Source: Myxococcales bacterium (GTDB taxonomy: Bacteria > Myxococcota > Myxococcia > Myxococcales > UBA5297). Taken from it: a DNA stretch of 64,000 bases. Positions 1 to 64,000 of the stretch are shown here, piece after piece. The DNA lies in NCBI GenBank assembly GCA_050288705.1, contig JBNKEI010000111.1, positions 5,872-69,871 of the forward strand, read 5' to 3'. The first letter of the stretch is position 1. Every line of letters starts with the position of its first letter. Made by a program: the position numbers and the translations under genes. The notes under the pieces are model-generated. The model searched no databases, was not told where the DNA came from, and worked only from the letters and a program-made list of their open reading frames with translations.

Positions 1-1296
1 TTACTAGAGAAAAGAAAAAGCTGGCCTGACCCCATAGCGATTCATCCTTACCCGGCGTCGGTTCGCGCTAGAAATATTGCTTTGGCAGCGTGGCTAGGCG
101 TAAGTGGCCTGGAAGCAGAATTAGCCCGAGCCTGTCGAGCGATTCTTTTGCGACTGGAATTTCATTTATTAGGGAATCATTTGCTAGAAAATGCCATTGC
201 TTTAGTTTGCGCAGGTAGTGCCGCCACCGGTAGGGAAGCAGGTCTTTGGTTCACCGTGGGCTCCAAGCTATTATCTTGGCAATTAGAAGAGCAGTTTTTG
301 CCCGACGGCGGTCATTTTGAACGCTCCGCTTCCTACCATTTATGGCTAAGCGCCGGGCTCTTGCAAACCATTGCCTTGACCGAAGCTTCAAACCGGCAAG
401 TGCCCGACCAATGGAAAAAAACTACTCAGCAGGCAGTAGAGTGGGCTAGGCAAGTTCGCGCTCCTGACGGAACCTACCCCTTATTTAACGATGCCATGCT
501 CGATGCGGCTCCGGAAATTGATTGGGTAGTTGCCTTAGCTCAATCGCTTGGACTAGCAAAACCGAGTAGTCATAATTTTCCCCTCTCCCATTGGGAGAGG
601 GCTAGGGTGAGGGTCACTGACCCCTGGTTAGTAAACCTACCATCGACAGGATGGATTCTGCTGGGAATGGGCGAAGAATCCTGGATTGCATTTGATGTAG
701 GGCCGGTAGGAAGCGCTTATCAGCCCGGACACGCGCATGCCGATTCCTTGACTTTTGAAATGTGGCTTCACGGGCGTCGACTTTGCGTGGACTACGGCGT
801 TTCCAGTTACCAAAAAGACCAAGCCCGAGCACAAACCCGGTCCACCAGGGTGCACAATACAGCGGAGATAGACAATCTCGATTCCAGCGAAACCTGGGCG
901 GCCTTTCGGATGGGCCGGCGCGCCCAGGCCGCTCTTTTAGATGCGCAGATTGCGAAAAATGGAGAAATTCGAGTTAAAGCTCAGCATTCTGGTTATGCCT
1001 GGCGCCATGGCCAGCCATTACATATTAGAGAAATAGTTTTGCAGCATAATTCCTTGCATGTAGTGGATCGTGTGCGGGGATTGGCACAGCAAATGTGTTC
1101 CCGAATACGCATGGACCAACAAGCTCTAGAAGCGTTTAATAACCAGGTGAATGTGCGCAGTAAGCCAGCCAACTTTAATACGGCTTCCGATTCGTGGTAT
1201 CCATTATTTGGTATTGGTCAAAAAGCAAAAGTATACGAGGTAGTGGTAAAAGCGCCTTCATTGTTGGAAATTCATTGGTGGATAGAATGGCATTAA
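1..1296 (+). CDS. Heparinase II/III-like family protein, 5'-partial (frame open to window edge)
   Basis: Frame 1 has no stop from base 1 (LLEKRKSWPDPIAIHPYPASVRARNIA...) and runs into the 82..1296 ORF. The HPY..S.R.RN segment and GHAHADSLTFE / HNT motifs recall the heparinase II/III (alginate-lyase-fold) proteins common in O-antigen and capsule loci. Confidence 0.7.
   Translation, partial: LLEKRKSWPDPIAIHPYPASVRARNIALAAWLGVSGLEAELARACRAILLRLEFHLLGNHLLENAIALVCAGSAATGREAGLWFTVGSKLLSWQLEEQFLPDGGHFERSASYHLWLSAGLLQTIALTEASNRQVPDQWKKTTQQAVEWARQVRAPDGTYPLFNDAMLDAAPEIDWVVALAQSLGLAKPSSHNFPLSHWERARVRVTDPWLVNLPSTGWILLGMGEESWIAFDVGPVGSAYQPGHAHADSLTFEMWLHGRRLCVDYGVSSYQKDQARAQTRSTRVHNTAEIDNLDSSETWAAFRMGRRAQAALLDAQIAKNGEIRVKAQHSGYAWRHGQPLHIREIVLQHNSLHVVDRVRGLAQQMCSRIRMDQQALEAFNNQVNVRSKPANFNTASDSWYPLFGIGQKAKVYEVVVKAPSLLEIHWWIEWH
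580..613. repeat. GC-rich palindromic interspersed repeat, copy inside a CDS
   Basis: cccctctccc-att-gggagaggg followed by ctagggtgaggg. Same unit as at 4899, 4962, 7526, 7906, 7994 and 50296. Here it is read in frame as PLSHWERARVRV. Confidence 0.85.
1103..1240 (+). repeat. Direct duplication, copy A (intact 3' end of the heparinase-like CDS)
   Basis: Aligns by eye with 2553..2678 (gaatacgcat[g/a]gaccaa...cagtaagccagcca[a/g]ctttaata...tggtatccatt[a/g]tttggt[a/g]ttgg). Roughly four-fifths identical, with small indels. Confidence 0.8.
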
Positions 1297-1409
1297 ATAA
1301 ATAAAGCATGCCTATACGGAAAACGCTCGTGTAGTTCCACGTTTGCCAAAAAAGGGGGTTGGAGGATTTGTTTTTGTCTAGCACTCGATTGCCCTGACAA
1401 AAGCTCCTT

Positions 1410-2321
1410 TTAATGCCCACTGCTCTCATTTTCATGGCGTTGTCGGAGATAATCTTCGAGACGATGAGTGCCAAACGAAGGAACGATGGCGTTATTGTCC
1501 CGGGAGGCGCCGAACGCAATGGTGCCAACAAAAAAGTCGCCTAACTCGTATAGGTTACGACTGAACGGTTGAAGTGCCCGTACTGCCAGTTGAGCGAGTC
1601 CCAAGGGAATGCGTCGTACCTTGATGGGGCGGTTCAAAACTCGGCCACAAACGCTTGCCAACCCAAAAGAATCAAATGCCTCCGGGCCACCTATCGGCAA
1701 GGTCTTATTTACCTGCGCATCGTCGAGGAGTGAATCAGAAACAAACGAGGCCAGGTCAACCAACGAGATAGGATTAAATCTCAATTTCCCGTCTCCGGCA
1801 GTCCACAAAGTGCCCGAGCGACACATGCAAAACACTTCCCACATGTCAGAGAAAAAACCGCTGGGCTGGACGATGACCGATGGCAATCCAGATTTGCGCA
1901 GTGCCTCTTCAACCTCGCCTTTCATACGCACCATTGCGACCGGATGGTCAAGGCTGGCAAAAGCCACACTAAGCAGGCCAAACTTTCGTACTCGGGCGTT
2001 CTGGGCCTCTTTCAGAAGATTTAGGTTTGCATCGACATCTACCGTACGTCGCGCTACGCGATCTTTTTGCCTGGTTTTGCCCAGCGCAGTGAAGACCATG
2101 TCCACGCCATCAAGCGAGCCTCGTAGAGAGACGCTATCAGTCACTTGGACTTCTCGAATTTCCGCACAGTATTGAGCCGTGTTTCCTAGGCGCTGAGCAT
2201 TGCGCACTAATGCTCGCACCCGGTGACCACGGCTTGCCAAGGCCCGTACGATTTCTTTGCCTGCGTTTCCAGTGGCGCCTGCCACTGCAATGGTGAGCAC
2301 AGAATGTGAAGTCAAAGTCAT
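1410..2321 (-). CDS. NmrA-like / atypical SDR NAD(P)-binding oxidoreductase
   Basis: N-terminal Rossmann motif IAVAGATGNAGKEIVRAL. Length (303 aa) and overall pattern match the NmrA/NAD(P)H-binding family. Confidence 0.75.
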   Translation of the reverse strand: MTLTSHSVLTIAVAGATGNAGKEIVRALASRGHRVRALVRNAQRLGNTAQYCAEIREVQVTDSVSLRGSLDGVDMVFTALGKTRQKDRVARRTVDVDANLNLLKEAQNARVRKFGLLSVAFASLDHPVAMVRMKGEVEEALRKSGLPSVIVQPSGFFSDMWEVFCMCRSGTLWTAGDGKLRFNPISLVDLASFVSDSLLDDAQVNKTLPIGGPEAFDSFGLASVCGRVLNRPIKVRRIPLGLAQLAVRALQPFSRNLYELGDFFVGTIAFGASRDNNAIVPSFGTHRLEDYLRQRHENESSGH

Positions 2322-2353
2322 TGAGTACCTCGGGCGGCTAATACATTTTGTTT

Positions 2354-2540
2354 TCAGGTCCTATTCTTCCGTACCACCAGAACGGGAATCTCGACCCGAT
2401 GACGTATAGGACTACCGTTTCCCCCCCCAGAGAAGATCTCCAAGCAACCGGTTACCGTGGGCGCCCATAACCAGCATATCGACTTTGTGCTCTTCCGAAA
2501 AGGCAACCAGTTCTGCTGACAATTGCCGTATCGCTCTCAT
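2354..2540 (-). pseudogene. Universal stress protein (UspA family) C-terminal remnant, frameshifted
   Basis: The minus strand reads MRAIRQLSAELVAFSEEHKVDMLVMGAHGNRLLGDLLWGG and then hits a stop. Removing one base from the C8/G8 run (2421-2428) continues it as NGSPIRHRVEIPVLVVRKNRT*. This is the USP C-terminal signature (DxxVxGxHG...G[S]...PVLVV). The N-terminal two-thirds of a normal USP are missing. Confidence 0.5.
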
Positions 2541-2552
2541 CCAGTCCTTCTT

Positions 2553-2678
2553 GAATACGCATAGACCAAGAAGCTTGAAGCTCTTATAGATAACGGTGCA
2601 GTAAGCCAGCCAGCTTTAATATGGCTTCTAGACTGTGGTATCCATTGTTTGGTGTTGGCTAAAAAGCAATGTACACGG
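2553..2678 (+). repeat. Direct duplication, copy B (decayed pseudo-3' end of the heparinase-like gene)
   Basis: Homologous to 1103..1240. The corresponding frame is broken (WYPLFGVG*). It lies directly upstream of the 2698 start. Confidence 0.8.
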
Positions 2679-2697
2679 AATTAATAGGTAACCAAAT

Positions 2698-4851
2698 GTG
2701 AAACAAATTGCGCAAAGCTATAAAACCGGTGAGCTAAAAATAGTGGACGTGCCGTCCCCTAGCGTTCCTCGGGGGGGAATTCTAGTAGAAACTGCGGCTT
2801 CGTTAATTTCCGCGGGAACTGAGCGAATGCTCATTGATTTGGCGCGTAAGAATTTGCTGCAGAAAGCCAAATCTAGGCCTGATTTAGTTACCAAAGTAAT
2901 AGAAAAAGTAAAAAGAGAAGGGGCCTTGGCTGCCTTAGAAACTGTACGCAGTAAGTTAGATTCTCCCATACCTCTAGGGTATTCGCTAGCCGGCCGGATC
3001 ACGGCGGTAGGGCAGGAAACAACCGGCTTGGCAGTAGGCGATCGGGTGGCTTGCGCGGGAGCTGGCTACGCGAATCACGCCCAAGCAAATGCCGTTCCGC
3101 AAAATTTGGCAGTGCCTATTCCTACCAATGTTTCCGACGAAGAAGCTGCTTTTGTGACGGTGGGGGCAATCGCGCTGCAAGGCGTACGCCTAGTAAAACC
3201 AACATTAGGGGAAGTAGTGGCAGTTATTGGTTTAGGCTTGTTGGGGCAAATTGCCGCCTCGCTGCTACGTGCCCATGGCTGCGATGTGATAGCCATGGAC
3301 AAAGATCCCAACAAAGTAAGTCTAGCAATTAAGCGTGGTGCGATAAGGGGAGCGACTATTGGAACCGACGATCCGCAGGCGGTAGTCAGAGCAATTTCCC
3401 GGGGTCGAGGGGTAGATTCGGTAGTTATTACTGCCTCTTCCAGTACCAATGACCCCCTGGTTTTAGCGGGAGATATTGCTCGCGAGCGCGCCAAAATATC
3501 CATAGTGGGCTTTATGCCTTTGGAAATTCCGCGCCAGTCTTATTACGAAAAAGAATTGGAAGTAGTAGTGTCACGCAGTTACGGTCCTGGACGTTATGAC
3601 CCCGATTATGAAGAACGGGGCATTGATTATCCACTAGGTTACGTGCGCTGGACCGAACAACGTAATTTGCAAGCGGTAGTTAATGCTATTGCTTCCCAGC
3701 GACTGGATGTCAAAGGGCTAATTACCCATCGATTTGATTTTGATAATGTAATGGATGCTTATGCATTAATTACTGGGGAAAAATCCGAACCGCATCTAGG
3801 AATAGTACTCACCTATCCCCCAGACATTAATAAAGAAAGCGAACTGAATCGGGCGCCAGTAATAGTTCGCCATTCCTCGGGGCTAGGCAAAGTAGGAATA
3901 GCGGTAGTAGGAACGGGCTCGTTTGCTACCTCGGTATTGTTGCCCAAACTCACTAACATTTCTCGCGCTTGTTTAGTGGCAACCGCGTCTGGTCGCGGAC
4001 TTTCCGCCAATCATGCGGCTGAGCGGTTTGGAGCTAAGCGCGTAGCCCAAAGCTTTGAGGAAATTCTGCAAATGGATGATGTTGAGGTGGTGGTTATTGC
4101 TACCCGGCATAATACCCATGCGTCTATGGCCGCCAAAGCATTACGAGCGGGCAAAAGTGTTTTTTTGGAAAAACCAGCAGCCATCAATAATCAGCAATTA
4201 GCAGAGCTGCAAACAGCAGTAAAGGAAACGCAAGGGCGTATTATGGTAGGTTTCAATCGTCGATTTGCGCCTTTTGCTAAAGCCGTGAAAGAAGCTTTTG
4301 CAGCGCGTACCACCGGATTGATAATGCAGGCCCGTATTAATGCGGGAGCTATTCCCAAAGGTAATTGGATTACTACCAGCGATGAAGGAGGGGGAAGAAT
4401 TGTTGGGGAAGGATGTCATTTCATCGACCTGTTTTCATATTGGAGCGGTTCCTTTCCCTATCGAGTTTCGGCGCACTCCATTGGACCAGGGGGAGGGTAT
4501 AGTCGCGATGATAACATGGCTATTACTCTTTCCTTTGGTGACGGAAGTGTCGGCTCGCTGATTTATACTTCCATGGGAGACTCTTCCATAGGCAAAGAAT
4601 GTTACGAGGTGATTAGTGAAGGGCATGTAGCGCAAATTAATGATTGGCGCAAATTAACTACTATTTCTGGCGGAAAAACTAAAAATAAACTGGCATTGAA
4701 AGCCAATAAAGGTCATCAGGAAGAACTAGAAGCTTTTTTGGATGCCTGCTGGAAACAAAAACCAAGCCCTATTGACTGGGAGTCAATAGAAGCTACTACC
4801 CTGGCGACGTTTTATGCGGAGAGGTCGTGGAGGGAACAGAAATGTTTGTAA
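2698..4851 (+). CDS. Bi-domain oxidoreductase (MDR/Zn-ADH-like N-domain + Gfo/Idh/MocA C-domain)
   Basis: GTG start. The N-half has an MDR pattern (GYSLAGRI...GDRVACAG; Rossmann VAVIGLGLLGQ). The C-half has a second Rossmann motif (IAVVGTGSFA), EKP and GFNRRF motifs typical of Gfo/Idh/MocA. This architecture is typical of glycan loci. Confidence 0.8.
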   Translation: MKQIAQSYKTGELKIVDVPSPSVPRGGILVETAASLISAGTERMLIDLARKNLLQKAKSRPDLVTKVIEKVKREGALAALETVRSKLDSPIPLGYSLAGRITAVGQETTGLAVGDRVACAGAGYANHAQANAVPQNLAVPIPTNVSDEEAAFVTVGAIALQGVRLVKPTLGEVVAVIGLGLLGQIAASLLRAHGCDVIAMDKDPNKVSLAIKRGAIRGATIGTDDPQAVVRAISRGRGVDSVVITASSSTNDPLVLAGDIARERAKISIVGFMPLEIPRQSYYEKELEVVVSRSYGPGRYDPDYEERGIDYPLGYVRWTEQRNLQAVVNAIASQRLDVKGLITHRFDFDNVMDAYALITGEKSEPHLGIVLTYPPDINKESELNRAPVIVRHSSGLGKVGIAVVGTGSFATSVLLPKLTNISRACLVATASGRGLSANHAAERFGAKRVAQSFEEILQMDDVEVVVIATRHNTHASMAAKALRAGKSVFLEKPAAINNQQLAELQTAVKETQGRIMVGFNRRFAPFAKAVKEAFAARTTGLIMQARINAGAIPKGNWITTSDEGGGRIVGEGCHFIDLFSYWSGSFPYRVSAHSIGPGGGYSRDDNMAITLSFGDGSVGSLIYTSMGDSSIGKECYEVISEGHVAQINDWRKLTTISGGKTKNKLALKANKGHQEELEAFLDACWKQKPSPIDWESIEATTLATFYAERSWREQKCL

Positions 4852-5047
4852 CTATTCAGTGACAGCTTGCAACAACCCAGTCGCGCCAATTCTGCCAGTC
4901 CCTTTGGGAGAGAGTTAGAGTGAGGGCAAAATGAGTCACAAATCCAGTCTAGACTCGCAAACCCTCACCCTAACCCTCTCCCAGGGGGAGAGGGAATGTT
5001 TGCAAGCTCCCATCTTTCTCGGGGGAGAAGGGTCGCTGAATAGTTAC
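4848..5047. mobile_element. MITE-like composite palindromic element (~200 bp) built around the GC-rich repeat family
   Basis: Terminal inverted repeats gtaactattcagtgac (4848-) and gtcgctgaatagttac (-5047). Nested inverted pair gcttgcaacaa / tgtttgcaagc. Internal repeat units ccctttgggagagagttagagtgaggg (about 4900-4926) and ccctcaccctaaccctctcccagggggagaggg (4962-4994). It fills the whole intergenic gap, and the upstream stop codon lies in the left TIR. Confidence 0.6.
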
Positions 5048-5072
5048 AAATGAGCCGAACGGGAATAACTGA

Positions 5073-6461
5073 ATGGATTGCGAACGCCTATATCAGCATT
5101 TACCGCTAGCGCTCCAGAATATTGCGGTTTCTGTGGAAGGGTGGCGGATTGCTCGTCTGCGGTATAATAGCTATTTTAAAAAGCAGCTTTCGCAAGCATT
5201 AGCGCGAGAAAAATATAATTCACAGCGAATGGAAGAGTATCGCCGTACTCGGCTACGGGAATTTATTCGCCATGCCGCAACCCAAGTACCCTATTATCGC
5301 CAGCTTTTTCGGGAATTAAAAATTTGTGCCAATGACATAGTTACACTCGACGATTTGAAAAAATTGCCTATTTTAACTAAAGCTAAAGTGCGCTCTAATC
5401 CTGCGCAATTCGTTCCCGACAATATCTCTTCATTAACGCCTATGCGCGCCCATACTAGTGGCACAACCGGGGCAGGACTGAAATTCTTTGTTACCCGGAA
5501 AGCCCACCGTGAGCAATGGGCAACTTGGTGGCGCTACCGTAAAGCCCACGGAATTGGGTTGAAAGAATGGTGTGCCTATTTTGGGGGAAGAGCAATAGTT
5601 CCAATCGGACAACCAGCGCCTCCCTATTGGCGAGTAAATTATCCAGGACGGCAGGTCTTATTCAGCGGCTATCATTTAGGACCAGCCACCGCATTGAGCT
5701 ATATTCAGCATTTGCAAAAATTATCTTTGCGGTGGATTCATGGGTATCCCTCTTTGCTTTCTCTACTGGCTTTTTACATTCTTCAATGGAATATTAAAAT
5801 TACTAAAATCAAATGGGTGACAATCGGGGCAGAAAGCTTGCTTCCACATCAAGCAGAAACCATTTTTCGAGCATTTGGAGTTACTCCAATTCAGCACTAT
5901 GGAATGGCCGAGGGAGTGTCCAATATTTCTGAATGCCCTGGAAACCAGCTCCATGTAGATGAAGATTTCTCCATTGTCGAGTTTGTTCTCTTTCAAAACA
6001 ATGTCTATAGTATTATTGGAACCAATTACTTAAACCCTGCCTTTCCTCTAATTCGTTACGACACTGGCGATACGGCTATATTAGGCGAAAATACTTGTTC
6101 CTGTGGTCGCCAGGGAAGAATAATAAGATCTATTGATGGCCGGGTAGAAGATTACCTAGTAGCTAAAGATGGTAGCTTATTGGGTCGTATGGACCACCTT
6201 TTTAAAAACCTAACGCACATTCAGGAAGCACAAATCGTTCAAAACAAACCAGGTCGGGCTATATTGCGAATTGTTAGAGCGCCCAAATATTCGCCGCAAG
6301 ATGAAAAAGAATTGCGGGCTTCGATAACGAAATATGTGGGAGATAAAATTGAGATAGCTATTCAATACGTAGAGCAAATTGAGAAAACCGCCATCGGAAA
6401 ATTGCGGTTGGTAGTTTCCACCACTAGTAAACGAGCTAGCTGCCAGAATGAAGCCCGATAA
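5073..6461 (+). CDS. Phenylacetate-CoA ligase-like adenylate-forming enzyme (CapK / F390-synthetase family)
   Basis: AMP-binding core motif HTSGTTG, YGMAEG, and a later RYDTGD motif. The size (462 aa) and glycan-locus context match CapK-like proteins. Confidence 0.7.
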   Translation: MDCERLYQHLPLALQNIAVSVEGWRIARLRYNSYFKKQLSQALAREKYNSQRMEEYRRTRLREFIRHAATQVPYYRQLFRELKICANDIVTLDDLKKLPILTKAKVRSNPAQFVPDNISSLTPMRAHTSGTTGAGLKFFVTRKAHREQWATWWRYRKAHGIGLKEWCAYFGGRAIVPIGQPAPPYWRVNYPGRQVLFSGYHLGPATALSYIQHLQKLSLRWIHGYPSLLSLLAFYILQWNIKITKIKWVTIGAESLLPHQAETIFRAFGVTPIQHYGMAEGVSNISECPGNQLHVDEDFSIVEFVLFQNNVYSIIGTNYLNPAFPLIRYDTGDTAILGENTCSCGRQGRIIRSIDGRVEDYLVAKDGSLLGRMDHLFKNLTHIQEAQIVQNKPGRAILRIVRAPKYSPQDEKELRASITKYVGDKIEIAIQYVEQIEKTAIGKLRLVVSTTSKRASCQNEAR

Positions 6462-7584
6462 GCAAGGTCTGAAAATAGCTCATATTCTTCCGGTAAATGC
6501 CAAGCTTGGCGCCGGCATATGGAATCCCACTATTTCTATAGCCCAAGAACAAGTAAAACTGGGACATCGGGTTTTTATTGTTACGTCGATAATAAATAAA
6601 TCAGTTACCGTGCCGGGAATAGAGTGCAGCTTCTGGTCAAACGTTGGAGAAATATTTTCACTTTTAGAACAAATACGTCCGGATATTGTTCATCTGCATA
6701 GTTTGTGGACGCTTCCTTGTTTAGTTGCTTGTCTATTTTGTTGGAGAGATAAAAGACCCTATTTTTTAAGTCCCCATGGAATGTTAATGCCCGCGGCAAT
6801 GGGGCGCAAACAATGGAAGAAAATTCCCTACTGGAATCTAATAGAAAAGCATTTGGTAGCTAATTGCCAAACGGTTTTTGTAGCAAGCGAAATAGAGGCC
6901 AAAGAGGTTAGCAAAATCTTTCCCAAGCTTGCTATCCAAGTTGCCCCCTTTGGTGCGCCAGAGCCAGAAGAAGGCAATGTGGGTTTGCCTCATGTTCTTG
7001 CGGGATTGGAAGGATACATACTGTATTTAGGAAGAATACATCCCATCAAAAACTTGGAAGCTCTAGTTGAGACATCTGGCGACTTGCCCGACCGGTGGGC
7101 CCTAGTTATGGCGGGAAATGCGGGTATCCCGGAGTATTTCCATAAGCTGGAAAAAATTGATAATTGGGCGAAAAAAGTTATTTATCTGGGTGATGTGCGC
7201 GGGACTTTGAAATGGTCGCTAATAAAAAAAGCGCAAGTTTTAGTTTTGCCGTCGCATTCGGAAAATTTTGGAAACGTAGTGCTGGAAGCTTTGTCGGTAG
7301 GTACTCCGGTAATTGCATCCAAGGGTACTCCCTGGAGTATTCTGGAGTTGAAGAATGCCGGGCTATGGATCGATTGCAATTCGGTAATATTAAGAGAGGC
7401 ATTATACTCGGTGTTTGCAGAACCGGAAATCTGGGAAACTCGCCGAAAAAACGCTCTAAATGTAGCACAAAAATTTTCGTGGAGATCGGTCGCCAAAACC
7501 TTGTGTGACTGCTATAGAGTATATTCCCTCTCCCCTTGGGAGAGGGTTAGGGTGAGGGGGGAAGTCAATGACAGTCACTATTGA
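6448..7584 (+). CDS. Glycosyltransferase family 4 (GT-B)
   Basis: E-x7-E region SHSENFGNVVLEALSVGTPVIAS. The last ~20 codons (YSLSPWERVRVRGEVNDSHY) are supplied by the repeat at 7526-7560. Confidence 0.8.
   Translation: MKPDKQGLKIAHILPVNAKLGAGIWNPTISIAQEQVKLGHRVFIVTSIINKSVTVPGIECSFWSNVGEIFSLLEQIRPDIVHLHSLWTLPCLVACLFCWRDKRPYFLSPHGMLMPAAMGRKQWKKIPYWNLIEKHLVANCQTVFVASEIEAKEVSKIFPKLAIQVAPFGAPEPEEGNVGLPHVLAGLEGYILYLGRIHPIKNLEALVETSGDLPDRWALVMAGNAGIPEYFHKLEKIDNWAKKVIYLGDVRGTLKWSLIKKAQVLVLPSHSENFGNVVLEALSVGTPVIASKGTPWSILELKNAGLWIDCNSVILREALYSVFAEPEIWETRRKNALNVAQKFSWRSVAKTLCDCYRVYSLSPWERVRVRGEVNDSHY
7526..7560. repeat. GC-rich palindromic interspersed repeat
   Basis: ccctctcccc-tt-gggagaggg ttagggtgaggggg. 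Confidence 0.85.
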
Positions 7585-8023
7585 GCGCTGTCGTCAGTTA
7601 CGTCTTAACGCTACGTACGCCGAAAAACGGCTTTGGTTCATACTGCGCAAGCAACAACTTGGGGGCTTCAAGTTTCGGAGGCAACACCCACTTGGTCCGT
7701 ATATCCTCGATTTTTTCTGCCCGCAAAAGAGACTCGCCATCGAAGTAGATGGGGATTCGCATTTTTTGTTAGACGGTCCTCGCAAAGATGCTTTGCGAAC
7801 AACATATCTTAGGCAGGCTGGAATTCAGGTGATCCGATTTACTAACGCAGATGTTTTGCGGCATCCTGAACTTATCAAGCAAGTTCTATGGAAAATACTT
7901 ATGGACCCTCACCCTAACCCTCTCCCAGAGGGAGAGGGTAATTCAAAGGTATCCACTGTCCAGAATACAAAAGGGGAGACATTCCAAGATATTCCCTCTC
8001 CCTTTGGGAGAGGGTTAGGGTGA
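7568..8023 (+). CDS. DUF559 (Vsr-like endonuclease fold) domain protein
   Basis: AEKRLWFILR...FKFRRQHPLGPYILDFFCPQKRLAIEVDGDSH...IRFTNADVL is the DUF559 signature. The C-terminal tail (PHPNPLPEGEG...PSPFGRGLG) is translated from repeat copies. Confidence 0.85.
   Translation: MTVTIERCRQLRLNATYAEKRLWFILRKQQLGGFKFRRQHPLGPYILDFFCPQKRLAIEVDGDSHFLLDGPRKDALRTTYLRQAGIQVIRFTNADVLRHPELIKQVLWKILMDPHPNPLPEGEGNSKVSTVQNTKGETFQDIPSPFGRGLG
7906..7938. repeat. GC-rich palindromic interspersed repeat (inverse orientation)
   Basis: ccctcaccctaa ccctctccc-aga-gggagaggg. Confidence 0.85.
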
Positions 8024-8026
8024 GGG
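7994..8026. repeat. GC-rich palindromic interspersed repeat
   Basis: ccctctccc-ttt-gggagaggg ttagggtgaggg. It contains the DUF559 stop and the GTG used by the next ORF. Confidence 0.85.
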
Positions 8027-8889
8027 CGCTACGCTACCAGGTAAAATGGACCATCGATTCTGGTGACGGTGTAAAAAACACCCTACATATTTCCCAACCC
8101 TCGCCAACATTAATTACAGGTAACGAATGGTATCAAATCTTTCGAAAACGCGCCTTGGCTTCAATGGGGAAAACTTGGTTTCCCGTGTACCGAATGGCCG
8201 ATGGTGAATTTTCATTTTGTGTAGGCTGGCGTCCGTCTTATGGCTATTCAATTCGCTCAATAGCTAGGAGAATAGCCTGGAAGTTTGGTTTATATAATGC
8301 AGCAGAACATGCTACTTGCTGGAATGAGAAATATACAACGAGCGAACGTGCGGCGCTCATGCCTAAATACATAGCCGACTTGAGAAGAATTTCCCAACAG
8401 GGATGCCTGGCTATGTTTTTAGGAAAATGCGAAAATACCAATTTTGACCAATACAAAAATGAGTTATGTTCTTGGCTAGATAATAATCAAGTCGAATTGA
8501 CCACCAACAATTACTTGCCATTCTTTTTTGTTCTGCATTTTTTAACTTCTCAGGGATGGCAAGAAATTTATTCTGGTCGGCGAATTTTAGTAGTTACCTC
8601 AATAGAAAAACAACGTCAGCAAGCAATTCGTCTTAGATTGGAAGGGTGGGGGGCTAAATCAGTTCAATTTTTAACCATTTCTCCCCATAGAGCTTTGTTC
8701 GAAATAATCAATGTTGCTGATATAGGCGAGGTAGATATTGCCCTAGTTGGGGCAGGCATTGGCTCGGCAAATATTTTGTGTCAACTTGAACCCTTGCAAA
8801 CCCTTTGTCTGGATGTAGGAGCGTACATTAATGCCTTGGAAAATCCGAAATTTCTACCACACGGTACGTTTGTGGTTCCGGAGGCATAA
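8020..8889 (+). CDS. Hypothetical protein, possibly GT-D/DUF1792-like glycosyltransferase (start uncertain)
   Basis: YRMADGEFSF resembles the R.GDGE motif of DUF1792/GT-D enzymes as I remember it. The only in-frame start upstream of that motif is the GTG inside the repeat. The alternative ATG at 8164 would cut into the putative domain. Confidence 0.4.
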   Translation: MRALRYQVKWTIDSGDGVKNTLHISQPSPTLITGNEWYQIFRKRALASMGKTWFPVYRMADGEFSFCVGWRPSYGYSIRSIARRIAWKFGLYNAAEHATCWNEKYTTSERAALMPKYIADLRRISQQGCLAMFLGKCENTNFDQYKNELCSWLDNNQVELTTNNYLPFFFVLHFLTSQGWQEIYSGRRILVVTSIEKQRQQAIRLRLEGWGAKSVQFLTISPHRALFEIINVADIGEVDIALVGAGIGSANILCQLEPLQTLCLDVGAYINALENPKFLPHGTFVVPEA

Positions 8890-8903
8890 GAAAACTAGCC
8901 CAG

Positions 8904-10082
8904 GTGCAGGTCATGAAGACTTTCTCGGTTGTTCACAACATACCAAGCCCCTACCGCCTTCATCTGTTTCGAATGCTAAATGTGGAGCTGAAGGAGAGGG
9001 GGCTGAATCTGCATGTACATTTTATGGCTTCTGGTTACCAAGAAAGGCCTCATTGGTGTTCCACTTCTTCCATCTGCTGCTCCCCAGATTCTGTGGCAAA
9101 ATATGGTTTTTCACATTCATTCTGGCACGATCGAGGATGGGAATTTGGTCCCCACCACTTGCACTATAATCCCGAACTTATCGCTCATTTAATAAGCAAT
9201 CCGGTAGATTATTTGCTAGTAGGTGGGCCTTGGGCAACCATAACCGCAATGGCAATTTCCTTAAAGCCCAGAGCAAGACGCTCCATTGCCTGGCTAGAAG
9301 CCAACACCAAAACTCCTGGACGCATAAATGGAATAGCAGGGGCGTTCAAAAGAAAAACACTTTCTAAATATGACTATATTGCAGTGCCTGGGCAAGAAGG
9401 CATTGCTCATGCGCAGCTAATTTTTGGCACAGGAAAACCTCCTCCTTTGGTTTTATTGCCCAACTTAGTTGACGAGAAAGAATTTCGGAAGAACAACTAT
9501 AGGCAAGAGTCACGGACGCAAATTTGTAAAAAGTATGATCTTCCAGAAAATCGAAAAATAGCTTTATGGAACGCCAGATTAATTGCCTCAAAAGGCATTT
9601 GCGAATTTCTTAGCAAAATTTCAGTAGGTATGCTGGCTGGCTGGAATATTATAATTTTGGGCGATGGTCCAGAAAAAAACAAGATACTTAAAACCATTCA
9701 TAAAAATCGGCTGCAAGATCATGTTTTTGTTTTTGGATATGTTAGCTACGACAAAATGCCCGAAATTTATAATGCTGCTGATTTTTTGATATTGGCATCT
9801 TTGCGCGATCCTAATCCGCTTTCGGTGATTGAAGCCATGCATTGCGGACTTCCGCTATTGGTATCTAACCGAATTGGAAATTTTTCCGAGGCGTTGGAGG
9901 AAGGAGAAAACGGGTGGTGTTTCGATCCTTTTGACCAGCGGTCAGTCGTGGTCGCTGTAAAAAAGGCGTTCAGTGCTTCTCGCCAAGAACTGGGAAAAAT
10001 GGGCGAGAAATCTCGGAAAATTGCCTCCCGCCACTGGTCCAGTAACGAAGCCATTAACCGTTTTCTCGATAGTGTTTTATAG
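8904..10082 (+). CDS. Glycosyltransferase family 4/1 (GT-B)
   Basis: C-terminal SLRDPNPLSVIEAMHCGLPLLVSNRIGNFSEALEEGENG (E-x7-E). The likely start is the ATG at 8913. Confidence 0.8.
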   Translation: MQVMKTFSVVHNIPSPYRLHLFRMLNVELKERGLNLHVHFMASGYQERPHWCSTSSICCSPDSVAKYGFSHSFWHDRGWEFGPHHLHYNPELIAHLISNPVDYLLVGGPWATITAMAISLKPRARRSIAWLEANTKTPGRINGIAGAFKRKTLSKYDYIAVPGQEGIAHAQLIFGTGKPPPLVLLPNLVDEKEFRKNNYRQESRTQICKKYDLPENRKIALWNARLIASKGICEFLSKISVGMLAGWNIIILGDGPEKNKILKTIHKNRLQDHVFVFGYVSYDKMPEIYNAADFLILASLRDPNPLSVIEAMHCGLPLLVSNRIGNFSEALEEGENGWCFDPFDQRSVVVAVKKAFSASRQELGKMGEKSRKIASRHWSSNEAINRFLDSVL

Positions 10083-10204
10083 AGGATAGTGTGCTCTCGA
10101 CCCGGACCTCATAGCTTTCGCGATAATTCACCGTAATGTAAGCATATGCTTTAGCCAGGTGGGACTACGTGGATAAAAGTGCTGAGTAGTTACGAAATAT
10201 TAAT

Positions 10205-10891
10205 TCAACTCGCCAACATATACCCCTTGCCACGCTTAGTAAGAAGAATCTTGGGATCTACACCGTTATCACCTAGCATTCTACGCAAGCGGGAAACAAA
10301 TATGTCTACTGTTCGAGTTATGGTTTCTTGAGAATAGCCCCATACTTCCACCAAAAGCTCTTTGCGAGAAACCCAGTTTCCTTTTTTTTTCCATAAATGC
10401 AGAAGAAGAGCCAACTCTAATTCGGTAAGTAGGTGAGTGGCTTCGAACAAACAAAGAGTGGATTGCTCGGGGGAAAGAACTGCCTTGCCAATTTGAATCT
10501 GGGTAGGCATGCTCTGGTGATACCAAGAGCTTCGTCGAAGTATTCCGCGTATACGCAGTACTAATTCCTGAAGATGAAAGGGCTTAGTTACATAATCATC
10601 AGCGCCTATACTTAGCCCACTAATGCGATCTTCGTCGCTAGCGCGGGCAGTCAAAATCAGAACCGGAAGACGGTTATCAACTCGCTTAATGTCTTGGAGA
10701 AGCTCTAGTCCATCACCGTCGGGAAGCATGCGATCAAGAATAACTAAACAAAAAGAGATTTTGTTCATTACCTCTCGGGCTTGATGCGCAGTTTCTGTCC
10801 AAAAGACTTCGTAGCCTTCCAGCTCAAAATTCAATTTAAGGCCGTGAGCTAAAGTAGTTTCGTCTTCCACTAGTAGAATTCGCTTGGTCAT
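10205..10891 (-). CDS. OmpR/PhoB-family response regulator
   Basis: Receiver domain (ILLVEDE...ILDRMLPDGDG...TARA...DDYVTKPF) plus a winged-helix C-domain (VDIFVSRLRRML...GKGY). Confidence 0.9.
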   Translation of the reverse strand: MTKRILLVEDETTLAHGLKLNFELEGYEVFWTETAHQAREVMNKISFCLVILDRMLPDGDGLELLQDIKRVDNRLPVLILTARASDEDRISGLSIGADDYVTKPFHLQELVLRIRGILRRSSWYHQSMPTQIQIGKAVLSPEQSTLCLFEATHLLTELELALLLHLWKKKGNWVSRKELLVEVWGYSQETITRTVDIFVSRLRRMLGDNGVDPKILLTKRGKGYMLAS

Positions 10892-11009
10892 AGTAAGGGT
10901 GGTCTATTCTTATTCTACTGGCAGGGCAAGTCTGAACATTTGCTAATAGAGTGTAGTTTTCGCTAGTTGCTAACCAGCCTTTGCAGTAGAAATCGTTTAT
11001 GGTTGGGGT

Positions 11010-11813
11010 ATGAAGATGGAAGATACTAGCAAACTGAGTCTTTCCGAGTTGAAACGTTGTTTTGAAAATTTTGACAATAATGAGGATTCTTGGCCGGTTG
11101 GTTGGATCAGCTCCCTGCGAGCTGATTCGCGCAAAGGTGCGCGTGCTCTGGTTGAGCGATGGGAAGAACGGCAAAAAAGAGAGCAGGCGGAGAATGAAAG
11201 GTTGCAAAATCTTTTGCGCTGGGAGCACCAGCTTTGGAAGCGAGGAGTAGGCCATATTGCTGGAGTAGACGAGGCCGGAGTGGGGCCTTTGGCAGGGCCA
11301 GTGGTGGCCGCCGCATGTATTCTTCCTCATGACTTCTGTCCTCGTGGGATCGATGACTCCAAAAAACTCGACTCCGAAAAACGAGAGTCTTTAGAGAAAG
11401 AAATTAAGCAGAACGCGATTGCTTGGTTCGTAGCAATGGCCACCGTAGGCGAAATTGACTCGCTAAATATTTACCAAGCTTCTTTGCTGGCTATGAAGCG
11501 TGCGGTAGATGGTCTGATGGTAATGCCAGACTATATTTTAACCGATGCGCGCACTATTCCCGACATCACAATATCCCAACAAGGAATTATTCGCGGTGAT
11601 GCCCTTTCTCTAACCATCGCCGCAGCCAGTATTTTGGCAAAAACTGCTCGCGACAGAATGCTTGGCGAATTGGCCAAGAAGTATCCGGGATACGGGTTTG
11701 AAAAGCACAAAGGGTATCCTACGCCAGAACACTGTGCCGCTCTGCAGCGGCTAGGCGCGTGTCCCGAACATCGCACTAGTTTTGCTCCGGTTAGCAAAGT
11801 GTTGGCGCCTTAA
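11010..11813 (+). CDS. rnhB: Ribonuclease HII with ~80-aa N-terminal extension
   Basis: GVDEAGVGPLAGPVVAAA, DDSKKL, and a C-terminal KGYP..EH motif. Confidence 0.9.
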   Translation: MKMEDTSKLSLSELKRCFENFDNNEDSWPVGWISSLRADSRKGARALVERWEERQKREQAENERLQNLLRWEHQLWKRGVGHIAGVDEAGVGPLAGPVVAAACILPHDFCPRGIDDSKKLDSEKRESLEKEIKQNAIAWFVAMATVGEIDSLNIYQASLLAMKRAVDGLMVMPDYILTDARTIPDITISQQGIIRGDALSLTIAAASILAKTARDRMLGELAKKYPGYGFEKHKGYPTPEHCAALQRLGACPEHRTSFAPVSKVLAP

Positions 11814-11897
11814 GCGAAACCAAGTGGAGCTGCCCTTGAAGCGTTCGCCTGTTTATGGAGAGAATAGATTCTAGATCGATTCTCACTCTAACAGGGG

Positions 11898-12260
11898 ATG
11901 AGAGCCATGTTAGTGTCCAGCGCAGAAAAGCGGCGTTATTCTCGGTTGCCAGTCAGTATCAAAATTGAAGGACATTGGTGGGATATCGAGAAAGAAGAAC
12001 ACGTTCTTTCTGCCTGGATGACTGCAGTTTCCGAAGGCGGAGCCTTACTGCGTTGCTCCGAACCTATTGGAGCTAATTCGGTTATAAAATTCGTCCTGCG
12101 CCTGAAAACCATGAAGAAAGTGGAAATAAAGGCAGTGGTTCGCTGGTGGAGGCGTAACGGAGAAGTTCGTGATTTGGGGGTGGAGTTTGCTGAACCAATC
12201 AAGCGCATTGGCGCATATGTGGAAAGGCAGTTGGCAATAATGGAAGAGAGAAATCGGTAA
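11898..12260 (+). CDS. PilZ domain protein
   Basis: RRYSR (RxxxR) followed by TAVSEGGALL (D/NxSxxG-like). Size is 120 aa. Confidence 0.7.
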   Translation: MRAMLVSSAEKRRYSRLPVSIKIEGHWWDIEKEEHVLSAWMTAVSEGGALLRCSEPIGANSVIKFVLRLKTMKKVEIKAVVRWWRRNGEVRDLGVEFAEPIKRIGAYVERQLAIMEERNR

Positions 12261-12306
12261 AGCAGCCATTGGTCTCACCCATAGTAGTTCTGTTAGCGTA
12301 AATACT

Positions 12307-13758
12307 ATGAATGTAGCGATTGCCTACCCAGCGCTTCTCGGTAAGGGAAGCCCCATGCTTACCCAGAACCGTCAATTCCAGTGGTATCACCAACCTTCGT
12401 ATATTTATCCGGTGGTGCCAGCCTACGGAGCCACCTTACTTAAAAAAAACCAATTCGGGGTCTGTTGGTATGATGGTATTGCTAGTGGTCAGCAGCCCGA
12501 AGCTTTTTTCACTTACTTAAAGCAACATCAGCCCGACTTAATTGTCATGGAGACTAAGACGCCGGTAATCAGACTCCACTGGCAGATAGTACGTCGCATC
12601 AAAGAATTGCTGCCCGAATCTCGGGTGGCGCTAATGGGAGACCACGTAACCGCCTTACCTCAAGAAACCTTTGCTGCCTGTCCGGTTGATTTCGTAATTA
12701 CTGGGGGTGACTTCGACTTTGAGATGCTCGCTCTTGCCCGGCATCTACGTGACGGCAAAGCGTTGAGCGCCAATATATTTGCTCGCCAAGGAGAGACCAT
12801 TGTTGCGGGTTCTGCCGTTGAGGACCGCGACCTTAATACGCTGCCACTAATCGATCGGCGTTTGACCATGGCCCACCAATACGGAGAAAAGTGGAAAAAG
12901 CGTCTACCGTTTTTTTACACCATGGTAGGCAGAGACTGTCATTGGGGGAAATGTAGCTTTTGTGCATGGACTACGCTTTATCCCCAATATCGTACCCGTA
13001 CGGCCGAAAGCCTACTAGAAGAGATAGCTTACCTAGTGCGCGACCATGGGGCGCGTGAGATTTTTGATGACACTGGTTCGTTCCCCACCGGAGAGTGGTT
13101 GGTAACATTTTGCGAAGAAATGATTCGCCGCGGCCTCCATCGCAAAGTCTTATTTTCGTGCAACAAACGGTTCGATCGCACCGACCGAAAAATCTACTCG
13201 CTAATGAAGCGGGCGGGATTCCGTAAGCTCAAAATGGGGCTGGAATCAGCTAACCAGCATACCCTTGACCGTCTTCACAAGGGCATTTGCGTGGACGATA
13301 TTCGCGCAGGTTGCCAGGAAGCCAGTAAAGCAGGACTCGATGTTCATTTGACAGTCATGGTTGGTTTTCCCTGGGAAACGCGACTTGATGTCCAGGCGAC
13401 CATAAAACTAGCCCAATCATTAATGGCCAAAGGTCATGCAGAGATGTTGCAGGCTACCGTAGCTGTGCCTTACCCGGGAACTCCCCTTCATGATTACGCG
13501 GTGAAAGAAGGAGTAATGCGATTTGATCCCCAAGAATATGAGCGCTATGACATGACCGAACCCGCCTTTGAGGTACAAGGCATGAGTCCCGAAGAGGTCG
13601 TACGCTCCTGTGCGCGGCTATATCGTAGCTTTTTTCACCCGCGGTTTATGCTAAGGCAGGCCCTGCGTGTTCGTTCGCTGGAAGACCTGTCGTATGCCGC
13701 CCGTGGAGTGAAGGCAATAACCGGTCACATTCGCGATTTTCTGGCTATGCGTCAGTGA
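12307..13758 (+). CDS. B12-binding-domain radical SAM protein
   Basis: N-terminal cobalamin-binding-like region, Cys motif GRDCHWGKCSFCAW, and a downstream radical-SAM core (GLESANQ...). Confidence 0.7.
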   Translation: MNVAIAYPALLGKGSPMLTQNRQFQWYHQPSYIYPVVPAYGATLLKKNQFGVCWYDGIASGQQPEAFFTYLKQHQPDLIVMETKTPVIRLHWQIVRRIKELLPESRVALMGDHVTALPQETFAACPVDFVITGGDFDFEMLALARHLRDGKALSANIFARQGETIVAGSAVEDRDLNTLPLIDRRLTMAHQYGEKWKKRLPFFYTMVGRDCHWGKCSFCAWTTLYPQYRTRTAESLLEEIAYLVRDHGAREIFDDTGSFPTGEWLVTFCEEMIRRGLHRKVLFSCNKRFDRTDRKIYSLMKRAGFRKLKMGLESANQHTLDRLHKGICVDDIRAGCQEASKAGLDVHLTVMVGFPWETRLDVQATIKLAQSLMAKGHAEMLQATVAVPYPGTPLHDYAVKEGVMRFDPQEYERYDMTEPAFEVQGMSPEEVVRSCARLYRSFFHPRFMLRQALRVRSLEDLSYAARGVKAITGHIRDFLAMRQ

Positions 13759-14555
13759 GACCGGCTCCGCCAGCGACTCCAGTTTCGTAATATCCGAACG
13801 GCAAAAAGGGGATTCCCGACGACATAGCGCCGAAACATACGTCGCGGTTCAAGGGCCAAACGAAAAAGCCACTCTAGGCCGTGGTCAGTCATCCAGCGCG
13901 GCCCGCGACGAACGTCACCTGCTAGATAATCGGCGGTTGCGCCAAGACACCACACCAGCGGGGCGGCCAGACGTGAACGATAGCAGTTGACCCATAGTTC
14001 TTGAGTAGGTGTTCCCATCCCTACAATCAACAGGTGAGGCTTGGCGTCAGCTATTTTCCATAGTACCGATTCGTTTTCCGGGCCTTGTTGGTCAAAGTAG
14101 CCGTGATGAGTACCGACAATTTGCAAGTATGGATGCTGCATTTGTAGCGCAGCGGTAGCATCTGCTGCCACGCCTGGTTTTCCTCCAATCCAGAAAACGC
14201 GCCACCTCCGTCTAGAAGCTAGGTCAGCAAGATCCCCAATAAAATCAGCGCCGGTCATTCGTTGGGGTGCTTTCGCGCCAAACACGCGCGCAGCAAGCCG
14301 AACGCCCCAACCGTCGCAATACACTAAGTCAGCTCGATTGAGCGCATTAGCCAGCTCTGCTGATTTCTGTGCGGTATTTGCTACATGTACATTGAGGTAC
14401 ATGATGGTGCCCTGAGCATTAGCGTCGATAAGGGCAGCTGCTCGTGCTAGCAGGCTGTGGACGTCCACCACGTCCAGCTTTACACCCAGGATATTGATCT
14501 GAGAGTCGCTAGAGAACACAGCAAACTTATACTGCGCCGGCACGATCATGGGCAA
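13752..14555 (-). CDS. WecB/TagA/CpsF-family glycosyltransferase (GT26)
   Basis: LVYCDGWGV...GADF...GMGTPTQELW motifs. Its 3' end overlaps the convergent radical SAM gene by 7 nt. Confidence 0.85.
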   Translation of the reverse strand: MPMIVPAQYKFAVFSSDSQINILGVKLDVVDVHSLLARAAALIDANAQGTIMYLNVHVANTAQKSAELANALNRADLVYCDGWGVRLAARVFGAKAPQRMTGADFIGDLADLASRRRWRVFWIGGKPGVAADATAALQMQHPYLQIVGTHHGYFDQQGPENESVLWKIADAKPHLLIVGMGTPTQELWVNCYRSRLAAPLVWCLGATADYLAGDVRRGPRWMTDHGLEWLFRLALEPRRMFRRYVVGNPLFAVRILRNWSRWRSRSH

Positions 14556-14653
14556 TCATTTATCTCGTATTCGCGGCCGAATAGGTCGGCCATGAGCTCG
14601 AGCGCATTCAAGCAATGTGTACACCAGACAAGTATTTTTTACGCCGCTATTTT

Positions 14654-15643
14654 CTAAAACGAAGGTTTTTCCCGTTCTCGCCCCAGTAAAACCAAATAAA
14701 TCGTCAAAAGAACGCCCGTGGCCAATGCAAAAGAAATTTTGAACCATGAAGAAAGATGGGGCTGGTGAATTTGCGAAATAGTGCCCTCAATAATCCCGGC
14801 AATTACAAAAATGGGAATGGTTCCCAAACAAAGGCGTATTGCAATGCGCGATTCTTTTCGCAGGGCAGCAATGCGCGAGTAACTGCCCGGCATAATCAAC
14901 GCGCGGCCCAGAATTAGTCCTGCAGCTCCCGCCAAACAAATAGAACTTATTTCCAAAACCCCATGAGGAAGAATCCATGCCCAAAACCAAAGAGCATGTC
15001 CTTTGGAATGATAAACCGCGGCCAGCGCTCCTAATAAAATTCCATTGGTGGTTAGCAAAATGCCGGTGCCTATTCCCAAAGTTAGCCCCAATGCGAAGGC
15101 CAAAAATGCTACTTGAATATTGTGAGTGAACAAAAAGCTGGAAAAACTTGACTGCGATTGCGCATCTGCTAATGGCTTCTCGGCTTCATTGGTTACCCGC
15201 TCAGCAGGATCGAGGTTAAGATGCTCCTCAGGTACCAGAAAAAGCATTGCTTGCGGATCGGTTTTGGTGGCAGCAAAGCCCAAAACTGCTCCTAAGAAAA
15301 AAAGAGCATAAGCCAGCACCAAAGCTTTCCACTCGTTGCGTACTAATTGGGGAAAACCCCGGGCAAAAAACCTAGTGACCTCACGCAGTCGAGGTTTTTC
15401 TCCTGGATAAGTTTGTGCATAAGCTCGTGCTACCAAATCATTGAGCGAATCCATTAAATCGGCTGAGGCAGCACGACTGCGTGCCCATAGCAAGTCAGAA
15501 GAAGCAGCTCGGTATAATCGACCAAATTCCTGTGCCTGGTGCAAACTTAGGGAGCGCAGCCCTTGGCGTTCGATATGGTCAAGCAGCTCGGCCAAGCGAA
15601 GCCATCGCGGACGGCCTCTTTCTAGGAACTCGTTCAGATCCAC
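14654..15643 (-). CDS. SpoIIM-like (DUF95) integral membrane protein
   Basis: Cytoplasmic N-domain, then FTHNIQVAFLAFALG and multiple TM helices ending with PHGVLEISSICLAGAAG, as in stage II sporulation protein M-like proteins. Confidence 0.7.
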   Translation of the reverse strand: MDLNEFLERGRPRWLRLAELLDHIERQGLRSLSLHQAQEFGRLYRAASSDLLWARSRAASADLMDSLNDLVARAYAQTYPGEKPRLREVTRFFARGFPQLVRNEWKALVLAYALFFLGAVLGFAATKTDPQAMLFLVPEEHLNLDPAERVTNEAEKPLADAQSQSSFSSFLFTHNIQVAFLAFALGLTLGIGTGILLTTNGILLGALAAVYHSKGHALWFWAWILPHGVLEISSICLAGAAGLILGRALIMPGSYSRIAALRKESRIAIRLCLGTIPIFVIAGIIEGTISQIHQPHLSSWFKISFALATGVLLTIYLVLLGREREKPSF

Positions 15644-15712
15644 AGGGTCAATTTAGCAGGTTTGATACGAGCAAGGTTCATATTCGTGACCTTGAACTGT
15701 GACCGGAGACTG
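15591..15712. repeat. Direct duplication, copy C (true 5' end and upstream region of the SpoIIM-like gene)
   Basis: Aligns at a fixed offset of 620 bp with 16211..16333 (..catcgcggacgg[c/t]ctctttctaggaac...atttagcaggtttgatacg[a/g]gcaaggttcatattcgtgacctt). About nine-tenths identical over the first ~100 bp. Confidence 0.85.
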
Positions 15713-15729
15713 CATGTCAAGCACAAATC

Positions 15730-15791
15730 CTAACAGTTTTTTGAGTAGACTGCGCTATTCTAACAATTTTTAAAGAAGTCTAACGATTTTT
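15730..15791 (+). promoter_or_regulatory. Three phased direct repeats CTAAC[A/G][G/A]TTTTT upstream of the 15806 ORF
   Basis: ctaacagttttt (15730), ctaacaattttt (15760), ctaacgattttt (15780). Spacing is 30 and 20 bp. A GGAGG RBS (15792-15796) follows, 9 nt before the GTG start. Confidence 0.45.
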
Positions 15792-15805
15792 GGAGGCTTG
15801 GCCAG

Positions 15806-16186
15806 GTGTTAACCGTACCCGATTTTCAGGAAGACAACGAGGGAGCTGTTACGGTTAAAAGCGATACAGCATATCTCTATCGGTTTTATGATGGGACAAC
15901 GATGGCTGAATCGCTCTATGGCTGGGTACGAGAAACAGTTCGTGAAGAATTGCGGCGTGAGCTGGAGTTCGTGGTTGGGTTTAGAACTATCCGTCGGGAA
16001 ATCGAATCTATTGTTGATATGCCTGATCGATTGGTCAATCTTTTTATTAAGCTTTGCCTTCAGAACAGAGGTCGACTCTCAGCCGCAAAACGAAAAAGTC
16101 ACTTCTCAAGTCTATCAGACCAGGAATTGGAGGCTATGGAGCGGGTTGTTCAGGCTCATCAAGGACCGCTACTGGCGAATCCATGA
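15806..16186 (+). CDS. Hypothetical protein (126 aa) carried on the insert between duplication copies C and D
   Basis: GTG start with a good GGAGG RBS. No family recognised with confidence. The C-terminal ...NRGRLSAAKRKSHFSSLSDQELEAME looks like the tail of a larger regulatory or Fic-type protein, but I cannot support that. Confidence 0.4.
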   Translation: MLTVPDFQEDNEGAVTVKSDTAYLYRFYDGTTMAESLYGWVRETVREELRRELEFVVGFRTIRREIESIVDMPDRLVNLFIKLCLQNRGRLSAAKRKSHFSSLSDQELEAMERVVQAHQGPLLANP

Positions 16187-16210
16187 CTTTGTTCAGTATG
16201 GTTAAATGGC

Positions 16211-16333
16211 TCCAGGCGAAGTCATCGCGGACGGTCTCTTTCTAGGAACCTGGTTAGATCCACCGGATCAATTTAGCAGGTTTGATACGGGCAAGGTTCA
16301 TATTCGTGACCTTTTAACTGGACCAGAGGCTTG
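16211..16333. repeat. Direct duplication, copy D (decayed copy of the SpoIIM-like 5' end)
   Basis: See 15591..15712. It lies directly 3' of the sheath-like gene stop (16342). Confidence 0.85.
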
Positions 16334-16341
16334 GTCCAGGT

Positions 16342-18132
16342 TCAAGTGCCTGCTAATAAGCTGACTTTGGTCCGGAAAGTTATTTCCGGAATATCAATCA
16401 CCGGCTCCCCGTGGGGCTTGACGATGATTTCCAGGTACTCAGAATTAGGAACAGTTCGAACTATTGTTTCCGGTGTTTTCGGAAACGCTTGTTGGAATAT
16501 ATCGGCAATGGCAATACTAAAAACTCCTTGAATGATTTGATGTTCAGTGCCGGTGGGAATAGCGTCAGCTACAATCTCAATTGTTTTAGCCATTTGCGCA
16601 ATTGCTAGTTGATTAGCAAGCGACTGGGTTGCTTCGGGTGTACCCATTGCATGAGAAGTGCCTCGATACATCATACGAGCTTGCGTTATTATTGCACGGT
16701 CGCGATTAGGAATAGCGCCTAACAGAATAAATCCCGCACGTGCTGCCATGTTTTGCGATTCCAGCGAAACTAACTCTTCGGTGGGAATGGCAACCTGGCC
16801 TCCCTGGTCAGTAATTAGGTGAATTTTTAGGTCGTTGAGAACTCCAAACTGCTGACCAGAGAATTGGAAAGGGTGCCCTTCAGAAAAACTACGCGCTACC
16901 AATGCGGCCAAAACATAAACTCCGTTTGCAAAAACGGTGCGCTGATCAGGCTCGGAAAAAGGCATATTGCGAATACGCGCAGTAGAAGAATTATAAGGAA
17001 GTCGTGCTACCACTTTATTGAGCACACAGCCAACCCACCGCATGGCTTCGCTAGTGCATGTATTTCGAGTGAGAACAGCGCGAGGTTCGGAAGAATTAGT
17101 GAATTGGCTATTGCTTTTGCCCAATCCCAACAAATGATCAAAACCAAGAAGGCTGGCTTTGCCACCTACCAGCAAGGGGGTCATAAGTCGCTGGCTTGCC
17201 ATGGCCCAGTGCTGTAATCGCTGCAACTGTGCAGAATCAGCAACGACAAAAGTATCGACTAAGATAAGGTCAAACAGATTTTCCGGAAAATCAGCAATCT
17301 GGTCGAGATGCGAAGCAATTTCATCCAATGACGAAGACAGAACGCTCACTTGCACGGTATTACCAGAAACATTTTGCAAAAGAAGGCGTATTCCACGCCA
17401 AACTGATTCTAGTCGGTGTATTTCAGGGTGTGCGAGAATAGATAATAATATCGATTGAAATGCTTGTTCTACCAGCTCTAAAGCATTCTTATTACTGGAT
17501 GTTTTTCGTGAAGAACTAGTCGATTCATTCATTTGCTCCGAATCGCCGGGTAGGCAAGCTAGGCGCAGAATTGAGTCCAAAGGATCGGTGGAATGCGAAG
17601 AGGAAGAGCTATTATTTAGTTCTCCCCGAGTGCTCAAGGGAGTACTAGGAACCGAGAAATCCCACAGATGCTCTTCAATTTTTCTAACCCATGACTGGTT
17701 AGAAAGAATTCGTGAAAGCTGGGCAATAATTTCCTCCTTTTCCCATTTTTGTAATTCCCCTTGTTGAAGGATTTTTCGTGCCTCCACAAGGTTTCGGAGA
17801 ATCGGAACTTGCGTCAACCAAGAAGAAGGCAGCAAATCTTTCCATTCAGTCCAGCGAAGATCAATGCGCACAGCACAATTGGAAGGAAAAAACGGGTCCT
17901 CAATATCAATAGCCACAGTGGGAGCAATCGCCTTCATCAGCTCGTCAAAAGAATTAATGTTTACTGAAAAAGGCCCAAATTCTTCCGGCTCGGCAGCACA
18001 ATAATCGGGACGAGGATGAAATTCGCCAACCGCCAGAATTCGAAATATTGGCGTATTGCTGTTCTCATTCATTGAATCTCCAAAATTGTTCGAGTGGCAA
18101 AGCTCCTTCTTTTCGGTCATGATTGCTTCCAT
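16342..18132 (-). CDS. Fused TssB(VipA)-TssC(VipB)-like contractile sheath protein, orphan
   Basis: N-part: FRILAVGEF, VNINSFDELMKAIAPTV, RIDLRWTEWKDLLPSSWLTQVPILRNLVEARKIL (TssB/DUF770 pattern). A Ser-rich linker follows. C-part: AHPEIHRLESVWRGIRLLLQN, VVARLPY, AIPTEELVSLESQNMAARAGFILLG (TssC/DUF877 pattern). The start may be an internal Met (MTEKK or MNENS). Confidence 0.7.
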   Translation of the reverse strand: MEAIMTEKKELCHSNNFGDSMNENSNTPIFRILAVGEFHPRPDYCAAEPEEFGPFSVNINSFDELMKAIAPTVAIDIEDPFFPSNCAVRIDLRWTEWKDLLPSSWLTQVPILRNLVEARKILQQGELQKWEKEEIIAQLSRILSNQSWVRKIEEHLWDFSVPSTPLSTRGELNNSSSSSHSTDPLDSILRLACLPGDSEQMNESTSSSRKTSSNKNALELVEQAFQSILLSILAHPEIHRLESVWRGIRLLLQNVSGNTVQVSVLSSSLDEIASHLDQIADFPENLFDLILVDTFVVADSAQLQRLQHWAMASQRLMTPLLVGGKASLLGFDHLLGLGKSNSQFTNSSEPRAVLTRNTCTSEAMRWVGCVLNKVVARLPYNSSTARIRNMPFSEPDQRTVFANGVYVLAALVARSFSEGHPFQFSGQQFGVLNDLKIHLITDQGGQVAIPTEELVSLESQNMAARAGFILLGAIPNRDRAIITQARMMYRGTSHAMGTPEATQSLANQLAIAQMAKTIEIVADAIPTGTEHQIIQGVFSIAIADIFQQAFPKTPETIVRTVPNSEYLEIIVKPHGEPVIDIPEITFRTKVSLLAGT

Positions 18133-18221
18133 GGGTGTACGTTTTCAACCTTTTATTGACCACTACTTGATCAAAATGACACAATTAGGCCCATTTTTCT
18201 GCCAGAGGAGCCAGTTTTACT

Positions 18222-19334
18222 ATGATTCGTGTAGCGATAGTGGGAGCAACCGGAATAGTTGGGCAGCAGGCCCTAGTAGCATTAGAAAACCACCCTTGGT
18301 TTCTAGTCACTAAGCTGGCGGCCTCCCAGCGATCCGCAGGAAAGACTTACGTTGAGGCCTTGAAAGACCACTCCGGGAGCATGAAGTGGTGGTGTTCAGA
18401 GCCGATTCCCGCTTCGGTAGCTCAGTTGCAGGTAGAAGAAGCTTCTCAGTTAGATGTTAGCGAAGTTGATTTGGTTTTTTCCGCGGTTGACACCGCGGTT
18501 GCCAAAGAATTGGAGCCTCAGTACGCCCAAAGTAAGCCAGTAATTAGTACTGCCTCGGCTTTTCGTTACCAAGAAGACACCCCCATTTTGGTTGGTGGGG
18601 TGAACATGGATCACGCCAGCTTGCTGGCGGTTCAACAAAAAAACCGGGGTTGGAAAGGCTTTATCGCTCCTAAACCCAACTGCACAATTTCCGGACTGGT
18701 GGTTTCTCTCAAGCCCATTCTCGATAGTTTTGGAATTCGGCGAGTAGTGATGACTTCGCTGCAAGCCATGTCTGGTGCAGGAAGAACCCCCGGGTTGTCA
18801 GCCATGGACATGATGGAAAATGTGGTTCCCTACATTCCGGGAGAAGAATCCAAGGCCGAAAGCGAGCCACAGAAGATTCTGGGAATTCTGCAAGAAGCCA
18901 ACGCAAACGCAACCATCGCTCCTGCCTCATTTACCACTTCCGCTACTTGTACCCGGGTTCCGGTATTAGACGGTCATCTGGTTAGCGCAGTGGTAGAAAC
19001 TGAGCAGGCGGCAAGTCCAGAAGAAATTAAGAAGGCGATGACCGAATTTGGGAAGGATTTTATCAATTTAGGATTGCCTAGCTCGCCAAAAAATTTGATC
19101 GAAGTACTAGATGATCCTTTTCGTCCGCAACCTCGACTAGATCGAGAGCGTGGCGGAGGAATGACCACTACGGTAGGTCGTTTGCGGCTAGAATCGGTGC
19201 TTGGTAACGGAATTAAGTACGTCTGCTTGGCGCATAATACCAAGCTGGGAGCCGCTAAAGGAGCTATTCAGACCGCGGAATATCTGGTGAAACATTATTT
19301 GAATTGGGATGTGCCAAAGACAAGGTGTCTATGA
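18222..19334 (+). CDS. asd: Aspartate-semialdehyde dehydrogenase
   Basis: VAIVGATGIVGQ, active-site region KPNCTISG, and a later LDGH motif. Size is 370 aa. Confidence 0.9.
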   Translation: MIRVAIVGATGIVGQQALVALENHPWFLVTKLAASQRSAGKTYVEALKDHSGSMKWWCSEPIPASVAQLQVEEASQLDVSEVDLVFSAVDTAVAKELEPQYAQSKPVISTASAFRYQEDTPILVGGVNMDHASLLAVQQKNRGWKGFIAPKPNCTISGLVVSLKPILDSFGIRRVVMTSLQAMSGAGRTPGLSAMDMMENVVPYIPGEESKAESEPQKILGILQEANANATIAPASFTTSATCTRVPVLDGHLVSAVVETEQAASPEEIKKAMTEFGKDFINLGLPSSPKNLIEVLDDPFRPQPRLDRERGGGMTTTVGRLRLESVLGNGIKYVCLAHNTKLGAAKGAIQTAEYLVKHYLNWDVPKTRCL

Positions 19335-19939
19335 AAGTAGTAGGGCTAACCGGAGGAATTGCCTCGGGAAAGAGTACAGTAGCGCGCATTCTTGCGAGCC
19401 GAAGTATTCCCGTGGTGGACGCCGATAGCCTGAGCCGTGAAGCAATGGCCCCCGGACAGCCCGCATACCAAGACATTATTCATCGCTGGCCAGAAGTAGT
19501 TTCCCCTAGTGGTTCTATTGACCGTGTTCGGTTAGGAACCATTGTTTTTTCCGACCACCAACAATTGCGTGAGCTAACTGACCTGGTTCTTCCTCGCTTA
19601 GCGCAGTTGTACAAATTGCGTAAGCAAGAGTGGGAAAGACAGAATTTTCGCCTTGGCGTTTTTGAGGCGGCCACTCTTTTGGAAGAAAATTTAGAATCGT
19701 TGGTTGACGGAGTCTTATTGGTAGGTGCTTCCGAGCAAAATCAAATACACCGATTAGCCGCGCGCAATAAATATAGCGAACAGGAAGCTCGTGCACGTAT
19801 GGCAGCACAGCTTTCTTGGGAAGAAAAGCTTACCCGGGCTAATTGGTTGCTAGATAACTCCGGTGACCTAAGCTCATTGGAACAAAAAGTTTGGGAGGTT
19901 TGGGAACAAATTTGCAAAGATTTGCTCAAGTCTGACTGA
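19331..19939 (+). CDS. coaE: Dephospho-CoA kinase
   Basis: MKVVGLTGGIASGKSTV P-loop. The ATG overlaps the asd TGA (ATGA). I rejected the longer 19304 start. Confidence 0.9.
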   Translation: MKVVGLTGGIASGKSTVARILASRSIPVVDADSLSREAMAPGQPAYQDIIHRWPEVVSPSGSIDRVRLGTIVFSDHQQLRELTDLVLPRLAQLYKLRKQEWERQNFRLGVFEAATLLEENLESLVDGVLLVGASEQNQIHRLAARNKYSEQEARARMAAQLSWEEKLTRANWLLDNSGDLSSLEQKVWEVWEQICKDLLKSD

Positions 19940-20003
19940 ACTCAAGAAGTGCGCAAATAAGAGACGATGGGTATGTTTCAGGAATGAGACAAAGGGGGAT
20001 GCC

Positions 20004-20855
20004 TTGACCAGCAAACATTGCTCCGAAAGTCTGTCGTCATCTCAGGAAAGCGATAAAAGAGACCAACAAAATGCGGTGCCCTACCGGGAAACTCGTTTTT
20101 CTGAAAATCATGATTCTGCCGCACAAGTAGCCGCGCGAAAAGCCGCCTTGGAGGCATTGCGTTCCGATAGCATTCCTTTCTTGGTGGCTGGCGCCTATGC
20201 CATGCGCGAATATACTGGTATCTATCGTGACACCAAAGATTTAGACATATTTTGTCGACGGGCGGATGCCCCCCAAATTCTTGCAAGTTTGGAAAGAGTT
20301 GGTTTCCGAGTGGAAATGACTGACCAACTTTGGTTGGGCAAAGGATTTGCGGATGACGGAGAATTGGTAGACGTCATTTTTTCTTCCGGAAACGGAGTGG
20401 CCGAAGTAGACGAAAGATGGTTTATCCGCGCCAGGCCGGCAGTGGTAATGGGAGTGCCAGTACTATTAGCCCCTCCGGAGGAAATTATCTGGTCCAAATC
20501 CTATGTAATGGAAAGGGAGCGCTACGATGGGGCCGATGTTCATCACCTACTGCTTTATTGCGCGCAAGATCTGGACTGGTGGTTTTTAATGGAAAGAATG
20601 CGCGAGCACCCGGAAGTTTTGCTGTCACACTTGCTTTTATTCCAGTTCAGCTTTCCAGGAGAGAGAGACAAAATACCTTTATGGGTGATCGACGAGTTGC
20701 TGAACCAAAGTCGTCGCCAAGTTGTACCGGGCGAGGAAGATTTGTGTAGGGGTACGTTGTTATCTAGCTGCCAATACGAAGTTGATATTCGGCGGGGGCT
20801 CAGCGATGCGCGCAGTCGAGAAGTTCCGGCGTGGCAAACCTACCGCAGCGGGTAA
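20004..20855 (+). CDS. Pol-beta-superfamily nucleotidyltransferase-like protein (uncharacterised NTP_transf_5-like)
   Basis: LVAGAYAMREYTGIYRDTKDLDIF fits hG[GS/A]-x(9-14)-DhD. A later VDVIF could supply the third acidic residue. Start uncertain. Confidence 0.5.
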   Translation: MTSKHCSESLSSSQESDKRDQQNAVPYRETRFSENHDSAAQVAARKAALEALRSDSIPFLVAGAYAMREYTGIYRDTKDLDIFCRRADAPQILASLERVGFRVEMTDQLWLGKGFADDGELVDVIFSSGNGVAEVDERWFIRARPAVVMGVPVLLAPPEEIIWSKSYVMERERYDGADVHHLLLYCAQDLDWWFLMERMREHPEVLLSHLLLFQFSFPGERDKIPLWVIDELLNQSRRQVVPGEEDLCRGTLLSSCQYEVDIRRGLSDARSREVPAWQTYRSG

Positions 20856-20861
20856 GAGAGA

Positions 20862-21635
20862 ATGTCGCAAATTTCTCGCAGGCCAGCTAAGAAAACAGAA
20901 AACGAACCAGTGGGAGATGACCCCATACGAATTGCAGCGGTTGGTGATTTACATGCACGCCTAGATCATTCTGGTCGATTGCGGCGATTTCTTCGCGCAG
21001 TCAACGAGGAAGCTGATCTTTTGTTGCTCGCTGGTGATCTAACCCATCGAGGACTGCCAGAAGAGGCGGAACAAATTGTTGAAGAATTATCGGTAGTGAA
21101 GGTTCCCAAAATAGCAGTCTTGGGAAACCATGACTTTGAACAGGGTCGGGCGGGAGAGGTTACCCATGTTTTAACCCGGGGAAAAATTCATGTTTTGGAT
21201 GGCGATTCCTTTGTGTACAAAAAGCGAGTAGGCATAGTTGGAGTAAAAGGATTTTGCGGAGGGTTTGATAAAGCAACCTTGGAGCCTTGGGGAGAACAAA
21301 TAATAAAACAATTCGTATTAGAGGCGGTCAATGAGTCGCTAAAATTAGAAACCGCACTGGCCAGAATACAAGGTATTCCTTTGCGTATAGCGCTTACTCA
21401 TTATGCACCCATTAAAGGCACCGCAAACGGCGAGCATCCGGAAATAATGCCTTTTCTGGGATGTTCCCGGCTGGTAGAGCCCATGGACAAATTTGGCATA
21501 ACCTTGGCGGTCCATGGTCATTGTCATAAGGGGCAGGGGGAAGCAAAAACCCCCCGGGGACAACCGGTGCACAACGTCACCATGGAAGTACTATGGAAAG
21601 AAAAGAAACGCCATTTCCAGGTCTTTGAGGTCTAG
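20862..21635 (+). CDS. Calcineurin-like metallophosphoesterase
   Basis: VGDLHAR, LLAGDLTHRG, LGNHDF, and HGHCH motifs in the canonical order. Confidence 0.85.
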   Translation: MSQISRRPAKKTENEPVGDDPIRIAAVGDLHARLDHSGRLRRFLRAVNEEADLLLLAGDLTHRGLPEEAEQIVEELSVVKVPKIAVLGNHDFEQGRAGEVTHVLTRGKIHVLDGDSFVYKKRVGIVGVKGFCGGFDKATLEPWGEQIIKQFVLEAVNESLKLETALARIQGIPLRIALTHYAPIKGTANGEHPEIMPFLGCSRLVEPMDKFGITLAVHGHCHKGQGEAKTPRGQPVHNVTMEVLWKEKKRHFQVFEV

Positions 21636-21659
21636 ATGACAGTGCACGTCCATTTAAGA

Positions 21660-22283
21660 TTAGCTGCTGCTGCTGCTGTCGGAGTAGCTATGCCTCGATA
21701 CGCTGGTGGCTTGTTCGCTAGAAGTTCGCAGAGTTTTGCCATGCTCTGTTCTGATGGAGTTTTCTGAAGGGGAGCGATTGTAGTACTCGCCAAGTCCTAT
21801 TGCCCTCCACTCTTCCATTCCCAGAGGAGTCGATGGGTCTGTTCTGCTTCCTTCATACCCCGCATCGGTTCCCCTCATAATGTTTTTCGCATGAACCAAT
21901 TCGTGGCCTAAACTTATGAAGGAATCTTCCGAGTTTCCTGGCACTCGACTTGCTTTTCCACTGCTATCAATGCTCATTCCCTGGTCTGGCGACCAATGCG
22001 TCGAAGCGCTGCTGCCCTTCTTGCTTTTTGTAAAAGGCCAAAAACTGCTAGAAGAACCACCCGATTCGGGCCGTGTATACACTGCTCCATGTGGGCCGGC
22101 GTCTCGTATAGTTACGGTTTTTTTTCCTCCTGACGAATAGTGGCTAATATCATCTAGAAGCTTTCTCCCAGACGATCCCTGTTTTATCTGCTGTAGTGCA
22201 CTTGCTGTTTTTTTTCCATAGTTACGGTCTCTACTAGATTCCTCAATACGAATTCCAGGATTGGTGGTTCTAGAAATAGGCAT
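21660..22283 (-). CDS. NleD / peptidase M91-like zinc metalloprotease (effector-type)
   Basis: GHELVHAKNIMRGT (HExxH), EEWRAIGLGEY, and ENSIRTEHGKTLRTS match my recollection of the NleD/M91 core. Ser-rich tail. Start chosen at MPISRTT (22283) rather than the ORF-track 22364. Confidence 0.6.
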   Translation of the reverse strand: MPISRTTNPGIRIEESSRDRNYGKKTASALQQIKQGSSGRKLLDDISHYSSGGKKTVTIRDAGPHGAVYTRPESGGSSSSFWPFTKSKKGSSASTHWSPDQGMSIDSSGKASRVPGNSEDSFISLGHELVHAKNIMRGTDAGYEGSRTDPSTPLGMEEWRAIGLGEYYNRSPSENSIRTEHGKTLRTSSEQATSVSRHSYSDSSSSS

Positions 22284-22528
22284 GTAGATATCCCTTTTTA
22301 TAGATTTCAAAAATTTATTCCAAAAAAGCATAGCGTACGTCATACCGCAATGGAAACATGACATCCTGGAGCCTCGGCTAGCTAAAGAGTGGTGGCGCTT
22401 ACCAAAACTGACGTGGGCTGTTTGAAGTAATCTGTGACGCTTCGCTGTTAATCTGTGCTAGCTTGTGGTATGCACCCATCGCTTGCGATTCAAAACCATA
22501 CCAGGCAAATACTAGAGTGAAACAGCAC

Positions 22529-23542
22529 ATGAGAATCTTATCGGGAGTGCAGCCTTCGGGCAAACTACATTTGGGTAATTATTTTGGTGCTATTCGGCAA
22601 TTCGTGGAGATGCAAAACAAAGGAGAGGCTCTTTATTTCATCGCCGATCTTCACGCCATGACCACCCTAAAAGATGCCGGGGCGTTGCGCCAGTATTCGC
22701 TGGATGTTGCTCTTGATTATCTAGCCTTGGGGCTTGATCCACAGCGTGCCATTCTGTTTCGCCAATCAGACGTGTGTTTTCATTCCGAACTTCTTTGGAT
22801 TCTCAGCACGGTAACCCCCATGGCTCTTTTGGAACGTGGGCATAGTTACAAGGACAAAGTAGCTCGGGGTGTGGCTCCCGACGTAGGCCTTTTTTCTTAT
22901 CCAGTATTAATGGCGGCTGATATTTTGCTGTACCAAAGTGACCAAGTTCCAGTAGGAAAAGATCAAAAACAACATTTAGAATTCACACGTGATATTGCTA
23001 CTAAATTCAATTCTATCTACGTGCAAGGATATAATCCTCAAGATCCCGAAGGTCTTAATGGTAATACTCCGGGAATATTGAGGCTTCCATCTCCGATTAT
23101 TTTGGAGTCTACTGCTACGGTTCCCGGAGTAGATGGACAGAAAATGTCTAAGAGTTATGGTAACGTTATCGAACTATTTGCCGAAGACAAAGTAGTCAAA
23201 AAGCAAATCATGGGCATTGTGACTGATTCTATTCCGGTTGCAGACCCCAAAGATCCTGAAAAAAATACAGTGTATCAATTGCTTAAATTGTTTCTTTCTG
23301 GGCAAGAATTAGCAGAAATAGAGCAAAGCTTTCGCAAAGGCGGGGTAGGGTACGGTGAATATAAAAAAAGATTACTGGCTGCTTTTCATGCCCATTTTGA
23401 CGAGGCGCGACAGCGTAGGGCCGAGTTGCAGCGAAATAAAGGAGTAGTAGAAGAGCTATTGCAGCAAGGGGCAACCCGTGCGTCTAGCATTGCCGCTCCC
23501 TTAATGGAACAGATACGCCGAGCGGTCGGCCTTTCTTTTTAG
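22529..23542 (+). CDS. trpS: Tryptophan--tRNA ligase
   Basis: [21 protein letters not shown] (HIGH-type) and KMSKS. The start is at the internal ATG. Confidence 0.9.
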
Positions 23543-24891
23543 TGCTCATCATGAAATCTTGCCCCCAAAAAAAACGAACGTTATATCTACTGACTTTAGG
23601 CTGCGCAAAGAACCGAGTGGATAGCGAAGTAATGCTCGGAACCATGATGGAGCGCGATTTTGAGTTGGTAGCTCACCCGCAAGAGGCGCAAGTAATTGTG
23701 GTGAATACCTGTGCTTTTGTTCATGACGCCAAGCAAGAATCCATTGACGCAATTCTGGAATTGGCTGAGCTGAAAAAGAAAGGGTGTTGCCAAACTCTAG
23801 TGGTAGCTGGTTGTCTTGCGCAGCGTTATTCTGAAGAACTTTTAAAAGAATTGCCGGAAGTAGATCATTTCCTAGGAACTGGCGCTTATGCGCAATTAGG
23901 AGATTTACTGGCTGATGATAGTGCCCCACGAGCATTTCTTCCCGACCCCGAATATGTTCACGATGCTAATACTCCACGCCTCAACTCTATGCCTTGGTAT
24001 ACAAGTTATATTAAGGTAAGCGAAGGGTGTGACAATGCCTGCGCTTTTTGTATTATTCCCCAAATAAGGGGACCGCAGCGCTCGCGTCCCATCGAAGATA
24101 TTGTAGCTGAAATGCGGCAATTGGCAGACAGCGGATGCGTAGAATTCAATTTAGTGGCTCAAGACTTGACGGCGTATGGACATGATTTGCCAAATCGACC
24201 AAAACTGCACACTCTTCTACGTGAAATTTGTGCGATTGATGGACCACAATGGATACGTTTACACTATGCCTATCCGCGAGATTTTCCTGATGAACTAATC
24301 AATGTAATCGCGGAAGAAGATAAAATTGTTAAATACCTCGATATTCCTATTCAGCATATCAATGATAATCTCTTGCGCCGTATGCGTAGGGGGAATGATT
24401 CTATTTTTATTCGAAATCTGTTGTCAAAACTCAGGGCTCGAATACCTAAAATAGTATTACGGACGTCGTTAATAGTTGGATTGCCTGGCGAGAGTGAAGA
24501 AGAATTCCAAGAATTGTTGGATTTTGTGAGAGAACAGAAGTTCGAACGATTAGGATGCTTTGAATACAGTGCCGAGGAAGGAACGCTTGCCGCACAAATG
24601 GAAGGGCAAATTTCCGCAAAAACAATCGCTAGAAGGCGTCGCGAGATTATGGCATTGCAGCGCAAGATTAGTCGGGACCAAAATCGTACCTATCAGGGGC
24701 AGCGAATTCCGGTGCTGGTAGAAGGAGTGTCGCCAGAAAGTGAGCATCTTCTGGTAGGTCGGCATTCTGGCCAATCTCCAGAAGTTGATGGAGTTGTTTA
24801 CCTAAATGACGGCGAGGCGCATCCAGGTGAAATCGTCGAGGTGGAAATCACTCAGACTGCTGAATACGATTTAGTAGGGCATGTGGCGTGA
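23542..24891 (+). CDS. rimO: Ribosomal protein S12 methylthiotransferase RimO (MiaB-family radical SAM)
   Basis: [27 protein letters not shown], and a C-terminal TRAM-like domain. The start may be the ATG at 23551. Confidence 0.85.
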
Positions 24892-25050
24892 GGCGGACAA
24901 TGCAAGTCTATTTAGATTAGCTGCTGTTGGAATCATTGTGTTCATAATAAAATCGAATCAAATGTTAGAAAAGGGTATTCAAAAAAATTAGATCGATTAT
25001 ATATCATTCTTTCTAGTAGCGATTCTGAGTCGACTAAGTTTTATAACGAA

Positions 25051-25416
25051 TTGAAAAAGACATTATCCTCGAGTTTAAAAAAGCGATCAGTAGCTGGTTC
25101 TATTCATGTGTATGATACGCTTGGGCTTGATGAGAAAAAAACCATTGATTCAGAAATTCGGTCGTTTCAACCAAATCATGTTCTCAGTATTGTTCAAATT
25201 GGTAAAGAAACTCATATACATAATGGGATCTCAATGGATGTTGGCGCCTCATTTAATATGGTGCTCTGTGAGTCGAAGTGTGAGGGAGCTGTTTGGAGAG
25301 CAACTTTGAAAACTTCGGTAGATACCTTATCAACGAATGGAATTGGTTCCGCTGATTCCGTTGCCGCGAAAATTCTGGGGAGCCTTGAGAAAGACGGCCT
25401 TATTATTCCTGGTTAA
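25051..25416 (+). CDS. Hypothetical protein in an AT-rich patch (TTG start; possibly a 5'-truncated gene)
   Basis: The frame is open ~135 nt upstream of the TTG without any ATG or GTG. It is followed by a clean intrinsic terminator. Confidence 0.35.
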   Translation: MKKTLSSSLKKRSVAGSIHVYDTLGLDEKKTIDSEIRSFQPNHVLSIVQIGKETHIHNGISMDVGASFNMVLCESKCEGAVWRATLKTSVDTLSTNGIGSADSVAAKILGSLEKDGLIIPG

Positions 25417-25464
25417 GAAGTGGAAAGACTGCCGTCGCTGGAAAGCGAGCATTTCGGTAGGTCG

Positions 25465-25498
25465 GGAGCGAGACTAATCTCGCTCCTTTTTATTTTTT
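25465..25498 (+). terminator. Rho-independent terminator
   Basis: ggagcgaga-ctaa-tctcgctcc stem-loop followed by tttttatttttt. Confidence 0.65.
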
Positions 25499-25503
25499 GT
25501 GTT

Positions 25504-25908
25504 CTAATTTCTTCGTTCGGACCTAATTTCTGATGATTCAAACCGATGCGACAGAGCAATAATTTGCGAATCGCGTTCCGCCAGTTGAGAAGCTAAACGC
25601 ATACATCGAAGGCTCAGCTCCATCTCTTTTTCTACCAGCGTGGCTATTTTTTGATCCTTTCTTTTGTTTTCTAATTTCAGAGAACGAATCTCCTGATCCT
25701 TTTGAATATTCTGTTCACGAATCAGAGCATTTTCTTTGTCCATCGATGATGTGTAAGAGCGCAGTTTCTCTGACTCGTTAGATTGCTCGGAAAGCTCGTA
25801 TTTTAGTTCACGTAGCTCAATCTCGAGTTGATTAGCCTCTTTGCGAAGCACTTCTATTTCAGCGACATCGATAGAGATACTTTCAAAATCCATTTTGTCG
25901 CTCAACAT
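25504..25908 (-). CDS. Coiled-coil protein (hypothetical), last gene of the hydrogenase/signalling operon
   Basis: Heptad-rich, charged sequence (EIEVLRKEANQLEIELRELKYEL...). Start chosen at MLSDKMDF, with a G-rich RBS upstream. The ORF-track start (26025) would overlap the upstream kinase. Confidence 0.5.
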   Translation of the reverse strand: MLSDKMDFESISIDVAEIEVLRKEANQLEIELRELKYELSEQSNESEKLRSYTSSMDKENALIREQNIQKDQEIRSLKLENKRKDQKIATLVEKEMELSLRCMRLASQLAERDSQIIALSHRFESSEIRSERRN

Positions 25909-26002
25909 GGCAAACCCCCGAAATTTGATAATGGGAAAGATGTCCATGTTAATGACGCAAAAAGAAGAACAAGTCAATGTGGCAAATATACGACTAACGT
26001 AC

Positions 26003-27112
26003 CTATAGTGGGAACAAGATCTCAATAATAGTTCCCTGATCTGGTTTGCTATTTAGTTCCACTTTTCCATTGTAAAGCGATACTACTTTGCTAACGGTAG
26101 AAAGTCCTAGTCCAGTACCGGGAATCATGCGCGTTTTCTCGTTCTTAATACGTACAAAATCTTGAAAAAGACGTTTGGTTTCTTCTTGATTCATGCCAAT
26201 GCCGGTGTCTTCTATTTGAATGGAAATGTGTGATTTGGTAGGTATTATGCGTACTATAACTTTTCCTCCTGGACGATTATATTTAACTGCATTAGTCAGT
26301 AGGTTGGAAAAAATGAGTTCAATTTCCACTCGATCAGCATTCATGAAAACCGAATCGGCATGAATTTCTAAACTAACTTGTTCGCGATTGGCTTGAGAGC
26401 GCACTAACTCCAACGAATTTTTTGCAATTTCAAAAAGATCTAGAGAAACTAGTTCCCGTTTGCGTTGTCCAGATTCCACTCGCGTCAAATCGAGAAGGTC
26501 GTTAATTAGCTGGCGCATAGCCAAAAGTCGGGTGATGCTACGGTCAATCATAAGGTCATAAGATTGTAAATCGACTCCCAGAGATCGTGCTTGCATGGCC
26601 AGCAAGTAGCCTTCCACCGCGGCCAAAGGGGCTTTTAATTCGTGAGCGAGAACCGAGACAAATTGAAAGCGTATACGTTTTTTTTCTTCCGCGTGACGCT
26701 TGGCTTGTTGCTGAAGGGCAACATGCCTGCTGGCTTTGTGAACGGTTGCGCGCAATTCATCAGGGGTAAACGGCTTGGCAAGAAAATCGAACGCCCCTTG
26801 TTTGGTGGCTAGCACTGCGGTTTCTAGCGTGGCGTAGGCGGTTATCATAACCGTCAGGGCTTCCGGCGAGGAGGAAGAGAGCCGCTCCAAAACTTCTAGA
26901 CCTGATAAGCCAGGCAGCTTGTAATCCAAAAGAACAATGTCCGGTGAAAAGGAAGATATTTTTTGAAGGGCAACTTCTCCTGACTCCGCTTGATCAACCA
27001 CAAATTGAAGTTGACCTTCTTGCATTGGTAAAACCAACCGTTCCAGCAATCTGGTGACGCTTAGCCGCATACCTAGCTCGTCGTCTACCACCAGCACGCG
27101 TAAGGATTCCAT
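26003..27112 (-). CDS. Hybrid receiver-histidine kinase (REC-HisKA-HATPase_c)
   Basis: REC domain (VLVVDDE...LLDYKLPG...AKPF), H-box VSVLAHELKAPLAAVEG, N-box NLLTNAVKY, G-boxes EDTGIGM / GTGLGL. Confidence 0.85.
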   Translation of the reverse strand: MESLRVLVVDDELGMRLSVTRLLERLVLPMQEGQLQFVVDQAESGEVALQKISSFSPDIVLLDYKLPGLSGLEVLERLSSSSPEALTVMITAYATLETAVLATKQGAFDFLAKPFTPDELRATVHKASRHVALQQQAKRHAEEKKRIRFQFVSVLAHELKAPLAAVEGYLLAMQARSLGVDLQSYDLMIDRSITRLLAMRQLINDLLDLTRVESGQRKRELVSLDLFEIAKNSLELVRSQANREQVSLEIHADSVFMNADRVEIELIFSNLLTNAVKYNRPGGKVIVRIIPTKSHISIQIEDTGIGMNQEETKRLFQDFVRIKNEKTRMIPGTGLGLSTVSKVVSLYNGKVELNSKPDQGTIIEILFPL

Positions 27113-27147
27113 GGCTAACGCCCACTCCCATGAGGCAGGGCTTAATT

Positions 27148-27558
27148 CTAAGAATTAAGTAGCCTTCCAATTTCTTTGCGAATCTGTTCGGAGCGCAATG
27201 GTTTCGCCAAGATTGCATCGGCCTTAATCCAGGCGCGTCCAGGGCTGGCTTCAAAATCAATTCCAGTCTCGTTAGTAACGGAAGTAACCAAGATAACCGG
27301 AGTTTTTGGATTCTTCTTTTTTACTCGATGGCATAAAACAAAGCCCGCGTCCATGTACTCCATCATCAAATCGGCAACTACGAGATCGGGCGTATTTTGG
27401 GCAAGTGCCTCATCAGCCTCGCGCAAACTCGATGCGCACAAAACCTGAAATCCGCAAGCTTTCAAATGCATTTGGGTTTGCAGCAAGAAATCGGGATCGT
27501 CATCGACAACCAGAATAGTTTTTGAAGTAACAGCCGCTTTTTCTGGGGAAGTGCTCAT
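27148..27558 (-). CDS. Single-domain response regulator (receiver only)
   Basis: ILVVDDDPD...VVADLMME...AKP. 136 aa, with no output domain. Confidence 0.85.
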   Translation of the reverse strand: MSTSPEKAAVTSKTILVVDDDPDFLLQTQMHLKACGFQVLCASSLREADEALAQNTPDLVVADLMMEYMDAGFVLCHRVKKKNPKTPVILVTSVTNETGIDFEASPGRAWIKADAILAKPLRSEQIRKEIGRLLNS

Positions 27559-27568
27559 TTTGCAATCC

Positions 27569-29563
27569 TCATTGGGTGGGACGACGCGGTAATTTTATGG
27601 TGAAAGTGGTGCCGGTGGGCCCTTGTGAGGGGTCGGCATTGGATTGAACTTGAATATCTCCATGATGCATCTTGATGATGCCGTACGAGACGGGCAAGCC
27701 AAGGCCCGTACCCCGCCCCATAGGTTTGGTGGTGTAAAATGGCTCGAAAATGCGACCCAGGTTCTGGGCAGGAATGCCGGTCCCTTGATCGCGGATTTTT
27801 ATGCAAACCTGTTTCTCATCTCCAGATGTCTGTATGAACACCTTACCTGGAGAAGGGGTGGCATCGTAGGCGTTAGAAAGCAAATTGATAATAACTTGTG
27901 CTATTTGATCGCGATCAAGCTCGGCAATGGGATTTCCTTCATGGCAAATTTCTACCATTAGATGGGAAGGAATAGGTATTGCTCCCACGCTTCTGTTGAT
28001 CAATTCTCGCAAATCCAATGCCTGGGGTACTACCGTATTTTGACGAGCAAAGTTTAGTAATCCAGCAACAATACGTTTGCAGCGATTAGTTTGCTCGGCA
28101 ATCATGGTCAAATCGTCGCGCATAGAGTGGTCTGCGGATATTTCTTCTAGTAACAAATGAGAATACATCAGTACTACCCCCAAGGGGTTGTTCACCTCGT
28201 GGGCAATGCCCGCAGCCAATTGACCCATGCTAGCCAGCCGCTCTGCATGCATAAGCGCTTCTTGCGCGGAAGCCAGTTTTTCATGAGAAATGGCCAGTTC
28301 CTGAAGAGTTTTCCGAAGATGTTCAATGGCATAAGGAAGGCACATTTCCAGTTCGGCAAGTCCAGAAAAAATAGCCTTGGCATGCTCGCGACAAGTTTCG
28401 TAGCCACATGCACCACAGTTGAGTTCGTCTTGTTGAGTAGCCTTACCCATTCTCAACAGTATTTCTGCTAGCACTTCGTCATTTGGTTCGCTTAAGCGTT
28501 GATCGTAAGTAACAAACGACCGTCTAAGGTTAAGATCGGTGAACTGGTCCATTTGTTGTAGCCAGAACTCTATTTCCGAACTGGGTCGTCCCCGAACATA
28601 AGCAACCACGCTAGTGTGCCGGGAAAAGCGGGAATGGGCGGTAGACATACCCGGACCCATAATGCATCCTTTGCAAGCTAGCACTTCCACTAGAGGAAAA
28701 CTCAATAAGCCTCTTTCCAATTCGTCGAGTGCTTCAAACCCACCTATACGTCCTTCCGAAGCTATGGCTTTAAGGGAAGACAATCCTTGATCGATTTGGG
28801 CAACTTCCAAAAGTCCGTGGCTTAAAGGAAAAAGCGCCCCCTTTTGAGCTCGCGGTGGATCGAAATCACTCGGAATTACCAAACTGGGAGTCAACCTTTG
28901 TTGCTCCAACATTTTGCGCAATTCCACAAAGGTAAGAACAGCATCAACTTCGCCGATCACCGATTTGCTTTGAGCCTCGCGTTTTTTTGCAATGCACGGA
29001 CCAATAAAGACAACCTTGCGCTCCCCTTGGTAAAGCCGTTTTAAATATCTGGCTATGGCTATCATGGGAGAAACAATGGGCGCCAGCAAGGGAACTAAAC
29101 TAGGCTGATAGCGCTCTACGTATCCAATAACCGCCGGGCAAGTAGTGGCAATCCAGTTGCCATTTCCCGGGGAGTTCAATAGCGCTTGGTATTCGCGGGC
29201 AACTAAATCCGCACCGAATCCCACTTCGTGAACTGAACGAAAACCCAACCTGCGCAGCATTCCTACAAGTTGTTCGCTGGTAGTTTCGGGAAACTCGGCA
29301 GGAAAGCTAGGAGCCAAGCATGCGCACACTGAATACTTGCTAATAAGTTGGTTTACTTCATCTATGCTATGGCGGAATCTTTTGGCTCTTTGACTACAAA
29401 TCTGAACACAATTTCCGCAGCCAATGCACCGTTCTTCTATTACTTCTGCCTGGCCGCCTTTTATACGAATTGCCTTGGCCGGACACTCGCGAACACATGT
29501 GTAGCAAACCCTACAGCGTTCTTTAATCGTTTCGATCAAAGGATGGCCGACCAAGGGATTCAC
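27569..29563 (-). CDS. [FeFe]-hydrogenase-like sensory domain fused to histidine kinase (HydS-type, kinase-linked)
   Basis: Two ferredoxin motifs (CRVCYTCVRECP, CIGCGNCVQICS). H-cluster-like motifs ATTCP (L1 variant), GPCIAKKRE (L2), EVLACKGCIMGPG (L3). A Cys-rich CGACGYETC segment. Then H-box AAGIAHEVNNPLG, N-box LLSNAYDA, DQGTGI and GTGLGL. The GTG start abuts the hydA stop (TAAGTG). Confidence 0.75.
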   Translation of the reverse strand: MNPLVGHPLIETIKERCRVCYTCVRECPAKAIRIKGGQAEVIEERCIGCGNCVQICSQRAKRFRHSIDEVNQLISKYSVCACLAPSFPAEFPETTSEQLVGMLRRLGFRSVHEVGFGADLVAREYQALLNSPGNGNWIATTCPAVIGYVERYQPSLVPLLAPIVSPMIAIARYLKRLYQGERKVVFIGPCIAKKREAQSKSVIGEVDAVLTFVELRKMLEQQRLTPSLVIPSDFDPPRAQKGALFPLSHGLLEVAQIDQGLSSLKAIASEGRIGGFEALDELERGLLSFPLVEVLACKGCIMGPGMSTAHSRFSRHTSVVAYVRGRPSSEIEFWLQQMDQFTDLNLRRSFVTYDQRLSEPNDEVLAEILLRMGKATQQDELNCGACGYETCREHAKAIFSGLAELEMCLPYAIEHLRKTLQELAISHEKLASAQEALMHAERLASMGQLAAGIAHEVNNPLGVVLMYSHLLLEEISADHSMRDDLTMIAEQTNRCKRIVAGLLNFARQNTVVPQALDLRELINRSVGAIPIPSHLMVEICHEGNPIAELDRDQIAQVIINLLSNAYDATPSPGKVFIQTSGDEKQVCIKIRDQGTGIPAQNLGRIFEPFYTTKPMGRGTGLGLPVSYGIIKMHHGDIQVQSNADPSQGPTGTTFTIKLPRRPTQ

Positions 29564-31285
29564 TTACTGATTCACCTTCCGGGGGCCGTAGTGGGTATGT
29601 AGCAATTGGTGGCTTTTTTCGCCCAAAGGCTCTCCCAGAAATTCTTTGTACAGCCGTTGAACTTCGGTGTTGGAATGAGAAGTCCGCGAAGTGTCTTCTT
29701 GATCGATTTTGTACAGAGCGTTCATTCGCGCTCGGACGGCTTCCATATCAATTACCAAGGGTTGCCCACCTCCGGCGATACATCCCCCCGGACAAGTCAT
29801 TATTTCTATAAATTGATAGGGGCTTTTTCCGGCGCGAATCTCGTCAAGAATTGGCTTTGCATTACCAATACCGCTTATTACCACAGCCTTAAGCTTCAAA
29901 TCGCCAACCTTGAGCTCGGCTTCTTTAACCCCGGTTAGTCCCCGAAGTGGTTGCAGTTTGGGAGCATTTAACTCTTCCCCAGTCAACATAAAATGGGCGG
30001 TACGGATAGCAGCTTCCATGACACCCCCTGTAGCTCCGAAAAGCTTACCGGCGCTACTTCTTTCACCAAAAGGAGAATCTGCTAACTCTGGTTCCAGGGA
30101 GGAAAGGTCAATGCCTCGCGACTTAATAAGACGCGCTAATTCTCGCGTAGTCAAAACCACATCTACGTCGGCATGCTCACGGCGAGCCATTTCGGGACGG
30201 TTTGCTTCAAATTTCTTGGCAGTGCAGGGCATTACCGAGACGCTGAAAATCTTTTCTGGCGCCAAGTTCTGCTTCTCTGCAAAGAAACTTTTGATTAATG
30301 CTCCTAGCATTTGCTGAGGGCTTTTGCATGTAGAGACATTGCCTAGCAAATCAGGGTAACTCTGCTCTACGAATTTAATCCAACCGGGGGAACAGCTAGT
30401 AATCATGGGTAGCTTTCCACCAGTTTTCAGGCGTTGCACCAATTCCGAAACCTCTTCCATAATGGTGAGGTCGGCAGAAAAGCCAGTATCAAATACGTAG
30501 TCGATTCCCAATCGGCGCATTGCAGCATTAAGAAGCCCGGCAACGTCAACACCCGGTTTTACGCCGAACAGTTCACCTAGGGTAACCGAAACTGCCGGCG
30601 CAATTTGAACCACTACCTTAATTTCGGGATCATTTATGGCTTTTAGCAGGTTGCGAAACTGGCTTTGTTCGGTAAGCGCGCCAGTGGGGCAAGCCATGAT
30701 GCACTGACCGCAGCCAATGCAACTAGAGACATTAAGTCCTTCCTGAAAAACAGTGCCAATTTGAGTACGCGCACCCCGTCCAACAAAATCCAGCGCTGCT
30801 ACTCCTTGAATCTCCTCGCAAACGCGAACGCACCGACCACACAATATGCACTTGGCAGGGTCGCGAACTACCGAAGGACTAGAAGTGTCCATTAGACACT
30901 CGTTTTTAGTTCCCGAGTAGCGTCTTTGACGAACATTCAAATTTTCCGCCAGCTCCTGAAGCTGACAGTTTCCACTACGAGAGCAGAAAAGACAGTCGTC
31001 AGGGTGGTTGGATAGAAGAAGCTCGACTATTACCTTCCGGGCCATAACTGCTCGTTCCGAGTGCGTTTTTACCTTCATTCCCTCGCGAACAGGAAATGCA
31101 CAACTAGGAACCAAATTGGGAACACCCTCCACCTCTACTACGCACAAACGGCAAGCACCAGTTGGGAAGAGGTCTGGCATATTGCATAACGTAGGAACAT
31201 GAACTCCTGCGCGGCGTAGAGTGGTGAGAAGGGTTTCCCCGGCCTCAGCATCAACCATTTTGTTATTGACTTGGATCTGGAACAC
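29564..31285 (-). CDS. hydA: [FeFe] hydrogenase catalytic subunit (HydA/HndD-type, multi-cluster)
   Basis: N-terminal 2Fe-2S, HPDDCLFCSRSGNC, and two 4Fe-4S motifs. H-cluster motifs are TSCSPGW (L1 variant), MPCTAKKFEA and EIMTCPGGCIAGGGQP. Start reassigned to the GTG at 31285 (VFQIQVNNKMV), with a GAGAGG RBS 5 nt upstream and 11 nt after the hydB stop. Confidence 0.85.
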   Translation of the reverse strand: MFQIQVNNKMVDAEAGETLLTTLRRAGVHVPTLCNMPDLFPTGACRLCVVEVEGVPNLVPSCAFPVREGMKVKTHSERAVMARKVIVELLLSNHPDDCLFCSRSGNCQLQELAENLNVRQRRYSGTKNECLMDTSSPSVVRDPAKCILCGRCVRVCEEIQGVAALDFVGRGARTQIGTVFQEGLNVSSCIGCGQCIMACPTGALTEQSQFRNLLKAINDPEIKVVVQIAPAVSVTLGELFGVKPGVDVAGLLNAAMRRLGIDYVFDTGFSADLTIMEEVSELVQRLKTGGKLPMITSCSPGWIKFVEQSYPDLLGNVSTCKSPQQMLGALIKSFFAEKQNLAPEKIFSVSVMPCTAKKFEANRPEMARREHADVDVVLTTRELARLIKSRGIDLSSLEPELADSPFGERSSAGKLFGATGGVMEAAIRTAHFMLTGEELNAPKLQPLRGLTGVKEAELKVGDLKLKAVVISGIGNAKPILDEIRAGKSPYQFIEIMTCPGGCIAGGGQPLVIDMEAVRARMNALYKIDQEDTSRTSHSNTEVQRLYKEFLGEPLGEKSHQLLHTHYGPRKVNQ

Positions 31286-31296
31286 GGGAGCCTCTC

Positions 31297-33315
31297 TTAG
31301 ACTGCGAGTACTGCCTCGAGTCGGCAGACTTCGAGACATGTGCCACAGGCAACGCATTTTTTCTGGATTATCTGGTGAGGCTGTTTCGGTGATCCTATAA
31401 TTGCTTGGGTTGGGCATGCTTTCACGCATAGACCACATCCCTTGCAATTTTCAGGGTCAATGGTGTAACGCAGCATCTCTTTGCAGACTCCCGCAGGACA
31501 GCGCCGCTCGAAAATATGGGCTTCGTATTCGTCGCGAAAGTAGCGCAGAGTCGATAGCACCGGGTTTGGCGCGGATTGCCCCAAACCGCATAGACTAGTG
31601 TCGCGGATAACCGTGGCCAGTCGCTGTAAAAGCATTACTCCTTGAAAACGAAGCAACGAATCATGCCCTGTTTCCTTGCGCCGGCCCTCGCTTATACGGG
31701 TGAGTATTTCTAGCATTCGGCGAGTTCCCTCGCGGCACGGAATGCATTTTCCACACGATTCCCGGCCAATGAAGTCCATAAAAAACTTGGCCATGTTAAT
31801 CATGCAGGTGCGCTCATCCATTACCACTAAACCGCCGGAGCCCATTATGGCGCCAACGTGCTTCATGGATTCATAATCGATAGGAAGGTCCAGATGCTCT
31901 GAAGGCAAGCAGCCTCCCGAAGGACCGCCAATTTGCACTGCCTTAAAGGCCCGGTTATTAGGTATGCCTCCTCCTATATCGTAAATAACCCTGCGCAAAC
32001 TGGTTCCTAAAGCAACTTCTGCAAGGCCGGTTCGGGTTATGTTTCCCGAAAGAGCAAATACTTTAGTTCCCTTGCTCTTTTCCGTACCTATGGAAGAAAA
32101 CCATTCCGCCCCCTTATCCACAATAGAAGGAACGTTAAAAAGGGTTTCTACATTGTTTACTGCCGAAGGCTTTCCAAAAAGACCACGCACCGATGGATAC
32201 GGGGGTCGAGGTCGAGGCATTCCGCGCCTTCCCTCAATGCTATGCATAAGTGCGGTTTCTTCACCACACACAAAGGCTCCAGCTCCCTGTTTCATCAAGA
32301 TGTCTAAGGAAAATCCCGAATCGAGAATATTTTCGCCCAGCAATCCGTAGGCTTTTGCTTGGGCAATAGCAGCGTGTAGGCGCCGAACCGCCAAAGGATA
32401 TTCCGCGCGAATGTAAATGTAGGCTTTAGAAGCCCCGATAGCATATGCCGCCAGGGCGAGACCTTCTAGAAGACGATGAGGGTCACCCTCAATTTCGGCG
32501 CGATTCATAAAAGCACCGGGGTCTCCCTCGTCAGCGTTACAAATAAGATAGCGTTGGTCGCTTTCTTCTTGGGCAGCAAGATTCCATTTTACGCCGGTAA
32601 GAAAACCTCCTCCGCCTCTTCCTCTTAGTCCGCTAGCAATTACCAAGTCGCGAACTTCTTGAGGGGTTTTGATACGCAGAGTCTGAGCGAATGCCTTCCA
32701 ACCGCCGCGAGCAATGTATTCATCCAAATTGGTGGGATCGATAATTCCGCAGTTAACCAGTACCCAGCGAGTTTGGGGAGCGAAAAACGGATGTTGGTCT
32801 TGAAAAAGTACACCTTCCCAAGGGGTGTACGAAGAATCGCGCATCTGGTAAAGCACGTGCTCGAATCTGATTGACCCAGCCAAGGTGGAATCAATAATGG
32901 TTGGGGCTAGCTCGGCGCTGATTTTGCCAAAACTAAGTCGGGTTTTACCGGGGAGCTGAATATCAACCATCGGCTCCGCTGTACACAAACCAATACACCC
33001 AACTTCAACTACCTCGGCATCAATCTTTTTTTGCGAAACGTGTTCTTTAACTGCTGCAAGCGTTTTACCGGCGCCAGCGCCAAGACCACAGCTTCCAGTG
33101 CCGACATAGATTACTGGGCGGCTTAGCTCTTCTCGTCGAAGTGTCCGAGCGCGTTGGCGTATTTGCTGACTGCAAGAATCATCAGCATGGCAATGAGGGC
33201 CTTCGGTAAAACAGGTTATTACCTCAGGGCAAGATTTCTCTGCGCTGTGCCAGCAGCGATCACAGCATTTTGGAATTGAATTCAACGGATCTCCTCCGAA
33301 TTGGGCATTGCTCAC
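31297..33315 (-). CDS. hydB: NuoF-like flavoprotein subunit of bifurcating-type hydrogenase (HydB/HndC)
   Basis: Thioredoxin-like 2Fe-2S domain (GSCGLGAGA...CIGLC), FMN/NADH site GRGGGGF, CGKCIPCREG, and C-terminal 2x[4Fe-4S] (CKGCGLCVKACP, CVACGTCLEVC). The GTG start overlaps the hydC stop (GTGA). Confidence 0.85.
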   Translation of the reverse strand: MSNAQFGGDPLNSIPKCCDRCWHSAEKSCPEVITCFTEGPHCHADDSCSQQIRQRARTLRREELSRPVIYVGTGSCGLGAGAGKTLAAVKEHVSQKKIDAEVVEVGCIGLCTAEPMVDIQLPGKTRLSFGKISAELAPTIIDSTLAGSIRFEHVLYQMRDSSYTPWEGVLFQDQHPFFAPQTRWVLVNCGIIDPTNLDEYIARGGWKAFAQTLRIKTPQEVRDLVIASGLRGRGGGGFLTGVKWNLAAQEESDQRYLICNADEGDPGAFMNRAEIEGDPHRLLEGLALAAYAIGASKAYIYIRAEYPLAVRRLHAAIAQAKAYGLLGENILDSGFSLDILMKQGAGAFVCGEETALMHSIEGRRGMPRPRPPYPSVRGLFGKPSAVNNVETLFNVPSIVDKGAEWFSSIGTEKSKGTKVFALSGNITRTGLAEVALGTSLRRVIYDIGGGIPNNRAFKAVQIGGPSGGCLPSEHLDLPIDYESMKHVGAIMGSGGLVVMDERTCMINMAKFFMDFIGRESCGKCIPCREGTRRMLEILTRISEGRRKETGHDSLLRFQGVMLLQRLATVIRDTSLCGLGQSAPNPVLSTLRYFRDEYEAHIFERRCPAGVCKEMLRYTIDPENCKGCGLCVKACPTQAIIGSPKQPHQIIQKKCVACGTCLEVCRLEAVLAV

Positions 33316-33815
33316 GGGGTGGCCTTTTTTCGATATCCTTGAAGAATAGTGGGAACTTTTTCCGGTCCCACGTTGGTATGAAATTCGCCAGCCACCGTAA
33401 TGACTGGCGCCAAACCGCAAGCTCCGATACACGCCACTACTTCCAAGCTAAACAGCCCATCTCTGGTAGTTTGACCAGGAGCAATTTTTAGGGTTCGACT
33501 AATGGCAGCCAACACATTTTCTGAACCCTTAACATGGCAAGCAGTTCCTCGGCACACCTGAATATGGTAGCGGCCCTGAGCTTGAAATCGAAATTGATTG
33601 TAAAAAGTAGCGACTCCAAAAACTTTGCTAGCCGGAAGATTTAAGTGCTGTGCAATGGCGACTATTGATTCTCGCGAAAGAAACCCCTCTGCCTCTTGAG
33701 TGGCTTGTAAAATGGGGATTAAGTGTTCGCGTTTTGGGCTAGCGTACTGCTCTAAAATCGCCGATAGCTTAGGGCTTATCGGACTAGTTTTGGTATCTTC
33801 AACGGGAATGGACAT
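33312..33815 (-). CDS. hydC: NuoE-like 2Fe-2S subunit (HydC/HndA)
   Basis: Pattern CRGTACHV...ACIGACGLAP, typical of NuoE/HoxE thioredoxin-like ferredoxins. Confidence 0.85.
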   Translation of the reverse strand: MSIPVEDTKTSPISPKLSAILEQYASPKREHLIPILQATQEAEGFLSRESIVAIAQHLNLPASKVFGVATFYNQFRFQAQGRYHIQVCRGTACHVKGSENVLAAISRTLKIAPGQTTRDGLFSLEVVACIGACGLAPVITVAGEFHTNVGPEKVPTILQGYRKKATP

Positions 33816-33824
33816 CCACTCCTC

Positions 33825-34031
33825 CTAGCTTGATAGGGCTGATTTGTTCGGAGTTTTTTGATGGTACGGCAAGCGCAAACGGCCGAGATCGCGACGCACT
33901 CGTGTCGCTCTGACTAAAGACCAAGACGCTAGTTGGTGAGAATAAATCGACATTTTTCCGGCTAGCTGGAAGCGGTGCAGTGCTCTCCGGTAAATAAACA
34001 TCCTTCCAATGGATTTATTCGATGCAACCAT
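33825..34031 (-). CDS. Rex-like winged-helix DNA-binding domain only (truncated redox-sensing repressor)
   Basis: SIGRMFIYRRALHRFQLAGKMSIYSHQLASWSLVRATRVRRDLGRLRL parallels the Rex N-domain (RL..Y.R.L......SS..La......a.qvRkDls.fG). The ORF stops after 68 aa, 9 nt before hydC, so there is no room for the NADH-binding Rossmann domain. Confidence 0.5.
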   Translation of the reverse strand: MVASNKSIGRMFIYRRALHRFQLAGKMSIYSHQLASWSLVRATRVRRDLGRLRLPYHQKTPNKSALSS

Positions 34032-34201
34032 GTCGCTTCATCCAGAAGGTTTACCAAACAGCTTGAATGTGTATGTCAGGATCGCATCGTTTACTGAGTT
34101 TCGAGCTAAGCACATCTTACTCTTGAGTCAAGAAAAATAGAACGGGGTTGGTTTTGCTCAGTGCGGCAAACGAGGCAATTTAAACACGGGAGAACACGCA
34201 A

Positions 34202-35314
34202 ATGGCGGAGAACTCAGAAGGAACGCAAGAGCAGTCATCGGAGGCAGAAGAGAGTAGGGGAAAACGTCGCGCAGACATGGTTTTCGCAGGAACGGCGGTG
34301 GGTGGATTACTTGCTATTGCACTGCTTTATAGGCACTTCCCGGCAATAATGGGAATGTTGCTGATAGCAGGCCTGCTGTCGTACGCTTTACTGCCTCTAG
34401 TAGACCGGTTGGACCAAAAAATGAACCGAACAGCTGCAGTACTAATCATTGCCTTGCTAGCGATGGGGCTTTTGGTAGGAACTGGAATATTGCTATTTCC
34501 CACAGTTGCGCAAGAACTAACGCAACTACCTAAGATAGCGGAGAGTACTGTAGAACTGGTGAAATCGTTTTTAGTGCGGCTTTCTGCTGTTCTTCCTGCA
34601 CCAGTTTGGGGTGTGATACAGGCGGTAGGTGAGTCGTTATGGAATGCCATTAATAAGGTTAGCCCGTCAAGTATTTCTAGTGCAGCATCGACTGCTCTGA
34701 CGGGTATTGCGGCGGTAGCTAGCAGTATAGTTTTTTTGCCAGTATTGATTTTTCTTATGCTGCGTAGTTATCACCCGATGGTGAAAAAAATTGCATCAAT
34801 GATTCCCCCTCGTTGGAAACCACGATTTGAGGCAAGAATAAAGGAAGCAGATCTGGTTTTGTCAGGGTTCATTCGTGGGCAGCTTCTGGTGGCTTTTGTA
34901 TTAGCGCTAACTTACGGAATTGGCTTTTCTTTAGTGGGAATTCCTTTAGGAGCGGTGGTAGGCCTGTTAGCGGGATTTGCAGAATTGATACCTTTTTTAG
35001 GGTCGATAATTGCAGTTGTTTTTGGGACGTTATTGGCTTTAGTGGGAGGCAAGCCAACCGATGCCTTATGGGTCATCGGAATATATTTCGTAGTACAAGC
35101 TCTGCAAGGTGCTTTGCTTTCCCCCATTGTACTTGGCCAGCAGGCGAGAATTGGACCAGTAGCAGTTATTGTCTCTTTGGCGGTAGGAGCTAATCTTTTT
35201 GGCATTATCGGAATGCTGTTAGCGGTACCTGTAGCAGGGCTGATTAAGGTTGCAACTAGAGCTGCCGCGCACGCATATTGCCAAAGCAATTTTTTTCTCC
35301 GTGAAGCCCCTTGA
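34202..35314 (+). CDS. AI-2E family transporter (PerM/UPF0118)
   Basis: Multi-TM protein with the FAELIPFLGSIIA motif and the family's typical topology. Confidence 0.8.
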   Translation: MAENSEGTQEQSSEAEESRGKRRADMVFAGTAVGGLLAIALLYRHFPAIMGMLLIAGLLSYALLPLVDRLDQKMNRTAAVLIIALLAMGLLVGTGILLFPTVAQELTQLPKIAESTVELVKSFLVRLSAVLPAPVWGVIQAVGESLWNAINKVSPSSISSAASTALTGIAAVASSIVFLPVLIFLMLRSYHPMVKKIASMIPPRWKPRFEARIKEADLVLSGFIRGQLLVAFVLALTYGIGFSLVGIPLGAVVGLLAGFAELIPFLGSIIAVVFGTLLALVGGKPTDALWVIGIYFVVQALQGALLSPIVLGQQARIGPVAVIVSLAVGANLFGIIGMLLAVPVAGLIKVATRAAAHAYCQSNFFLREAP

Positions 35315-35330
35315 AATAATGAACCAACTC

Positions 35331-36047
35331 TTAGCCTGTTTTTTGTGCCCTGCAGGAATCGGAGTCAGGTAGCGAAAGCTCTAAAAGGTGGCCAGAATGC
35401 TCTTGTTTGGCGCGCAAGTATTTTTGATTTTCTGGAGTTACCTGGGTAAGCGAGGGAATACGTTGGTGAACTGGAAGGTATTTTTTTAGTGCGGCAATTT
35501 TTAGAGGATTATTGGTAATTAGATTGACCGACTGAATCCCAAGGTAACAAAGTATATGAGCTGCGACATCGTAGTCACGTAGATCGTCGGGAAAACCGAG
35601 TAGGTGATTAGCTTCATAGGTGTCATGACCTTTGTCTTGAAGAGCGTAGGCTTGGATTTTGTTTCCCAAACCGATTCCTCGACCCTCTTGTCTTAGGTAG
35701 ACCAAAACACCTTGTTTTTCTTGAGAAATTAGGCTAAGAGCATGATCAAGTTGGGCTTTGCAATCGCAGCGCAGGCTCCCAAAAACTTCACTAGTCAAGC
35801 ACTCACTATGGATACGCACCATAACATGGTGTTGCTCGCTGACTTCTCCCATAACCAATGCCAGATGCTCAGCTACATGCTCAGTTTGATGCTCAACCAC
35901 ATGCTCAGAAAGATTTCTGGCATGGGAGTATTCTCGAAAAACAAGAATCCTATAGTCCCCTTTGGGGGTCGGCATTTTTGCCTGAGAAAAGATTTCTACT
36001 CTTTTCCTGATGTCTGCGGCCATTGATGATTTACATTGAGAATCCAT
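35331..36047 (-). CDS. ribA: GTP cyclohydrolase II
   Basis: RIHSECLTSEVFGSLRCDCKAQL, YLRQEGRGIGLGNKIQAY, HLLGFPDDLRDY. Contains a His/Glu-rich insertion (EHVVEHQTEHVAEH). Confidence 0.9.
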   Translation of the reverse strand: MDSQCKSSMAADIRKRVEIFSQAKMPTPKGDYRILVFREYSHARNLSEHVVEHQTEHVAEHLALVMGEVSEQHHVMVRIHSECLTSEVFGSLRCDCKAQLDHALSLISQEKQGVLVYLRQEGRGIGLGNKIQAYALQDKGHDTYEANHLLGFPDDLRDYDVAAHILCYLGIQSVNLITNNPLKIAALKKYLPVHQRIPSLTQVTPENQKYLRAKQEHSGHLLELSLPDSDSCRAQKTG

Positions 36048-36230
36048 GAGTCGAAGCCGTCCTAAACAACCAAAGACACAGCAGATGCAAAGCCAGGTCC
36101 TCGCATCGACCAGTTACACTGAGTTCGCGAGCAAGTATTTTTCCAAGCGCTATTGTCCACTGCTGTCCAATGTGTCGTCCAAAATGTTGTTATAAGCGAC
36201 TTACCCTACAGCAAACACGAGCATCCTGCT

Positions 36231-38516
36231 ATGCCTATCGAAAATCACTCCATCATCACCGCCATCCGAGAAGCGAAACAACCACTAAAAGTGAGTGACC
36301 TACTAGTCCGCTTGCGCCTCTCTTCTGCTTATCGAACAGAATTGAAGCGTGTCTTGCGTAAACTGGTGCGAGCCCAGGATATCGTCAAAGAAGGAAGACG
36401 GTATGGCTTGCCTGAGCATTTTTCAGTTCCTAATAAGGAACCAATAAAAGAGCCTGCGCTATATAGACCCCCTATCAATAAGGCCTCTCGCGGTAAAGCC
36501 CCTCGGTTTGTGGTGGGAATACTGCGAAGGCATCCAGATGGATATGGCTTCGTAGAGCCGCTTAGCGGAAAGAGGGGGGGGCCGTTTTTGCCGCCCGATC
36601 AGGCATGTCAAGCCATGGATGGCGATCTGGTGCACGTTGAATTGGTAGAAGGAGATCGCGGTCGCCCAGTAGGAAAATTTTTGGAGTTAGTAGAAAGACG
36701 AAGAACCCATGCCATAGGTACCTATGTTTACCGAGGGCCGGGATCTTACGTGGCCCCCTTAAACGCTGCGCTTGATCCTATTGGAGTTCCTTGCACTCGC
36801 CTTGCCAAAGACGGCGACTTGGTAAAAGTACATATTACTCGACCTCCCGGGCGTCGGAATGGGGCTGAGGGAGAAATAGTGGTCTCACTAGGCAGCTCGC
36901 CTCATCCATTGTTAGAAATCCTTCAGATTGCCTACGATCATGGATTTTCTGACGAGATAGCCGACAAGATAAAAACAGAAATTAGCGGGCTTCCGGATTC
37001 GCCACGGGAAAGCGACTGCTGTGGCCGACGGGATCTGCGTTCTCTTCGCCTAATTACTATCGATGGAGAAGACGCCCAGGATTTTGACGACGCCGTTTAC
37101 GTTGAGCGGGTAAAAAATGGATTCCGTCTAGTAGTGGCAATTGCTGATGTCGCGCATTACGTACAGCCGGGACAATTACTCGACTTGGAAGCGTTCCGCC
37201 GAGGAAACTCTGTTTACTTCCCCAATTTTGTGCTCCCCATGTTGCCTGAACGGCTCTCCAATGGTCTCTGTTCGCTCAAACCAGAGGAAACCCGCTTGTG
37301 TATGGTAGCGGATCTGGTGTTTGAACGTGGGCAGAATGGGGTGAACTGCGTAGATGCTGACCTATATCAAGGAGTAATGAAAAGCGTGGCGCGCTGCACG
37401 TACACCGAAGTAGCCGAAGTTCTCCAAGGAAAAACTGTAGGGCATCGCGAATTTCTTCGCGGTGATTTTCAAACAATGAAGGAACTTGCCCAATTATTGA
37501 CGATTTCTCGTGCGGAGAGGGGAGCCATTGAATTTGACCTCCCGGAAACTCGCGTCATCTTGAACGAAGATTATCAACCGGTGCAAGTGCAGCGGCGAGA
37601 ACGGAATGTTGCTCACCGGATAATCGAAGAATTCATGCTGGCGGCCAATGAGGCAGTAGCCCGGTACTTTTCGGTTCGCGGTCTCCCTACCGTGTATCGA
37701 GTTCACGGGGAGCCTAATGAGGAGAAGCTAGACTTATTTATGGATATGGCGCGAACTTACGGGTTGACGCTTCCCGAAGAAGAAAGAGATGGCAAGGCGC
37801 TTAATACAATTCTTAAAAAAATTGTAGGAAATCCTGAGCAGCGAACCCTGAACCATTTTCTATTGCGATCAATGATGCAGGCGGTATATAGCCCCGACAA
37901 TATTGGCCATTTTGGTCTAGCAGCGCCTTTTTACCTTCACTTTACTTCGCCAATTCGCCGTTATCCAGATTTGATGGTTCATCGGCTCTTAAAAGAGCAC
38001 TGGGAACGTGGCCAGCGTTCCTTAGATGAGGCGGAAGTGGAAAGGCTTCAACAGCGTTTAGACTCAATTTCATTGCGCTCCAGTGAAAGAGAAAGAGCGG
38101 CAATGGCTGCTGAAAGAGAAGCAAATAGCTATTTTTCAGCGCTTTATCTCCAAGACAAAGTCGGTGAGGAAATGGATGGAATAGTTACCGCAGTAACCGA
38201 TTTTGGCCTGTTTGTAGAGTTAAAAAAGTGCTTCATTGAAGGGCTTATTAAGCTCCAGGACTTGGGCGAAGCAACATTCGACGAGAAACGGCATCGGCTG
38301 GTTTTGCCCAGTGGGCAGAACTTTGCAATAGGGACTGAACTTAGAGTGCGTGTGGCCAGAGTAGATGTTGCTAGTCGGCATATTGATTTGGAATGGTTGC
38401 CTAAAGAGACAAGGCTATCAAATAAGTGCGCTCAAAAGGCTAAAGCCAAGAAAAAAAAGCGGGCAATAAAACGAGTAGTTAGAGGAAGCCAAAAACGTAA
38501 GGCTAAATCTATGTAA
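36231..38516 (+). CDS. rnr: Ribonuclease R
   Basis: RNB domain (ITIDGEDAQDFDDAV...), FTSPIRRYPDL, an S1 domain, and a Lys-rich C-tail. Start placed at MPIENHS. Confidence 0.9.
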   Translation: MPIENHSIITAIREAKQPLKVSDLLVRLRLSSAYRTELKRVLRKLVRAQDIVKEGRRYGLPEHFSVPNKEPIKEPALYRPPINKASRGKAPRFVVGILRRHPDGYGFVEPLSGKRGGPFLPPDQACQAMDGDLVHVELVEGDRGRPVGKFLELVERRRTHAIGTYVYRGPGSYVAPLNAALDPIGVPCTRLAKDGDLVKVHITRPPGRRNGAEGEIVVSLGSSPHPLLEILQIAYDHGFSDEIADKIKTEISGLPDSPRESDCCGRRDLRSLRLITIDGEDAQDFDDAVYVERVKNGFRLVVAIADVAHYVQPGQLLDLEAFRRGNSVYFPNFVLPMLPERLSNGLCSLKPEETRLCMVADLVFERGQNGVNCVDADLYQGVMKSVARCTYTEVAEVLQGKTVGHREFLRGDFQTMKELAQLLTISRAERGAIEFDLPETRVILNEDYQPVQVQRRERNVAHRIIEEFMLAANEAVARYFSVRGLPTVYRVHGEPNEEKLDLFMDMARTYGLTLPEEERDGKALNTILKKIVGNPEQRTLNHFLLRSMMQAVYSPDNIGHFGLAAPFYLHFTSPIRRYPDLMVHRLLKEHWERGQRSLDEAEVERLQQRLDSISLRSSERERAAMAAEREANSYFSALYLQDKVGEEMDGIVTAVTDFGLFVELKKCFIEGLIKLQDLGEATFDEKRHRLVLPSGQNFAIGTELRVRVARVDVASRHIDLEWLPKETRLSNKCAQKAKAKKKKRAIKRVVRGSQKRKAKSM

Positions 38517-38533
38517 GGTTTTTAATTGCTACC

Positions 38534-39019
38534 CTAAGGTTTACCGTCAGATTCACCTGCTAAATAAGCAAGGATAACTTCGTCTAGACTTTTCTCACTA
38601 ATTACGTCTTCTCCAAAAAGTGGGCTTCGTGGTTTGGTGGCAGGAAGAGTGGAAGAAGGTGGAGATTTTAGGGGGATTCCTTTATTGAGCTGAATTTCTG
38701 GGGAATTAATTTTTACTTGTCCTGGTTCATAAACTGGTCGTGAATCTTCCTTGGTCTCAAAATTACCAGCCAAAAGACTTCGCAGCATAGCCTTGTGCTG
38801 CTCCTCCATCAAATCGCGTACGACATCAGAAATATTTTCCGCGTTTATGATGTCAGCATAGGAAGTCTTTTTGGATGCCACCACTGTTCCCCCAACAAAC
38901 AAGTGAGTAGCAATGTATGATTTTTCAATACCAGAATCTTCAGTTTGAATGTGATAGCACTTTCCCTTGTGCTTGACGTTGTGGTTAAAGCCGGGAATTG
39001 CCTTGCTGAAAACATTCAT
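38534..39019 (-). CDS. Conserved-looking hypothetical protein (161 aa)
   Basis: ORF only. The YHIQTEDSG...HLFVGG motif is not assignable by me. Confidence 0.4.
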   Translation of the reverse strand: MNVFSKAIPGFNHNVKHKGKCYHIQTEDSGIEKSYIATHLFVGGTVVASKKTSYADIINAENISDVVRDLMEEQHKAMLRSLLAGNFETKEDSRPVYEPGQVKINSPEIQLNKGIPLKSPPSSTLPATKPRSPLFGEDVISEKSLDEVILAYLAGESDGKP

Positions 39020-39101
39020 AATTTATTCTGACATTCCACCCGGCAAGAAATCTCGTACTAGTGTAGCTCTGTGCAACCCTGGCGGCAAGTCTTCATGCTA
39101 G

Positions 39102-40022
39102 TTAGACAGAAGAATCGAAAAGTCCCCGTACAACCGCTGCAATTGCCAAAGGTGTTCCAATTCGTTCATCCAAAAGACCACGTAATTCCTTAGCGAAAGA
39201 AGCAGTGTCTGGAAAGCGTTCCTGCGGTGACAATGCAAAACCACGCATGATTACTCCATTGAGTTCTACGGAAAGTTGAGAGCGCAATTGGTTCAAAGGT
39301 GCTGGGTTTGCGCAGCGAATGGCAGCGCATACTTCTTCCTTGTTTTTTCCAATAAATGGGCGTTGGTTACATAGCAACTCGTAAATAACTGCTGTCGCCG
39401 CCCATTGGTCGGCATAGGGGTCGATGATTCCCTGTAGTGCTTCTGGCGAAAGGTAATAAGGCTTCCCCCATACCGCAGTATTCTGTTCTTTTCGGTCGCG
39501 GTCCCTTGCGTGAGCTATGCCGAAGTCCCCTAATTTTATCTCTCCAACTCGCGAAATAAAAAGGTTCGAGGGAGAAACATCTCGATGCACAATTCCTTGT
39601 AGCTGACCAGATGGCCCCAGCATGTTATGAGCGTAGGTAAGTGCTTCTAAAAGCGTTACTCCTAGAAAAATGGCAAAATCAATCGGGAGCAGTATGTTTC
39701 GCTGCTTGCATCGCTGCAGTATTTTCCCCAGATCGCGGCCTTCAACATACTCCATGGACATAAAGTGCTGCCCATTTATGGTTCCTGACTCAAAAACCCT
39801 CACGATGTTAGGATGTTGCAGCATGCTGGAAAGCAGCGCTTCATGTTTAAAGAGCTGTACATAATGGGGATTATTCGCAAGACTGGGCAACAATCGTTTG
39901 ACAGCCAGAATATGGGGAGGAGCGTTCTCTCTGCGATCTATGGCGCGAAAGACTTCGGCCATCCCTCCTTTTCCAATAATGTCTACTAGCTCGTAAGGCC
40001 CTAATGTCCCTAGCGACTCCAT
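39102..40022 (-). CDS. Hanks-type Ser/Thr protein kinase
   Basis: GKGGMAEVFRA...AVKRL, HRDVSPSNLF, DFGIA, SPE. Confidence 0.9.
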   Translation of the reverse strand: MESLGTLGPYELVDIIGKGGMAEVFRAIDRRENAPPHILAVKRLLPSLANNPHYVQLFKHEALLSSMLQHPNIVRVFESGTINGQHFMSMEYVEGRDLGKILQRCKQRNILLPIDFAIFLGVTLLEALTYAHNMLGPSGQLQGIVHRDVSPSNLFISRVGEIKLGDFGIAHARDRDRKEQNTAVWGKPYYLSPEALQGIIDPYADQWAATAVIYELLCNQRPFIGKNKEEVCAAIRCANPAPLNQLRSQLSVELNGVIMRGFALSPQERFPDTASFAKELRGLLDERIGTPLAIAAVVRGLFDSSV

Positions 40023-40978
40023 GTAGTTCTCGTGGCTGAGCGCGCTAAACCATTTTTCTGCGCCATCTGTCGAATCATCGAATATTCAAAGGGAACCTTT
40101 TCTCGGAGGGGCTGCAGATCAGGATCGGAATCCATTTCTTGGGGAAACGCGTATCCATTCTCTACCGCACGCTGGAGTGAGCGAAGTGATTCCCTGGTTT
40201 TTCCTTCTCGGGACAATGCGCATGCCAGAAGATAATGGGTGTCATCATTGCTAGGAGCAAAGTGAAGAGCCTTTTCTAAGTATTTCCGTGCACGTGCAGT
40301 GTCTCTAGAAGTCATGAAAGTAATGGCTAAACGACGTAATACCTCGGGATCATTCGGGTTAAGTCTTAACGAATGAAAAAAAGCGCGTTGTGCCGATTCG
40401 TAGTCGCCATCTTGTAAAGAGGCATTTGCTTTTTGGAATAGGGCATTAACCTTGGAAGGAAGCGAATTTCGGCATTCCGATTGCAAGGATTGTAGAGAGC
40501 GGCGGTCGAGTTCAAAGAGGTGGCTGGGAAAAGGAGATTTGCTGCAGCCAGGATCGATTCGCGATTCAACTACCCCCATGATTTTATCGGTGCTTGTGTC
40601 GAAGCTAGCTATAACAAAAAACCATTCCCTAGAAGAACAACCAGATTCTTCCCAGCAAGCACGTACCTCACCAATAAAAATATCATTGGCCAGACGTCCG
40701 TGTAATATTTCGGTTCCTCGGTAAAAATTGCAAACAGGTGATTTCTCCCCCAGGATGCCAACCAGCAGTTGCCCGGAAGACTTTAGCTGTACGCATCCGT
40801 AAGGAGTATTCCAAGTGCCTTGGATAAGCAGTTTAGTTCTTGAAGAGATAGCGCTGTTGTCAACTTCAGAAACCTCGCTAGAGGTTGTGGGCACTTCTTC
40901 AGCGCGATCTAACCCTGCTAGAATTGGTATGGTGAGCAGCAGCCACCAGTAGCCGAGAGCTGTTTTCATTGTAATCAA
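40010..40978 (-). CDS. Secreted TPR-repeat protein
   Basis: N-terminal signal-like helix. C-terminal TPR motifs (YESAQRAFFHSLRLNPNDPEVL..., ARKYLEKALHFAPSNDD...). It overlaps the kinase start by 13 nt. Confidence 0.7.
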   Translation of the reverse strand: MITMKTALGYWWLLLTIPILAGLDRAEEVPTTSSEVSEVDNSAISSRTKLLIQGTWNTPYGCVQLKSSGQLLVGILGEKSPVCNFYRGTEILHGRLANDIFIGEVRACWEESGCSSREWFFVIASFDTSTDKIMGVVESRIDPGCSKSPFPSHLFELDRRSLQSLQSECRNSLPSKVNALFQKANASLQDGDYESAQRAFFHSLRLNPNDPEVLRRLAITFMTSRDTARARKYLEKALHFAPSNDDTHYLLACALSREGKTRESLRSLQRAVENGYAFPQEMDSDPDLQPLREKVPFEYSMIRQMAQKNGLARSATRTTWSR

Positions 40979-41186
40979 TTGGAATAATATCTAGTCATCA
41001 CCTCGTCAATCAATGAGAACAGTGCACAAAGTTAGAGCTAGCCTGTTTCAGAACCCGCTGGCAAGGGGGCTAGTCTACGCACACAAGTTCACTTCATTCC
41101 CGAGCTTCGCTCAGGGAGATGGTTGGCGAATAATAGGGGGTGAGACGGCATCGAAAGCGACCTCGTGGTATCAGGCGAAATTCTGG

Positions 41187-41215
41187 TTGACATGATGGAG
41201 CAAACTCATTATGAG
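41187..41215 (+). promoter_or_regulatory. Sigma70-like promoter for tRNA-Cys
   Basis: TTGACA (41187-41192), a 17-nt spacer, then TATGAG (41210-41215). The tRNA 5' end is 17 nt downstream. Confidence 0.4.
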
Positions 41216-41231
41216 TAGCTTTCTTGTTTTT

Positions 41232-41302
41232 GGCGCCATCGCCAAGTGGTAAGGCTAGGGTCTGCAAAATCCTCATCCCCGGTTCGAATCCGGGTGGCGC
41301 CT
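41232..41302 (+). tRNA. tRNA-Cys (GCA)
   Basis: Acceptor stem ggcgcca / tggcgcc. Anticodon loop cuGCAaa. T-arm ccggttcgaatccgg. Discriminator U. No encoded CCA. Confidence 0.9.
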
Positions 41303-41312
41303 AAACTAGCAG

Positions 41313-42182
41313 TTATTTTCTCGTAAAATCTATAACAATCATTTTGTTGGGAGGGATTGCTAGTTTTTTCAATGCTTTTTTGGTGCAAGCCATTAGCCTG
41401 GTATCGCCTAATGTTTCCGCAATAATTGTTTCTCGGTTTTGGCGGGAAAGAACTAGAGAGCCCTGTAGGGTTGGGTTTCGCCGAAGAACCTTTTGATAGC
41501 AACTAAGCAGATGATTGCTTTTTGGCAAGGTATAGGCAGTGGAAGAGTTGTTTAGCGAAACTTCTATTCCCGCTTTTTCGGGTCGTAGAGCAGTTAGACG
41601 TATATCTACTGTTGGAGTGCCAGAGGAGGAGGGAATAGAAGCTAATCCGTCTTTATTAGTCTGTGCTAAAACTTTTCCTTGATAGCGGATTTCTGCTCCC
41701 ATTAAATCTATAGAGAATATTTGATTGCTAGTTTTATAGTAGGTGCAGGGATACTTTTCCGCCTCCGCGGCGCGGAACATGATTGCCAATGTTACCCCTT
41801 GGCTGTGGATTTTATTGCGAAGATTCTCGACTTGGTTTGGAATAAGATCTAATTCTAGTTGGTCTCTGCCAGAATCGAATAAAACCAAGTTTCCTTGGAA
41901 GGCCCGAAATGGGTGTTCCGTAGAAATAATTACTTGACCCTGGTTGGCTTTGAAATGGCTAATAGTAAAATCTTTTCGTTGTAACTCGATCAGAAAATCG
42001 GTTTTTTTAAGTTTTTGTTCTCTTGATTTTTTTTCAAGGACATCGTTGCCGCTTGGCTCATTTTGCAGTGCAATACAAATATCGCGAGCTTGATTTTGGT
42101 CTTTAATGGGAACTATTTCATTGCCCCATGCAAGAGCAGACATGCTTAAAGAAACCAAAATACACAGGTTACATAATCGCAT
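41313..42182 (-). CDS. Secreted hypothetical protein
   Basis: Signal peptide MRLCNLCILVSLSMSALAWG. No family recognised. Confidence 0.45.
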   Translation of the reverse strand: MRLCNLCILVSLSMSALAWGNEIVPIKDQNQARDICIALQNEPSGNDVLEKKSREQKLKKTDFLIELQRKDFTISHFKANQGQVIISTEHPFRAFQGNLVLFDSGRDQLELDLIPNQVENLRNKIHSQGVTLAIMFRAAEAEKYPCTYYKTSNQIFSIDLMGAEIRYQGKVLAQTNKDGLASIPSSSGTPTVDIRLTALRPEKAGIEVSLNNSSTAYTLPKSNHLLSCYQKVLRRNPTLQGSLVLSRQNRETIIAETLGDTRLMACTKKALKKLAIPPNKMIVIDFTRK

Positions 42183-42322
42183 GACTGACCTTTCTTATGC
42201 TAAAGTCATAGCTAGATTAATGTCTATGCGTTTCCTTGTGTTATAATGTAGGTAAAACATCGCTGATGGTCAAGAAGGATTTTTTCATTCGGAAAATTGC
42301 TAGGATTTATGGGAATTTAAGG

Positions 42323-42733
42323 CTAGGCTCGGGCGCCTATTTGTTCTGCTTTTTTGCGTTCCTCGTAGGCCCGGATGAGGTACCCCATTAGCATTAATGA
42401 AGAAGTGTTTTCCAAGACTTTTTCTGGGTCGCGAGAAATCAGGTTTGAGCTATATGAAAGAAAAAATTGTGCCAAATCCTCGCCTGCCTCGCGTGCTATA
42501 AGCGCGTTGAGATGAGGGGGCTCCATAAAACGAATACTGTTGATAAAATGAATTGCCATGGTTTTTTTGTCTTGAATCACGTCTCTCTCCCAGTTGGATG
42601 ACATGTCCGTGTCGCTGGTCACTTCGGGCAATATCCGGATTAGTTGTGATAGCTGCAATACCCCAACGGCGATTACCTTTTGACGCATCTCGGAGGTCGT
42701 GCCAAAATCCCCCAAACTTTTAATCGTAGTCAT
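42323..42733 (-). CDS. Hypothetical protein (136 aa)
   Basis: ORF only. Confidence 0.35.
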   Translation of the reverse strand: MTTIKSLGDFGTTSEMRQKVIAVGVLQLSQLIRILPEVTSDTDMSSNWERDVIQDKKTMAIHFINSIRFMEPPHLNALIAREAGEDLAQFFLSYSSNLISRDPEKVLENTSSLMLMGYLIRAYEERKKAEQIGARA

Positions 42734-42769
42734 CAGGGCGTGACAGTTTTTGTGTTTGGAGGAGTCGGA

Positions 42770-42958
42770 ATGTTTACGGGCGTGAAGGTCTTTTCAGCAA
42801 CCAAGGCCAAAGAACGTGAAGAATTGGGGGACAATATTACTCGTTGGCTTCGCTCCAACTCAGATCTTGATTTGGTTGATAAAGTGGTAACTCAATCTTC
42901 AGATAATGAATTTCATTGTTTGACAGTAGTTCTGTTTTATCGGGAGAAAAAAAGCTGA
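42770..42958 (+). CDS. Small hypothetical protein (62 aa)
   Basis: ATG preceded by GGAG (42761-42764). I rejected the longer ORF-track start because it overlaps the divergent gene. Confidence 0.35.
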   Translation: MFTGVKVFSATKAKEREELGDNITRWLRSNSDLDLVDKVVTQSSDNEFHCLTVVLFYREKKS

Positions 42959-43136
42959 CTTTGTGCAAAATATGTGCATGTTTGTTTTTTTCTCTGAGCG
43001 CGAGAACCGGATGTGCTTCTCATATCGAAGCTCGTTTAGCGGTCTTCTGATCCTGATCCTTTGAGAATCTGTTGCATTTTCATGCGCATTTTCGTAAAAA
43101 ACCAAACTCTGCTCAATTTGGAAGCGGAGTGGTGAG

Positions 43137-43580
43137 TTGAGAACGAGAGCGGAAGCGAACGAGAGAAGAGAAGTCATTCGGCAAATTCTCCGAGGAGAAA
43201 AAATCGGTGACCAAGATGAGCTTTTGCTGCGGCTGACTCAAAGAGGGATTAGAGTCACTCAGTCGAGTGTTTCTCGCGACCTTACTGCTATGGGAATTGT
43301 AAAGGTCGCCGGACACTACCGGGTGAGTGAAGAATTAGATCAAGAAGAAGCAGCGCTTCTTGGTCTTGCTGGAGCAGTTAGGAAATCGCAAGCCGCTGGC
43401 CCCTACTTGTTGGTGATACATACGCCCCCTGGGCAAGCATCAGCAGTAGCCCTCGCAATAGATAGTGCACGGTGGCCCGAGGTGCTAGGTACCGTGGCAG
43501 GGGATGACACAATTTTTATCGCCACCGACGGGCGGAGAGATCAACGCATGATCAAAGCCCGTCTATCTTGTTTCGCCTGA
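43137..43580 (+). CDS. argR: Arginine repressor
   Basis: RQILRGEKIGDQDELLLRLTQRGIRVTQSSVSRDL (wHTH) and GTVAGDDTIFI (oligomerisation / Arg-binding domain). Confidence 0.85.
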   Translation: MRTRAEANERREVIRQILRGEKIGDQDELLLRLTQRGIRVTQSSVSRDLTAMGIVKVAGHYRVSEELDQEEAALLGLAGAVRKSQAAGPYLLVIHTPPGQASAVALAIDSARWPEVLGTVAGDDTIFIATDGRRDQRMIKARLSCFA

Positions 43581-43602
43581 AGAGGCAGTTCGTGAGGAAT
43601 TT

Positions 43603-44820
43603 ATGTCTAGTAGCAATCCCATTGTTCTTGCCTTCAGTGGCGGTTTGGACACCAGTTTTCTCGTTCCCTGGCTGCGAGAGCAATATCAATGCCCGGTAGT
43701 CACCGTTACAGTAGACACCGGAGGGCTTGATGCCGATGGTTGTAAGCGTGTTGCCGATCGGTCGGCAGCGTTAGGGGCCATCGAGCATTGTCACATAGAT
43801 GCTCGACAAGCTTTTTTTGAGGAAACCCTGAAGTTTCTTGTTATGGGAAATGTATTGCGCGGTCATGTATATCCACTTTGCGTAGGATCAGAGCGAACTT
43901 TGCAAGCCCGCAAAGTAGCAGAGGTGGCGAGAAATCGAAATGCCCGAGCTGTAGTGCACGGCTCTACTGCCGCAGGTAATGACCAGGTGCGTTTCGAGGT
44001 AGCTCTGCGAACAATAGCACCGGAGCTAGAGATAATGGCTCCTGTTCGCGATCAAGGCTTTAGCCGAGAAACCGAGATTACCTTTCTGCGGGAGCGTGGT
44101 TATCAGTTTCCTTTTGAGAAAGCCGCCTACTCTATTAACCAGGGATTATGGGGGGTAACTATCGGTGGAAAAGAAACCACTGATACAATCGATCCCTTGC
44201 CGGAAGACGCCTGGTTGATGACCAAAGGCGCTTGGGAACGATTTCTTCCTTCGCGAGTAGTGATGTTGGCTTTTGAAAAGGGTATTCCAGTTGCTATTAA
44301 TGGTGAAAGAAAAGACCCTGTATCTCTAGTTGAGCAGCTAAATGAAATGGCGGCGGCTTACGGAATTGGGCGAGGAATACATTTAGGAGATACAATTTTC
44401 GGGCTGAAAGGAAGGGTTGCTTTTGAAGCGCCGGCGGCATTAGTGCTAATCGCTTCCCACAGAGAGTTGGAGAAGCTCACTTTAACCGCTCGACAACAGC
44501 GCATCAAAGATCAGGTGGCGGCTACATATGGTGATTTGGTTCACGAAGCCCAATTTTTAGAGCCGGCATGCCGCGATATTGAGGCTCTTTTTCTTTCCTC
44601 CCAGTCCCGAGTTTGCGGCGAAGTTAGGGTCCGTTTTCAAACCGGAGCCTACTTCATAGAAGGAATAAACTCTCCTTATTCTTTGCGCGCGGCTTCAGTT
44701 GGAGTTTATGGAGAAGCTGCAGGAGAATGGACTGCGGCTGATGCTCGCGGGTACTCGCGAATGGCTGCTCTTCCTTCTATGCTGCATGCACGGGCAGGAA
44801 CCGCTAAGGAAAAGAAGTGA
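43603..44820 (+). CDS. argG: Argininosuccinate synthase
   Basis: AFSGGLDTS ATP-binding motif. Size is 405 aa. Confidence 0.9.
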   Translation: MSSSNPIVLAFSGGLDTSFLVPWLREQYQCPVVTVTVDTGGLDADGCKRVADRSAALGAIEHCHIDARQAFFEETLKFLVMGNVLRGHVYPLCVGSERTLQARKVAEVARNRNARAVVHGSTAAGNDQVRFEVALRTIAPELEIMAPVRDQGFSRETEITFLRERGYQFPFEKAAYSINQGLWGVTIGGKETTDTIDPLPEDAWLMTKGAWERFLPSRVVMLAFEKGIPVAINGERKDPVSLVEQLNEMAAAYGIGRGIHLGDTIFGLKGRVAFEAPAALVLIASHRELEKLTLTARQQRIKDQVAATYGDLVHEAQFLEPACRDIEALFLSSQSRVCGEVRVRFQTGAYFIEGINSPYSLRAASVGVYGEAAGEWTAADARGYSRMAALPSMLHARAGTAKEKK

Positions 44821-45881
44821 AATCAGTTCTTCTGGATAAGATAGCTTCCGTGGCGCTGAATTGCCGTTTGTCCCGTGAAGTTCGAGTAAACGAAGAATTC
44901 TCTGCGGTAGAGGGTAGCGTACTTGCAGTGCGGGTGCTAACTTCCAAAAGCACTTACAACCAGCTGGAACTTCCGTCCGGGCGGCTCTCTAGATTAAAAG
45001 CTGGCGACGTAATAGCCGTTGCGTTGGGACATCGCAAAGCTCTGTTGGGTTATTCGGGTTATGTTCCCGATACCGTTCAATTGGGGGACAAGCTCCATTT
45101 GCTGAACTTGGGGGGAGTGCTAGGCGTATGTGATGGAATAAATCCGGATTTAGGGGACCCCTTTGTTTGCGAAGTTTTGGGTCAGATTCTTCATTTCCCC
45201 TATCTTGCCAAGCGCATAGGAATTCCTGCGCATATTTCCCAGGGATCGCTTCCGTTCTCCAATGCTCTAGAGCTGTTTGGCGTACCGGTTATTGCTTTAG
45301 TAGGAACTTCCATGAGCTCAGGCAAAACCTCTGCGGCATGTGCCCTGATTCAGGATCTAACACATCGGGGATTGAACGTGGTGGCCTGCAAAACCACCGG
45401 GGTTTCCTTGCGCAGTGATATTTTGGCCATGGAAGACGCTGGCGCCAAGCGATGTCAATTATTTACTGATTTTGGGGTAGTTACCACCACTTCCCAGGTT
45501 GCTTCGTCTTGTGCTCGAAGCATGCTTACTCAGTTAGCGGCAGATCGTCCGGATGTAATTGTGGTGGAGCTTGGCGATGGTTTACTCGGTCTTTATGGCG
45601 TAGACGCGATTTTGAATGACCAGGCATTGCGCTCGACTTTTTCAACGGTTGTGCTAGCGGCAAACGATCCGGTAGGAGCTTGGGGAGGGGTTCAACTTCT
45701 TCGAGAGCGCCATGGATTGTCGCCCCAGGTAATTACTGGTCCTGCCACCGACAACATTGCGGGTTGCTTGTTGATTGAAAAGCAAACCGGAATGCCTTGC
45801 CGTAACGCGCGTACAGATGCGGCGGGTCTCGCTGAAACTGTTTTAGCTAAGCTTCGCTTTGCTGCGCGTTCCTCTTCATAA
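44817..45881 (+). CDS. Uncharacterised P-loop (dethiobiotin-synthase/SIMIBI-like, possibly DUF1611-related) protein embedded in the arg operon
   Basis: The GTG overlaps the argG TGA (GTGA). Walker-A-like VGTSMSSGKTSAACALIQDLTHRGLNVVACKTTG, and a later VVELGDG (Walker-B-like). The N-terminal ~130 aa look beta-rich and unassigned. Confidence 0.45.
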   Translation: MKSVLLDKIASVALNCRLSREVRVNEEFSAVEGSVLAVRVLTSKSTYNQLELPSGRLSRLKAGDVIAVALGHRKALLGYSGYVPDTVQLGDKLHLLNLGGVLGVCDGINPDLGDPFVCEVLGQILHFPYLAKRIGIPAHISQGSLPFSNALELFGVPVIALVGTSMSSGKTSAACALIQDLTHRGLNVVACKTTGVSLRSDILAMEDAGAKRCQLFTDFGVVTTTSQVASSCARSMLTQLAADRPDVIVVELGDGLLGLYGVDAILNDQALRSTFSTVVLAANDPVGAWGGVQLLRERHGLSPQVITGPATDNIAGCLLIEKQTGMPCRNARTDAAGLAETVLAKLRFAARSSS

Positions 45882-45977
45882 AAGCCAAGCATCACTGGCT
45901 AGACACGTATTTATAACACGTATCTATAAGATGACCACCAGCAATTCGCTAGGATTTACCAGATAAAGGCGGAAAAA

Positions 45978-47084
45978 ATGAGCGCAGAAACAGAAGTGAA
46001 AGAAAACCGAATTGCAGTCGCGGTGTTGGGAGGAACAGGTTATGTTTCTGGCGAGCTACTGCGAATTCTGTCACTTCATCCTGGCTTTTTTGTGGAATCA
46101 GTAGCTTCTACTAGTCAATCAGGCGAGCGTATCGTTTGCGCTTTTCCTCATCTAGCAGGAACTGCGCTGGAGAATTTGTGTTTCGAATCGCTGGATAGGT
46201 TGCTGGAGCGCATGCAAAAAGGCAAGTCACTAGGGGTTTTTGCGGCTACTCCTCATGCGGCTACTGCTGAGTTGGTGGACAAGCTGCTTAATCGAGCACA
46301 ACAGGTGGGAGCAAATCTTCATATTGTCGATTTGTCAGCGGATTTTCGTTTTTCTTCCCCGGGGCAGTATAAGGCTATTTATGGCCGAGAGCATCCTGCT
46401 CCCCAATGGCTTGGCCAGTTTACTTGTTTTCCTCCTGATCTTTTGCTGACCATATTTTCACCGCATGCTACCCAGCCCGGCTGCTTTACAACTGCGGTTA
46501 CTCTGGGGGCCTATCCCTTCTTTTCTTTGGGGTTAGTAGAGCCCCAAGTGTTTGCCTCGGCAATTACCGGTAGCTCTGGTTCTGGGCGAAAACTAGGACC
46601 GGGAACGCATCACCCAGAAAGACGCAGTACGTTAGCTGCCTACTCAGCCTTGGGTCACCGCCACGAACCAGAAATGCGCATGTTTTTGGCGCAAGCATCA
46701 CAGGCATCAAAAGAGGACAAGCTAGACGAACCGCAAGTCGATTTTGTTCCTCATTCTGGCCCTTTTGTTCGCGGTATTCATGCTACCTTGCGCATGACTC
46801 TTCGAAAAAACATGGATGTTGCAGAACTGCGTTCCTTGGTAAGTAGTTTTTATTCGCGTACTCCTTTTGTTCGGGTATCCGAAGAAATGCCCCGACTTAC
46901 CGAAGTAGTGGGGACCAATCGCTGTGGCTTAGGAATTGCGGTTAGGAACAAATCACTGGTGGTAACTAGCGTAATCGATAATTTGGTAAAGGGCGCTGCC
47001 GGAGGCGGCGTCCAGTGGATGAATCGGCTTTTTCTTCTACCCGAGGAAACAGGATTGCTGCTTCCAGGACTGGGGTGGTTCTAA
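45978..47084 (+). CDS. argC: N-acetyl-gamma-glutamyl-phosphate reductase
   Basis: VAVLGGTGYVSGELLR, active-site region QPGCFTTA. Confidence 0.85.
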   Translation: MSAETEVKENRIAVAVLGGTGYVSGELLRILSLHPGFFVESVASTSQSGERIVCAFPHLAGTALENLCFESLDRLLERMQKGKSLGVFAATPHAATAELVDKLLNRAQQVGANLHIVDLSADFRFSSPGQYKAIYGREHPAPQWLGQFTCFPPDLLLTIFSPHATQPGCFTTAVTLGAYPFFSLGLVEPQVFASAITGSSGSGRKLGPGTHHPERRSTLAAYSALGHRHEPEMRMFLAQASQASKEDKLDEPQVDFVPHSGPFVRGIHATLRMTLRKNMDVAELRSLVSSFYSRTPFVRVSEEMPRLTEVVGTNRCGLGIAVRNKSLVVTSVIDNLVKGAAGGGVQWMNRLFLLPEETGLLLPGLGWF

Positions 47085-48256
47085 TGTCTGCGTCTCTTAA
47101 TTCGACAAACCCTATACAAGATTCCACAAAAAAGAGCGCGCTTCTCGACGTCTTTTCCCGATTTGGAATCGACTCGGTTCGTGGTGACGGCATGTGGATT
47201 CTAGACTCTAAAGGTCATCGTTATCTTGATTTTTATGGCGGACATGCGGTCGCTTTACTGGGTAATGTTCATCCGCGATTGGTTTCGACTTTAGAAAACC
47301 AAGCCAAGACACTATTCTTTCAATCAAATCTCTTCGATTTAGAAATTCGAGAACAAGCTGCCCAAAGACTAATTCGCTTCGGCCCTCGGGGATTAGATAG
47401 AGTCTTCTTTGTCAATAGCGGTGCTGAGGCCAATGAAAATGCCTTGCGAATTGCATTTTTGGCTACTAAGCGAGAACGAGTGGTTGCGGTAGAGGGGGGG
47501 TTTCACGGTCGCACTGCAGGATCGGCGGCTATTACTGCAAAACATGAAAATTGGTATGCATTCCCGCATAAACCGTACGCAGTCACTTTTGTACCTTTTA
47601 ACGATACCGATGGGTTAGTAGATGCTATGGGTGACGATGTAGCGGCAGTTATTGTGGAGCCGGTACAGGGAGTTGCCGGCGCGCGAGTACTTTCTGCTGA
47701 GTTTATGCATACTGCGCGGAATGTTACTCAAAAGCACGGTTCGCTACTAATTTTGGACGAAGTTCAGTCGGGAATGGGAAGAACTGGATACCCTTTTGCC
47801 GCTCAAGCCATGGGGGTAACTCCCGATGTGCTTACCGTGGCCAAAGGTATTGCGGGTGGATTTCCTGCCGGCGCAGTTTTGGTTTCCGAGGAATATGCTT
47901 GCAAAGTAAAAAAGGGCGAGCTGGGTACTACTTTTGGTGGTGGGCCATTAGCTTGCGCTCTTATCGAAACGGTTATTGATGTAATAGAATCGGAAAATTT
48001 GCTCCCTAGAGTAAGACGGTTGTCCGCCAGATTGCAAAAAGAATGCTGTGTAGGACCGGTCCAATCCGTACAGGGAATGGGTTATTTGCTAGGTTTTAAT
48101 TTACTTAGGCCGGCAGCAGAAGTTCTTAGTGAACTGCGCCAAGCAGGGGTTTTGGCAGGAGGAAGCGGCAACCCCCGTATAGCTCGATTGATTCCTCCTT
48201 TGATTGTCGAAGATTCTCATGTAGATATTTTGGTCTCCGCTCTGCGTTCCTTGTGA
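47084..48256 (+). CDS. argD: Acetylornithine (acyl-ornithine) aminotransferase
   Basis: Class-III aminotransferase motifs (FVNSGAEANE, DEVQSGMGRTG, TVAKGIAGGFP). The ATG overlaps the argC TAA (TAATG). Confidence 0.85.
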   Translation: MSASLNSTNPIQDSTKKSALLDVFSRFGIDSVRGDGMWILDSKGHRYLDFYGGHAVALLGNVHPRLVSTLENQAKTLFFQSNLFDLEIREQAAQRLIRFGPRGLDRVFFVNSGAEANENALRIAFLATKRERVVAVEGGFHGRTAGSAAITAKHENWYAFPHKPYAVTFVPFNDTDGLVDAMGDDVAAVIVEPVQGVAGARVLSAEFMHTARNVTQKHGSLLILDEVQSGMGRTGYPFAAQAMGVTPDVLTVAKGIAGGFPAGAVLVSEEYACKVKKGELGTTFGGGPLACALIETVIDVIESENLLPRVRRLSARLQKECCVGPVQSVQGMGYLLGFNLLRPAAEVLSELRQAGVLAGGSGNPRIARLIPPLIVEDSHVDILVSALRSL

Positions 48257-48291
48257 ACTGGTATTCGATTGCACAGAAAAGAGTTGATGAA

Positions 48292-49302
48292 ATGAAAAGG
48301 TTCATAAGACTTTCCGATATTACCGATGAGCAGTTGGAGTCGATTCTTCGATTAGCTGGCGATGTGCAGCGACAGCCAGTTCGCGAAGACCTTCGAGGTA
48401 AAACCATTGGTTTGGTTTTTATGAATCCCTCTTTACGTACGTTGGCCTCAATGGAAACCGGGGTAACGCAATTAGGGGGACATACCTTTCTTATCCAGCC
48501 TAACGCTGGGTCTTGGAAATTGGAAACCCGTACCGGCGCAGTAATGGATGGTGATTCGGTGGAGCATGTGCGGGAAGCTATTCCAGTACTAGCCCAATAT
48601 GCCGATGCTTTGGCAGTGCGTTGCTTTGCAGAAGGCAAAAACCTCGAAGAAGACTTGGCTGATCAAACCATTCAGATAATGAGCAGCCTGTGTCCCAAGC
48701 CTTTTATCAGCTTGGAATCGGCGGTGGCGCATCCTTGTCAAGCGCTAGCCGATTATAAGACGCTCGAAGATTTGGAAATTCCCCGGCGTGGTGGAAAATT
48801 CGTTCTTTCCTGGGCTTGGCATCCCAAACCTTTGGCTTACGCTGTACCTGCTTCGGCACTAAACATGGCAGTACGGCGAGGGATGGAGGTCACCATTCTT
48901 CGACCGGAAGGATACAGTCTGCCTCAGCCGATAATGGCCGATGCCTTGAGCTTGGCAGCAAGAACAGGAGCAACTATTCGAGAGACTTCCCGACGCAAAG
49001 AAGCTTTGGAAGACGCTCAAGTACTGTATGTCAAATCTTGGGCTCGTCCGGATTTGTATGGTCAAACCGAGCGGGAACTTTCTGCGCGAGCAGGTCTTAG
49101 AGAACAGTGGTGTGTTGGCGAAAGCTGGTTTGAGAATGCACGTCCAGACGCCATCCTCATGCACTGTTTGCCGGTGCGTCGAAATGTAAAAATAGCTGAC
49201 GAAGTACTTGATGGGCCGCGCAGTGTAGTCGTTCGTCAAGCCGGAAATCGGTTGCATGTTCAAAAAGCTTTGCTGCTTACTATGTTATGTGAAGATCTCT
49301 AG
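48292..49302 (+). CDS. argF: N-acyl-ornithine carbamoyltransferase (argF'-type: acetyl- or succinyl-ornithine transcarbamylase)
   Basis: NPSLRT instead of the OTCase S-T-R-T-R motif, HPCQALAD, and HCLPVRRNVKI (the AOTCase/SOTCase-type tail after HCLP). Alternative start is the GTG at 48253, which overlaps the argD stop. Confidence 0.7.
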   Translation: MKRFIRLSDITDEQLESILRLAGDVQRQPVREDLRGKTIGLVFMNPSLRTLASMETGVTQLGGHTFLIQPNAGSWKLETRTGAVMDGDSVEHVREAIPVLAQYADALAVRCFAEGKNLEEDLADQTIQIMSSLCPKPFISLESAVAHPCQALADYKTLEDLEIPRRGGKFVLSWAWHPKPLAYAVPASALNMAVRRGMEVTILRPEGYSLPQPIMADALSLAARTGATIRETSRRKEALEDAQVLYVKSWARPDLYGQTERELSARAGLREQWCVGESWFENARPDAILMHCLPVRRNVKIADEVLDGPRSVVVRQAGNRLHVQKALLLTMLCEDL

Positions 49303-49358
49303 CCTCGTTAGATAAATCCCAAGATAAAGCCCTGTTCTGGCTCAGAGGATAGTAATTA

Positions 49359-50294
49359 ATGTCTTTTCTCGATCGCACTGCCGCTATGGATGCCCTTATC
49401 AATGCTGTACCTCACTTGCGTCTGTATCGTGAGCGAACTTTTGTGCTGAAAGTGGGAGGAGCGATTTGTGCGGATAGTAAATCTTTGCGAGACGTGGCAG
49501 TACAAATCGGAGTTCTGCGGGAATTTGGAATACGCATTGTATTAGTGCATGGAGGTGGACCGCAGACTACGAGGCTGGCTGATAAATTAGGTATTCCTAC
49601 AAATTTTGTTGAAGGCAGGCGGATTACCTGCGAACGCACTCTTGATGTCGCAGTGATGACCATGGGGGGGGCGGTAAATACCTCAATTTTATCGGCATTT
49701 CTTGCGGAAAACGTTCCGGCAGTGGGGTTAACCGGGTTAGACGCAGGGCTAATCCGGGCAGTGCGCAGGCCGGTACAGACCAAAGAAGTAAATGGTGAAT
49801 CGGTAACCATTGATTACGGTTTGGTAGGTGATGTCGTCGGAGTGAATTCCAAAATATTGGAAACGTTGCTGGCGGCGCAGTTTATACCAGTAATTTCCTC
49901 TCTTTCCGCCGATGAAACCGGGCAAGTATTAAACATCAATGCGGACACCATTGCCGCAACTTTGGCTAAACATCTTCGTGCCGCAAAATTGATTTTTTTG
50001 ACCGATACTCCGGGGTTGCTGGAAAATAAAAATGACCCCAGCTCGTTAATTTCCTACACCGACGTGCAAGGTATTTCAGAGTTTCGCAGTCGTGGAGTAA
50101 TCGATTCGGGGATGCTTCCCAAGGTTAATTCCTCGGTGGATGCTCTAGAAAATGGTGTCGAACGGGTGCATATGGTGGGGTATCGTCCGCGGGGCAATCT
50201 ACTTACGGAAATTTTTACTAACGAAGGGGCTGGAACTCTCATCGTTAAAAATGCACGGGAATCGGCGGTGGCAGAAGTAGAAAAAGTTAAATAG
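49359..50294 (+). CDS. argB: Acetylglutamate kinase
   Basis: VLKVGGA...VHGGGPQ...INADT motifs. Confidence 0.9.
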   Translation: MSFLDRTAAMDALINAVPHLRLYRERTFVLKVGGAICADSKSLRDVAVQIGVLREFGIRIVLVHGGGPQTTRLADKLGIPTNFVEGRRITCERTLDVAVMTMGGAVNTSILSAFLAENVPAVGLTGLDAGLIRAVRRPVQTKEVNGESVTIDYGLVGDVVGVNSKILETLLAAQFIPVISSLSADETGQVLNINADTIAATLAKHLRAAKLIFLTDTPGLLENKNDPSSLISYTDVQGISEFRSRGVIDSGMLPKVNSSVDALENGVERVHMVGYRPRGNLLTEIFTNEGAGTLIVKNARESAVAEVEKVK

Positions 50295-50295
50295 C

Positions 50296-50379
50296 AGTTG
50301 CCCCTCACCCTAACCCTCTCCCAGAGGGAGAGGGGAACTCAGACCATTTCTTGGGAGAGAGTTAGGGTGAGGGGCAACT
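50296..50379. repeat. Complete palindromic copy of the GC-rich repeat family (84 bp)
   Basis: The outer arm agttgcccctcaccctaac pairs perfectly with gttagggtgaggggcaact (19 bp). Inner units are ccctctccc-aga-gggagagggg and ttgggagagag. It starts 2 nt after the argB stop. Confidence 0.85.
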
Positions 50380-50414
50380 AGATTGTCCTGTTTGCTTGGG
50401 GAAATAGGTGGATT

Positions 50415-51602
50415 ATGGCGCGACTATGGGATCAAGGAGAACCTCTGGACGAACTAATACTTCGTTACACTGCCGGCGAAGATCATGTTTTGGATGATAG
50501 GTTGGTGGAATATGACCTTCGAGCCTCATCAGCCCACGCTCAGATGCTTCAAAGTGCTGGCTATTTGCATGCAGAGGACGAGGCGCTACTGCAAAAAGCG
50601 ATCAAGGAACTAGCGCGAAGTTACAAGCAGGAGGAGTGGAAAATTACTCTTCAGGACGAAGACTGTCACACGGCAATAGAAAACCGACTGGTGGCCATGG
50701 TGGGGGAGCCAGGGAGAGCAATTCATTTAGGGCGATCCCGCAACGATCAGGTGCTAGCCGCAATGCGGTTGTATCTGATGGATGCACTGGAAGAGTTGGC
50801 AAAATGTGCGGAAGCGGTAGCAAGTTCTTTGGATAAATTGGCTGACCGTGAAGGCGATTTTCCTATGCCAGGGTATACACACTTGCAAAGAGCCATGCCT
50901 ACTACACTAAAAGACTGGGCAAAGGCTTATGCTAGTGAGTTTTTTGATGATGCTCAAGGATTGCGTTCGGCGAAACGGCGGGCGAACAAAAACCCTTTGG
51001 GTTCAGCGGCCGGTTATGGTGTTCCTCTTTTAAAAATTGATCGTGGTCTTACTGCTCAGCTTCTGGGGTTTTCTCAAGTGCATGAGCCAGTTACCGCAGT
51101 ACAACTATCTCGCGGTAAAGCGGAAGCGGGTGCTTTGTTGGAAGCCGCTTTGTTATCTCAAGACTTGGGGCGTTTGGCCGCAGATCTTTGCCTGTATGCT
51201 ACTGCTGAATTTGCTTTTGTACGCCTGCCTAATGAATTTACTACCGGTTCTTCCATTATGCCGCAAAAGAGAAACCCCGATGTTTTTGAGCTGGCTCGCG
51301 GACGAACTGGAGAAGCACTGGCTGCTCTAAACGAAGTGATGGCCATTACATCCAAGATGCCCTCCGGATACCATCGCGATTTGCAGCTCATTAAAAAGCC
51401 CCTTTTTCGAGGGCTAGATTCGGTGCGTGATACTGCTGCGGTACTTAACCACTCCATTTCTCGCCTATCTTTCGATAAAGAACGAATGCTGGCGGCGATT
51501 GATCCTTCAATGATGGCTACGGAGCGAGCTTATCGTATGGTCCAGGAAGATGGTATTTCTTTTCGTGAAGCCTATCGTCGAGTAAAAGAAAGTATTAAGT
51601 AA
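50415..51602 (+). CDS. argH: Argininosuccinate lyase (short form, 395 aa)
   Basis: Fumarate-lyase signature GSSIMPQKRNPDVFE. The protein ends shortly after ISFREAYRRV, so it appears to lack the C-terminal ~60-70 aa present in E. coli-type ArgH. Confidence 0.8.
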   Translation: MARLWDQGEPLDELILRYTAGEDHVLDDRLVEYDLRASSAHAQMLQSAGYLHAEDEALLQKAIKELARSYKQEEWKITLQDEDCHTAIENRLVAMVGEPGRAIHLGRSRNDQVLAAMRLYLMDALEELAKCAEAVASSLDKLADREGDFPMPGYTHLQRAMPTTLKDWAKAYASEFFDDAQGLRSAKRRANKNPLGSAAGYGVPLLKIDRGLTAQLLGFSQVHEPVTAVQLSRGKAEAGALLEAALLSQDLGRLAADLCLYATAEFAFVRLPNEFTTGSSIMPQKRNPDVFELARGRTGEALAALNEVMAITSKMPSGYHRDLQLIKKPLFRGLDSVRDTAAVLNHSISRLSFDKERMLAAIDPSMMATERAYRMVQEDGISFREAYRRVKESIK

Positions 51603-51627
51603 TGAACCGCTGAAAACGGAGCTGGTA

Positions 51628-52506
51628 GTGATTAATAAACAGGAGGCTCTAGCGTATGAGTTTCCCGAGGAAGAGACCCAGTACGATGAACGAGACGTAG
51701 CTATTTATGCGTTAGGTATTGGTGCGGCGCAAGATCCATTAGACGAGCATGAGTTGAGCTACGTATGGGAAAAACATCCGCATTTTACTCCCTTTCCTTT
51801 GTATTCCACAGTGCCTGCTTTAGGCATTTTGATGCGCAGGACTGCTTCACGAAACCCCATTCCTGGGCTTCCATTTGACCTTGATCGCATTCTTCATGTT
51901 GCCCACAGTGCTCGCCTGTACCGCCCTTTGCCGAAAAGAGCCATTCTGAAACATCGAGTGCGTATCGAGTCCATAGATGATGAACGAAGAAACGCAACGG
52001 TGGTTTTTTGTGTGGAAAGTCGCGACCAAGAAGATGCTCGGTTGTTTTCCAATGAGATTTCCATTGTTATTCGGGGGGCGGGGAAGGGTAGAACGCGTGC
52101 AGTAAGCATAGCCTCGGTGCAACATCGAGAATCTCCCGATGCAGTGGTAGTAGAAAAAATTCCCAAGAACCAAGCATTGCTGTACCGCCTTTCTGGAGAC
52201 AGCAATCCTTTGCATGTCGATCCGGAAGCAGCGCGGATTTTTGGTCTTTCCAGACCTGTTTTGCATGGTATATGTACGCTAGGGTACGCTTCAAGAATGG
52301 TGCTTAAACAAGCTGCCCAGGACAGACAGTTGCGCAGTGTTCGTGTGCAATTTTCACACGTTTTTTTTCCTGGTGAAACCTTAGAGACGCGCATCTGGAA
52401 AGAATCAGATCAGCGTCTCCACTTTTGCTCTCTAGTCTTAGAACGTCAAAAAAAAGTGCTTTCCTGTGGAGAAATTGAGCTAGAAGAAATCAATGCCAAT
52501 CAATGA
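51628..52506 (+). CDS. MaoC-like double hot-dog (R)-hydratase
   Basis: YRLSGDSNPLHVDPEAAR...LHGICTLG hydratase motif in the C-half, with a degenerate hot-dog N-half. Confidence 0.7.
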   Translation: MINKQEALAYEFPEEETQYDERDVAIYALGIGAAQDPLDEHELSYVWEKHPHFTPFPLYSTVPALGILMRRTASRNPIPGLPFDLDRILHVAHSARLYRPLPKRAILKHRVRIESIDDERRNATVVFCVESRDQEDARLFSNEISIVIRGAGKGRTRAVSIASVQHRESPDAVVVEKIPKNQALLYRLSGDSNPLHVDPEAARIFGLSRPVLHGICTLGYASRMVLKQAAQDRQLRSVRVQFSHVFFPGETLETRIWKESDQRLHFCSLVLERQKKVLSCGEIELEEINANQ

Positions 52507-52662
52507 GTAGACAAGGCGCTGGGGGCGCGATAACATAAAAATTGGGGCTATTCCAAAGGAATTTTAATGACATTCCAGTCATTAAATAAAGGTAACGTAC
52601 CATGGCCGTGTGGGTTCGTCGCGTTAAAATTCTCATGACCTGCTCCATGCGTCTCCGATCTA

Positions 52663-54828
52663 ATGATTCGACTGAATGACATTCTTGATCGGCTTGCACA
52701 GTATCATCCGGACCCTGATCTTGATTTTATAAAAAAGGCCTATGTCTATAGTGCCAAGGTGCATCAAGGTCAGGTGCGTAAATCGGGAGAGCCTTATCTT
52801 GTTCATCCATTAGAGGTGGCGGGAATCTTGTCGCAACTGAAGCTTGACGAGGCTTCAATTGTTACCGGCCTGCTTCATGACACTATAGAAGATACTTTGG
52901 CTACTCCCCTTGAGCTTACCGAGCTGTTTGGTGCGGAAGTCACTCAACTGGTAGATGGAGTTACAAAACTATCGCAGTTTTCTCCAAGCGCTACGGTTTC
53001 TTCCGAAGAAAAGCAAGCCGAGAATTTTCGCAAAATGATTGTGGCCATGGCGCGAGACATCCGCGTCATTTTGGTAAAGCTCGCCGACCGCACCCATAAC
53101 ATGCGTACCTTGGGGCATATGCCTCCCGAGAAGCAAAAAAGGATTGCGCAGGAAACGCTTGATATCTATGCTCCCTTGGCTAATCGGTTGGGTATCAGTT
53201 GGATTAAGCAAGAATTAGAAGATTTGTCTTTTCAATTTTTAAAACCCTCTGAATATCATTATATTATAGAAAAAATTGAAAAGAAAAGGAAGGTTAGCGA
53301 AAAATACGTAGAAGAAGTGGAAGAAATTCTCGAAAAAAAAATGATTGAAAACAAAATTGAATGCCAAGTAAGGGGGCGTTTTAAACATCCTTATTCAGTT
53401 TATCGAAAAATGAAACTTCAGGGTGTAGAGTTCGAACAAATCCATGATATTATTGCTTTTCGCCTTATTATGAAATCAATGCCCTCCTGTTATGAGGCGT
53501 TGGGGCTGGTTCATACATTATGGAAACCGGTGCCAGGACGGTTTAAGGATTATATTGCTATCCCCAAACCAAATATGTATCAATCGCTGCATACAACTGT
53601 AATAGGACCATTTGGCGATCGGCTGGAAGTGCAAATTCGTACTGAAGAAATGCATAAGATTGCCGAGGAAGGTATTGCCGCTCATTGGGCTTATAAAGAG
53701 GGGAAAAGTTTAGGCAGAGATAATTCTAAATTCGCTTGGCTGCGGCAGTTAATGGAGTGGCAGCAAGATCTTAAAGACCCAAAAGAATTCTTAGAAACAG
53801 TCAAAGTAGATTTATTTGCAGACGAAGTTTTTGTTTTTACTCCAAAAGGTGATGTAAAAAGTTTGCCTCGTGGAGCTACTCCAGTAGATTTCGCTTATTC
53901 TATTCATTCAGACATTGGTGCAAAATGCGTAGGAGCTAAAGTAAACGGAAAAATTGTTCCGTTGCGTTATAAACTTCGCAATGGCGATACTGTGGAGGTG
54001 CTAACCAGCAACCATGCTCATCCTTCCAAAGACTGGTTGACTTTTGTAAAGACAAGCCGCGCGCAAGCTCGAATTCGTGGATACATTAAGGCGCAGCAGC
54101 GGGAAAAAAGCCTTCATTTGGGTCGCGAGCTTACCGAGAGAGAACTCAAGCGCTATGAGCTTCATTTACATAGGCTAATAAAAAACGGAGAATTAAAAAG
54201 GGTTGCTGACGAGTTGGGATATCGACTGGAAGATGATTTAATGGTCGCAGTTGGCTATGGTAAAATTTCACCTTCGCAAATAATTCAAAAAATAGTTCCC
54301 GTCGAAAAACTTGCTGATAAAGTAGAATCAAAAGAAAATCGAACTCCAGTTGGGCGTCTTACCGAGATTATTAAGAAAGTTACTGGTAAGTCTAAATCAG
54401 GAGTGCGTATTAATGGTATTGATGACGTTTTGGTGCGTTTCGGGCGTTGTTGTAATCCAGTTCCCGGTGATCGCATTGTAGGGTTTATTACTCGCGGTCG
54501 GGGTGTTACCGTACATACGCTGGAATGCGACAATGCATTGGCAACCGATCCTGAGCGCCGAGTAGATGTTTCGTGGGATGTGAAACCTGATTTTAAACGC
54601 CCGGTAACTATACGTGTTTTAACGGCTGATCGTCCTGGTTTGCTTGCAGACATTAGTCAAGCATTTAGTAAAAAGAACGTGAACATTTCCCAAGCTAATT
54701 GTCGAGCTACTGGAGACGATCGCGCGGTAAATACATTTGAAGTCACTATCTGTGATTTAAAACAGCTAAACGAGGTTATGCAGCTGATTGAGAGAATTTC
54801 TGGTGTCTACGAGGTAGAACGAGTTTGA
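52663..54828 (+). CDS. rel: Bifunctional (p)ppGpp synthetase/hydrolase (Rel/SpoT)
   Basis: HD hydrolase domain (HPLEVA...LLHDTIEDT), synthetase domain (YQSLHTTV), TGS, and a C-terminal ACT domain. Confidence 0.9.
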   Translation: MIRLNDILDRLAQYHPDPDLDFIKKAYVYSAKVHQGQVRKSGEPYLVHPLEVAGILSQLKLDEASIVTGLLHDTIEDTLATPLELTELFGAEVTQLVDGVTKLSQFSPSATVSSEEKQAENFRKMIVAMARDIRVILVKLADRTHNMRTLGHMPPEKQKRIAQETLDIYAPLANRLGISWIKQELEDLSFQFLKPSEYHYIIEKIEKKRKVSEKYVEEVEEILEKKMIENKIECQVRGRFKHPYSVYRKMKLQGVEFEQIHDIIAFRLIMKSMPSCYEALGLVHTLWKPVPGRFKDYIAIPKPNMYQSLHTTVIGPFGDRLEVQIRTEEMHKIAEEGIAAHWAYKEGKSLGRDNSKFAWLRQLMEWQQDLKDPKEFLETVKVDLFADEVFVFTPKGDVKSLPRGATPVDFAYSIHSDIGAKCVGAKVNGKIVPLRYKLRNGDTVEVLTSNHAHPSKDWLTFVKTSRAQARIRGYIKAQQREKSLHLGRELTERELKRYELHLHRLIKNGELKRVADELGYRLEDDLMVAVGYGKISPSQIIQKIVPVEKLADKVESKENRTPVGRLTEIIKKVTGKSKSGVRINGIDDVLVRFGRCCNPVPGDRIVGFITRGRGVTVHTLECDNALATDPERRVDVSWDVKPDFKRPVTIRVLTADRPGLLADISQAFSKKNVNISQANCRATGDDRAVNTFEVTICDLKQLNEVMQLIERISGVYEVERV

Positions 54829-54925
54829 AAAGGTTATTAGAAAACACATACCAATCAGTCACTGGGGGCTAGCTAACTTGCTCTAAATGGTTTGCGTTTA
54901 ATGGTATTTTGAATCCAAAATATTT

Positions 54926-55318
54926 TCACTGAATTTCTAAAAGCTGTTCCAGGGTTTTTTGATCGGCAGGGGGGAATTGGAAATTATCTAGTTCTTCTGG
55001 TTTAACCCAGTGGTGATTATAAACTTTACGATGCTGAATTTGGCCGGATATTAGTGAACAGCGATAAACTCGGAAGTCAATATCGTAATCGGGATAAGAA
55101 TGCTGTACGTGCATAATTTTTTGTTCTACTGCGATCACGATTTCCATTTCCTCTTGAAGTTCACGAGCGAGAGCATACTCATCAGTTTCTCCTGGTTCTA
55201 CCCGACCTCCCGGAAACTCCCACAGAAGAGGTAAAACCGCGGTGGGTTTTCGCTGGGTTATAAGAAATTTCCCGTCGCGTTCGATCATCGCACCAACCAC
55301 GGTAATCTGTTTACGCAT
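54926..55318 (-). CDS. Nudix hydrolase (MutT-like)
   Basis: Nudix box GGRVEPGETDEYALARELQEEMEI. Confidence 0.8.
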   Translation of the reverse strand: MRKQITVVGAMIERDGKFLITQRKPTAVLPLLWEFPGGRVEPGETDEYALARELQEEMEIVIAVEQKIMHVQHSYPDYDIDFRVYRCSLISGQIQHRKVYNHHWVKPEELDNFQFPPADQKTLEQLLEIQ

Positions 55319-55352
55319 TTGCCCTCCCGTAAAAAAGTCATACTGCCGAATC

Positions 55353-56309
55353 TTAGCTCCATTCCAACATTCGCTGGAGGGGAGCGAAGGCGAGTTCTCT
55401 TACTCTCTCGGGCATATTGAGCTCGGGAGTTTGGTCTCTCATGCATAAATATAGCTTTTCAAGAGTATTTAATCTCATGTGCGGGCATTCATTGCATGCG
55501 CATTCGTGAGAGGGAGCAGGAATGAATTCTTTGTAGGGGGACTGTTTGCGAGCTTGGTGAAGTATTCCTGGCTCGGTCACCACAATAAATTGCTCCTTGG
55601 GACTCTTGGCAAGATAGTTCAGCATTCCCTGGGTCGAGCCGACATAGTTAGCATGCGCTAGAACTCTCTGCTCGCATTCCGGGTGGGCCACCACTTCGGC
55701 TTCCGGGTAACGTACTTTAAGTTGTACGATTTTCTTTTCGCTAAATATTTCGTGTACCTGGCAGGAGCCTGGCCACAGTTCCATTGCGCGATCGGTCATC
55801 TTAGAAACATATCGTCCCAAATGCTGATCTGGGGCAAAGATTACCGATCGGTCGCGCGGAATACGTTCTACAATTTTAACAGCATTGGAAGAGGTGCATA
55901 TAACGTCACTCATGGCCTTAACTTCCGCGGACGAGTTCACGTAAGTTACTACAAAGTGCTCGGGATGACGCTTCAGAAACTTTGCAAACTCCTTAGGAGG
56001 ACAGCGATCGGCTAGCGAGCATCCGGCTGCCAAGTCGGGAAGCAGCACTTTTTTCTCCGGATTAAGGATCTTTGCTGTCTCCGCCATGAAGTGAACGCCA
56101 CAAAAAACAATAGTTTTTGCAGTTGTGCGGGAAGCCTGCTGAGCCAGAGCTAGGCTATCTCCCACAAAATCAGCAAGATCTTGCAACTCATCATTCTGAT
56201 AATAATGAGCTAACACCACTGCATCGAGTTCCTTTTTAAGCTGCTCAATTTCTTGAAAAAGATCCATGCCAGGATCGATACTGGCGAGTCGTTGTGCGAA
56301 GGATTCCAT
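55353..56309 (-). CDS. nadA: Quinolinate synthase
   Basis: VLAHYYQ..., [10 protein letters not shown], and the conserved Cys pattern. Start placed at MESFAQRL. The ORF-track N-extension would overlap the divergent small ORF. Confidence 0.85.
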
Positions 56310-56410
56310 ATCTGGCCTGTATAGCTTTTTAAAAAGTTCCCAAAAGATGATTTGGTTTTCTGGTATACAAGAATCAAGACATAAAACACATTTTTTGCTG
56401 AGGAGCAAAC

Positions 56411-56518
56411 ATGGCAAGAAGCAAAAGTAAGCACATGCGCATGAAGACCAGACGTCAGCAGAAACACAGGGCTCAACTCAAAAGAGCTAAGGCGGCTAAG
56501 AAGTCTTTGTCTAAGTAG
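56411..56518 (+). CDS. Unannotated 35-aa highly basic protein
   Basis: ATG preceded by GAGGAG (5-nt spacer). Sequence [35 protein letters not shown], followed by a 10-bp perfect hairpin. It is below the ORF-track length cutoff. Confidence 0.45.
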
Positions 56519-56532
56519 CAAAGCAAGCAATA

Positions 56533-56566
56533 GACGAGAACGTGCAGTAAAAAAAGCGTTCTCGTC
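56533..56566. terminator. Stem-loop between convergent genes
   Basis: gacgagaacg - 14-nt A-rich loop - cgttctcgtc. There is no clean external U-tract on either strand. Confidence 0.35.
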
Positions 56567-56588
56567 ATAGAACTACCTGCTGTAGAAT

Positions 56589-57026
56589 TCAAAATTTTGC
56601 AGCAATCGTCGATACTATGGGTATTTCCCAACGCGCTGGTTTTAATGCCTTGACAATGCCAACAATTATGAGTGCAAGGTAGCCAAGATATCCTGCGCAG
56701 AAGCCTAGCGAAAGAAACAATCCAATAACTGGTATGTTACTCAAAACGAAACCCGCAATACCCCAAACAATTAAACCAAGTGCTAACACCAAACCCTGTT
56801 TGGCATGCCACTTAACATAATCACTATCTTTAACAGTAAGTAATGGGATTAGTGAAAGGAGGAACAGGTATGCGAGAACCAACATTATTTTGTCTTGTTC
56901 TCGTATAACATCCTGTTCGTTCGTCCCAACTTCGGGAGGTGAGCCTTGCATTTGGCCATCGTTCATTTGATTCCTCATAGGCTGAGTAACATCATGAATT
57001 TGGAACGAATTGACAGGTAGAGTCAA
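56589..57026 (-). CDS. DUF4870-like small membrane protein
   Basis: KIMLVLAYLFLLSLIPLL...KWHAKQGLVL, plus further TM helices. TTG start, or the ATG at 56978. Confidence 0.55.
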   Translation of the reverse strand: MTLPVNSFQIHDVTQPMRNQMNDGQMQGSPPEVGTNEQDVIREQDKIMLVLAYLFLLSLIPLLTVKDSDYVKWHAKQGLVLALGLIVWGIAGFVLSNIPVIGLFLSLGFCAGYLGYLALIIVGIVKALKPARWEIPIVSTIAAKF

Positions 57027-57035
57027 GCAGTCTAC

Positions 57036-57371
57036 TTATAGCTCATCTTCCTCTTCGTCTTCATTAGGGTTATCCAAAAGGCTGTCATCTTCAATTTTGT
57101 CGTCCTCTTCCTCTCCCTCATCTTCCTCCTCGATGTCATAGGGAGCGGGTAAATCGTCGGTTTCCAGAGACAGGCTTACATCAAAGCGGTTGCGCAGGGT
57201 AGCGATGCTTTTGCACAGATCTCCCAGGCTATTTCCCATATCTTCCACCAGTGATTGGGGTGCTTTGGTGTTGCAGTTAGGGCATTTTATGGACTCGGTT
57301 GCTTCAATTAGTTCAGAGCCCTCGATTTCGAAACTAGTGTCACATTTATGGCATGTTAGGTCGATTATCAT
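57036..57371 (-). CDS. Zinc-ribbon protein with poly-acidic tail
   Basis: CHKC...CPNC N-terminal zinc ribbon (MJ0042-type) and a C-terminal run of E/D residues. Confidence 0.6.
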   Translation of the reverse strand: MIIDLTCHKCDTSFEIEGSELIEATESIKCPNCNTKAPQSLVEDMGNSLGDLCKSIATLRNRFDVSLSLETDDLPAPYDIEEEDEGEEEDDKIEDDSLLDNPNEDEEEDEL

Positions 57372-57579
57372 TACTTCCTCGTGATGGCCGTCTAGCTAGA
57401 TGAATAGGGAATTATGTCGCGAGTCTATTTACTGTCAACCCTAAGATGAGGTTTGGAGACGGTCCAAAGCCGAACGACGCCCGAACTTTTATCACTCAAA
57501 GGGGAAAGCTGGGAATTCCTCAATAGTTAAATTTAAAATGCTAGTTGACATACCAAGTCAAGGATAATACCACATTTTT

Positions 57580-57783
57580 ATGCGTTGTCCGGTATGTAAG
57601 AAAGAAGTAGAGTCGCGTTTGGCTAATGAGTTTTTTCCATTTTGTTCCCGACGATGCAAACTTATCGATCTGGGTAAATGGTTAGGAGAAGAGTATCGCC
57701 TGCTTGCTAAACCAGAGGAATCTGAGGACGAAATCTTAGATCCCAATTCCCCCTCGTCCCCTACTGGTTCAAAAAATGATTGA
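57580..57783 (+). CDS. yacG: DNA gyrase inhibitor YacG (zinc finger)
   Basis: CPVCKK...PFCSRRCKLIDLGKWL. Confidence 0.8.
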   Translation: MRCPVCKKEVESRLANEFFPFCSRRCKLIDLGKWLGEEYRLLAKPEESEDEILDPNSPSSPTGSKND

Positions 57784-57799
57784 CATGTAGAGCGAGGAG

Positions 57800-58519
57800 T
57801 TGGACCCAATGTTAATTGATCTGCATTGTCATATTCTCCCAGACATTGATGATGGTCCGAGCGAATTAAAGGGGGCCTTGGATATTGCAAAAGTGCTCAT
57901 TTCCTGCGGGTTTGGAATTGTAGTGGCTACTCCCCATGCTCTGGAGCAGTTTGCCGGACCGCAAATTGTCTCTCAGCGGATTGCGCAACTGGAAGAGGCA
58001 ATGGCGATCCATGGGTTACAGCTTAAACTGCTGCAAGGAGCCGAGAATCGTCTAAGTTCTGAATTCATGCAGCAAGCATGTTTAGGAGATTATCGCTTAG
58101 GAAGCACCTCCTATGTTCTGGTGGAAACTCCGTTTGAAACAGCGGTTCCTTCTTTTGGCGACCTGTTATTTCGTTTGCGTAGTAAAGGGGTGCGTCCAAT
58201 AATCGCTCATCCGGAACGCTGTGCTCACTTTCAATTGCTTGAACGCGCCCAAGAAGCAGTGCATGTAGGGGCCATTTTACAGCTTGATTTGGGAAGCATT
58301 GTCGGTCGATACGGGAAACCAGCTCGAAAATCAGCCGAGCGTTTACTGAATGCTGGTCTTTTTGGGGTGGCTGCTACCGATCTCCATTCTGCGGAGGGCG
58401 CTAAACTTTGGTTGGAAAAAAGTCTTGGTTTGTTGCAGAAAACTATAGGTAAACAAAATTTTGATTTATTGTTGAAAACAAATCCCGAAAAAATATTACG
58501 TAACGAGGAAGTTGAATGA
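57800..58519 (+). CDS. PHP-family protein-tyrosine phosphatase (CpsB/YwqE-like)
   Basis: IDLHCHILPDIDDGP N-terminus, with later AHPER and DLHS motifs. Confidence 0.8.
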   Translation: MDPMLIDLHCHILPDIDDGPSELKGALDIAKVLISCGFGIVVATPHALEQFAGPQIVSQRIAQLEEAMAIHGLQLKLLQGAENRLSSEFMQQACLGDYRLGSTSYVLVETPFETAVPSFGDLLFRLRSKGVRPIIAHPERCAHFQLLERAQEAVHVGAILQLDLGSIVGRYGKPARKSAERLLNAGLFGVAATDLHSAEGAKLWLEKSLGLLQKTIGKQNFDLLLKTNPEKILRNEEVE

Positions 58520-59607
58520 GGGCGCAAGTTGCGAGATTTGCTAAAATTACTTTTGGAATATTGATAAGTTCTTTTTTTGTTTGGTTAACGTTGCGAGGTG
58601 ACGTGGAGTGTAACTCCGATGCTGTAGCTTTGGTAGAGAAAGGTTGTTCGCTTTCTAAAATAGAATTATTAAAGAATTCTTTAATGGCTGCAGATTACAT
58701 TTATTTGATGCCTTTCTTAATGATTTTGGCATTGATTCACTTTGTACGGGCGTTTCGTTGGGGAATACTGCTAGAGCCATTGGGTAAGGTAAACTTTCGT
58801 GAGACCAATTGCGCAAGCGCAGTAGGGTTCATGGCGCTTATGCTTATGCCATTTCGATTAGGGGAATTTGCTCGGCCAATTTTTATTGCCCAGTCAGGAA
58901 AAATCAAGCGTAGCGCTGCCATGGCCACTATTGCAATAGAGCGAGTGGTAGATGGTATGGCTATGGCAGTAGTACTTATTTTAGCGTTACTTATTTCTAC
59001 GCCCAAGACGTCTAACCCAGCAGAAATTCAGTGGGTACGCATGGGCGGATGGGTAGTGTTTATAGTTTTTTTCACCTTATTTTTATTTCTTGTAATTGCG
59101 TATATAAAACGAGAATTTGCAGTAAAATTTCTTCACAATTTGGTTTGTCCGGTTTCCGAAAAATTAGCATTGAGACTTTCCGGAATAGTCGACACCTTTA
59201 TTGGTGGACTAAAAATGGTTCCAAGTTTTAAAAAGACATTGCTTTTCCTGGTTCTGACTGTCGTTTATTGGGGTATTAATGGCATCGGAATGGCTATTCT
59301 TGCGCGTGGATTCGGTCTTTCATTGGGAATTGTTGCTGCTTTTGCCGTATTGGGGTTGTTAGTAGCTGGAATAATGATTCCTGCCGGGCCGGCTATGATG
59401 GGAACCTTTCATGGAGCAATTATCCTTGGCATGAAGTTGTTTTTTCCCGAGCCATCTCAGTACGGAGCAGTTGTAGCTTATGCGTGGGTTTTGTGGGGAG
59501 CCCAGTTGATACAGACTTGTTTTTTTGGCTTTTATTTTGTTTTAGCGGGGCGGATAACTGTTGGAAAATTCTGGAATATATTTTCTCAGACAGATTTGGA
59601 AGCGTAA
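58516..59607 (+). CDS. UPF0104 / lysylphosphatidylglycerol-synthase-TM-region-like (flippase-like) membrane protein
   Basis: Multi-TM protein with the MPFRLGEFARP motif. It overlaps the upstream stop by 4 nt. Confidence 0.65.
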   Translation: MRAQVARFAKITFGILISSFFVWLTLRGDVECNSDAVALVEKGCSLSKIELLKNSLMAADYIYLMPFLMILALIHFVRAFRWGILLEPLGKVNFRETNCASAVGFMALMLMPFRLGEFARPIFIAQSGKIKRSAAMATIAIERVVDGMAMAVVLILALLISTPKTSNPAEIQWVRMGGWVVFIVFFTLFLFLVIAYIKREFAVKFLHNLVCPVSEKLALRLSGIVDTFIGGLKMVPSFKKTLLFLVLTVVYWGINGIGMAILARGFGLSLGIVAAFAVLGLLVAGIMIPAGPAMMGTFHGAIILGMKLFFPEPSQYGAVVAYAWVLWGAQLIQTCFFGFYFVLAGRITVGKFWNIFSQTDLEA

Positions 59608-59614
59608 GACACTG

Positions 59615-60898
59615 CTAATGAAAAAACTTTTCTCTTGCTTTATCTAATTGCTTGCGAATGTTTTTCTCCGTAGGGCCTACTGCGCACAAATATAAATTTT
59701 GCCTGGAAAAAACTTTTTGCGCTACCTTTTGAATTTCTTGCGCAGTTACTTTTTCCAAGCGCTCGATTCTTTCTTCATAAGGTTCAGGAATTCGAAACAG
59801 TTCCGTTCCGCCGTACCAGCCAGCCAAAGAATTAAGGTCATCGAGCATAAATTCAAGTCCCATACGTTGCTTGCGCTTAATTCGAGCCAATTCTTGCTCA
59901 TCGACTGGTTGATCGCGTAAGCGGTTTAGAAGATTGGCGATTTCTTCAATGAGAGAAATAGCCTTAGCCGGGGTGCAGGAAGCTTCAATTTCAAACACTG
60001 CAGTATCTACAAAAGTGTCGATGCCAGCATGAACTGAATAGGCTAGACCTCGCTTCTCCACCACATAAAGAGGAAGCCAAGAGGTTAAACCATCGTCCAA
60101 CAAGGCTCGCAAAAGCAGTAAAGCCAAGTAATCGGGATGATTTTCGGTCGGGCAAGGAAAACTCAACATTATCTCGGTTTGGCTTTCTTGATGGGGGACA
60201 AACCAAACGGGATTCCGGTTGGTTGGTAGGGAAGGAGGAAGCTCTTTGATCGGCGCACCTGAAGAAAGCTTGCCTAGTGTATGTTCAGTTGCTTCAAGTA
60301 CTTGCGAGTGTTTCAACGGGCCAGCGACACAAACCACCATGTTCTGAGCTACGTAGTAGGATTGATGGTGCTTTTGTAAGTCATCTCTGGTGAGAGAACG
60401 GATGATAGAAGGAGTGCCCGCGATTTTGAAAGCCAAGGGGTGCTCACCAAAAATCTGCATTTTGGAAAGGTTACCCAAATCAATGTCTCGGCCACGATGA
60501 TCTACTTCATCCATCATCTCTTCTAGAATTATTTCTCTTTCAATCTCCATTTTGGCTAAAAGAGGAAAGCTGAGCATGTCGCCGAGTACCGCAAAAGCTG
60601 TACTTAAATGGCGAGGATGTACCGGAGTGTAGTATAGACTCTGATCTCTCATGGTAATGCCATTGAGATCACCTCCTGCATCTTCCATAATTCCATTCAT
60701 TTCTACAGTATTGGGAAAATGCTGGCTTCCTCGAAAAAACATGTGTTCCAGAAAATGGGAAACGCCATTATTGGCGGGTGTTTCGTGGCGAGAGCCACAC
60801 CGTACATAAATAGCTAGAAGCGCGGAATGCAGGTGAGGGACTTCTAAGGTAATTACTCGTAGGCCGTTAGAAAGAAGATTTCGATGCGCGGTATACAC
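59615..60898 (-). CDS. M16-family (insulinase/pitrilysin-like) zinc peptidase
   Basis: HFLEHMFF (HxxEH) near the N-terminus. Size is 427 aa. Confidence 0.85.
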   Translation of the reverse strand: MYTAHRNLLSNGLRVITLEVPHLHSALLAIYVRCGSRHETPANNGVSHFLEHMFFRGSQHFPNTVEMNGIMEDAGGDLNGITMRDQSLYYTPVHPRHLSTAFAVLGDMLSFPLLAKMEIEREIILEEMMDEVDHRGRDIDLGNLSKMQIFGEHPLAFKIAGTPSIIRSLTRDDLQKHHQSYYVAQNMVVCVAGPLKHSQVLEATEHTLGKLSSGAPIKELPPSLPTNRNPVWFVPHQESQTEIMLSFPCPTENHPDYLALLLLRALLDDGLTSWLPLYVVEKRGLAYSVHAGIDTFVDTAVFEIEASCTPAKAISLIEEIANLLNRLRDQPVDEQELARIKRKQRMGLEFMLDDLNSLAGWYGGTELFRIPEPYEERIERLEKVTAQEIQKVAQKVFSRQNLYLCAVGPTEKNIRKQLDKAREKFFH

Positions 60899-60917
60899 GA
60901 ACAGGTCTCTCGATAAC

Positions 60918-62513
60918 TCAAGTTATGGCGCGGCGAAGTCGGAGAAAAAAACGGGTTCCTTTTCCAAGCTCGCTTTCACAGCTAATTTCGCCTCCATGTT
61001 CATGAATGATCTGTTGCGTGAGTGCAAGTCCTAATCCAGTGCCTCTTTCTTTAGTGGAAAAGAAAGGGTCAAAAAGTTTACTTAGCTTTTCCGCAGGAAT
61101 ACCCGGGCCAGTATCGCTAACTGAAATTTCAACATGAGTGACCAAAGGTCGGGTTTCAACTCGCACTGTGCCGCCGTGCACCATAGCTTCGCGGCTATTG
61201 CGTAGCAGGTTCATGAGAGCTTGGCGAATTTGCCCAGCATCACCAACAATTGCAGGGCACTGGGGAGCTAAAGATTTTTCCATGCGCACTCCGGCGCGCG
61301 CTAGTTCTTCTTCCAAAAAATCAAGCAATGACTCCATCATGGCATTAGGGTCCAAAGCCACTAGTACCGGCTTAGGAAAACGTGCGAAAGCTAAGTATTG
61401 CTCGGTAATTTCGGTTAATCGGTCGGCCTCTCTTACGATAGAGGCTACCAACTGCTGGGTTTCTTCTTTTTGTGCGGGATTGGCAAAATGTGCATTAACT
61501 ATGACTTCTTCCAGCATCTCCGCATTAAGCCCTAAAGAGCAAAGAGGATTGCGTATTTCGTGAGTGATCTGGGCACTGATTCTTCCAATGGCCGCCAATC
61601 TTTCCGCACGCACGAGGGCCTGCTGTTTTTCATCGAGCTGACTTTGGCGTTCTCTCAAGGCTTTGGCCATGGCGTTGAATTCCCTTGCTAGTATTCCAAT
61701 TTCATTCTTGGCAGTTAGTGGAACCTGAGCAGAAAAATCGCCCATCCCAATGCGAGTTACTCCCGAGGTGAGAGTATGAATGGGAGCTAAAAGTCGTCCT
61801 CCTGCAAAGGTGGCTAATAGAGCCAAGGCAATAGCCATTAGTGACAAAGCAACAATAGTCCAGACGCTTTGTCTTTCCATTTTTTCAGCACTACGCACTC
61901 GGTCCGCCACTCTTTGGTCTAGCATTATATTGAGAACCTTAATTTCGCGATCGATGCGCTGCTCTAAAGAAGATACTCTGCGAACCGGTAAAGAGCTGCG
62001 ACTTAGTTTTTCTGATTGCTGGAGCAAAATAAAAAGACTTTGGTAAGCTCTTTCATATTCCTCATAAAAATCGGAAAGATCGCCTAAGCGCGAATGAATA
62101 TTGTCTAAAAAATGACGTTCTGAAACTGGGGCGTTATTGCGATGTTTTTTTAATATATCTGCGGTGGAAGCAATTTTTTTCCGAATGATTATTGGGAAAT
62201 ACATTCGAGCAAGTTTTGCTAAGGTTCGTCTGATTTCTGGTTGTTTCTCTTCCAATAGGCGGTTGCTGTCTCGAAGGCGGTTTTGGTGAAAGCTTTCGAT
62301 TTGCGCTACTGCTTTAGCAAGTGGAAGGTATCCGGATGAGACTAGTCTGATTTCTCGTCCAATAGAATGAAGAGCTACTAGACTGTAGATAGAAACAGAG
62401 CTGAATGTGAACAATACAACCCCGTATCCTAAAAAAATACGCTTGGCCAGCGTCCAAGAAACCGGGTCAGACGTGGTATTACTGGCAGTCATTAATTTAG
62501 ACTTGCGCATCAT
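60918..62513 (-). CDS. HAMP-domain sensor histidine kinase
   Basis: Two TM segments, HAMP (AREFNAMAKAL), H-box ISAQITHEIRNPL, N-box LLRNSREA, SDTGPGI and GTGLGL. Start moved to MMRKSK to avoid overlapping the divergent gene. Confidence 0.85.
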   Translation of the reverse strand: MMRKSKLMTASNTTSDPVSWTLAKRIFLGYGVVLFTFSSVSIYSLVALHSIGREIRLVSSGYLPLAKAVAQIESFHQNRLRDSNRLLEEKQPEIRRTLAKLARMYFPIIIRKKIASTADILKKHRNNAPVSERHFLDNIHSRLGDLSDFYEEYERAYQSLFILLQQSEKLSRSSLPVRRVSSLEQRIDREIKVLNIMLDQRVADRVRSAEKMERQSVWTIVALSLMAIALALLATFAGGRLLAPIHTLTSGVTRIGMGDFSAQVPLTAKNEIGILAREFNAMAKALRERQSQLDEKQQALVRAERLAAIGRISAQITHEIRNPLCSLGLNAEMLEEVIVNAHFANPAQKEETQQLVASIVREADRLTEITEQYLAFARFPKPVLVALDPNAMMESLLDFLEEELARAGVRMEKSLAPQCPAIVGDAGQIRQALMNLLRNSREAMVHGGTVRVETRPLVTHVEISVSDTGPGIPAEKLSKLFDPFFSTKERGTGLGLALTQQIIHEHGGEISCESELGKGTRFFLRLRRAIT

Positions 62514-62548
62514 TGGAGCTTGTAACACCTTAAAAAAAGGAGGCAAAC

Positions 62549-62968
62549 ATGGCAAGCAAATCTTTTATAAATTATTTCAATGAGCAACCGAGAATGGGTG
62601 CGTTAAGCACTTCCAATAAACAGGGCAGTCTTGATTCCGCAATTATCGCCTCCCGTATGATCGACGAAGAAACGTTAGTGGTGGGACTAGGAAACAATCG
62701 TACCTATTCTTACCTGCGGGAGAACCCTCGAGCGGTGTACACTGTAGTTCAGACGGGAGATAATACTGGGGAATGGAAGGGTGTGCGTGTGTATCTAATC
62801 GTCAAAGAATCGGTTACTTCTGGTGAAATGTTAGAACGTATTCGTCACGAGTATGCCGAGGCTGCTGGCGAGCAGGTGGCACAGATGATTCACGCAGCAG
62901 TTTCTTTTCAAATAGAAGAGATAAGACCGTTGGTCGATCATGGTCAAGGTTGGGAACAATCAGTTTAG
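62549..62968 (+). CDS. Pyridoxamine 5'-phosphate oxidase-like (split-barrel flavin-binding) protein
   Basis: The size and pattern (ALSTSNKQG...VVGLG...YLREN) resemble PNPOx-like small proteins. Strong AAAGGAGG RBS. Confidence 0.5.
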   Translation: MASKSFINYFNEQPRMGALSTSNKQGSLDSAIIASRMIDEETLVVGLGNNRTYSYLRENPRAVYTVVQTGDNTGEWKGVRVYLIVKESVTSGEMLERIRHEYAEAAGEQVAQMIHAAVSFQIEEIRPLVDHGQGWEQSV

Positions 62969-63001
62969 TATGGTTGATAATGTTGAATACATACAGTTTA
63001 T

Positions 63002-63445
63002 TCACCACCAAATGAATCTTCTGGTTTTCTCGTCTTTTTCCTTTTGTTTTTTCTCGAATAGGCTGCGTTTTTTCGCTGTTGATAAGGGAGCTAGTTGTTG
63101 CTGATTAGTAATGGATTCAGCAATTTTACGGCTTATTGCAGAACAAGAGAGGAGTAGTAAATGCTGATTAATTGTTTTCGAACAAAGAAAGACCAGAAAG
63201 GCGTGATCGATTGGCTTGACGATGATGCGTGATTTCTCGCAGCGCAAATCAAGCACTCCCATGGGGCCGGTTACTGTTTCTAACCCTACTAAACTATCTG
63301 CTAAAAACGTGGCCGCTTCCTGCATTATTTCTTTTTCGACAGATTGAAACAGGGAATGGGTTGCAACGATTTGGCCTTGGGAGTTGCAAACCATACTCCC
63401 TATTACTCCAGGAATTGAGTTTAGCTGGACTAGTAAACTGTCCAT
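63002..63445 (-). CDS. Roadblock/LC7 domain protein (MglB-like)
   Basis: LNSIPGVIGSMVCNSQGQIVA and the overall roadblock pattern, plus a Lys-rich tail. Confidence 0.7.
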   Translation of the reverse strand: MDSLLVQLNSIPGVIGSMVCNSQGQIVATHSLFQSVEKEIMQEAATFLADSLVGLETVTGPMGVLDLRCEKSRIIVKPIDHAFLVFLCSKTINQHLLLLSCSAISRKIAESITNQQQLAPLSTAKKRSLFEKKQKEKDEKTRRFIWW

Positions 63446-63453
63446 ATGTTCTC

Positions 63454-64000
63454 CTACGGGTTCCCGGAAAGAATTTTACGGATTTCTGAATCAACAATAC
63501 CTATTTGAGAATCTCCGCTCACCGACACGCTCAAATAGTGACTTTTAGACGAATATAGTAATAGATGTTTGCGTGTACCTTGTATGGAAACAAACAAAAC
63601 CTCTCCAGCTCGAAAAATCGAACTCAAACGATTGCTCATCATTGCTAGGTAAGATGCCTGGCCAGCAAGTTCCTCGGTGGCAAAACCATCGTTCACTATC
63701 GGTACGCCATCTTTGGTTTGAAGTGTCGAGTGAATAACTCCCGGAACGCGCTTTAGTCTCTTTATAATACTATTTGCGGTTACTGTTATTGGCTTATACA
63801 CTGCAGTATCAGGTTTGGGGGGATAGTTGTCTAAGCTAACCAGTGCAATTATCTCTTTGATGTTTTTATGAATCGTGTGACTGGTAGTGGTAACATTGAA
63901 TTGAATGTTAAAATGTCCTGTATGCCAATCAAGTATATTTTGGAGCGCTTCTTCGCCTATTGTTTTGCCTTGCTCGGCGTGAACAATATTTCCATCGCGA
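63454..64000 (-). CDS. DUF4388(PATAN)-Roadblock/LC7 fusion protein, 5'-partial (continues beyond window)
   Basis: The frame is open from the window edge: RDGNIVHAEQGKTIGEEALQNILDWHTGHFNIQ (DUF4388 signature G.eAl..ll.W..G.F). It runs into the ORF-track 63454..63801 roadblock domain (LKRVPGVIHSTLQTKDGVPIV). The GTG at 63801 is therefore probably internal. Confidence 0.65.
   Translation of the reverse strand, partial: RDGNIVHAEQGKTIGEEALQNILDWHTGHFNIQFNVTTTSHTIHKNIKEIIALVSLDNYPPKPDTAVYKPITVTANSIIKRLKRVPGVIHSTLQTKDGVPIVNDGFATEELAGQASYLAMMSNRLSSIFRAGEVLFVSIQGTRKHLLLYSSKSHYLSVSVSGDSQIGIVDSEIRKILSGNP

Follow-up and report, generated by a model that had tools for sequence, protein, structure and literature searches.

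In the T6SS sheath, TssB and TssC normally form a heterodimer, and to our knowledge the literature describes this sheath as an obligate TssB/TssC heterodimer. The canonical sheath is made of two polypeptides encoded by adjacent genes, and these genes sit with the T6SS core genes. The only function that we know of for motifs of the LDSIL type is ClpV docking. A ClpV-docking motif of this kind (LLDEIM/ILDSII type) is found at the N-terminus of TssC (PMC4239648).

The locus described here lies in a 64-kb stretch of DNA, referred to below as the window (i.e., the whole stretch that was analyzed). Unlike the canonical sheath, its sheath protein is a single polypeptide, in which a disordered Ser-rich linker connects a TssB-like with a TssC-like part, and its gene has no visible T6SS neighbours in the window or in a further 8.6 kb. 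A literature search found no paper on natural TssBC fusions. As described below, single-chain TssBC is neither unique to the window nor an artefact, and it forms a conserved family.

Domain architecture and predicted fold

The ORF listing gives a single ORF of 596 aa at 16342..18132 on the minus strand, in which a disordered, Ser-rich linker separates an N-terminal TssB/VipA domain from a C-terminal TssC/VipB domain (Table 1). Both domains exceeded the Pfam gathering scores (T6SS_VipA PF05591, residues 30-155, 50.4 bits against a cut-off of 24; VipB PF05943, 91.6 bits against a cut-off of 27). With canonical profiles built in this analysis, residues 24-155 matched positions 27-157 of 166 in the TssB profile, and residues 205-509 matched positions 56-389 of 492 in the TssC profile. 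The protein did not reach the cut-offs of the NCBIfam equivalogs for TssB (TIGR03358, 47.8 bits against 97.25) and TssC (TIGR03355, 79 bits against 271.5). It has no Pfam match to the TssC C-terminal domain PF18945, which canonical TssCs carry, and its last 87 aa are confidently predicted by AlphaFold2 to fold into two helices and three strands.

The AlphaFold2 model of the whole protein had a mean pLDDT of 89.5 and a pTM of 0.88. Sequence matches in the PDB were exclusively TssC or TssB chains. Sheath chains of T6SS TssC took the first nine places among the Foldseek matches in the PDB (E 1.8e-18 to 1.1e-12), with alignments of 409-431 columns covering nearly the whole TssC chain. Target-normalised TM-scores were 0.63-0.73 for TssC chains and 0.55 for TssB. 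The initial annotation had read the ORF as a TssB part, a Ser-rich linker and a TssC part in one chain, and both the profile scores and the structural comparison with VipA/VipB-type sheath protomers confirm that reading. It had also placed the TssC part at roughly 100 aa below the usual length. The part is indeed shorter, but this figure overstates the difference, which comes to ~60-75 aa, as the TssC N-terminal helix motif apparently persists inside the linker. Low-complexity sequence replaces canonical TssC profile positions ~25-55, 17 aa are deleted internally, and the C-terminal domain is diverged and more compact; together these changes make up the shortfall.

Table 1. Features of the single-chain sheath gene (window positions; residues in Met1 numbering).
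Feature	Position	Strand	Remarks
CDS of single-chain TssB-TssC sheath protein	16342..18072	-	Probable start Met21; 576 aa, stop included
In-frame upstream extension (Met1/Met5, 'MTEKKELCHSNNFGDS')	18073..18132	-	Probably untranslated; ORF listing begins at 18132
TssB/VipA-like domain	17668..18063	-	Residues 24-155; PF05591 at 30-155; pLDDT >90
Ser-rich disordered linker	17521..17667	-	Residues 156-204 (model disorder ~155-208); pLDDT 47-65
LDSILRL helix	17560..17580	-	Residues 185-191; apparent homologue of TssC N-terminal ClpV-docking motif (LLDEIM / ILDSII)
TssC/VipB-like sheath core and diverged C-terminal domain	16345..17520	-	Residues 205-596; PF05943, TssC profile, Foldseek

A ClpV-docking motif within the linker

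The linker takes the place of the TssB C-terminal tail and of TssC profile positions ~25-55, and its columns are unconserved across the fusion family except in the region of the LDSILRL motif. This motif is the sole helix predicted within the linker by AlphaFold2 and corresponds to an island of conservation, L-D-x-L-L-x-x-V-D, in which residues are 60-87% conserved across the family. In family members L003 and L010, the TssC profile consensus 'gglLdeil' aligns to the linker motif. The motif is identical in a relative of the window copy at ~90% identity (L090), while the linker around it differs. Judged by sequence, the linker thus appears to retain a ClpV-docking helix motif, LDSIL, homologous to the one at the TssC N-terminus.

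Start codon

The ORF exists as first annotated, but its length of 596 aa is probably not that of the protein. The 576-aa version starting at Met21 is the sequence recorded in public assemblies, and exact-sequence look-ups with the Met1-start and Met5-start versions gave no match. In L090, the fusion starts at the position equivalent to Met21, the Met1 codon is ATA, and a 1-nt indel throws Met5 out of frame. Both the recorded sequence and the state of Met1 and Met5 in this relative indicate that Met21 is the probable start, giving a protein of 576 aa. A GGAG lies 5 nt upstream of the Met21 ATG. Promoter and terminator scans around the fusion gave no excess over shuffled expectation.

Translation of the upstream extension is therefore unlikely. 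Its Met5 'MTEKK' aligns with the start of the fusion family ('MTDKK'), and the extension may be what is left of the N-terminal arm seen in the family. The arm motif (GIASFGVSFG) is degenerate in the window copy, and this degenerate arm is probably not translated. The arm is also missing from several other family members, and its loss was for this reason rejected as proof of a non-sheath role.

Genomic neighbourhood

As the initial annotation had noted, the neighbours of the fusion are asd, coaE and a SpoIIM-family gene, with the fusion lying between asd and the SpoIIM-family gene. Pfam searches of all window ORFs of at least 150 aa, and of small ORFs in the gaps, found no other T6SS gene. Our own T6SS profiles (TagH, TssA, E, F, G, H, J, K, L, M, Hcp, VgrG and TagF), run against all 277 window ORFs of at least 50 aa, found no T6SS core gene, the best E-value being 0.05. 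A second assembly of the same organism supplied 8.6 kb past the window's 5' end, and this too held no T6SS gene. The isolation of the fusion from other T6SS genes, first noticed in the window, therefore extends across the 64 kb and the 8.6 kb beyond. The two T6SS-free flanks measure ~24.9 kb and ~46 kb (together ~71 kb, or a ~73-kb span with the gene), a longer T6SS-free span than at any other fusion-family locus examined. The asd/fusion pairing is kept in the ~90% relative. Assembly GCA_050287685.1 of this organism carries identical genes on JBNKCJ010000022.1 and JBNKCJ010000007.1. GC and GC3 of the fusion are typical of the window, and recent horizontal transfer of the gene was rejected on these grounds.

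The ~71 kb of flanking DNA without a T6SS gene and the stable placement by asd in two lineages at ~90% identity are both consistent with a true orphan, i.e., a sheath gene whose T6SS partners were lost or never present and whose product was kept as a self-assembling, possibly contractile, cytoplasmic polymer with a cytoskeletal, storage or other role. The contexts of related fusions, described in the next section, argue against this explanation.

The region next to the fusion shows decay and rearrangement, with a fic gene truncated to 126 aa and 120-nt direct repeats, and a 284-aa gene in the region near the fusion is an indel relative to L002. The window also encodes YacG, PilZ, a Roadblock/LC7 protein with a PatA_N domain and an MJ0042-type zinc ribbon; a Ser/Thr kinase gene adjoins the gene of a TPR protein, and Rfam found one tRNA only. 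These proteins suggest a diderm, 'delta-like' source. The Asd protein is 80% identical to Asd on contigs with YabP/YqfD sporulation genes and 72-76% identical to proteins of 'Bacillota bacterium' MAGs. Searches of protein clusters with eight housekeeping proteins returned no named relatives. The source lineage is poorly sampled, and most of its proteins are singletons at 90% clustering.

A family of single-chain sheath proteins

A profile search found 207 cluster representatives of the fusion family at E<=1e-30, mostly of ~600 aa (540-700 aa in 119 of the 150 best matches). The group in which the family is best sampled is Myxococcota. More than 100 are distinct full-length fusions with a common colinear architecture and the linker motif. 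The window protein has the family layout (TssB domain, linker with the L-D-x-L-L motif, TssC core and compact C-terminal domain), colinear over its full length, and aligns with P0002 from locus L001 at E 2.1e-81 and 93% coverage. A reference-genome scan using patterns from the window protein alone gave no match; sequence patterns were derived from a 10-sequence alignment, a 40-sequence alignment being too diverse for this purpose. The word-indexed homology search returned only 4-6 relatives even with a profile.

One alternative is that the fusion is an artefact, in which a frameshift from sequencing or assembly merged adjacent tssB and tssC genes. However, the NCBI contig and Logan SRR36185847, which are independent assemblies, encode an identical 576-aa product, and a frameshift would not account for more than 100 distinct fusions with the same architecture and linker motif. 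Nothing was found in favour of an artefact, and these data effectively refute it; the chance that it is one is negligible.

The genomic contexts of the relatives point to a T6SS function. In eight loci (L001, L003, L004, L005, L007, L010, L015 and L020), a TssM-L-K-J-ClpV block and TagH lie on one side of the fusion and, where the locus reaches, Hcp/TssE/TssF/TssG lie on the opposite side; no separate tssB or tssC was found within +-10 kb of the fusion in any of these. On the shorter contigs L006, L011, L014 and L085, TagH and/or ClpV adjoin the fusion. In Myxococcota, the fusion provides the one sheath gene of complete, canonical T6SS clusters (TssJ/K/L/M, ClpV, TagH, TssE/F/G and Hcp), and most relatives are encoded together with other T6SS core genes. 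Three further Myxococcota loci hold the fusion apart from the main cluster: beside an SLT transglycosylase, a PAAR-RHS-ADP-ribosyltransferase toxin and an ADP-ribosylglycohydrolase (L008), with Hcp as the sole T6SS neighbour (L013, on a 3.27-Mb contig), or among housekeeping genes only (L009).

In some loci, the fusion coexists with other sheath genes. It adjoins canonical tssC and tssB in L012, occurs as two fusions in tandem in L016, and follows a TssC-like gene in L021. These cases would fit an accessory or second sheath paralogue, in which the T6SS of the window's genome has its own tssB/tssC or another fusion, and the window copy co-assembles with it or substitutes for it under some conditions. 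However, the clusters of the clade nearest the window protein contain no sheath gene other than the fusion, and we consider an accessory role improbable.

In a distance tree, the window protein fell within the clade of in-cluster Myxococcota single-chain TssBC, on a deep, long branch; its identity to in-cluster relatives does not exceed 35%. Its nearest subclade consists of P0041, P0056 and P0073; a metagenome scan on this subclade found one high-GC Myxococcota-type locus with the order ClpV-TagH-fusion.

The deep branch apart from the in-cluster Myxococcota sequences, the degenerate or absent inter-protomer N-terminal arm, and the purifying selection described below are further features in favour of an orphan polymer. 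Yet all relatives with informative context use the fusion architecture as a T6SS sheath, the window copy keeps a motif whose sole known function is ClpV docking, and displaced fusions elsewhere adjoin Hcp or PAAR-Rhs toxins and are thus T6SS-related. An orphan is unlikely on this evidence, though a more credible explanation than an accessory paralogue. This explanation takes up the initial suggestion of a sheath-derived polymer in a non-T6SS role; that suggestion, like that of a minimal new contractile system, finds no support in the comparative data, given the large conserved family, its use as the sole sheath in canonical Myxococcota clusters, the kept ClpV motif and the displaced fusions in other genomes.

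Conservation and selection

Thirty columns of the fusion family show conservation of at least 85%, and the window copy carries the consensus residue in 29 of them, the exception being a conservative I for L. Comparison with the ~90% relative gave a dN/dS of 0.19 over 409 codons, which suggests purifying selection with only moderate constraint. The 576-codon frame is intact in these two lineages, which are separated by a dS of 0.28. With the conserved residues, the dN/dS, the LDSIL motif and the asd placement kept in the ~90% relative, the window copy looks functional.

Another explanation is a functionless, still undisrupted relic of a degraded T6SS. The decaying neighbourhood (the truncated fic, the direct repeats and the indel relative to L002), the instability of the 5' end between relatives and the merely moderate constraint could all be seen in this way. 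On the other hand, an open frame maintained in two lineages at this dN/dS, the nearly complete set of family-conserved residues and the confidently predicted fold argue against loss of function, and we judge a relic to be about as improbable as an accessory paralogue.

Proposed role and implications

We favour, at somewhat better than even chance, a dispersed T6SS in which the fusion is a single-chain sheath protomer and its partner genes lie elsewhere in the genome. These partners are assumed rather than seen, and their location elsewhere is the most likely arrangement in our analysis; displacement of the window fusion from them is likewise more likely than a new role. In the canonical sheath, the C-terminus of TssB meets the N-terminus of TssC on the outer face, and it is at this point that the linker connects the TssB-like N-half with the TssC-like C-half. 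Protomers would assemble on a TssEFGK baseplate and polymerise into six-start helical rings around an Hcp tube, and their contraction would expel the tube. ClpV may then recycle the protomers by docking on the LDSIL helix of the linker. The sheath gene, which lies between asd and the SpoIIM-family gene, would stand apart from partners encoded elsewhere.

A large natural family of single-chain sheath proteins implies that the two-gene TssB/TssC arrangement is not essential. In this family, the putative ClpV-docking helix lies within an internal linker that is disordered, and some members lack the N-terminal arm. Because one gene suffices, these proteins are simpler sheaths for structural studies and for engineering. 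A question that follows is how a recognition helix that is internal, rather than N-terminal, becomes exposed only after contraction. If the window's genome were without T6SS partners, a component of a contractile machine would here have been kept alone, a rare situation; as an orphan polymer, it would provide the first example of a sheath protein exapted for use outside an injection machine.

Comparison with known sheaths

The window protein has the same Pfam domains, order and fold as VipA/VipB of Vibrio cholerae (3J9G, 5MXN) and TssB/TssC of Myxococcus xanthus (5URW/5URX) and Pseudomonas aeruginosa (5N8N), with 16-18% identity in structural alignments. The ClpV-docking motif of the canonical two-subunit sheath (LLDEIM/ILDSII) occupies the position equivalent to LDSILRL. 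Compared to the canonical proteins, the window protein has the 17-aa internal deletion, no detectable PF18945 and scores far below the NCBIfam equivalog cut-offs for TssB and TssC.

The sheaths of phage tails, R-pyocins and extracellular or cytoplasmic contractile injection systems (3J9Q, 9GTP, 8KEE) are also single polypeptides with the common sheath core fold, but their structural match to the window protein is much weaker (E 9e-6 to 1e-2, TM 0.24-0.32) and ranks below all T6SS sheaths. The window protein has no Pfam phage-sheath domain and no sequence-level match to phage or CIS sheaths; unlike them, it has T6SS-specific TssB/TssC domains and the apparent ClpV motif. Its closest matches in sequence and structure are T6SS sheath chains, not those of phages, pyocins or CIS.

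The in-cluster Myxococcota fusions (P0002 in L001, and those of L003, L004, L007, L010, L015 and L020) share the domain order of the window protein and align with it end to end, including the L-D-x-L-L motif of the linker and a similarly diverged C-terminal domain. Identity is only 30-35%, the N-terminal arm is degenerate in the window protein, and GC content is 64-73% in their genomes versus 45% here. Whereas the window fusion is flanked by asd, coaE and the SpoIIM-family gene, these relatives are flanked by TagH, ClpV, TssJ/K/L/M and TssE/F/G/Hcp.

Domain architecture and predicted fold of the fusion protein

The 596-codon ORF, whose residues are numbered here from its first Met, was described in the initial annotation as a single chain made up of a TssB part, a Ser-rich linker and a TssC part, an architecture that Pfam, AlphaFold2 and PDB matches all bore out. 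In Pfam, residues 30-155 matched T6SS_VipA (TssB) with 50.4 bits against a gathering score of 24, and the main VipB (TssC) domain was recognized with 91.6 bits against 27. Scores against the NCBIfam equivalogs were far under threshold (47.8 against a cut-off of 97.25 for TssB and 79 against 271.5 for TssC), and the protein is therefore a distant relative rather than an ordinary orthologue. Among solved structures, every significant sequence match was to a TssC or TssB chain. An AlphaFold2 model built from a family alignment of 120 sequences was confident (mean pLDDT 89.5, pTM 0.88), with disorder only at the N-terminal ~24 residues and in the Ser-rich stretch at ~155-208. T6SS TssC sheath chains took all nine top places among the PDB matches of this model (E 1.8e-18 to 1.1e-12, target-normalised TM 0.63-0.73), M. 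xanthus TssB was matched separately (TM 0.55), and phage, pyocin and CIS sheaths ranked far below T6SS sheaths. We regard it as almost certain that the protein is a T6SS-type sheath protomer in a single chain and belongs to the Myxococcota-type fusion family.

The TssC part is indeed shorter than is typical, as first described, but the supposed linker is not foreign sequence and holds a homologue of the TssC N-terminal helix. Compared with the canonical TssC profile (492 positions), low-complexity sequence stands in place of positions ~25-55, a 17-residue deletion follows the first beta-alpha unit, and the C-terminal domain is more compact (87 versus ~103 residues); this last domain has a confident predicted fold, though it is too diverged for Pfam PF18945.

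Distribution of single-chain sheath proteins

A search of 1.84 billion cluster representatives with the fusion profile returned 207 proteins at E<=1e-30. Among the best 150 matches, 119 were 540-700 aa long, nearly all of them matching across most of the profile. Besides the window's ORF, 25 ORFs in reference-genome loci hold both domains in a single frame; they occur in Myxococcota (Polyangiaceae, 'Myxococcales' and Myxococcaceae MAGs) and also in Poribacteria, Planctomycetota, Terriglobia, Rhodothermales and one Azospirillum isolate. The window protein clearly belongs to this family, is 30-35% identical to its best-sampled members, and is placed by the tree in the Myxococcota-type clade, where it shares a deep branch with three metagenomic sequences. 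An artefact joining two genes was excluded by the identical product in independent assemblies, leaving it a negligible probability. No description of natural TssB-TssC fusions was found in the literature searched; database domain annotations imply the architecture. At the level of the family the interest is moderate, in that sheaths come from one gene and the ClpV helix is internal to the chain.

Genomic context in relatives

Eight other loci (L001, L003, L004, L005, L007, L010, L015 and L020) carry the fusion in one conserved arrangement, in which TssM-TssL-TssK-TssJ-ClpV share one strand and are followed by an SLT transglycosylase (seen in L001), TagH, a small gene and the fusion, with Hcp, TssE, TssF and TssG after it where the locus extends that far. 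Portions of the TssM-to-fusion arrangement were present on the shorter contigs L006, L011, L014 and L085. None of the eight loci has a separate tssB or tssC within 10 kb. The sheath of these organisms is therefore the single-chain protein.

In three further loci the fusion is displaced. In L008, from a Myxococcales MAG (7843-18650), it is preceded by an SLT transglycosylase and followed by a PAAR-RHS toxin of 1376 aa whose tip is a Scabin-like ADP-ribosyltransferase, and next comes an ADP-ribosylglycohydrolase gene whose product is likely the immunity protein; membrane-complex and baseplate genes are absent within 10 kb of the fusion. The sole T6SS partner in L013 is Hcp, amid P450 and molybdopterin-oxidoreductase genes, and the L009 fusion sits among genes for an Lcl_C/EGF-domain protein, FGE-sulfatase, HupE/UreJ and PurE/PurK. 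These three fusions are apart from the window protein in the tree, and separation from the main cluster has therefore occurred more than once. Elsewhere the fusion accompanies a second sheath gene: canonical tssC and tssB on the opposite strand in L012 (446-4983), another fusion in tandem in L016 (Poribacteria; 1475-4984), and a preceding TssC-like gene in L021 (Planctomycetota; 8460-11773). These loci are precedent for reading the window copy as an accessory paralogue beside another sheath, which we consider improbable.

Isolation of the window copy

Pfam found no T6SS gene other than the fusion in window ORFs of at least 150 aa or in small gap ORFs. Home-built profiles for 15 T6SS proteins, with labelled seeds from a Paracoccus plasmid cluster and L001 and iterated over the ORFs of 85 loci, gave nothing better than E=0.05 except the fusion among 277 window ORFs of at least 50 aa, and no window ORF contained a PAAR motif. 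Both searches upheld the earlier statement that the window has no further T6SS genes. Assembly GCA_050287685.1 of the same organism reaches 8,591 bp past the window's 5' end and adds glycosyltransferases, an encapsulated-ferritin-like gene and a [NiFe] hydrogenase; no T6SS genes were found in this extension, which brings the two T6SS-free flanks to ~24.9 kb and ~46 kb. The same assembly breaks at window ~7880-8000, in the region of a DUF559 gene, where one contig's end is another's start, and the join there is therefore supported by a single assembly. The empty flank exceeds that of every other family locus examined, and this favors a true orphan with a new role over retained sheath function; on the whole we judge such a role unlikely.

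Gene content and local synteny

The window contains asd, coaE, a class-I (Trp/Tyr-type) tRNA synthetase, a MiaB-type radical-SAM enzyme, RNase R, RelA/SpoT, NadA, an arginine-biosynthesis operon with ArgR, a HydABC-type [FeFe] hydrogenase, two-component systems and a polysaccharide gene cluster. Taken with the Myxococcota-type sheath, the presence of YacG, PilZ, Roadblock/LC7 with PatA_N, an MJ0042-type zinc ribbon and a Ser/Thr kinase gene adjoining a TPR protein gene suggests a lineage that is diderm and 'delta-like'. Asd in the window shares 80-81% identity with Asd from contigs that also encode the sporulation proteins YabP/YqfD, and 72-76% with MAG proteins labelled 'Bacillota bacterium'. 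Either the gene came in by transfer or the organism is unusually placed, and if it were a member of the Bacillota the sheath would be more surprising. Eight housekeeping proteins were present in the collection; at 90% clustering six were singletons and the other two clustered only with a JGI metagenome fragment.

Three other genes were observed in passing. The Peptidase_M91 gene lies 3.5 kb from the sheath gene amid housekeeping genes and is also present in this organism's Logan assembly (SRR36185847); no evidence was found tying its product to a secretion system. The hydrogenase-kinase fusion lies directly downstream of the HydABC-type operon, adjoins a receiver-kinase hybrid and a stand-alone receiver, and looks like a hydrogen-sensing hydrogenase coupled straight to a two-component system. 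The arginine operon contains the gene for the 354-aa protein, placed between argG and argC.

Coordinates of features in the window
Feature	Position	Strand	Remark
TssB-linker-TssC fusion ORF	16342..18132	-	596 codons
asd	18222-19334	+	compared with L086 and L089
Fic-domain gene C-terminal remnant	15806-16186	+	126-aa ORF; intact homologue in L002
Direct repeats	15592-15711 and 16212-16331		120 nt, 85% identical; flank Fic remnant
Peptidase_M91 protein	21660-22364	-	NleD-like 'effector' zinc protease family; 62.9 bits
[FeFe]-hydrogenase large-subunit-like and Fe-S domains fused to HisKA/HATPase histidine kinase	27569-29563	-	
Features listed with the hydrogenase-kinase fusion	26003-27112, 27148-27558, 29564-33815	-	
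354-aa protein	44817-45881	+	weak P-loop matches only (DUF1611_C, MobB)

The divergent asd/fusion arrangement is kept in a ~90% relative, represented by contigs L002 and L090 of JGI sample 3300038402, and is not found in organisms whose Asd is 80% identical, so the placement of the fusion is lineage-specific rather than an assembly quirk. In the relative's contig L002 the Fic gene is intact (1320-3121 region; motif HPFSDGNGR), and an extra 284-aa gene lies at the same site. One of the 120-nt repeats overlaps the 5' end of the SpoIIM-family gene, and the whole has the look of a small insertion undergoing decay between the sheath gene and its SpoIIM-family neighbor. A neighborhood in such flux speaks against retained sheath function and for a functionless relic.

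Conservation, ClpV-docking motif and start codon

Several features of the window copy point to retained sheath function. It carries the consensus residue in 29 of 30 alignment columns with at least 85% conservation across the 45 nearest relatives, differs from the ~90% relative with dS 0.275, dN 0.053 and dN/dS 0.19 (409 aligned codons), and lies within the GC and GC3 range of other window genes (GC 45%, GC3 40%). This single-chain T6SS sheath homologue keeps its predicted fold, its conserved residues and the ClpV motif and is under purifying selection, and we consider it rather unlikely to be a functionless relic.

The ClpV-docking motif at the N-terminus of canonical TssC takes forms such as LLDEIM and, in P. 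aeruginosa HsiC2, ILDSII (PMC4239648). The window protein has P-L-D-S-I-L-R-L at residues 184-191, the sole helix predicted within the linker. Across the family L-D-x-L-L-x-x-V-D is 60-87% conserved and the rest of the linker is unconserved; the canonical TssC consensus 'gglLdeil' aligns directly with 'ALDSLL' (L003) and 'RLDALL' (L010). In the ~90% relative the motif is unchanged and the flanking linker residues differ. Because its only known role is recruiting the T6SS disassembly ATPase, the motif argues that the window fusion still works with a ClpV.

The 596-aa frame exists as first annotated, but the product recorded in public assemblies has 576 aa and starts at Met21 (MNENSN...), with GGAG 5 nt upstream of that codon. 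In the ~90% relative the Met1 position is ATA, and a 1-nt indel just before the Met21 position breaks the frame from Met5. Met5 begins 'MTEKK', similar to the usual family start 'MTDKK', so that the stretch of 16 codons from Met5 to Met21 may be what is left of the family's N-terminal arm, whose motif GIASFGVSFG is degenerate here ('LCHSNNFG') and probably untranslated. Judged by its position, the arm motif should be the counterpart of the protomer-linking N-terminal strand of TssB, and its degeneration favors a new role over retained sheath function. However, several other members also start near the first core strand without an arm, so its loss is not decisive. In the family alignment most members carry the arm; it is missing in ~8 (e.g., P0019, P0035, P0038, P0043, P0047 and P0049), with predicted starts 5-15 residues ahead of the first core strand, and in one more, P0021, with a start 17 residues ahead; either their starts are miscalled or they form a sheath subgroup lacking the N-terminal inter-protomer strand.

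Proposed function and comparison with known sheaths

The reading that we prefer, at somewhat better than even odds as a whole, is a single-chain T6SS sheath with its partners elsewhere in the genome. By analogy with the canonical system, protomers would assemble around an Hcp tube on a baseplate, the assembled sheath would contract, and ClpV would then unfold the protomers; the distant partner genes would follow the precedent of L008, L009 and L013. In the canonical VipA/VipB sheath the TssB C-terminus and the TssC N-terminus are both in the outer domain, so a flexible linker between them should be tolerated.

The fusion is homologous to the VipA/VipB sheath and, by analogy, would work like it. 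It differs from the canonical T6SS sheath in being one chain instead of two subunits and in scoring below the equivalog cut-offs, and the window copy is not encoded with core genes in the visible span.

Follow-up and report, generated by a model that had tools for sequence, protein, structure and literature searches.

Organization of the gene cluster

The window, i.e. the whole 64-kb stretch of DNA that was analyzed, contains eight open reading frames (ORFs) between positions 25504 and 34031, all of them on the minus strand. The eight co-directional genes of the original prediction could therefore all be recovered at their coordinates. Beginning with the 68-aa Rex remnant, they are listed here together with the flanking regions.

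34032..34201, minus strand: intergenic upstream region, presumed promoter, divergent from an AI-2E-family transporter gene
33825..34031, minus strand: Rex remnant, 68 aa (PF06971, 31.5 bits against a cut-off of 27)
33312..33815, minus strand: hydC, NuoE-like [2Fe-2S] subunit, 167 aa (PF01257, 2Fe-2S_thioredx, 168 bits)
31297..33285, minus strand: hydB, NuoF-like FMN/NAD(H) subunit, 662 aa from a TTG start (Pfam, gene call)
29564..31285, minus strand: hydA, catalytic subunit of a group A [FeFe]-hydrogenase of the HydABC type, 573 aa (NF040763)
27569..29563, minus strand: sensor, hydrogenase-like histidine kinase, 664 aa (Pfam, CpI/HydA alignment, AlphaFold2, Foldseek)
27148..27558, minus strand: REC, stand-alone receiver, 136 aa (PF00072, 59.7 bits)
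26003..27112, minus strand: REC-HK, hybrid of REC, HisKA and HATPase_c, 369 aa (Pfam)
25504..25908, minus strand: charged, heptad-like ORF, 134 aa from the ATG start of the public gene callers
25464..25487, strand not assigned: GC-rich hairpin of 10 bp between convergent gene ends (terminator scan)

The genes are closely spaced. The TAG of the rex remnant is followed after 9 nt, which include GGAGGAG, by the ATG of hydC, 10 nt lie between the TAA of hydB and the GTG of hydA, the TAA of hydA directly abuts the GTG of the sensor gene (TAAGTG), and the distances from the sensor TGA to the REC ATG and from REC to REC-HK amount to 10 and 35 nt, respectively. Of the two minimal or overlapping junctions named in the original prediction, TAAGTG is present, but the GTGA overlap of hydC and hydB is doubtful. 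It exists if hydB starts at the GTG at 33315, which overlaps the hydC stop, and it is not certain because the public gene calls place the start at a TTG 27 nt downstream, behind GGAGGAG. The cluster is presumed to form a single transcript; the number of terminator- and promoter-like sites that scans detected inside it did not exceed chance. The hairpin at 25464..25487 is the probable end of the transcription unit; on the plus strand alone it is followed by a T-run, and on the minus strand an A-run comes before it.

The 134-aa ORF, which had been counted as a coiled-coil member of the module, probably lies outside of it. A longer form (26025..25504) overlaps REC-HK only with a TTG start, while the ATG at 25908 leaves a gap of 94 nt after REC-HK that contains a weak promoter-like site; the ORF may thus have its own promoter. 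It belongs to no Pfam or NCBIfam family, and tblastn found no homolog at E<=1e-4 in any of 80 related loci.

According to Pfam, the other large ORFs of the window are housekeeping genes only. A second histidine kinase of the HAMP type is encoded at 60918-62555. Searching the 64-kb window by tblastn with the maturases of related loci yielded no hydE, hydF or hydG, and the sole match, of low significance, was with an unrelated B12-radical SAM protein (12307-13758).

The truncated rex gene and its counterparts in relatives

The first ORF, uncalled by public gene callers, was correctly recognized in the original prediction as a remnant of the N-terminal part of Rex. Only the N-terminal DNA-binding domain is detected, and the score against the NCBIfam Rex family reaches 28.4 bits at a cut-off of 126. 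The remnant has lost the wing and the NAD(H)-binding Rossmann domain by deletion and retains the N-terminal DNA-binding helices as far as the RRDL recognition helix. Its residues 4-49 share 50-52% identity with residues 15-60 or 3-48 of full-length Rex proteins of relatives, and similarity to them ends at residue 49. The best site for the Rex operator TTGTGAA-N4-TTCACAA in the 310 nt scanned upstream (34022-34331) has 6 mismatches, which equals background, and the window-wide scan gave no match near the cluster. The combination of winged-helix N-domain, Rossmann domain and operator that makes up a Rex repressor is hence not present in the window. A sigma-70-like site was not found in the upstream region (34032..34201) either.

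The situation is different in the relatives, in which Rex boxes with <=2 mismatches occurred in 18/47 cases vs. 2/235 controls. The scan works as a method, since it recovered the canonical boxes upstream of rex. In related loci, a full-length rex gene and Rex boxes are frequent neighbors, and the window is the only one among the loci compared with a truncated rex and no Rex box. Judged from these sequences, a DNA-binding partner of the module does exist and Rex appears to be ancestral to it. In most relatives the operon would also be under the control of Rex and thereby of the NADH/NAD+ ratio, a layer that has decayed in the genome of the window. This natural loss of the Rex control layer is the one unusual feature of the window among the members of the family. 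The claim that no DNA-binding output belongs to the module needs to be amended in this respect. It holds for response regulators: when all ORFs of the 80 loci were clustered, no conserved DNA-binding response regulator recurred near the module, the recurrent families being HydC, HydB, Rex, HydE/G and HydF. However, it overlooks the full-length Rex of the relatives.

The HydABC hydrogenase

HydC falls into the NuoE/HoxE family of NCBIfam and is conserved upstream in related loci. HydB contains the Pfam domains Complex1_51K, NADH_4Fe-4S and two Fer4, with an N-terminal extension and a C-terminal 2x[4Fe-4S] domain. It matches bifurcating B subunits over nearly the full length (query residues 42-61 to 656-659), namely 7T2R_B (9.8e-218), 7Q4V_B of A. 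woodii and 7P5H_B of T. maritima, whereas the alignment with 8A6T_B of T. kivui begins at residue 90. HydA shows Fer2_4, NADH-G_4Fe-4S_3, Fer4, Fe_hyd_lg_C (314 bits) and Fe_hyd_SSU, and is closely related to HydA1 of T. kivui (8A6T_A, 1.1e-189) and A. woodii (7Q4V_A, 7.2e-165). It scores 819 bits (cut-off 765) with NF040763, "NADH-dependent [FeFe] hydrogenase, group A6". By its sequence, the HydABC of the window is a trimeric [FeFe] hydrogenase of the Bfu type (A3 in HydDB, A6 in NCBIfam).

The L1 motif of HydA, TSCSPGW, carries Ser at the position of CpI Cys300, a ligand of the cubane. We considered a defective HydA and rejected it, because TSCSP is found in 111/120 of the closest HydA homologs and HydA1 of A. 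woodii, in which Ser likewise replaces the Cys ligand of the [4Fe-4S]H subcluster, is active (PMC10021017).

Domains and residues of the hydrogenase-like histidine kinase

The 664-aa protein combines a hydrogenase-like N-terminal part with a histidine kinase. Its features, all on the minus strand, are given below.

29387-29527 (aa 13-59): F-domain with 2x[4Fe-4S] (two Fer4)
28652-29329 (aa 79-304): H-domain (Fe_hyd_lg_C, 156 bits)
within 28334-28423 (aa 383-408): C-terminal cluster motif Cx2Cx4Cx16C (PF04060, FeS, aa 381-410)
aa 409-474: signaling helix (AlphaFold2 model)
28040-28228 (aa 446-508): HisKA with His455 (49.8 bits)
27581-27916 (aa 550-661): HATPase_c (91 bits)

The cluster ligands are strictly conserved. 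The eight Cys of the F-clusters (aa 17-56), the H-cluster Cys C142, C190, C297 and C300 (CpI C300, C355, C499 and C503) and K193, which corresponds to the CN-binding K358 of CpI, are invariant in 119 family members. The same applies to the C-terminal motif, in which C383, C386, C391 and C408 show exactly the x2/x4/x16 spacing defined for putative sensory hydrogenases (PMC8163306). As predicted, ATTCP (139-143), GPCIAKKRE (188-196) and EVLACKGC (293-300) are all present and align to L1, L2 and L3 of CpI. The concern, raised with the prediction itself, that the H-cluster cysteines might be missing on alignment does not apply, because all four are there.

In contrast to these ligands, the proton pathway is lost. 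The proton-relay position C299 of CpI is occupied by Thr, so this replacement with retained cluster ligands was rightly anticipated; across the 119 family members the position holds T in 85, S in 16, N in 12 and A in 4 cases, but never C. However, the anticipated residue pattern was incomplete, since E279Y, E282A and R286N (CpI numbering) in the proton pathway as well as M353G, the Gly being invariant in the family, and M497L are also altered.

The kinase part is intact, with AHEVNNP (His455), LSNAYDA, DQGTGI, FEPFYTTK and GTGLGL as H, N, G1, F and G2 boxes; His455 and the catalytic motifs are invariant in the family. The C-terminus matches the kinase core of ZraS at 2e-31, and Foldseek likewise assigned it to the ZraS kinase core (target-normalised TM-score 0.70) and the N-terminal 430 residues to [FeFe] hydrogenases. 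Neither Pfam nor the AlphaFold2 model revealed a PAS domain in the sensor, and the same tools did detect one in a PAS-type paralog encoded in a related locus (L064). The model (pLDDT 85.3) rather predicts one helix (409-474) that extends from C408, the last cluster Cys, into the DHp with His455. Thus, the direct fusion of the H-cluster-like domain to HisKA/HATPase stands, but the original description of the architecture mentioned neither the Cx2Cx4Cx16C motif nor the absence of PAS.

Of the two proteins encoded downstream, REC has the acidic pocket D19-D21, the phospho-acceptor D63, T92 and K119, and REC-HK has D10/D11, D63, T91 and K113 in its REC domain, so that the D/D/T/K set is intact in both; REC-HK furthermore contains His157 in HisKA and the N, G1 and G2 boxes.

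Class, distribution and gene neighborhood

The H-domain of the sensor shares 40% identity with PAS-type HydS-like proteins and 26% with A3 HydA. In a neighbor-joining (NJ) tree, which lacks TmHydS and TamHydS and in which PAS-type HydS-like proteins of related loci stand in for them, the kinase-fused clade adjoins these PAS-type proteins. Grouping with sensory, HydS-like rather than catalytic HydA proteins, as originally proposed, is supported by both comparisons. The sensor bears the marks of putative sensory hydrogenases (group C/D, HydS-type), i.e. the H-cluster ligands, the lost proton pathway and the accessory-cluster motifs; the PAS domain that follows the C-terminal cluster in group C (M2f, TmHydS-type) is absent. 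HydDB lists a group C1 as "histidine kinase-linked (putative)" (PMC5037454), and the literature agrees with the earlier statement that kinase-linked sensory [FeFe] hydrogenases are a bioinformatic class only (PMC5037454, PMC13104023). The sensor is an ordinary member of this class, and the fusion has already been noted in passing for Ca. Lernaella stagnicola, where a histidine kinase domain is part of a group C3 enzyme encoded beside a group A3 hydrogenase (PMC9324843).

The module is common, not rare. At least 590 species-level genomes, spread over more than 15 phyla, encode kinase-fused sensors of this family, and the 80 genomes examined are all MAGs. In the following synteny counts, which refer to species-representative genomes, the denominators differ per feature. 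HydA is encoded directly upstream of the sensor in 58/68 loci, REC-HK directly downstream in 68/71 (96%), a REC homolog is adjacent in 55/68, and hydE/F/G lie within 10 kb in 17/41. Particularly informative is locus L086, in which hydG-hydF-hydE run straight into the sensor gene and no catalytic [FeFe] hydrogenase is encoded within 10 kb on either side, i.e. the module occurs there without HydABC. This arrangement argues that the sensor itself receives the [2Fe] subcluster.

These findings bear on the question of what is sensed. The protein could be a redox rather than an H2 sensor, either with [4Fe-4S] clusters only or with the H-domain as electron input, and report the reduction state of ferredoxin or HydABC. 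The missing proton pathway, the strict conservation of three accessory clusters, the association with Rex as another redox sensor and the absence of maturase genes from the 64-kb window would fit such a role. Nevertheless, we regard it as rather unlikely, given that the four H-cluster Cys and the CN-binding Lys358 are invariant in 119 members, the H-cluster-type fold is kept according to Foldseek, the maturases of L086 abut the sensor with no catalytic [FeFe] hydrogenase near, and TmHydS and TamHydS bind a functional H-cluster despite similar substitutions (PMC10055695, PMC8163306).

It is less probable still that the protein serves as an extra catalytic subunit of low rate working with HydABC, with a secondary or vestigial kinase. 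TmHydS and TamHydS do keep measurable H2 turnover (PMC10055695, PMC8163306), and a metabolic role was raised in a MAG study for a group C1 enzyme beside bifurcating subunits (PMC8542988). However, the kinase motifs including His455 are invariant, a cognate-looking REC-HK is next in 96% of the loci, the module is also found without HydABC (L086), and the proton pathway for fast turnover is missing.

A further question is whether the neighboring genes form one circuit in the genome of the window. REC and REC-HK could be driven mainly by another kinase and the sensor could signal to an unlinked partner. Loci L081-L083 have the order rex-hydCBA-REC-REC-HK and lack the sensor, and for the closest HydA relatives (77% identity) REC and REC-HK follow hydA with no sensor gene between; hence, the two receivers can work with another input. 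Two further stand-alone receivers are encoded downstream in L086, and the HAMP-type kinase at 60918-62555 would be available in the window. We nevertheless consider separate circuits improbable, because the sensor and REC-HK are adjacent in 68/71 loci from more than 15 phyla, the spacing in the window is tight (0, 10 and 35 nt), and REC, where it has changed place, is found on the opposite side of the sensor (8 loci).

Proposed signaling mechanism

Taken together, we consider it likely that the 664-aa protein is a histidine kinase that senses H2, or H2 and redox state, by a putative sensory [FeFe] module of the group C type. In addition to the conserved ligands, this reading is supported by M353G, which matches TmHydS, and M497L, which matches TamHydS, the two characterized putative sensors (PMC8163306, PMC10055695). 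In the proposed mechanism, an H-cluster made by HydE/F/G would bind H2 and, for lack of the proton pathway, oxidize it slowly. The H-domain and the accessory clusters would thereby change in redox state or conformation. This signal would pass via the C-terminal four-Cys cluster domain, whose last ligand C408 is predicted to cap the one long helix running into the DHp helix with His455, and this helix coupling would alter autophosphorylation of the sensor. [quoted passage not shown] Hence, the helix coupling may be correct and a redox relay via this cluster nevertheless wrong.

From His455, the phosphoryl group would be transferred to the adjacent REC and/or to the REC domain of REC-HK, and REC-HK may serve as a second-tier kinase whose target is an unlinked output regulator. 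This regulator would adjust hydrogen metabolism through the expression, maturation or activity of HydABC.

Alternatively, the sensor kinase, REC and REC-HK might together constitute a self-contained phosphorelay that responds to H2 and whose output is non-transcriptional. HydABC or Rex could, for instance, be direct targets of the phosphorylated single-domain receiver. Such an output would account for the lack of a linked DNA-binding response regulator in approximately 80 loci from more than 15 phyla, but we assign only a small probability to it.

Comparison with known systems

The HydABC of the window resembles the enzymes of A. woodii and T. kivui, with full-length matches of HydA, HydB and HydC except for HydB of T. 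kivui. Those enzymes are electron-bifurcating; by sequence, bifurcation and cofactor specificity of the window enzyme are putative, and NCBIfam names its HydA clade "NADH-dependent, group A6".

Among putative sensory [FeFe] hydrogenases, only TmHydS and TamHydS have been studied so far. The sensor shares with TmHydS the N-terminal 2x[4Fe-4S], all H-cluster ligands, the lack of the proton-relay Cys, Gly at CpI M353 and the C-terminal four-Cys cluster motif (PMC8163306, PMC10055695). However, TmHydS, as taken from published descriptions, has Ala at 299 and Ser at 497 instead of Thr and Leu, and ends in a PAS domain with no kinase, whereas the sensor has no PAS and leads by a direct helix into HisKA/HATPase. 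TamHydS is similar in lacking the proton pathway and a PAS domain, in Leu at M497 and in the C-terminal Cx2Cx4Cx16C motif, and its gene lies upstream of those for a trimeric bifurcating hydrogenase, with a kinase-like ATPase encoded separately in the vicinity (PMC8163306). It differs by Ser or Thr at M353, where the sensor has Gly, and is not kinase-fused; the failure of H2 to reduce its C-terminal cluster was mentioned above (PMC13104023). Group C (M2f) genes often share an operon with a group A hydrogenase (PMC8163306, PMC10055695). The HydDB groups C1 and C3, both bioinformatic classes, likewise comprise putative sensors of H2 with a link to signaling by two-component systems or phosphatases (PMC5037454). 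However, the kinase of the C1 example in the literature is encoded by a separate neighboring gene (PMC8542988), whereas it is fused in the window.

A study of TamHydS from 2026 asks for interaction partners to be identified (PMC13104023). In this regard, the natural kinase fusion offers a built-in read-out of H2 sensing, i.e. autophosphorylation and phosphotransfer, together with two candidate partners. The copy in the window adds little beyond one more family member. The family as such occurs in many uncultured anaerobic phyla and nearly always beside HydABC, so its function bears on hydrogen production by fermenters and syntrophs.

Kinases and stand-alone receivers with no output domain in the operon are also found in Spo0F/Spo0B of Bacillus and RedCDEF of Myxococcus. 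The likeness to the window is one of analogy, with demonstrated homology confined to the generic two-component domains. A functional parallel is provided by the [NiFe] system HoxBC-HoxJ-HoxA (group 2b), in which a slow H2-binding hydrogenase and a histidine kinase control hydrogenase genes (PMC5037454). There, however, the metal centre and the protein family are unrelated to those of the sensor, hydrogenase and kinase are separate proteins instead of one polypeptide, and the output is a DNA-binding response regulator, which is not linked to the module of the window. If the non-transcriptional relay outlined above were true, the [NiFe] HoxBC-HoxJ sensor would have its first counterpart based on [FeFe], one in which a single helix couples the clusters to the kinase and a PAS domain is absent.

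Gene cluster and its junctions

Eight co-directional ORFs had been predicted at 25504-34031, and all of them are present on the minus strand.

Genes of the cluster in order from the upstream end, with Pfam domains
minus strand: 68-aa ORF, Rex N-terminal DNA-binding domain only
minus strand: HydC, NuoE-like [2Fe-2S] protein
minus strand: HydB, NuoF-like, FMN/NADH, two C-terminal Fer4
minus strand: HydA, Fer2_4, NADH-G 4Fe-4S, Fer4, Fe_hyd_lg_C (314 bits), Fe_hyd_SSU
29563..27569, minus strand: 664-aa sensor, two Fer4, Fe_hyd_lg_C (156 bits), PF04060 'FeS' motif, HisKA, HATPase_c
27148..27558, minus strand: REC, 136-aa receiver
26003..27112, minus strand: REC-HK, 369 aa, REC-HisKA-HATPase_c
minus strand: 134-aa coiled-coil ORF, no Pfam family

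The junctions are tight. A 9-nt gap with a GGAGGAG Shine-Dalgarno sequence lies 5' of hydC, hydB and hydA are 10 nt apart, the sensor follows hydA without any gap (TAAGTG), and gaps of 10 nt and 35 nt separate sensor from REC and REC from REC-HK. Minimal or overlapping junctions had been expected, which holds for TAAGTG, whereas hydC and hydB overlap at GTGA in only one of the possible readings: the public gene calls (NCBI contig JBNKCJ010000022.1, assembly GCA_050287685.1, which the window matches) start hydB at a TTG 27 nt downstream of the GTGA start, behind a strong Shine-Dalgarno sequence. The 134-aa ORF, for which no counterpart was found in 80 related loci, overlaps REC-HK only when started from TTG, which is unlikely; from ATG (25908) it follows after a 94-nt gap holding a weak promoter-like site. 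A GC-rich hairpin (25464-25487) separates the cluster from the convergent gene.

The remainder of the window consists of housekeeping genes (arginine biosynthesis, RelA/SpoT, RNase R, TrpS and others), and no maturase genes (hydE/F/G) were found within these 64 kb. Outside the cluster, a 596-aa ORF (16342-18132, minus strand) joins the sheath domains T6SS_VipA (aa 30-155) and VipB (aa 289-485) within a single polypeptide, being the only type VI gene among the window ORFs scanned. A 234-aa ORF of the Peptidase_M91 'effector protein' family lies at 21660-22364 (minus strand), and at 39102-40978 (minus strand) a Ser/Thr protein kinase gene overlaps a TPR-repeat protein gene in the public gene calls.

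HydABC and the loss of Rex

With 819 bits (cut-off 765), HydA passes the NCBIfam model NF040763 'NADH-dependent [FeFe] hydrogenase, group A6', and it matches HydA1 of T. kivui and of A. woodii over the full length. HydB matches the B subunits of bifurcating enzymes, and the Fe-S domains at both its termini are part of the match. In the L1 motif TSCSPGW (30386-30400, ACT AGC TGT TCC CCC), Ser replaces Cys300, the cubane ligand of the [FeFe] hydrogenase CpI. This TSCSP-type motif occurs in 111 of the 120 closest HydA homologs among the matches listed, and in A. woodii HydA1 the corresponding Ser301 ligates the cluster of an active enzyme with normal spectra (PMC10021017). Hence, judged by sequence, the window encodes a normal A. 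woodii-type HydABC with putative bifurcation. The HydB N-terminus (33285-33140) carries a CCxxC 'NuoF prefix' motif (NCBIfam NF040902, 41 bits, just below the cut-off of 45), in an extension outside the coverage of the aligned solved HydB structures.

In related loci, a Rex of 215-222 aa precedes hydC, and a canonical TTGTGAA-N4-TTCACAA box (≤2 mismatches, ≤300 nt upstream of rex) was found in 18 of 47 loci compared to 2 of 235 control windows. The 68-aa piece was correctly labelled a Rex-N remnant: only equivalents of Rex residues 15-60 are left (50-52% identity), ending just past the recognition helix, and the wing and NAD(H) domain have been lost, with approximately 450 nt deleted relative to relatives (33825-34201 region). 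Neither a second rex in the 64 kb nor a Rex box upstream of the cluster was found. With rex truncated and the box absent, NADH-responsive control of the operon appears to be lost in this lineage, unless Rex from another locus acts through some other site.

Structure and classification of the sensor

Sensor residues were placed by phmmer alignment with CpI and with HydA from HydABC complexes of known structure.

Sensor residues at CpI positions
C300, C355, C499, C503 (H-cluster ligands): C142, C190, C297, C300
K358 (binds cyanide ligand): K193
C299 (proton relay): Thr141
E279, E282, R286 (proton pathway): Tyr, Ala, Asn
M353 (frames diiron site): Gly188
M497 (frames diiron site): Leu295

The alignment bears out the prediction of retained H-cluster cysteines with Thr at the proton-relay position. 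Among 119 full-length family members, the eight F-domain Cys, the four H-cluster Cys, K193, Gly188, C383/C386/C391/C408 (Cx2Cx4Cx16C) and His455 are invariant, and position 299 is occupied by T (85), S (16), N (12) or A (4), never by Cys. It is very improbable that this protein is mainly a metabolic enzyme. A pure redox sensor, to which the many Fe-S cysteines would also be suited, seems unlikely given the invariant H-cluster ligands and K193.

In an AlphaFold2 model built from 68 sequences (mean pLDDT 85.3), residues 409-474 form a single helix; hence C408, the last cluster ligand, would cap an uninterrupted helix into the His455-bearing DHp helix. Foldseek related the first ~430 residues to the [FeFe] hydrogenases CbA5H, DdH and HydA of HydABC (target-normalised TM-score ≤0.67) and the last ~235 to the kinase core of ZraS (TM-score 0.70). 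No PAS domain was found by Pfam or in the model. The kinase has intact boxes, and the canonical Asp/Asp/Thr/Lys set is present in each of the two receivers.

The sensor passes no NCBIfam model, which explains the generic public names. A neighbour-joining tree built on the hydrogenase-like part places the kinase-fused proteins in one tight clade (mean identity 60%) that adjoins PAS-type HydS-like proteins from related loci (40%) and is far from A3 HydA (26%), in support of the proposed group C, HydS-type assignment. The PAS-type proteins comprise F-domain, H-domain, FeS motif and PAS domain. In L064, a locus of a Thermoguttaceae MAG, a kinase-fused sensor and a PAS-type protein flank a HydABC-like cluster (10001-12001 and 17525-19378), so the two types are distinct paralogs which can co-occur. 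A third architecture, in loci L061 (2665-4269) and L080 (385-1950), combines an N-terminal HATPase_c_2 (anti-sigma-factor-like ATPase), Fer4 and a C-terminal FeS motif; its Fe_hyd_lg_C match is weak and partial, with ~20-24% identity to the other sensor types.

Distribution and synteny

The protein search returned 7867 relatives (E≤1e-10), of which the best 120 share the architecture at 55-61% identity, except for one 586-aa fragment. At least 590 genomes, one scanned per species, contain a relative. The best 80 of these are all MAGs and include Hydrogenedentota, Planctomycetota, Myxococcota, Acidobacteriota, Nitrospirota, Fermentibacterota, Lentisphaerota, Bacteroidota, Marinimicrobia, Calditrichota, Eisenbacteria and others.

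Synteny around the sensor, loci with sufficient flank only
REC-HK immediately 3': 68/71
stand-alone REC adjacent: 55/68, 8 of them on the upstream side
HydA immediately upstream: 58/68
HydC, HydB and HydA upstream: 49/58
full-length Rex upstream: 35/55
HydE/F/G within 10 kb: 17/41

Locus L087 has the order hydG..hydF-hydE-rex-hydCBA-sensor-REC-REC-HK. In L086 (4828-19676), which carries the closest full-length sensor homolog among the matches listed (61%), hydG-lyase-hydF-hydE leads straight on to sensor-REC-REC-HK-REC-REC, beyond which lies a group 4 membrane-type [NiFe] hydrogenase cluster; no HydABC was found within 10 kb in either direction. The closest HydA relatives (77% identity; JGI metagenome contigs L081-L083) lie in rex-hydC-hydB-hydA-REC-REC-HK, then a HXXEE-domain protein, without a sensor gene; the REC/REC-HK pair can therefore remain with HydABC alone. 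Such loci would suit mere adjacency without a shared circuit in the source genome, an improbable reading beside the counts for REC and REC-HK. In eight loci (L010, L011, L022, L027, L028, L033, L045, L080) a stand-alone REC lies between hydA and sensor, and ~1.4 kb of additional coding sequence lies between the gene for the HydB-like protein and that for HydA. In seven of these variant loci, including L011 (4520-7768), the HydB-like ORF has ~1,080 aa (median 1,082).

No DNA-binding response regulator was found within the 64-kb window, and clustering all ORFs of the 80 loci revealed no recurrent one.

Proposed function and relation to known sensory hydrogenases

In the best-supported reading, the sensor is probably an H2-responsive histidine kinase. 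Its H-domain would bind an H-cluster and react slowly with H2, and the change would reach the DHp by way of the C-terminal cluster domain and the uninterrupted helix. The adjacent receiver, the REC domain of REC-HK or both could then take up the phosphoryl group, and REC-HK would relay to an unlinked output adjusting hydrogen metabolism. H2 does not reduce the C-terminal cluster of TamHydS, a putative sensory enzyme without PAS domain (PMC13104023); by analogy, the coupling to the kinase may be conformational rather than redox.

The C-terminal cluster motif Cx2Cx4Cx16C is described as what unites the putative sensory enzymes of group C (M2f) and group D (M2e) (PMC8163306, PMC13104023). HydDB listed group C1 as 'histidine kinase-linked (putative)' in 2016 (PMC5037454), and a MAG study of 2022 found a group C3 hydrogenase with histidine kinase domain beside a group A3 enzyme (PMC9324843); a review on [FeFe] hydrogenase diversity of the same year does not mention any kinase (PMC8924675). 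TmHydS and TamHydS are the only putative sensory enzymes characterised as of 2026 (PMC13104023). Hence, the sensor belongs to a known, so far uncharacterised class, the putative kinase-linked hydrogenases. The window copy is ordinary except for its decayed rex; its value is that it points to a very widespread and tightly conserved three-gene module, through which H2 sensing by [FeFe] enzymes could be assayed directly. Around the diiron site, it shares Gly at the position of CpI M353 with the PAS-containing TmHydS and Leu at that of M497 with TamHydS (PMC8163306, PMC10055695).

Follow-up and report, generated by a model that had tools for sequence, protein, structure and literature searches.

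The arginine cluster in the 64 kb stretch of DNA analysed here, the whole of which is called the window, raises the question of which protein begins a pathway whose later enzymes act on N-acylated intermediates, and of what is made by the 354-residue protein, X, encoded between argG and argC. The gene order argR-argG-X-argC-argD-argF'-argB-argH, read by eye in an earlier note, is borne out by Pfam and NCBIfam models. The genes are as follows.

43137..43580, + strand: argR, arginine repressor, 147 aa (Pfam Arg_repressor, E = 6e-16; Arg_repressor_C, E = 2.7e-19)
43603..44820, + strand: argG, argininosuccinate synthase, 405 aa (TIGR00032, 297.6 bits, cut-off 268.2)
44817..45881, + strand: X, P-loop protein, 354 aa, predicted N-acyl (probably N-succinyl)-L-glutamate synthase (open reading frame, conservation, synteny and a published prediction)
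45978..47084, + strand: argC (TIGR01850, 267 bits, cut-off 233.6)
47084..48256, + strand: argD, N-acylornithine aminotransferase (Pfam Aminotran_3, E = 3.3e-96; gene call of the source contig)
48253..49302, + strand: argF', N-acylornithine carbamoyltransferase, 349 aa (NF003384, 354 bits, cut-off 288)
49359..50294, + strand: argB, N-acylglutamate kinase, 311 aa (TIGR00761, 231 bits, cut-off 151.3)
50415..51602, + strand: argH, argininosuccinate lyase, short form, 395 aa (TIGR00838, 322.9 bits, cut-off 279.5)

ArgR also matches NCBIfam TIGR01529 at 112 bits, under the cut-off of that model, and ArgH covers positions 23–387 of the 455 in TIGR00838, the same short form being found in related loci. 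The argD ATG and the argC TAA share one nucleotide (TAATG), and the GTG start of argF' overlaps the argD TGA. The longest possible reading frame of argD begins at 47015. The reading frame of X is intact and its GTG overlaps the argG TGA by 4 nt (...AAG AAG TGA AAT...), so that the junction proposed earlier can be read directly; the same 4 nt overlap is common to 51 of 71 related loci. A Shine–Dalgarno-like AAGGA run lies approximately 10 nt 5' of the GTG, and the use of this start is supported by homologues, the alignments of which begin at residue 1 (MKxVLLDK).

It had also been claimed that neither an N-acylglutamate synthase nor an N-acylcitrulline deacylase is visible in the window, and this holds. 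No ArgE/DapE-type gene was found by tblastn in the 64 kb, and no GNAT, ArgA or ArgJ protein was found among the approximately 40 window reading frames scanned, which comprised all but a few short ones. ArgB has no fused acetyltransferase domain, the ArgA models matching its kinase part only. The window contains no match to the E. coli-type ARG box TGMATWWWWATKCA with one mismatch allowed, and the MaoC-like gene 3' of argH is conserved in no related locus.

The carbamoyltransferase indicates what kind of intermediates the cluster handles. Its assignment to the N-acylornithine type, made previously from motifs, is confirmed by NF003384, the NCBIfam model for N-acetylornithine carbamoyltransferase, by the HCLPVRRN motif and by SLRTL in place of STRTR. 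Its closest solved relatives are the Xanthomonas N-acetylornithine (AOTCase) and Bacteroides N-succinylornithine (SOTCase) enzymes, and its top PDB matches are E92 mutants of X. campestris AOTCase. One codon is of particular interest.

48559..48561, + strand: argF' codon for V103, equivalent to E92 of X. campestris AOTCase (alignment to 3kzc, wild type with E, and to the mutants 3l06, 3l02 and 3l05)

The residue at the E92 position sets the specificity for acetyl versus succinyl substrates (PMC4581275; GapMind 2026 preprint). All 64 readable related ArgF' sequences have a small residue there (A in 53, V in six and S in five), and 37 carry the full A/P/V signature of SOTCase under the published rule (PMC4581275). 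The signature of the window enzyme is V/A/K as opposed to the canonical A/P/V, and the acyl group is therefore less certain in this organism.

X belongs to a very large family, whose more than 6400 clusters at 90% identity come from at least 591 GTDB species and no fewer than six phyla; every member is annotated `hypothetical', and the nearest relatives are labelled delta proteobacterium or Myxococcota. These numbers, and the argG overlap common to most related loci, set X far apart from a chance reading frame. A role for this family has already been published as a prediction. The Steroidobacter homologue ACG33_RS14135 is predicted to be the glutamate N-acylating first enzyme, it is reported never to co-occur with ArgA homologues, and S. 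denitrificans grows on minimal medium and also lacks a recognizable ArgE (GapMind 2026 preprint); the conclusion that ArgA is missing was thus reached there independently. Like X, ACG33_RS14135 is a hypothetical protein in an arginine operon beside argC, argG and argF'; the residue at position 92 of ArgF' is small in such clusters, some of which include an argE-like gene. X, with its Myxococcota-type relatives, represents a different lineage. Homologues from at least eight Steroidobacteraceae genomes nevertheless align with X over the full length at 55–58% identity and lie in arginine clusters, and X itself lies in an arginine cluster in which ArgF' has one of the residues A/P/S/V at the E92 site (V103). 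Because of the identity to the Steroidobacteraceae proteins in particular, X very likely belongs, as judged by sequence, to the ACG33_RS14135-like alternative ArgA family.

The genomic neighbourhood of the family is strikingly constant. In 80 of 80 GTDB loci examined, from Myxococcota, Acidobacteriota, Planctomycetota, Eisenbacteria, Fimbriimonadia and Gammaproteobacteria, the X homologue lies directly 5' of argC, and wherever the contig allows it lies 3' of argG or argR; a relative of 47% identity occurs in the order argR-X-argC-argD-argF'-argB. The co-occurrence of X with argF' proposed as a check in the earlier note is accordingly tight and almost universal. An M20 deacylase of the ArgE/DapE family is encoded between argB and argH, alongside X, in 42 related loci. 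The clusters of the window, locus L001, Woeseiaceae and Steroidobacteraceae contain no ArgE/DapE-type gene, and a search for a flanking hydrolase common to the loci without the M20 gene retrieved only arg genes. Since most clusters carry such a deacylase, only the first step lacks a gene everywhere.

Six gammaproteobacterial loci keep only X-argC-argB, and a single 673-residue reading frame, seen on four contigs that derive from three or more samples and with an arginase gene adjoining, encodes X fused to an amino-acid kinase domain of the ArgB/ArgA type. These mini-clusters and the fusion place X in the early steps of the pathway. An apparent X–ArgC fusion (P0135) was discarded: its contig, L084, also shows ArgR with ArgG and ArgF' with ArgB as fusions, which suggests an artefact of assembly or gene calling. 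X is thus obligately linked to arginine genes, is joined in the fusion to an ArgB-type domain and accompanies a pathway in which the first step is the only one without a candidate gene.

AlphaFold2 (AF2) models divide X into two domains, and the following features can be assigned.

44817..45191, + strand: all-beta N-terminal domain of X, residues 1–125 (AF2 models, pLDDT mostly 80–95)
45198..45245, + strand: inter-domain linker, residues 128–143, of low confidence (pLDDT < 50 in both models)
45282..45854, + strand: C-terminal SIMIBI-class P-loop domain, residues 156–346 (Foldseek and profile searches of the PDB)
45303..45329, + strand: Walker A, GTSMSSGKT, residues 163–171 (alignments and reading of the sequence)
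45390..45392, + strand: codon for K192, invariant throughout the family (HMM alignments; K37 of E. coli dethiobiotin synthetase, 1dts, 1a82 and 3fgn)
45555..45581, + strand: Walker B-like strand VIVVELGDG, residues 247–255 (E251 invariant; strand at 247–253 in the model)

The N-terminal domain is predicted to consist of ten strands. As an isolated query it has no credible Foldseek match in the PDB (best E = 1.4, TM ≤ 0.3), and Pfam gives no match in residues 1–155. It contains the conserved motifs LGHRKAL(F/L)GYSG and LLNLGG and may be a substrate-binding module. Residues 156–346 are modelled with pLDDT ≥ 90 over most of their length and combine a P-loop fold, a Walker A motif, an acidic Walker B strand and a parallel sheet, as in SIMIBI proteins. 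A Foldseek search of the PDB with X gave 216 matches at E ≤ 1e-3; among the matches listed all are SIMIBI proteins. For the P-loop domain the top match is the dethiobiotin synthetase (DTBS) 3of5 (E = 3.6e-7), and HypB (2hf8) and SRP GTPases also appear. Searching the PDB with the single sequence of X gave nothing at E values up to 10; profiles built from the X family (A1 and A4) retrieved only DTBS, FtsY and MobB, each at the P-loop, with E values for DTBS of 6e-4 to 0.1 over 32–50 residues. The DTBS entries matched by the structure and profile searches are 3of5, 1dts, 1dae, 3fgn and 6cve.

The earlier note had compared X with dethiobiotin synthetase and with the DUF1611 family, to which the D-glutamate N-acetyltransferase DgcN belongs. 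The likeness to DTBS at the P-loop is recovered by these searches; the affiliation with DUF1611 is not. DUF1611_C is nominally the top Pfam match of X, at 21.8 bits (cut-off 25), and pairs only residues 157–194, 38 residues, with positions 13–50 of the 201 in the model. The DUF1611 structure 2obn ranks 20th in Foldseek (E = 5e-6, TMq = 0.39), below DTBS, HypB and SRP GTPases, DgcN (7XRJ) is absent from the top 50 matches, and the A1 and A4 profile searches never retrieved DUF1611 or DgcN. The DUF1611 N-terminal domain is described in Pfam as Rossmann-like, and that predicted for X is all-beta.

The Walker A-like stretch noticed previously, VGTSMSSGKTSAACALIQDLTHRGLNVVACKTTG, corresponds to residues 162–195. 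In family members down to 28% identity, G169, K170, K192 and E251 never vary, and T171 and D218 are kept in at least 90% of sequences; K170, T171, K192, D218 and E251 make up the residue set of an active Mg-NTPase. E251 lies where DTBS has its hhhhEGAGG motif. Identity across phyla is 60–75%, and more than 100 residues are invariant among 30 sequences, a pattern that points to purifying selection typical of an enzyme.

We propose, with a probability of roughly 0.7, that X supplies the missing first step of the pathway, the formation of N-acylglutamate. That this product is N-succinyl-L-glutamate made with succinyl-CoA as the donor is a more tentative proposal, to which we give slightly less than an even chance. 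X would N-acylate L-glutamate, most likely to N-succinyl-L-glutamate, and ArgB, ArgC, ArgD and ArgF' would carry the N-acylated product on to N-succinylcitrulline. By analogy with DgcN, the P-loop domain may hold the nucleotide-diphosphate part of succinyl-CoA, with glutamate seated in the all-beta domain and the inter-domain cleft; E251 or D218 might then take a proton from the α-amino group, which would attack the thioester. The choice of donor and of catalytic residues is inferred. The earlier suggestion that X replaces either the first or the deacylating step survives in its first half, given the linkage to arginine genes and the lack of a recognizable synthase in the operon; the second half conflicts with the presence of the M20 gene in 42 loci. 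Against a CoA-dependent mechanism in particular, there is no obvious reason why a CoA-binding site should keep a complete Mg-NTPase set.

The last point bears on a different chemistry for the same step, in which X is an ATP- or GTP-dependent succinate:L-glutamate ligase acting via an acyl phosphate. The P-loop site would phosphorylate succinate on its carboxylate, and the amino group of glutamate would attack the product. C–N bond formation via a phosphorylated carboxylate is known from dethiobiotin synthetase and the CobB/CobQ amidases. In structure and profile searches alike, the P-loop domain of X matches dethiobiotin synthetases best, the invariant K192 falls on K37 of DTBS and E251 lies in the strand that bears the EGAGG motif, the complete set for binding and hydrolysing Mg-NTP is kept down to 28% identity, and the DUF1611 N-terminal domain is absent. 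Archaeal relatives of X are, moreover, translationally coupled to a RimK-family ATP-dependent glutamate ligase, so that the wider family occurs in amide-ligation contexts. However, the resemblance to DTBS goes no further than the generic SIMIBI fold (TM of about 0.4 over the whole query), T11 of DTBS is replaced by M166, and DgcN, the one characterized P-loop protein that N-acylates glutamate, is described as an acetyltransferase in the account given of it by GapMind 2026. On balance we consider a ligase unlikely. To our knowledge, all N-acylglutamate synthases so far characterized work with an acyl-CoA or by transacylation. An extended version of this idea is speculative and also unlikely: X would be an acyl-CoA-free, DTBS-like succinate:L-glutamate ligase that proceeds via succinyl-phosphate and has a beta fold new to the PDB, with archaeal and possibly eukaryotic kin that ligate other glutamate amides.

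X might instead be an accessory or regulatory NTPase, such as a metal-insertion or assembly factor or a nucleotide sensor resembling HypB, UreG or MobB. The Foldseek and HMM matches do include HypB, MobB and SRP-type GTPases, and the NTPase residues are fully conserved. Yet clusters that have the M20 metalloenzyme and clusters that lack it alike contain X, inspection of the alignment by eye shows no evident G4 (NKxD) motif for guanine specificity, the second, substrate-like N-terminal domain is very highly conserved and the fusion partner is an amino-acid kinase domain rather than a metalloenzyme. Were X an accessory protein, hundreds of species, including one reported to be prototrophic (GapMind 2026), would also have no candidate for the first step, and we regard this role as improbable.

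Finally, an N-acylcitrulline deacylase, or an ArgJ-like transacylase passing the acyl group from N-acylcitrulline to glutamate, could be invoked for the clusters without an ArgE/DapE-type gene (those of the window, L001, Woeseiaceae and Steroidobacteraceae, S. denitrificans having no recognizable ArgE; GapMind 2026), and a recycling transacylase would fill both pathway gaps at once, but this is very improbable: the 42 loci with an M20 deacylase also encode an X that is 60–70% identical to the window protein and is therefore expected to have the same function, a pure deacylase leaves step 1 empty in every genome, the mini-clusters and the kinase fusion point to the early steps, and the fold searches with X gave neither an amidohydrolase nor an Ntn (ArgJ-type) match.

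N-Acylation of glutamate as the role of X is thus shared with the published prediction; new here are the X–kinase fusion and the X-argC-argB mini-clusters, the predicted all-beta N-terminal domain without a PDB match and a P-loop domain whose fit to dethiobiotin synthetase equals or exceeds that to DUF1611/DgcN and which carries a full NTPase set. If the assignment is true, X supplies the first step of arginine biosynthesis that was missing from no fewer than 591 species in six or more phyla, mostly uncultured Acidobacteriota, Myxococcota, Planctomycetota, Woeseiaceae and Steroidobacteraceae. Genomes of this kind are at present scored by automated reconstruction as having no N-acetylglutamate synthase (NAGS), as reported for Holophagaceae MAGs (PMC11561045); an X homologue is present in a Holophagales genome (locus L018). 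Predictions of auxotrophy and cross-feeding from MAGs would be biased as a consequence. X would further represent either a second class of amino-acid N-acyltransferase, with a P-loop in place of the GNAT fold, or an ATP-dependent ligase of a new type. The succinyl form of arginine biosynthesis would also reach far beyond Bacteroidetes. What is still to be gained is biochemical proof, the donor chemistry and the missing desuccinylase of genomes such as that of the window.

Among known systems, DgcN is a P-loop D-glutamate N-acetyltransferase of the DUF1611 family (7XRJ; Yu et al., 2023, as cited by GapMind 2026). Both proteins are of the SIMIBI type, but X has the predicted all-beta domain in place of DUF1611_N, and its substrate would be L-glutamate, with succinyl as the probable acyl group and an anabolic role, whereas DgcN is catabolic and acts on D-glutamate. 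With dethiobiotin synthetase (BioD), X shares the Walker A motif, the K37/K192 lysine that follows strand 2 and the acidic Walker B strand, so that K170, T171, K192 and E251 align with its catalytic set and are invariant or nearly so. This shows a shared catalytic scaffold rather than membership of the BioD family. Only the P-loop domain of about 200 residues matches, at 14–16% identity, and X has the additional N-terminal domain; the Pfam model AAA_26 (BioD) finds no match in X and scores 19.3 bits (cut-off 27) with its relative P0157. Biotin genes are not nearby, and the active sites are not identical, since T11 of DTBS is M166 in X. In Bacteroidetes, a GNAT acyltransferase lies next to argG, an operon position like that of X. 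The classical synthases, comprising ArgA, ArgJ, the short GNAT NAGS, ArgH(A) and the C. glutamicum Cg3035 type, carry out the step proposed for X, but X has neither sequence similarity to them nor a GNAT or Ntn fold by Pfam, NCBIfam or structural matching, and would be a non-homologous replacement. The fusion of X to an amino-acid kinase domain parallels the kinase–GNAT architecture of ArgA.

X, the P-loop protein encoded within the arginine operon of the window, is predicted to form the N-acylglutamate that ArgB phosphorylates. We put the probability of this role at about 0.7, since genomic context, pathway logic, a gene fusion and a published co-occurrence analysis point to it. The gene order argR-argG-X-argC-argD-argF'-argB-argH proposed in the earlier note was confirmed, as follows.

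43137-43580, argR
43603-44820, argG
44817-45881, + strand, X, an intact ORF of 354 amino acids
45978-47084, argC
47084-48256, argD, start taken from the source contig's gene call
48253-49302, argF'
49359-50294, argB
50295-50414, argB-argH spacer, no M20 deacylase gene
50415-51602, argH

The GTG of X lies in AAG-AAG-TGA-AAT and shares 4 nt (GTGA) with the argG stop codon, the overlap that had been claimed; an AAGGA run is located about 10 nt upstream, and the start is supported by the alignment of homologues from residue 1 (MKxVLLDK). Overlaps also join argC to argD (TAATG) and argD to argF' (GTGA), so the genes are arranged for translational coupling. ArgB (311 amino acids) carries no fused acetyltransferase domain, tblastn found no ArgE/DapE-type gene in the 64 kb window and no GNAT, ArgA or ArgJ was present among the approximately 40 window ORFs scanned, in line with the earlier observation that neither an N-acylglutamate synthase nor a deacylase is visible. 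ArgH is short (395 amino acids): its match to the TIGR00838 model (455 positions) spans just 23-387, and most of the C-terminal ASL_C2 region is absent. Since the frame extends at most 22 codons beyond the window ArgH C-terminus in 53 of 54 related loci, ArgH is not truncated here but has the length usual for such clusters. Short repeats are found upstream of argR at 42962-42978 (TGTGCA-AAATA-TGTGCA) and 43071-43093 (TTGCATTTTCATGCGCATTTTCG), and a search of the whole window for an E. coli-type ARG box gave no match. A MaoC-like (R)-hydratase gene (51628-52506) begins 26 nt past argH on the same strand; having no counterpart in 80 related loci, it probably lies outside the arginine system.

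The linkage of X to an argF'-type operon holds across genomes. When the window arg proteins were mapped onto the 80 best loci with an X homologue, X was immediately upstream of argC in every one, preceded by argR-argG and followed by argD-argF'-argB-argH where the contig reaches, and the 4-nt overlap with argG was preserved in 51 of 71 loci. A relative 47% identical to X occurs in argR-X-argC-argD-argF'-argB. Six gammaproteobacterial loci, some from Steroidobacteraceae (L061, L064, L069, L071, L077 and L079), carry X-argC-argB only, with argR also upstream of X in L077; no argG, argD, argF' or argH was detected in the flanks examined. These three genes would be pathway steps 1 to 3. One Acidobacteriota MAG is rearranged (L059, 6205-13354), with argR, an argG-like gene (30% identity), argD, argB, X, argC and an argH-like gene (36%), and no ArgF' within 10 kb.

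The earlier note had offered X as either the first or the deacylating enzyme, and the related loci favour the first alternative. Between argB and argH, 42 loci carry a gene (about 1.1 kb) for an ArgE/DapE-family M20 deacylase (for example L003, 15315-16373; L010, 15317-16372; L011, 14133-15206), so that, family-wide, only the first step of the N-acyl-citrulline route has no cluster gene, which makes a first-step role much likelier than deacylation. The window, L001 and the loci from Woeseiaceae and Steroidobacteraceae lack the M20 gene, and no hydrolase conserved beside the arg genes was detected in the loci without it. That X is a deacylase or a transacylase is very improbable.

The carbamoyltransferase is of the N-acyl-ornithine type, as had been judged by eye: its score on the NCBIfam N-acetylornithine carbamoyltransferase model (354 bits) exceeds the cut-off of 288, and among solved structures it is closest to Xanthomonas AOTCase and Bacteroides SOTCase. 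The two types are distinguished by three positions, E92, N185 and K302 in X. campestris numbering, occupied in SOTCase by A/S/P/V/Q, P and V/I/E, respectively (Shi et al., PMC4581275), and a single replacement of E92 by A, P, S or V is enough to shift specificity to N-succinylornithine (cited in GapMind 2026). In the window ArgF', whose top PDB match is an E92-mutant entry, these positions are V103 (codon 48559-48561, from the PDB alignment), A195 (48835-48837) and K313 (49189-49191), a mixed V/A/K signature that differs from both the E/N/K of AOTCase and the canonical SOTCase set. The first position is A, V or S in all 64 readable related ArgF' sequences, with the signatures APV (37), APA (9), APK (6), VPK (5), SPV (5), VAK (1) and ATK (1). 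From these residues the ArgF' family as a whole looks succinyl-specific and the window enzyme is probably so, with less certainty; because its signature is mixed and most loci read A/P/V, the acyl group in the window lineage may not be settled.

This role has been anticipated in a recent preprint, the only paper on such an enzyme that our literature search found. Steroidobacter denitrificans grows in minimal medium without ArgA, and shares with the window cluster the lack of a recognisable deacylase gene; its arg cluster contains the hypothetical protein ACG33_RS14135 (UniProt A0A127FCT3), homologues of which are 'virtually always' in arg operons and never found together with ArgA homologues, while position 92 is A, P, S or V in 90% of the neighbouring ArgF' (GapMind 2026). 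That case is a prediction, and it includes a weak structural match to DgcN by Foldseek (7XRJ, E = 1.4e-7, rmsd 5.6 Å; GapMind 2026). X almost certainly belongs to the same family, since homologues 55-58% identical to it from at least eight Steroidobacteraceae genomes occupy exactly this cluster. An absence of NAGS has been reported for Holophagaceae MAGs (PMC11561045), and X is present in a Holophagales genome (L018). The initial observation is thus sound and its interpretation largely correct; by sequence, X would be a new addition to a predicted enzyme family. The present analysis adds a three-residue test of ArgF', counts of clusters with an M20 gene and of mini-clusters, the fusion of X to a kinase domain, an N-terminal domain with no structural match and an alternative chemistry resembling that of dethiobiotin synthetase (DTBS).

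The family is very large and highly conserved, with at least 6498 clusters at E <= 1e-3 among 8000 candidates scored, the best 120 being 64-94% identical over the full length; among the matches listed, all clusters with a source name are labelled 'hypothetical protein'. An exhaustive HMMER search retrieved 1423 representatives of sequences clustered at 50% identity, the most distant about 30% identical, and with one genome scanned per GTDB species, relatives were seen in at least 591 species. Carriers include Myxococcota, Acidobacteriota (Thermoanaerobaculia, Holophagales), Planctomycetota, Eisenbacteria, Fimbriimonadia and Gammaproteobacteria (Woeseiaceae, Steroidobacteraceae), and more than 100 positions are invariant in 30 sequences from these groups. 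The wider family is not confined to arginine operons, as an archaeal contig (L089, 6132-9136) carries two convergent paralogues about 32% identical to X (7001-8092, +; 8081-9136, -), the former sharing 4 nt at the stop codon of the gene for a RimK-family alpha-L-glutamate ligase (LysX/MptN-like, 6132-7004). A further homologue (P0245, 30% identical; L087, 7001-8086) may be eukaryotic; the other genes of its contig look so (PP2C, CCDC39/Uds1, MRP-S33, RNase III).

The AlphaFold2 model of X, from a 30-sequence alignment, is a confident two-domain structure (mean pLDDT 83.5), with an all-beta N-terminal domain of about ten strands (residues 1-125), a low-confidence linker (128-143) and a Rossmann-like P-loop domain (156-346). 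Only the P-loop domain was matched by Foldseek against the PDB (TMq ~0.4), the leading entries being DTBS (3of5, 3.6e-7), HypB (8.5e-7) and SRP54 and FtsY (~1e-6); the isolated N-terminal domain (pLDDT 80.6) matched no PDB structure (lowest E 1.4, TM <= 0.3). The suggested resemblance to DTBS is thus seen in the P-loop domain, and no test applied placed X in DUF1611, with the DUF1611 protein 2obn at rank 20 (5e-6), 7XRJ absent from the top 50 and all family-library matches below threshold (DUF1611_C 21.8 bits, MobB 21.5, CbiA 17.1; other MobB models far under cut-off). Judged from the model, the DgcN similarity reported in the preprint is no more specific than that to ATP-dependent DTBS. No PDB sequence relative was found, and profile searches retrieved DTBS, FtsY and MobB, aligning X residues 161-192 with DTBS residues 7-38 and K192 with DTBS K37. 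In 44 members, down to 28% identity, P84, G169, K170, K192 and E251 are invariant, and T171, D201, D218, D246, D284 and R73 are each kept in 90% or more.

To our knowledge, every NAGS described so far works with acyl-CoA or by transacylation. Given this precedent, and DgcN being a P-loop glutamate N-acetyltransferase, we tentatively favour X as a succinyl-CoA:L-glutamate N-succinyltransferase, a chemistry somewhat short of an even chance. An ATP-dependent succinate-glutamate ligase acting via an acyl phosphate would suit the DTBS-like catalytic set and the lack of the DUF1611 N-terminal domain; the same precedent weighs the other way, and we regard it as the less likely of two serious candidates. 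An accessory NTPase would fit the P-loop and leave the first step without a cluster gene, and is improbable.

N-Acylglutamate formation by X also finds support in a gene fusion. An apparent X-ArgC fusion (P0135) was discarded, as the neighbouring genes on its contig were all called as fusions too; on this ENA contig (L084, 4309-11676) ArgR+ArgG, X+ArgC and ArgF'+ArgB are each called as one long protein, which probably reflects an artefact of assembly or gene calling, or read-through of stop codons. P0201 joins X to an amino-acid-kinase domain in one uninterrupted ORF (L081, 5860-7881, 673 amino acids); this fusion occurs on four contigs, L081, L082 and L083 among them, drawn from three or more samples, and adjoins an arginase gene, transcribed divergently in L081 (4817-5767). 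N-Acetylglutamate kinases have a K-x-G-G motif. The ArgB model gives the kinase domain of the fusion 127 bits, under the cut-off of 151, and because the glycine-rich motif of this domain reads K-I-A-D, the domain may be regulatory, as in ArgA. By analogy, the fusion supports a role for X beside ArgB in the pathway: classical ArgA consists of a kinase-like domain plus a GNAT domain, a layout that the X-kinase fusion parallels.
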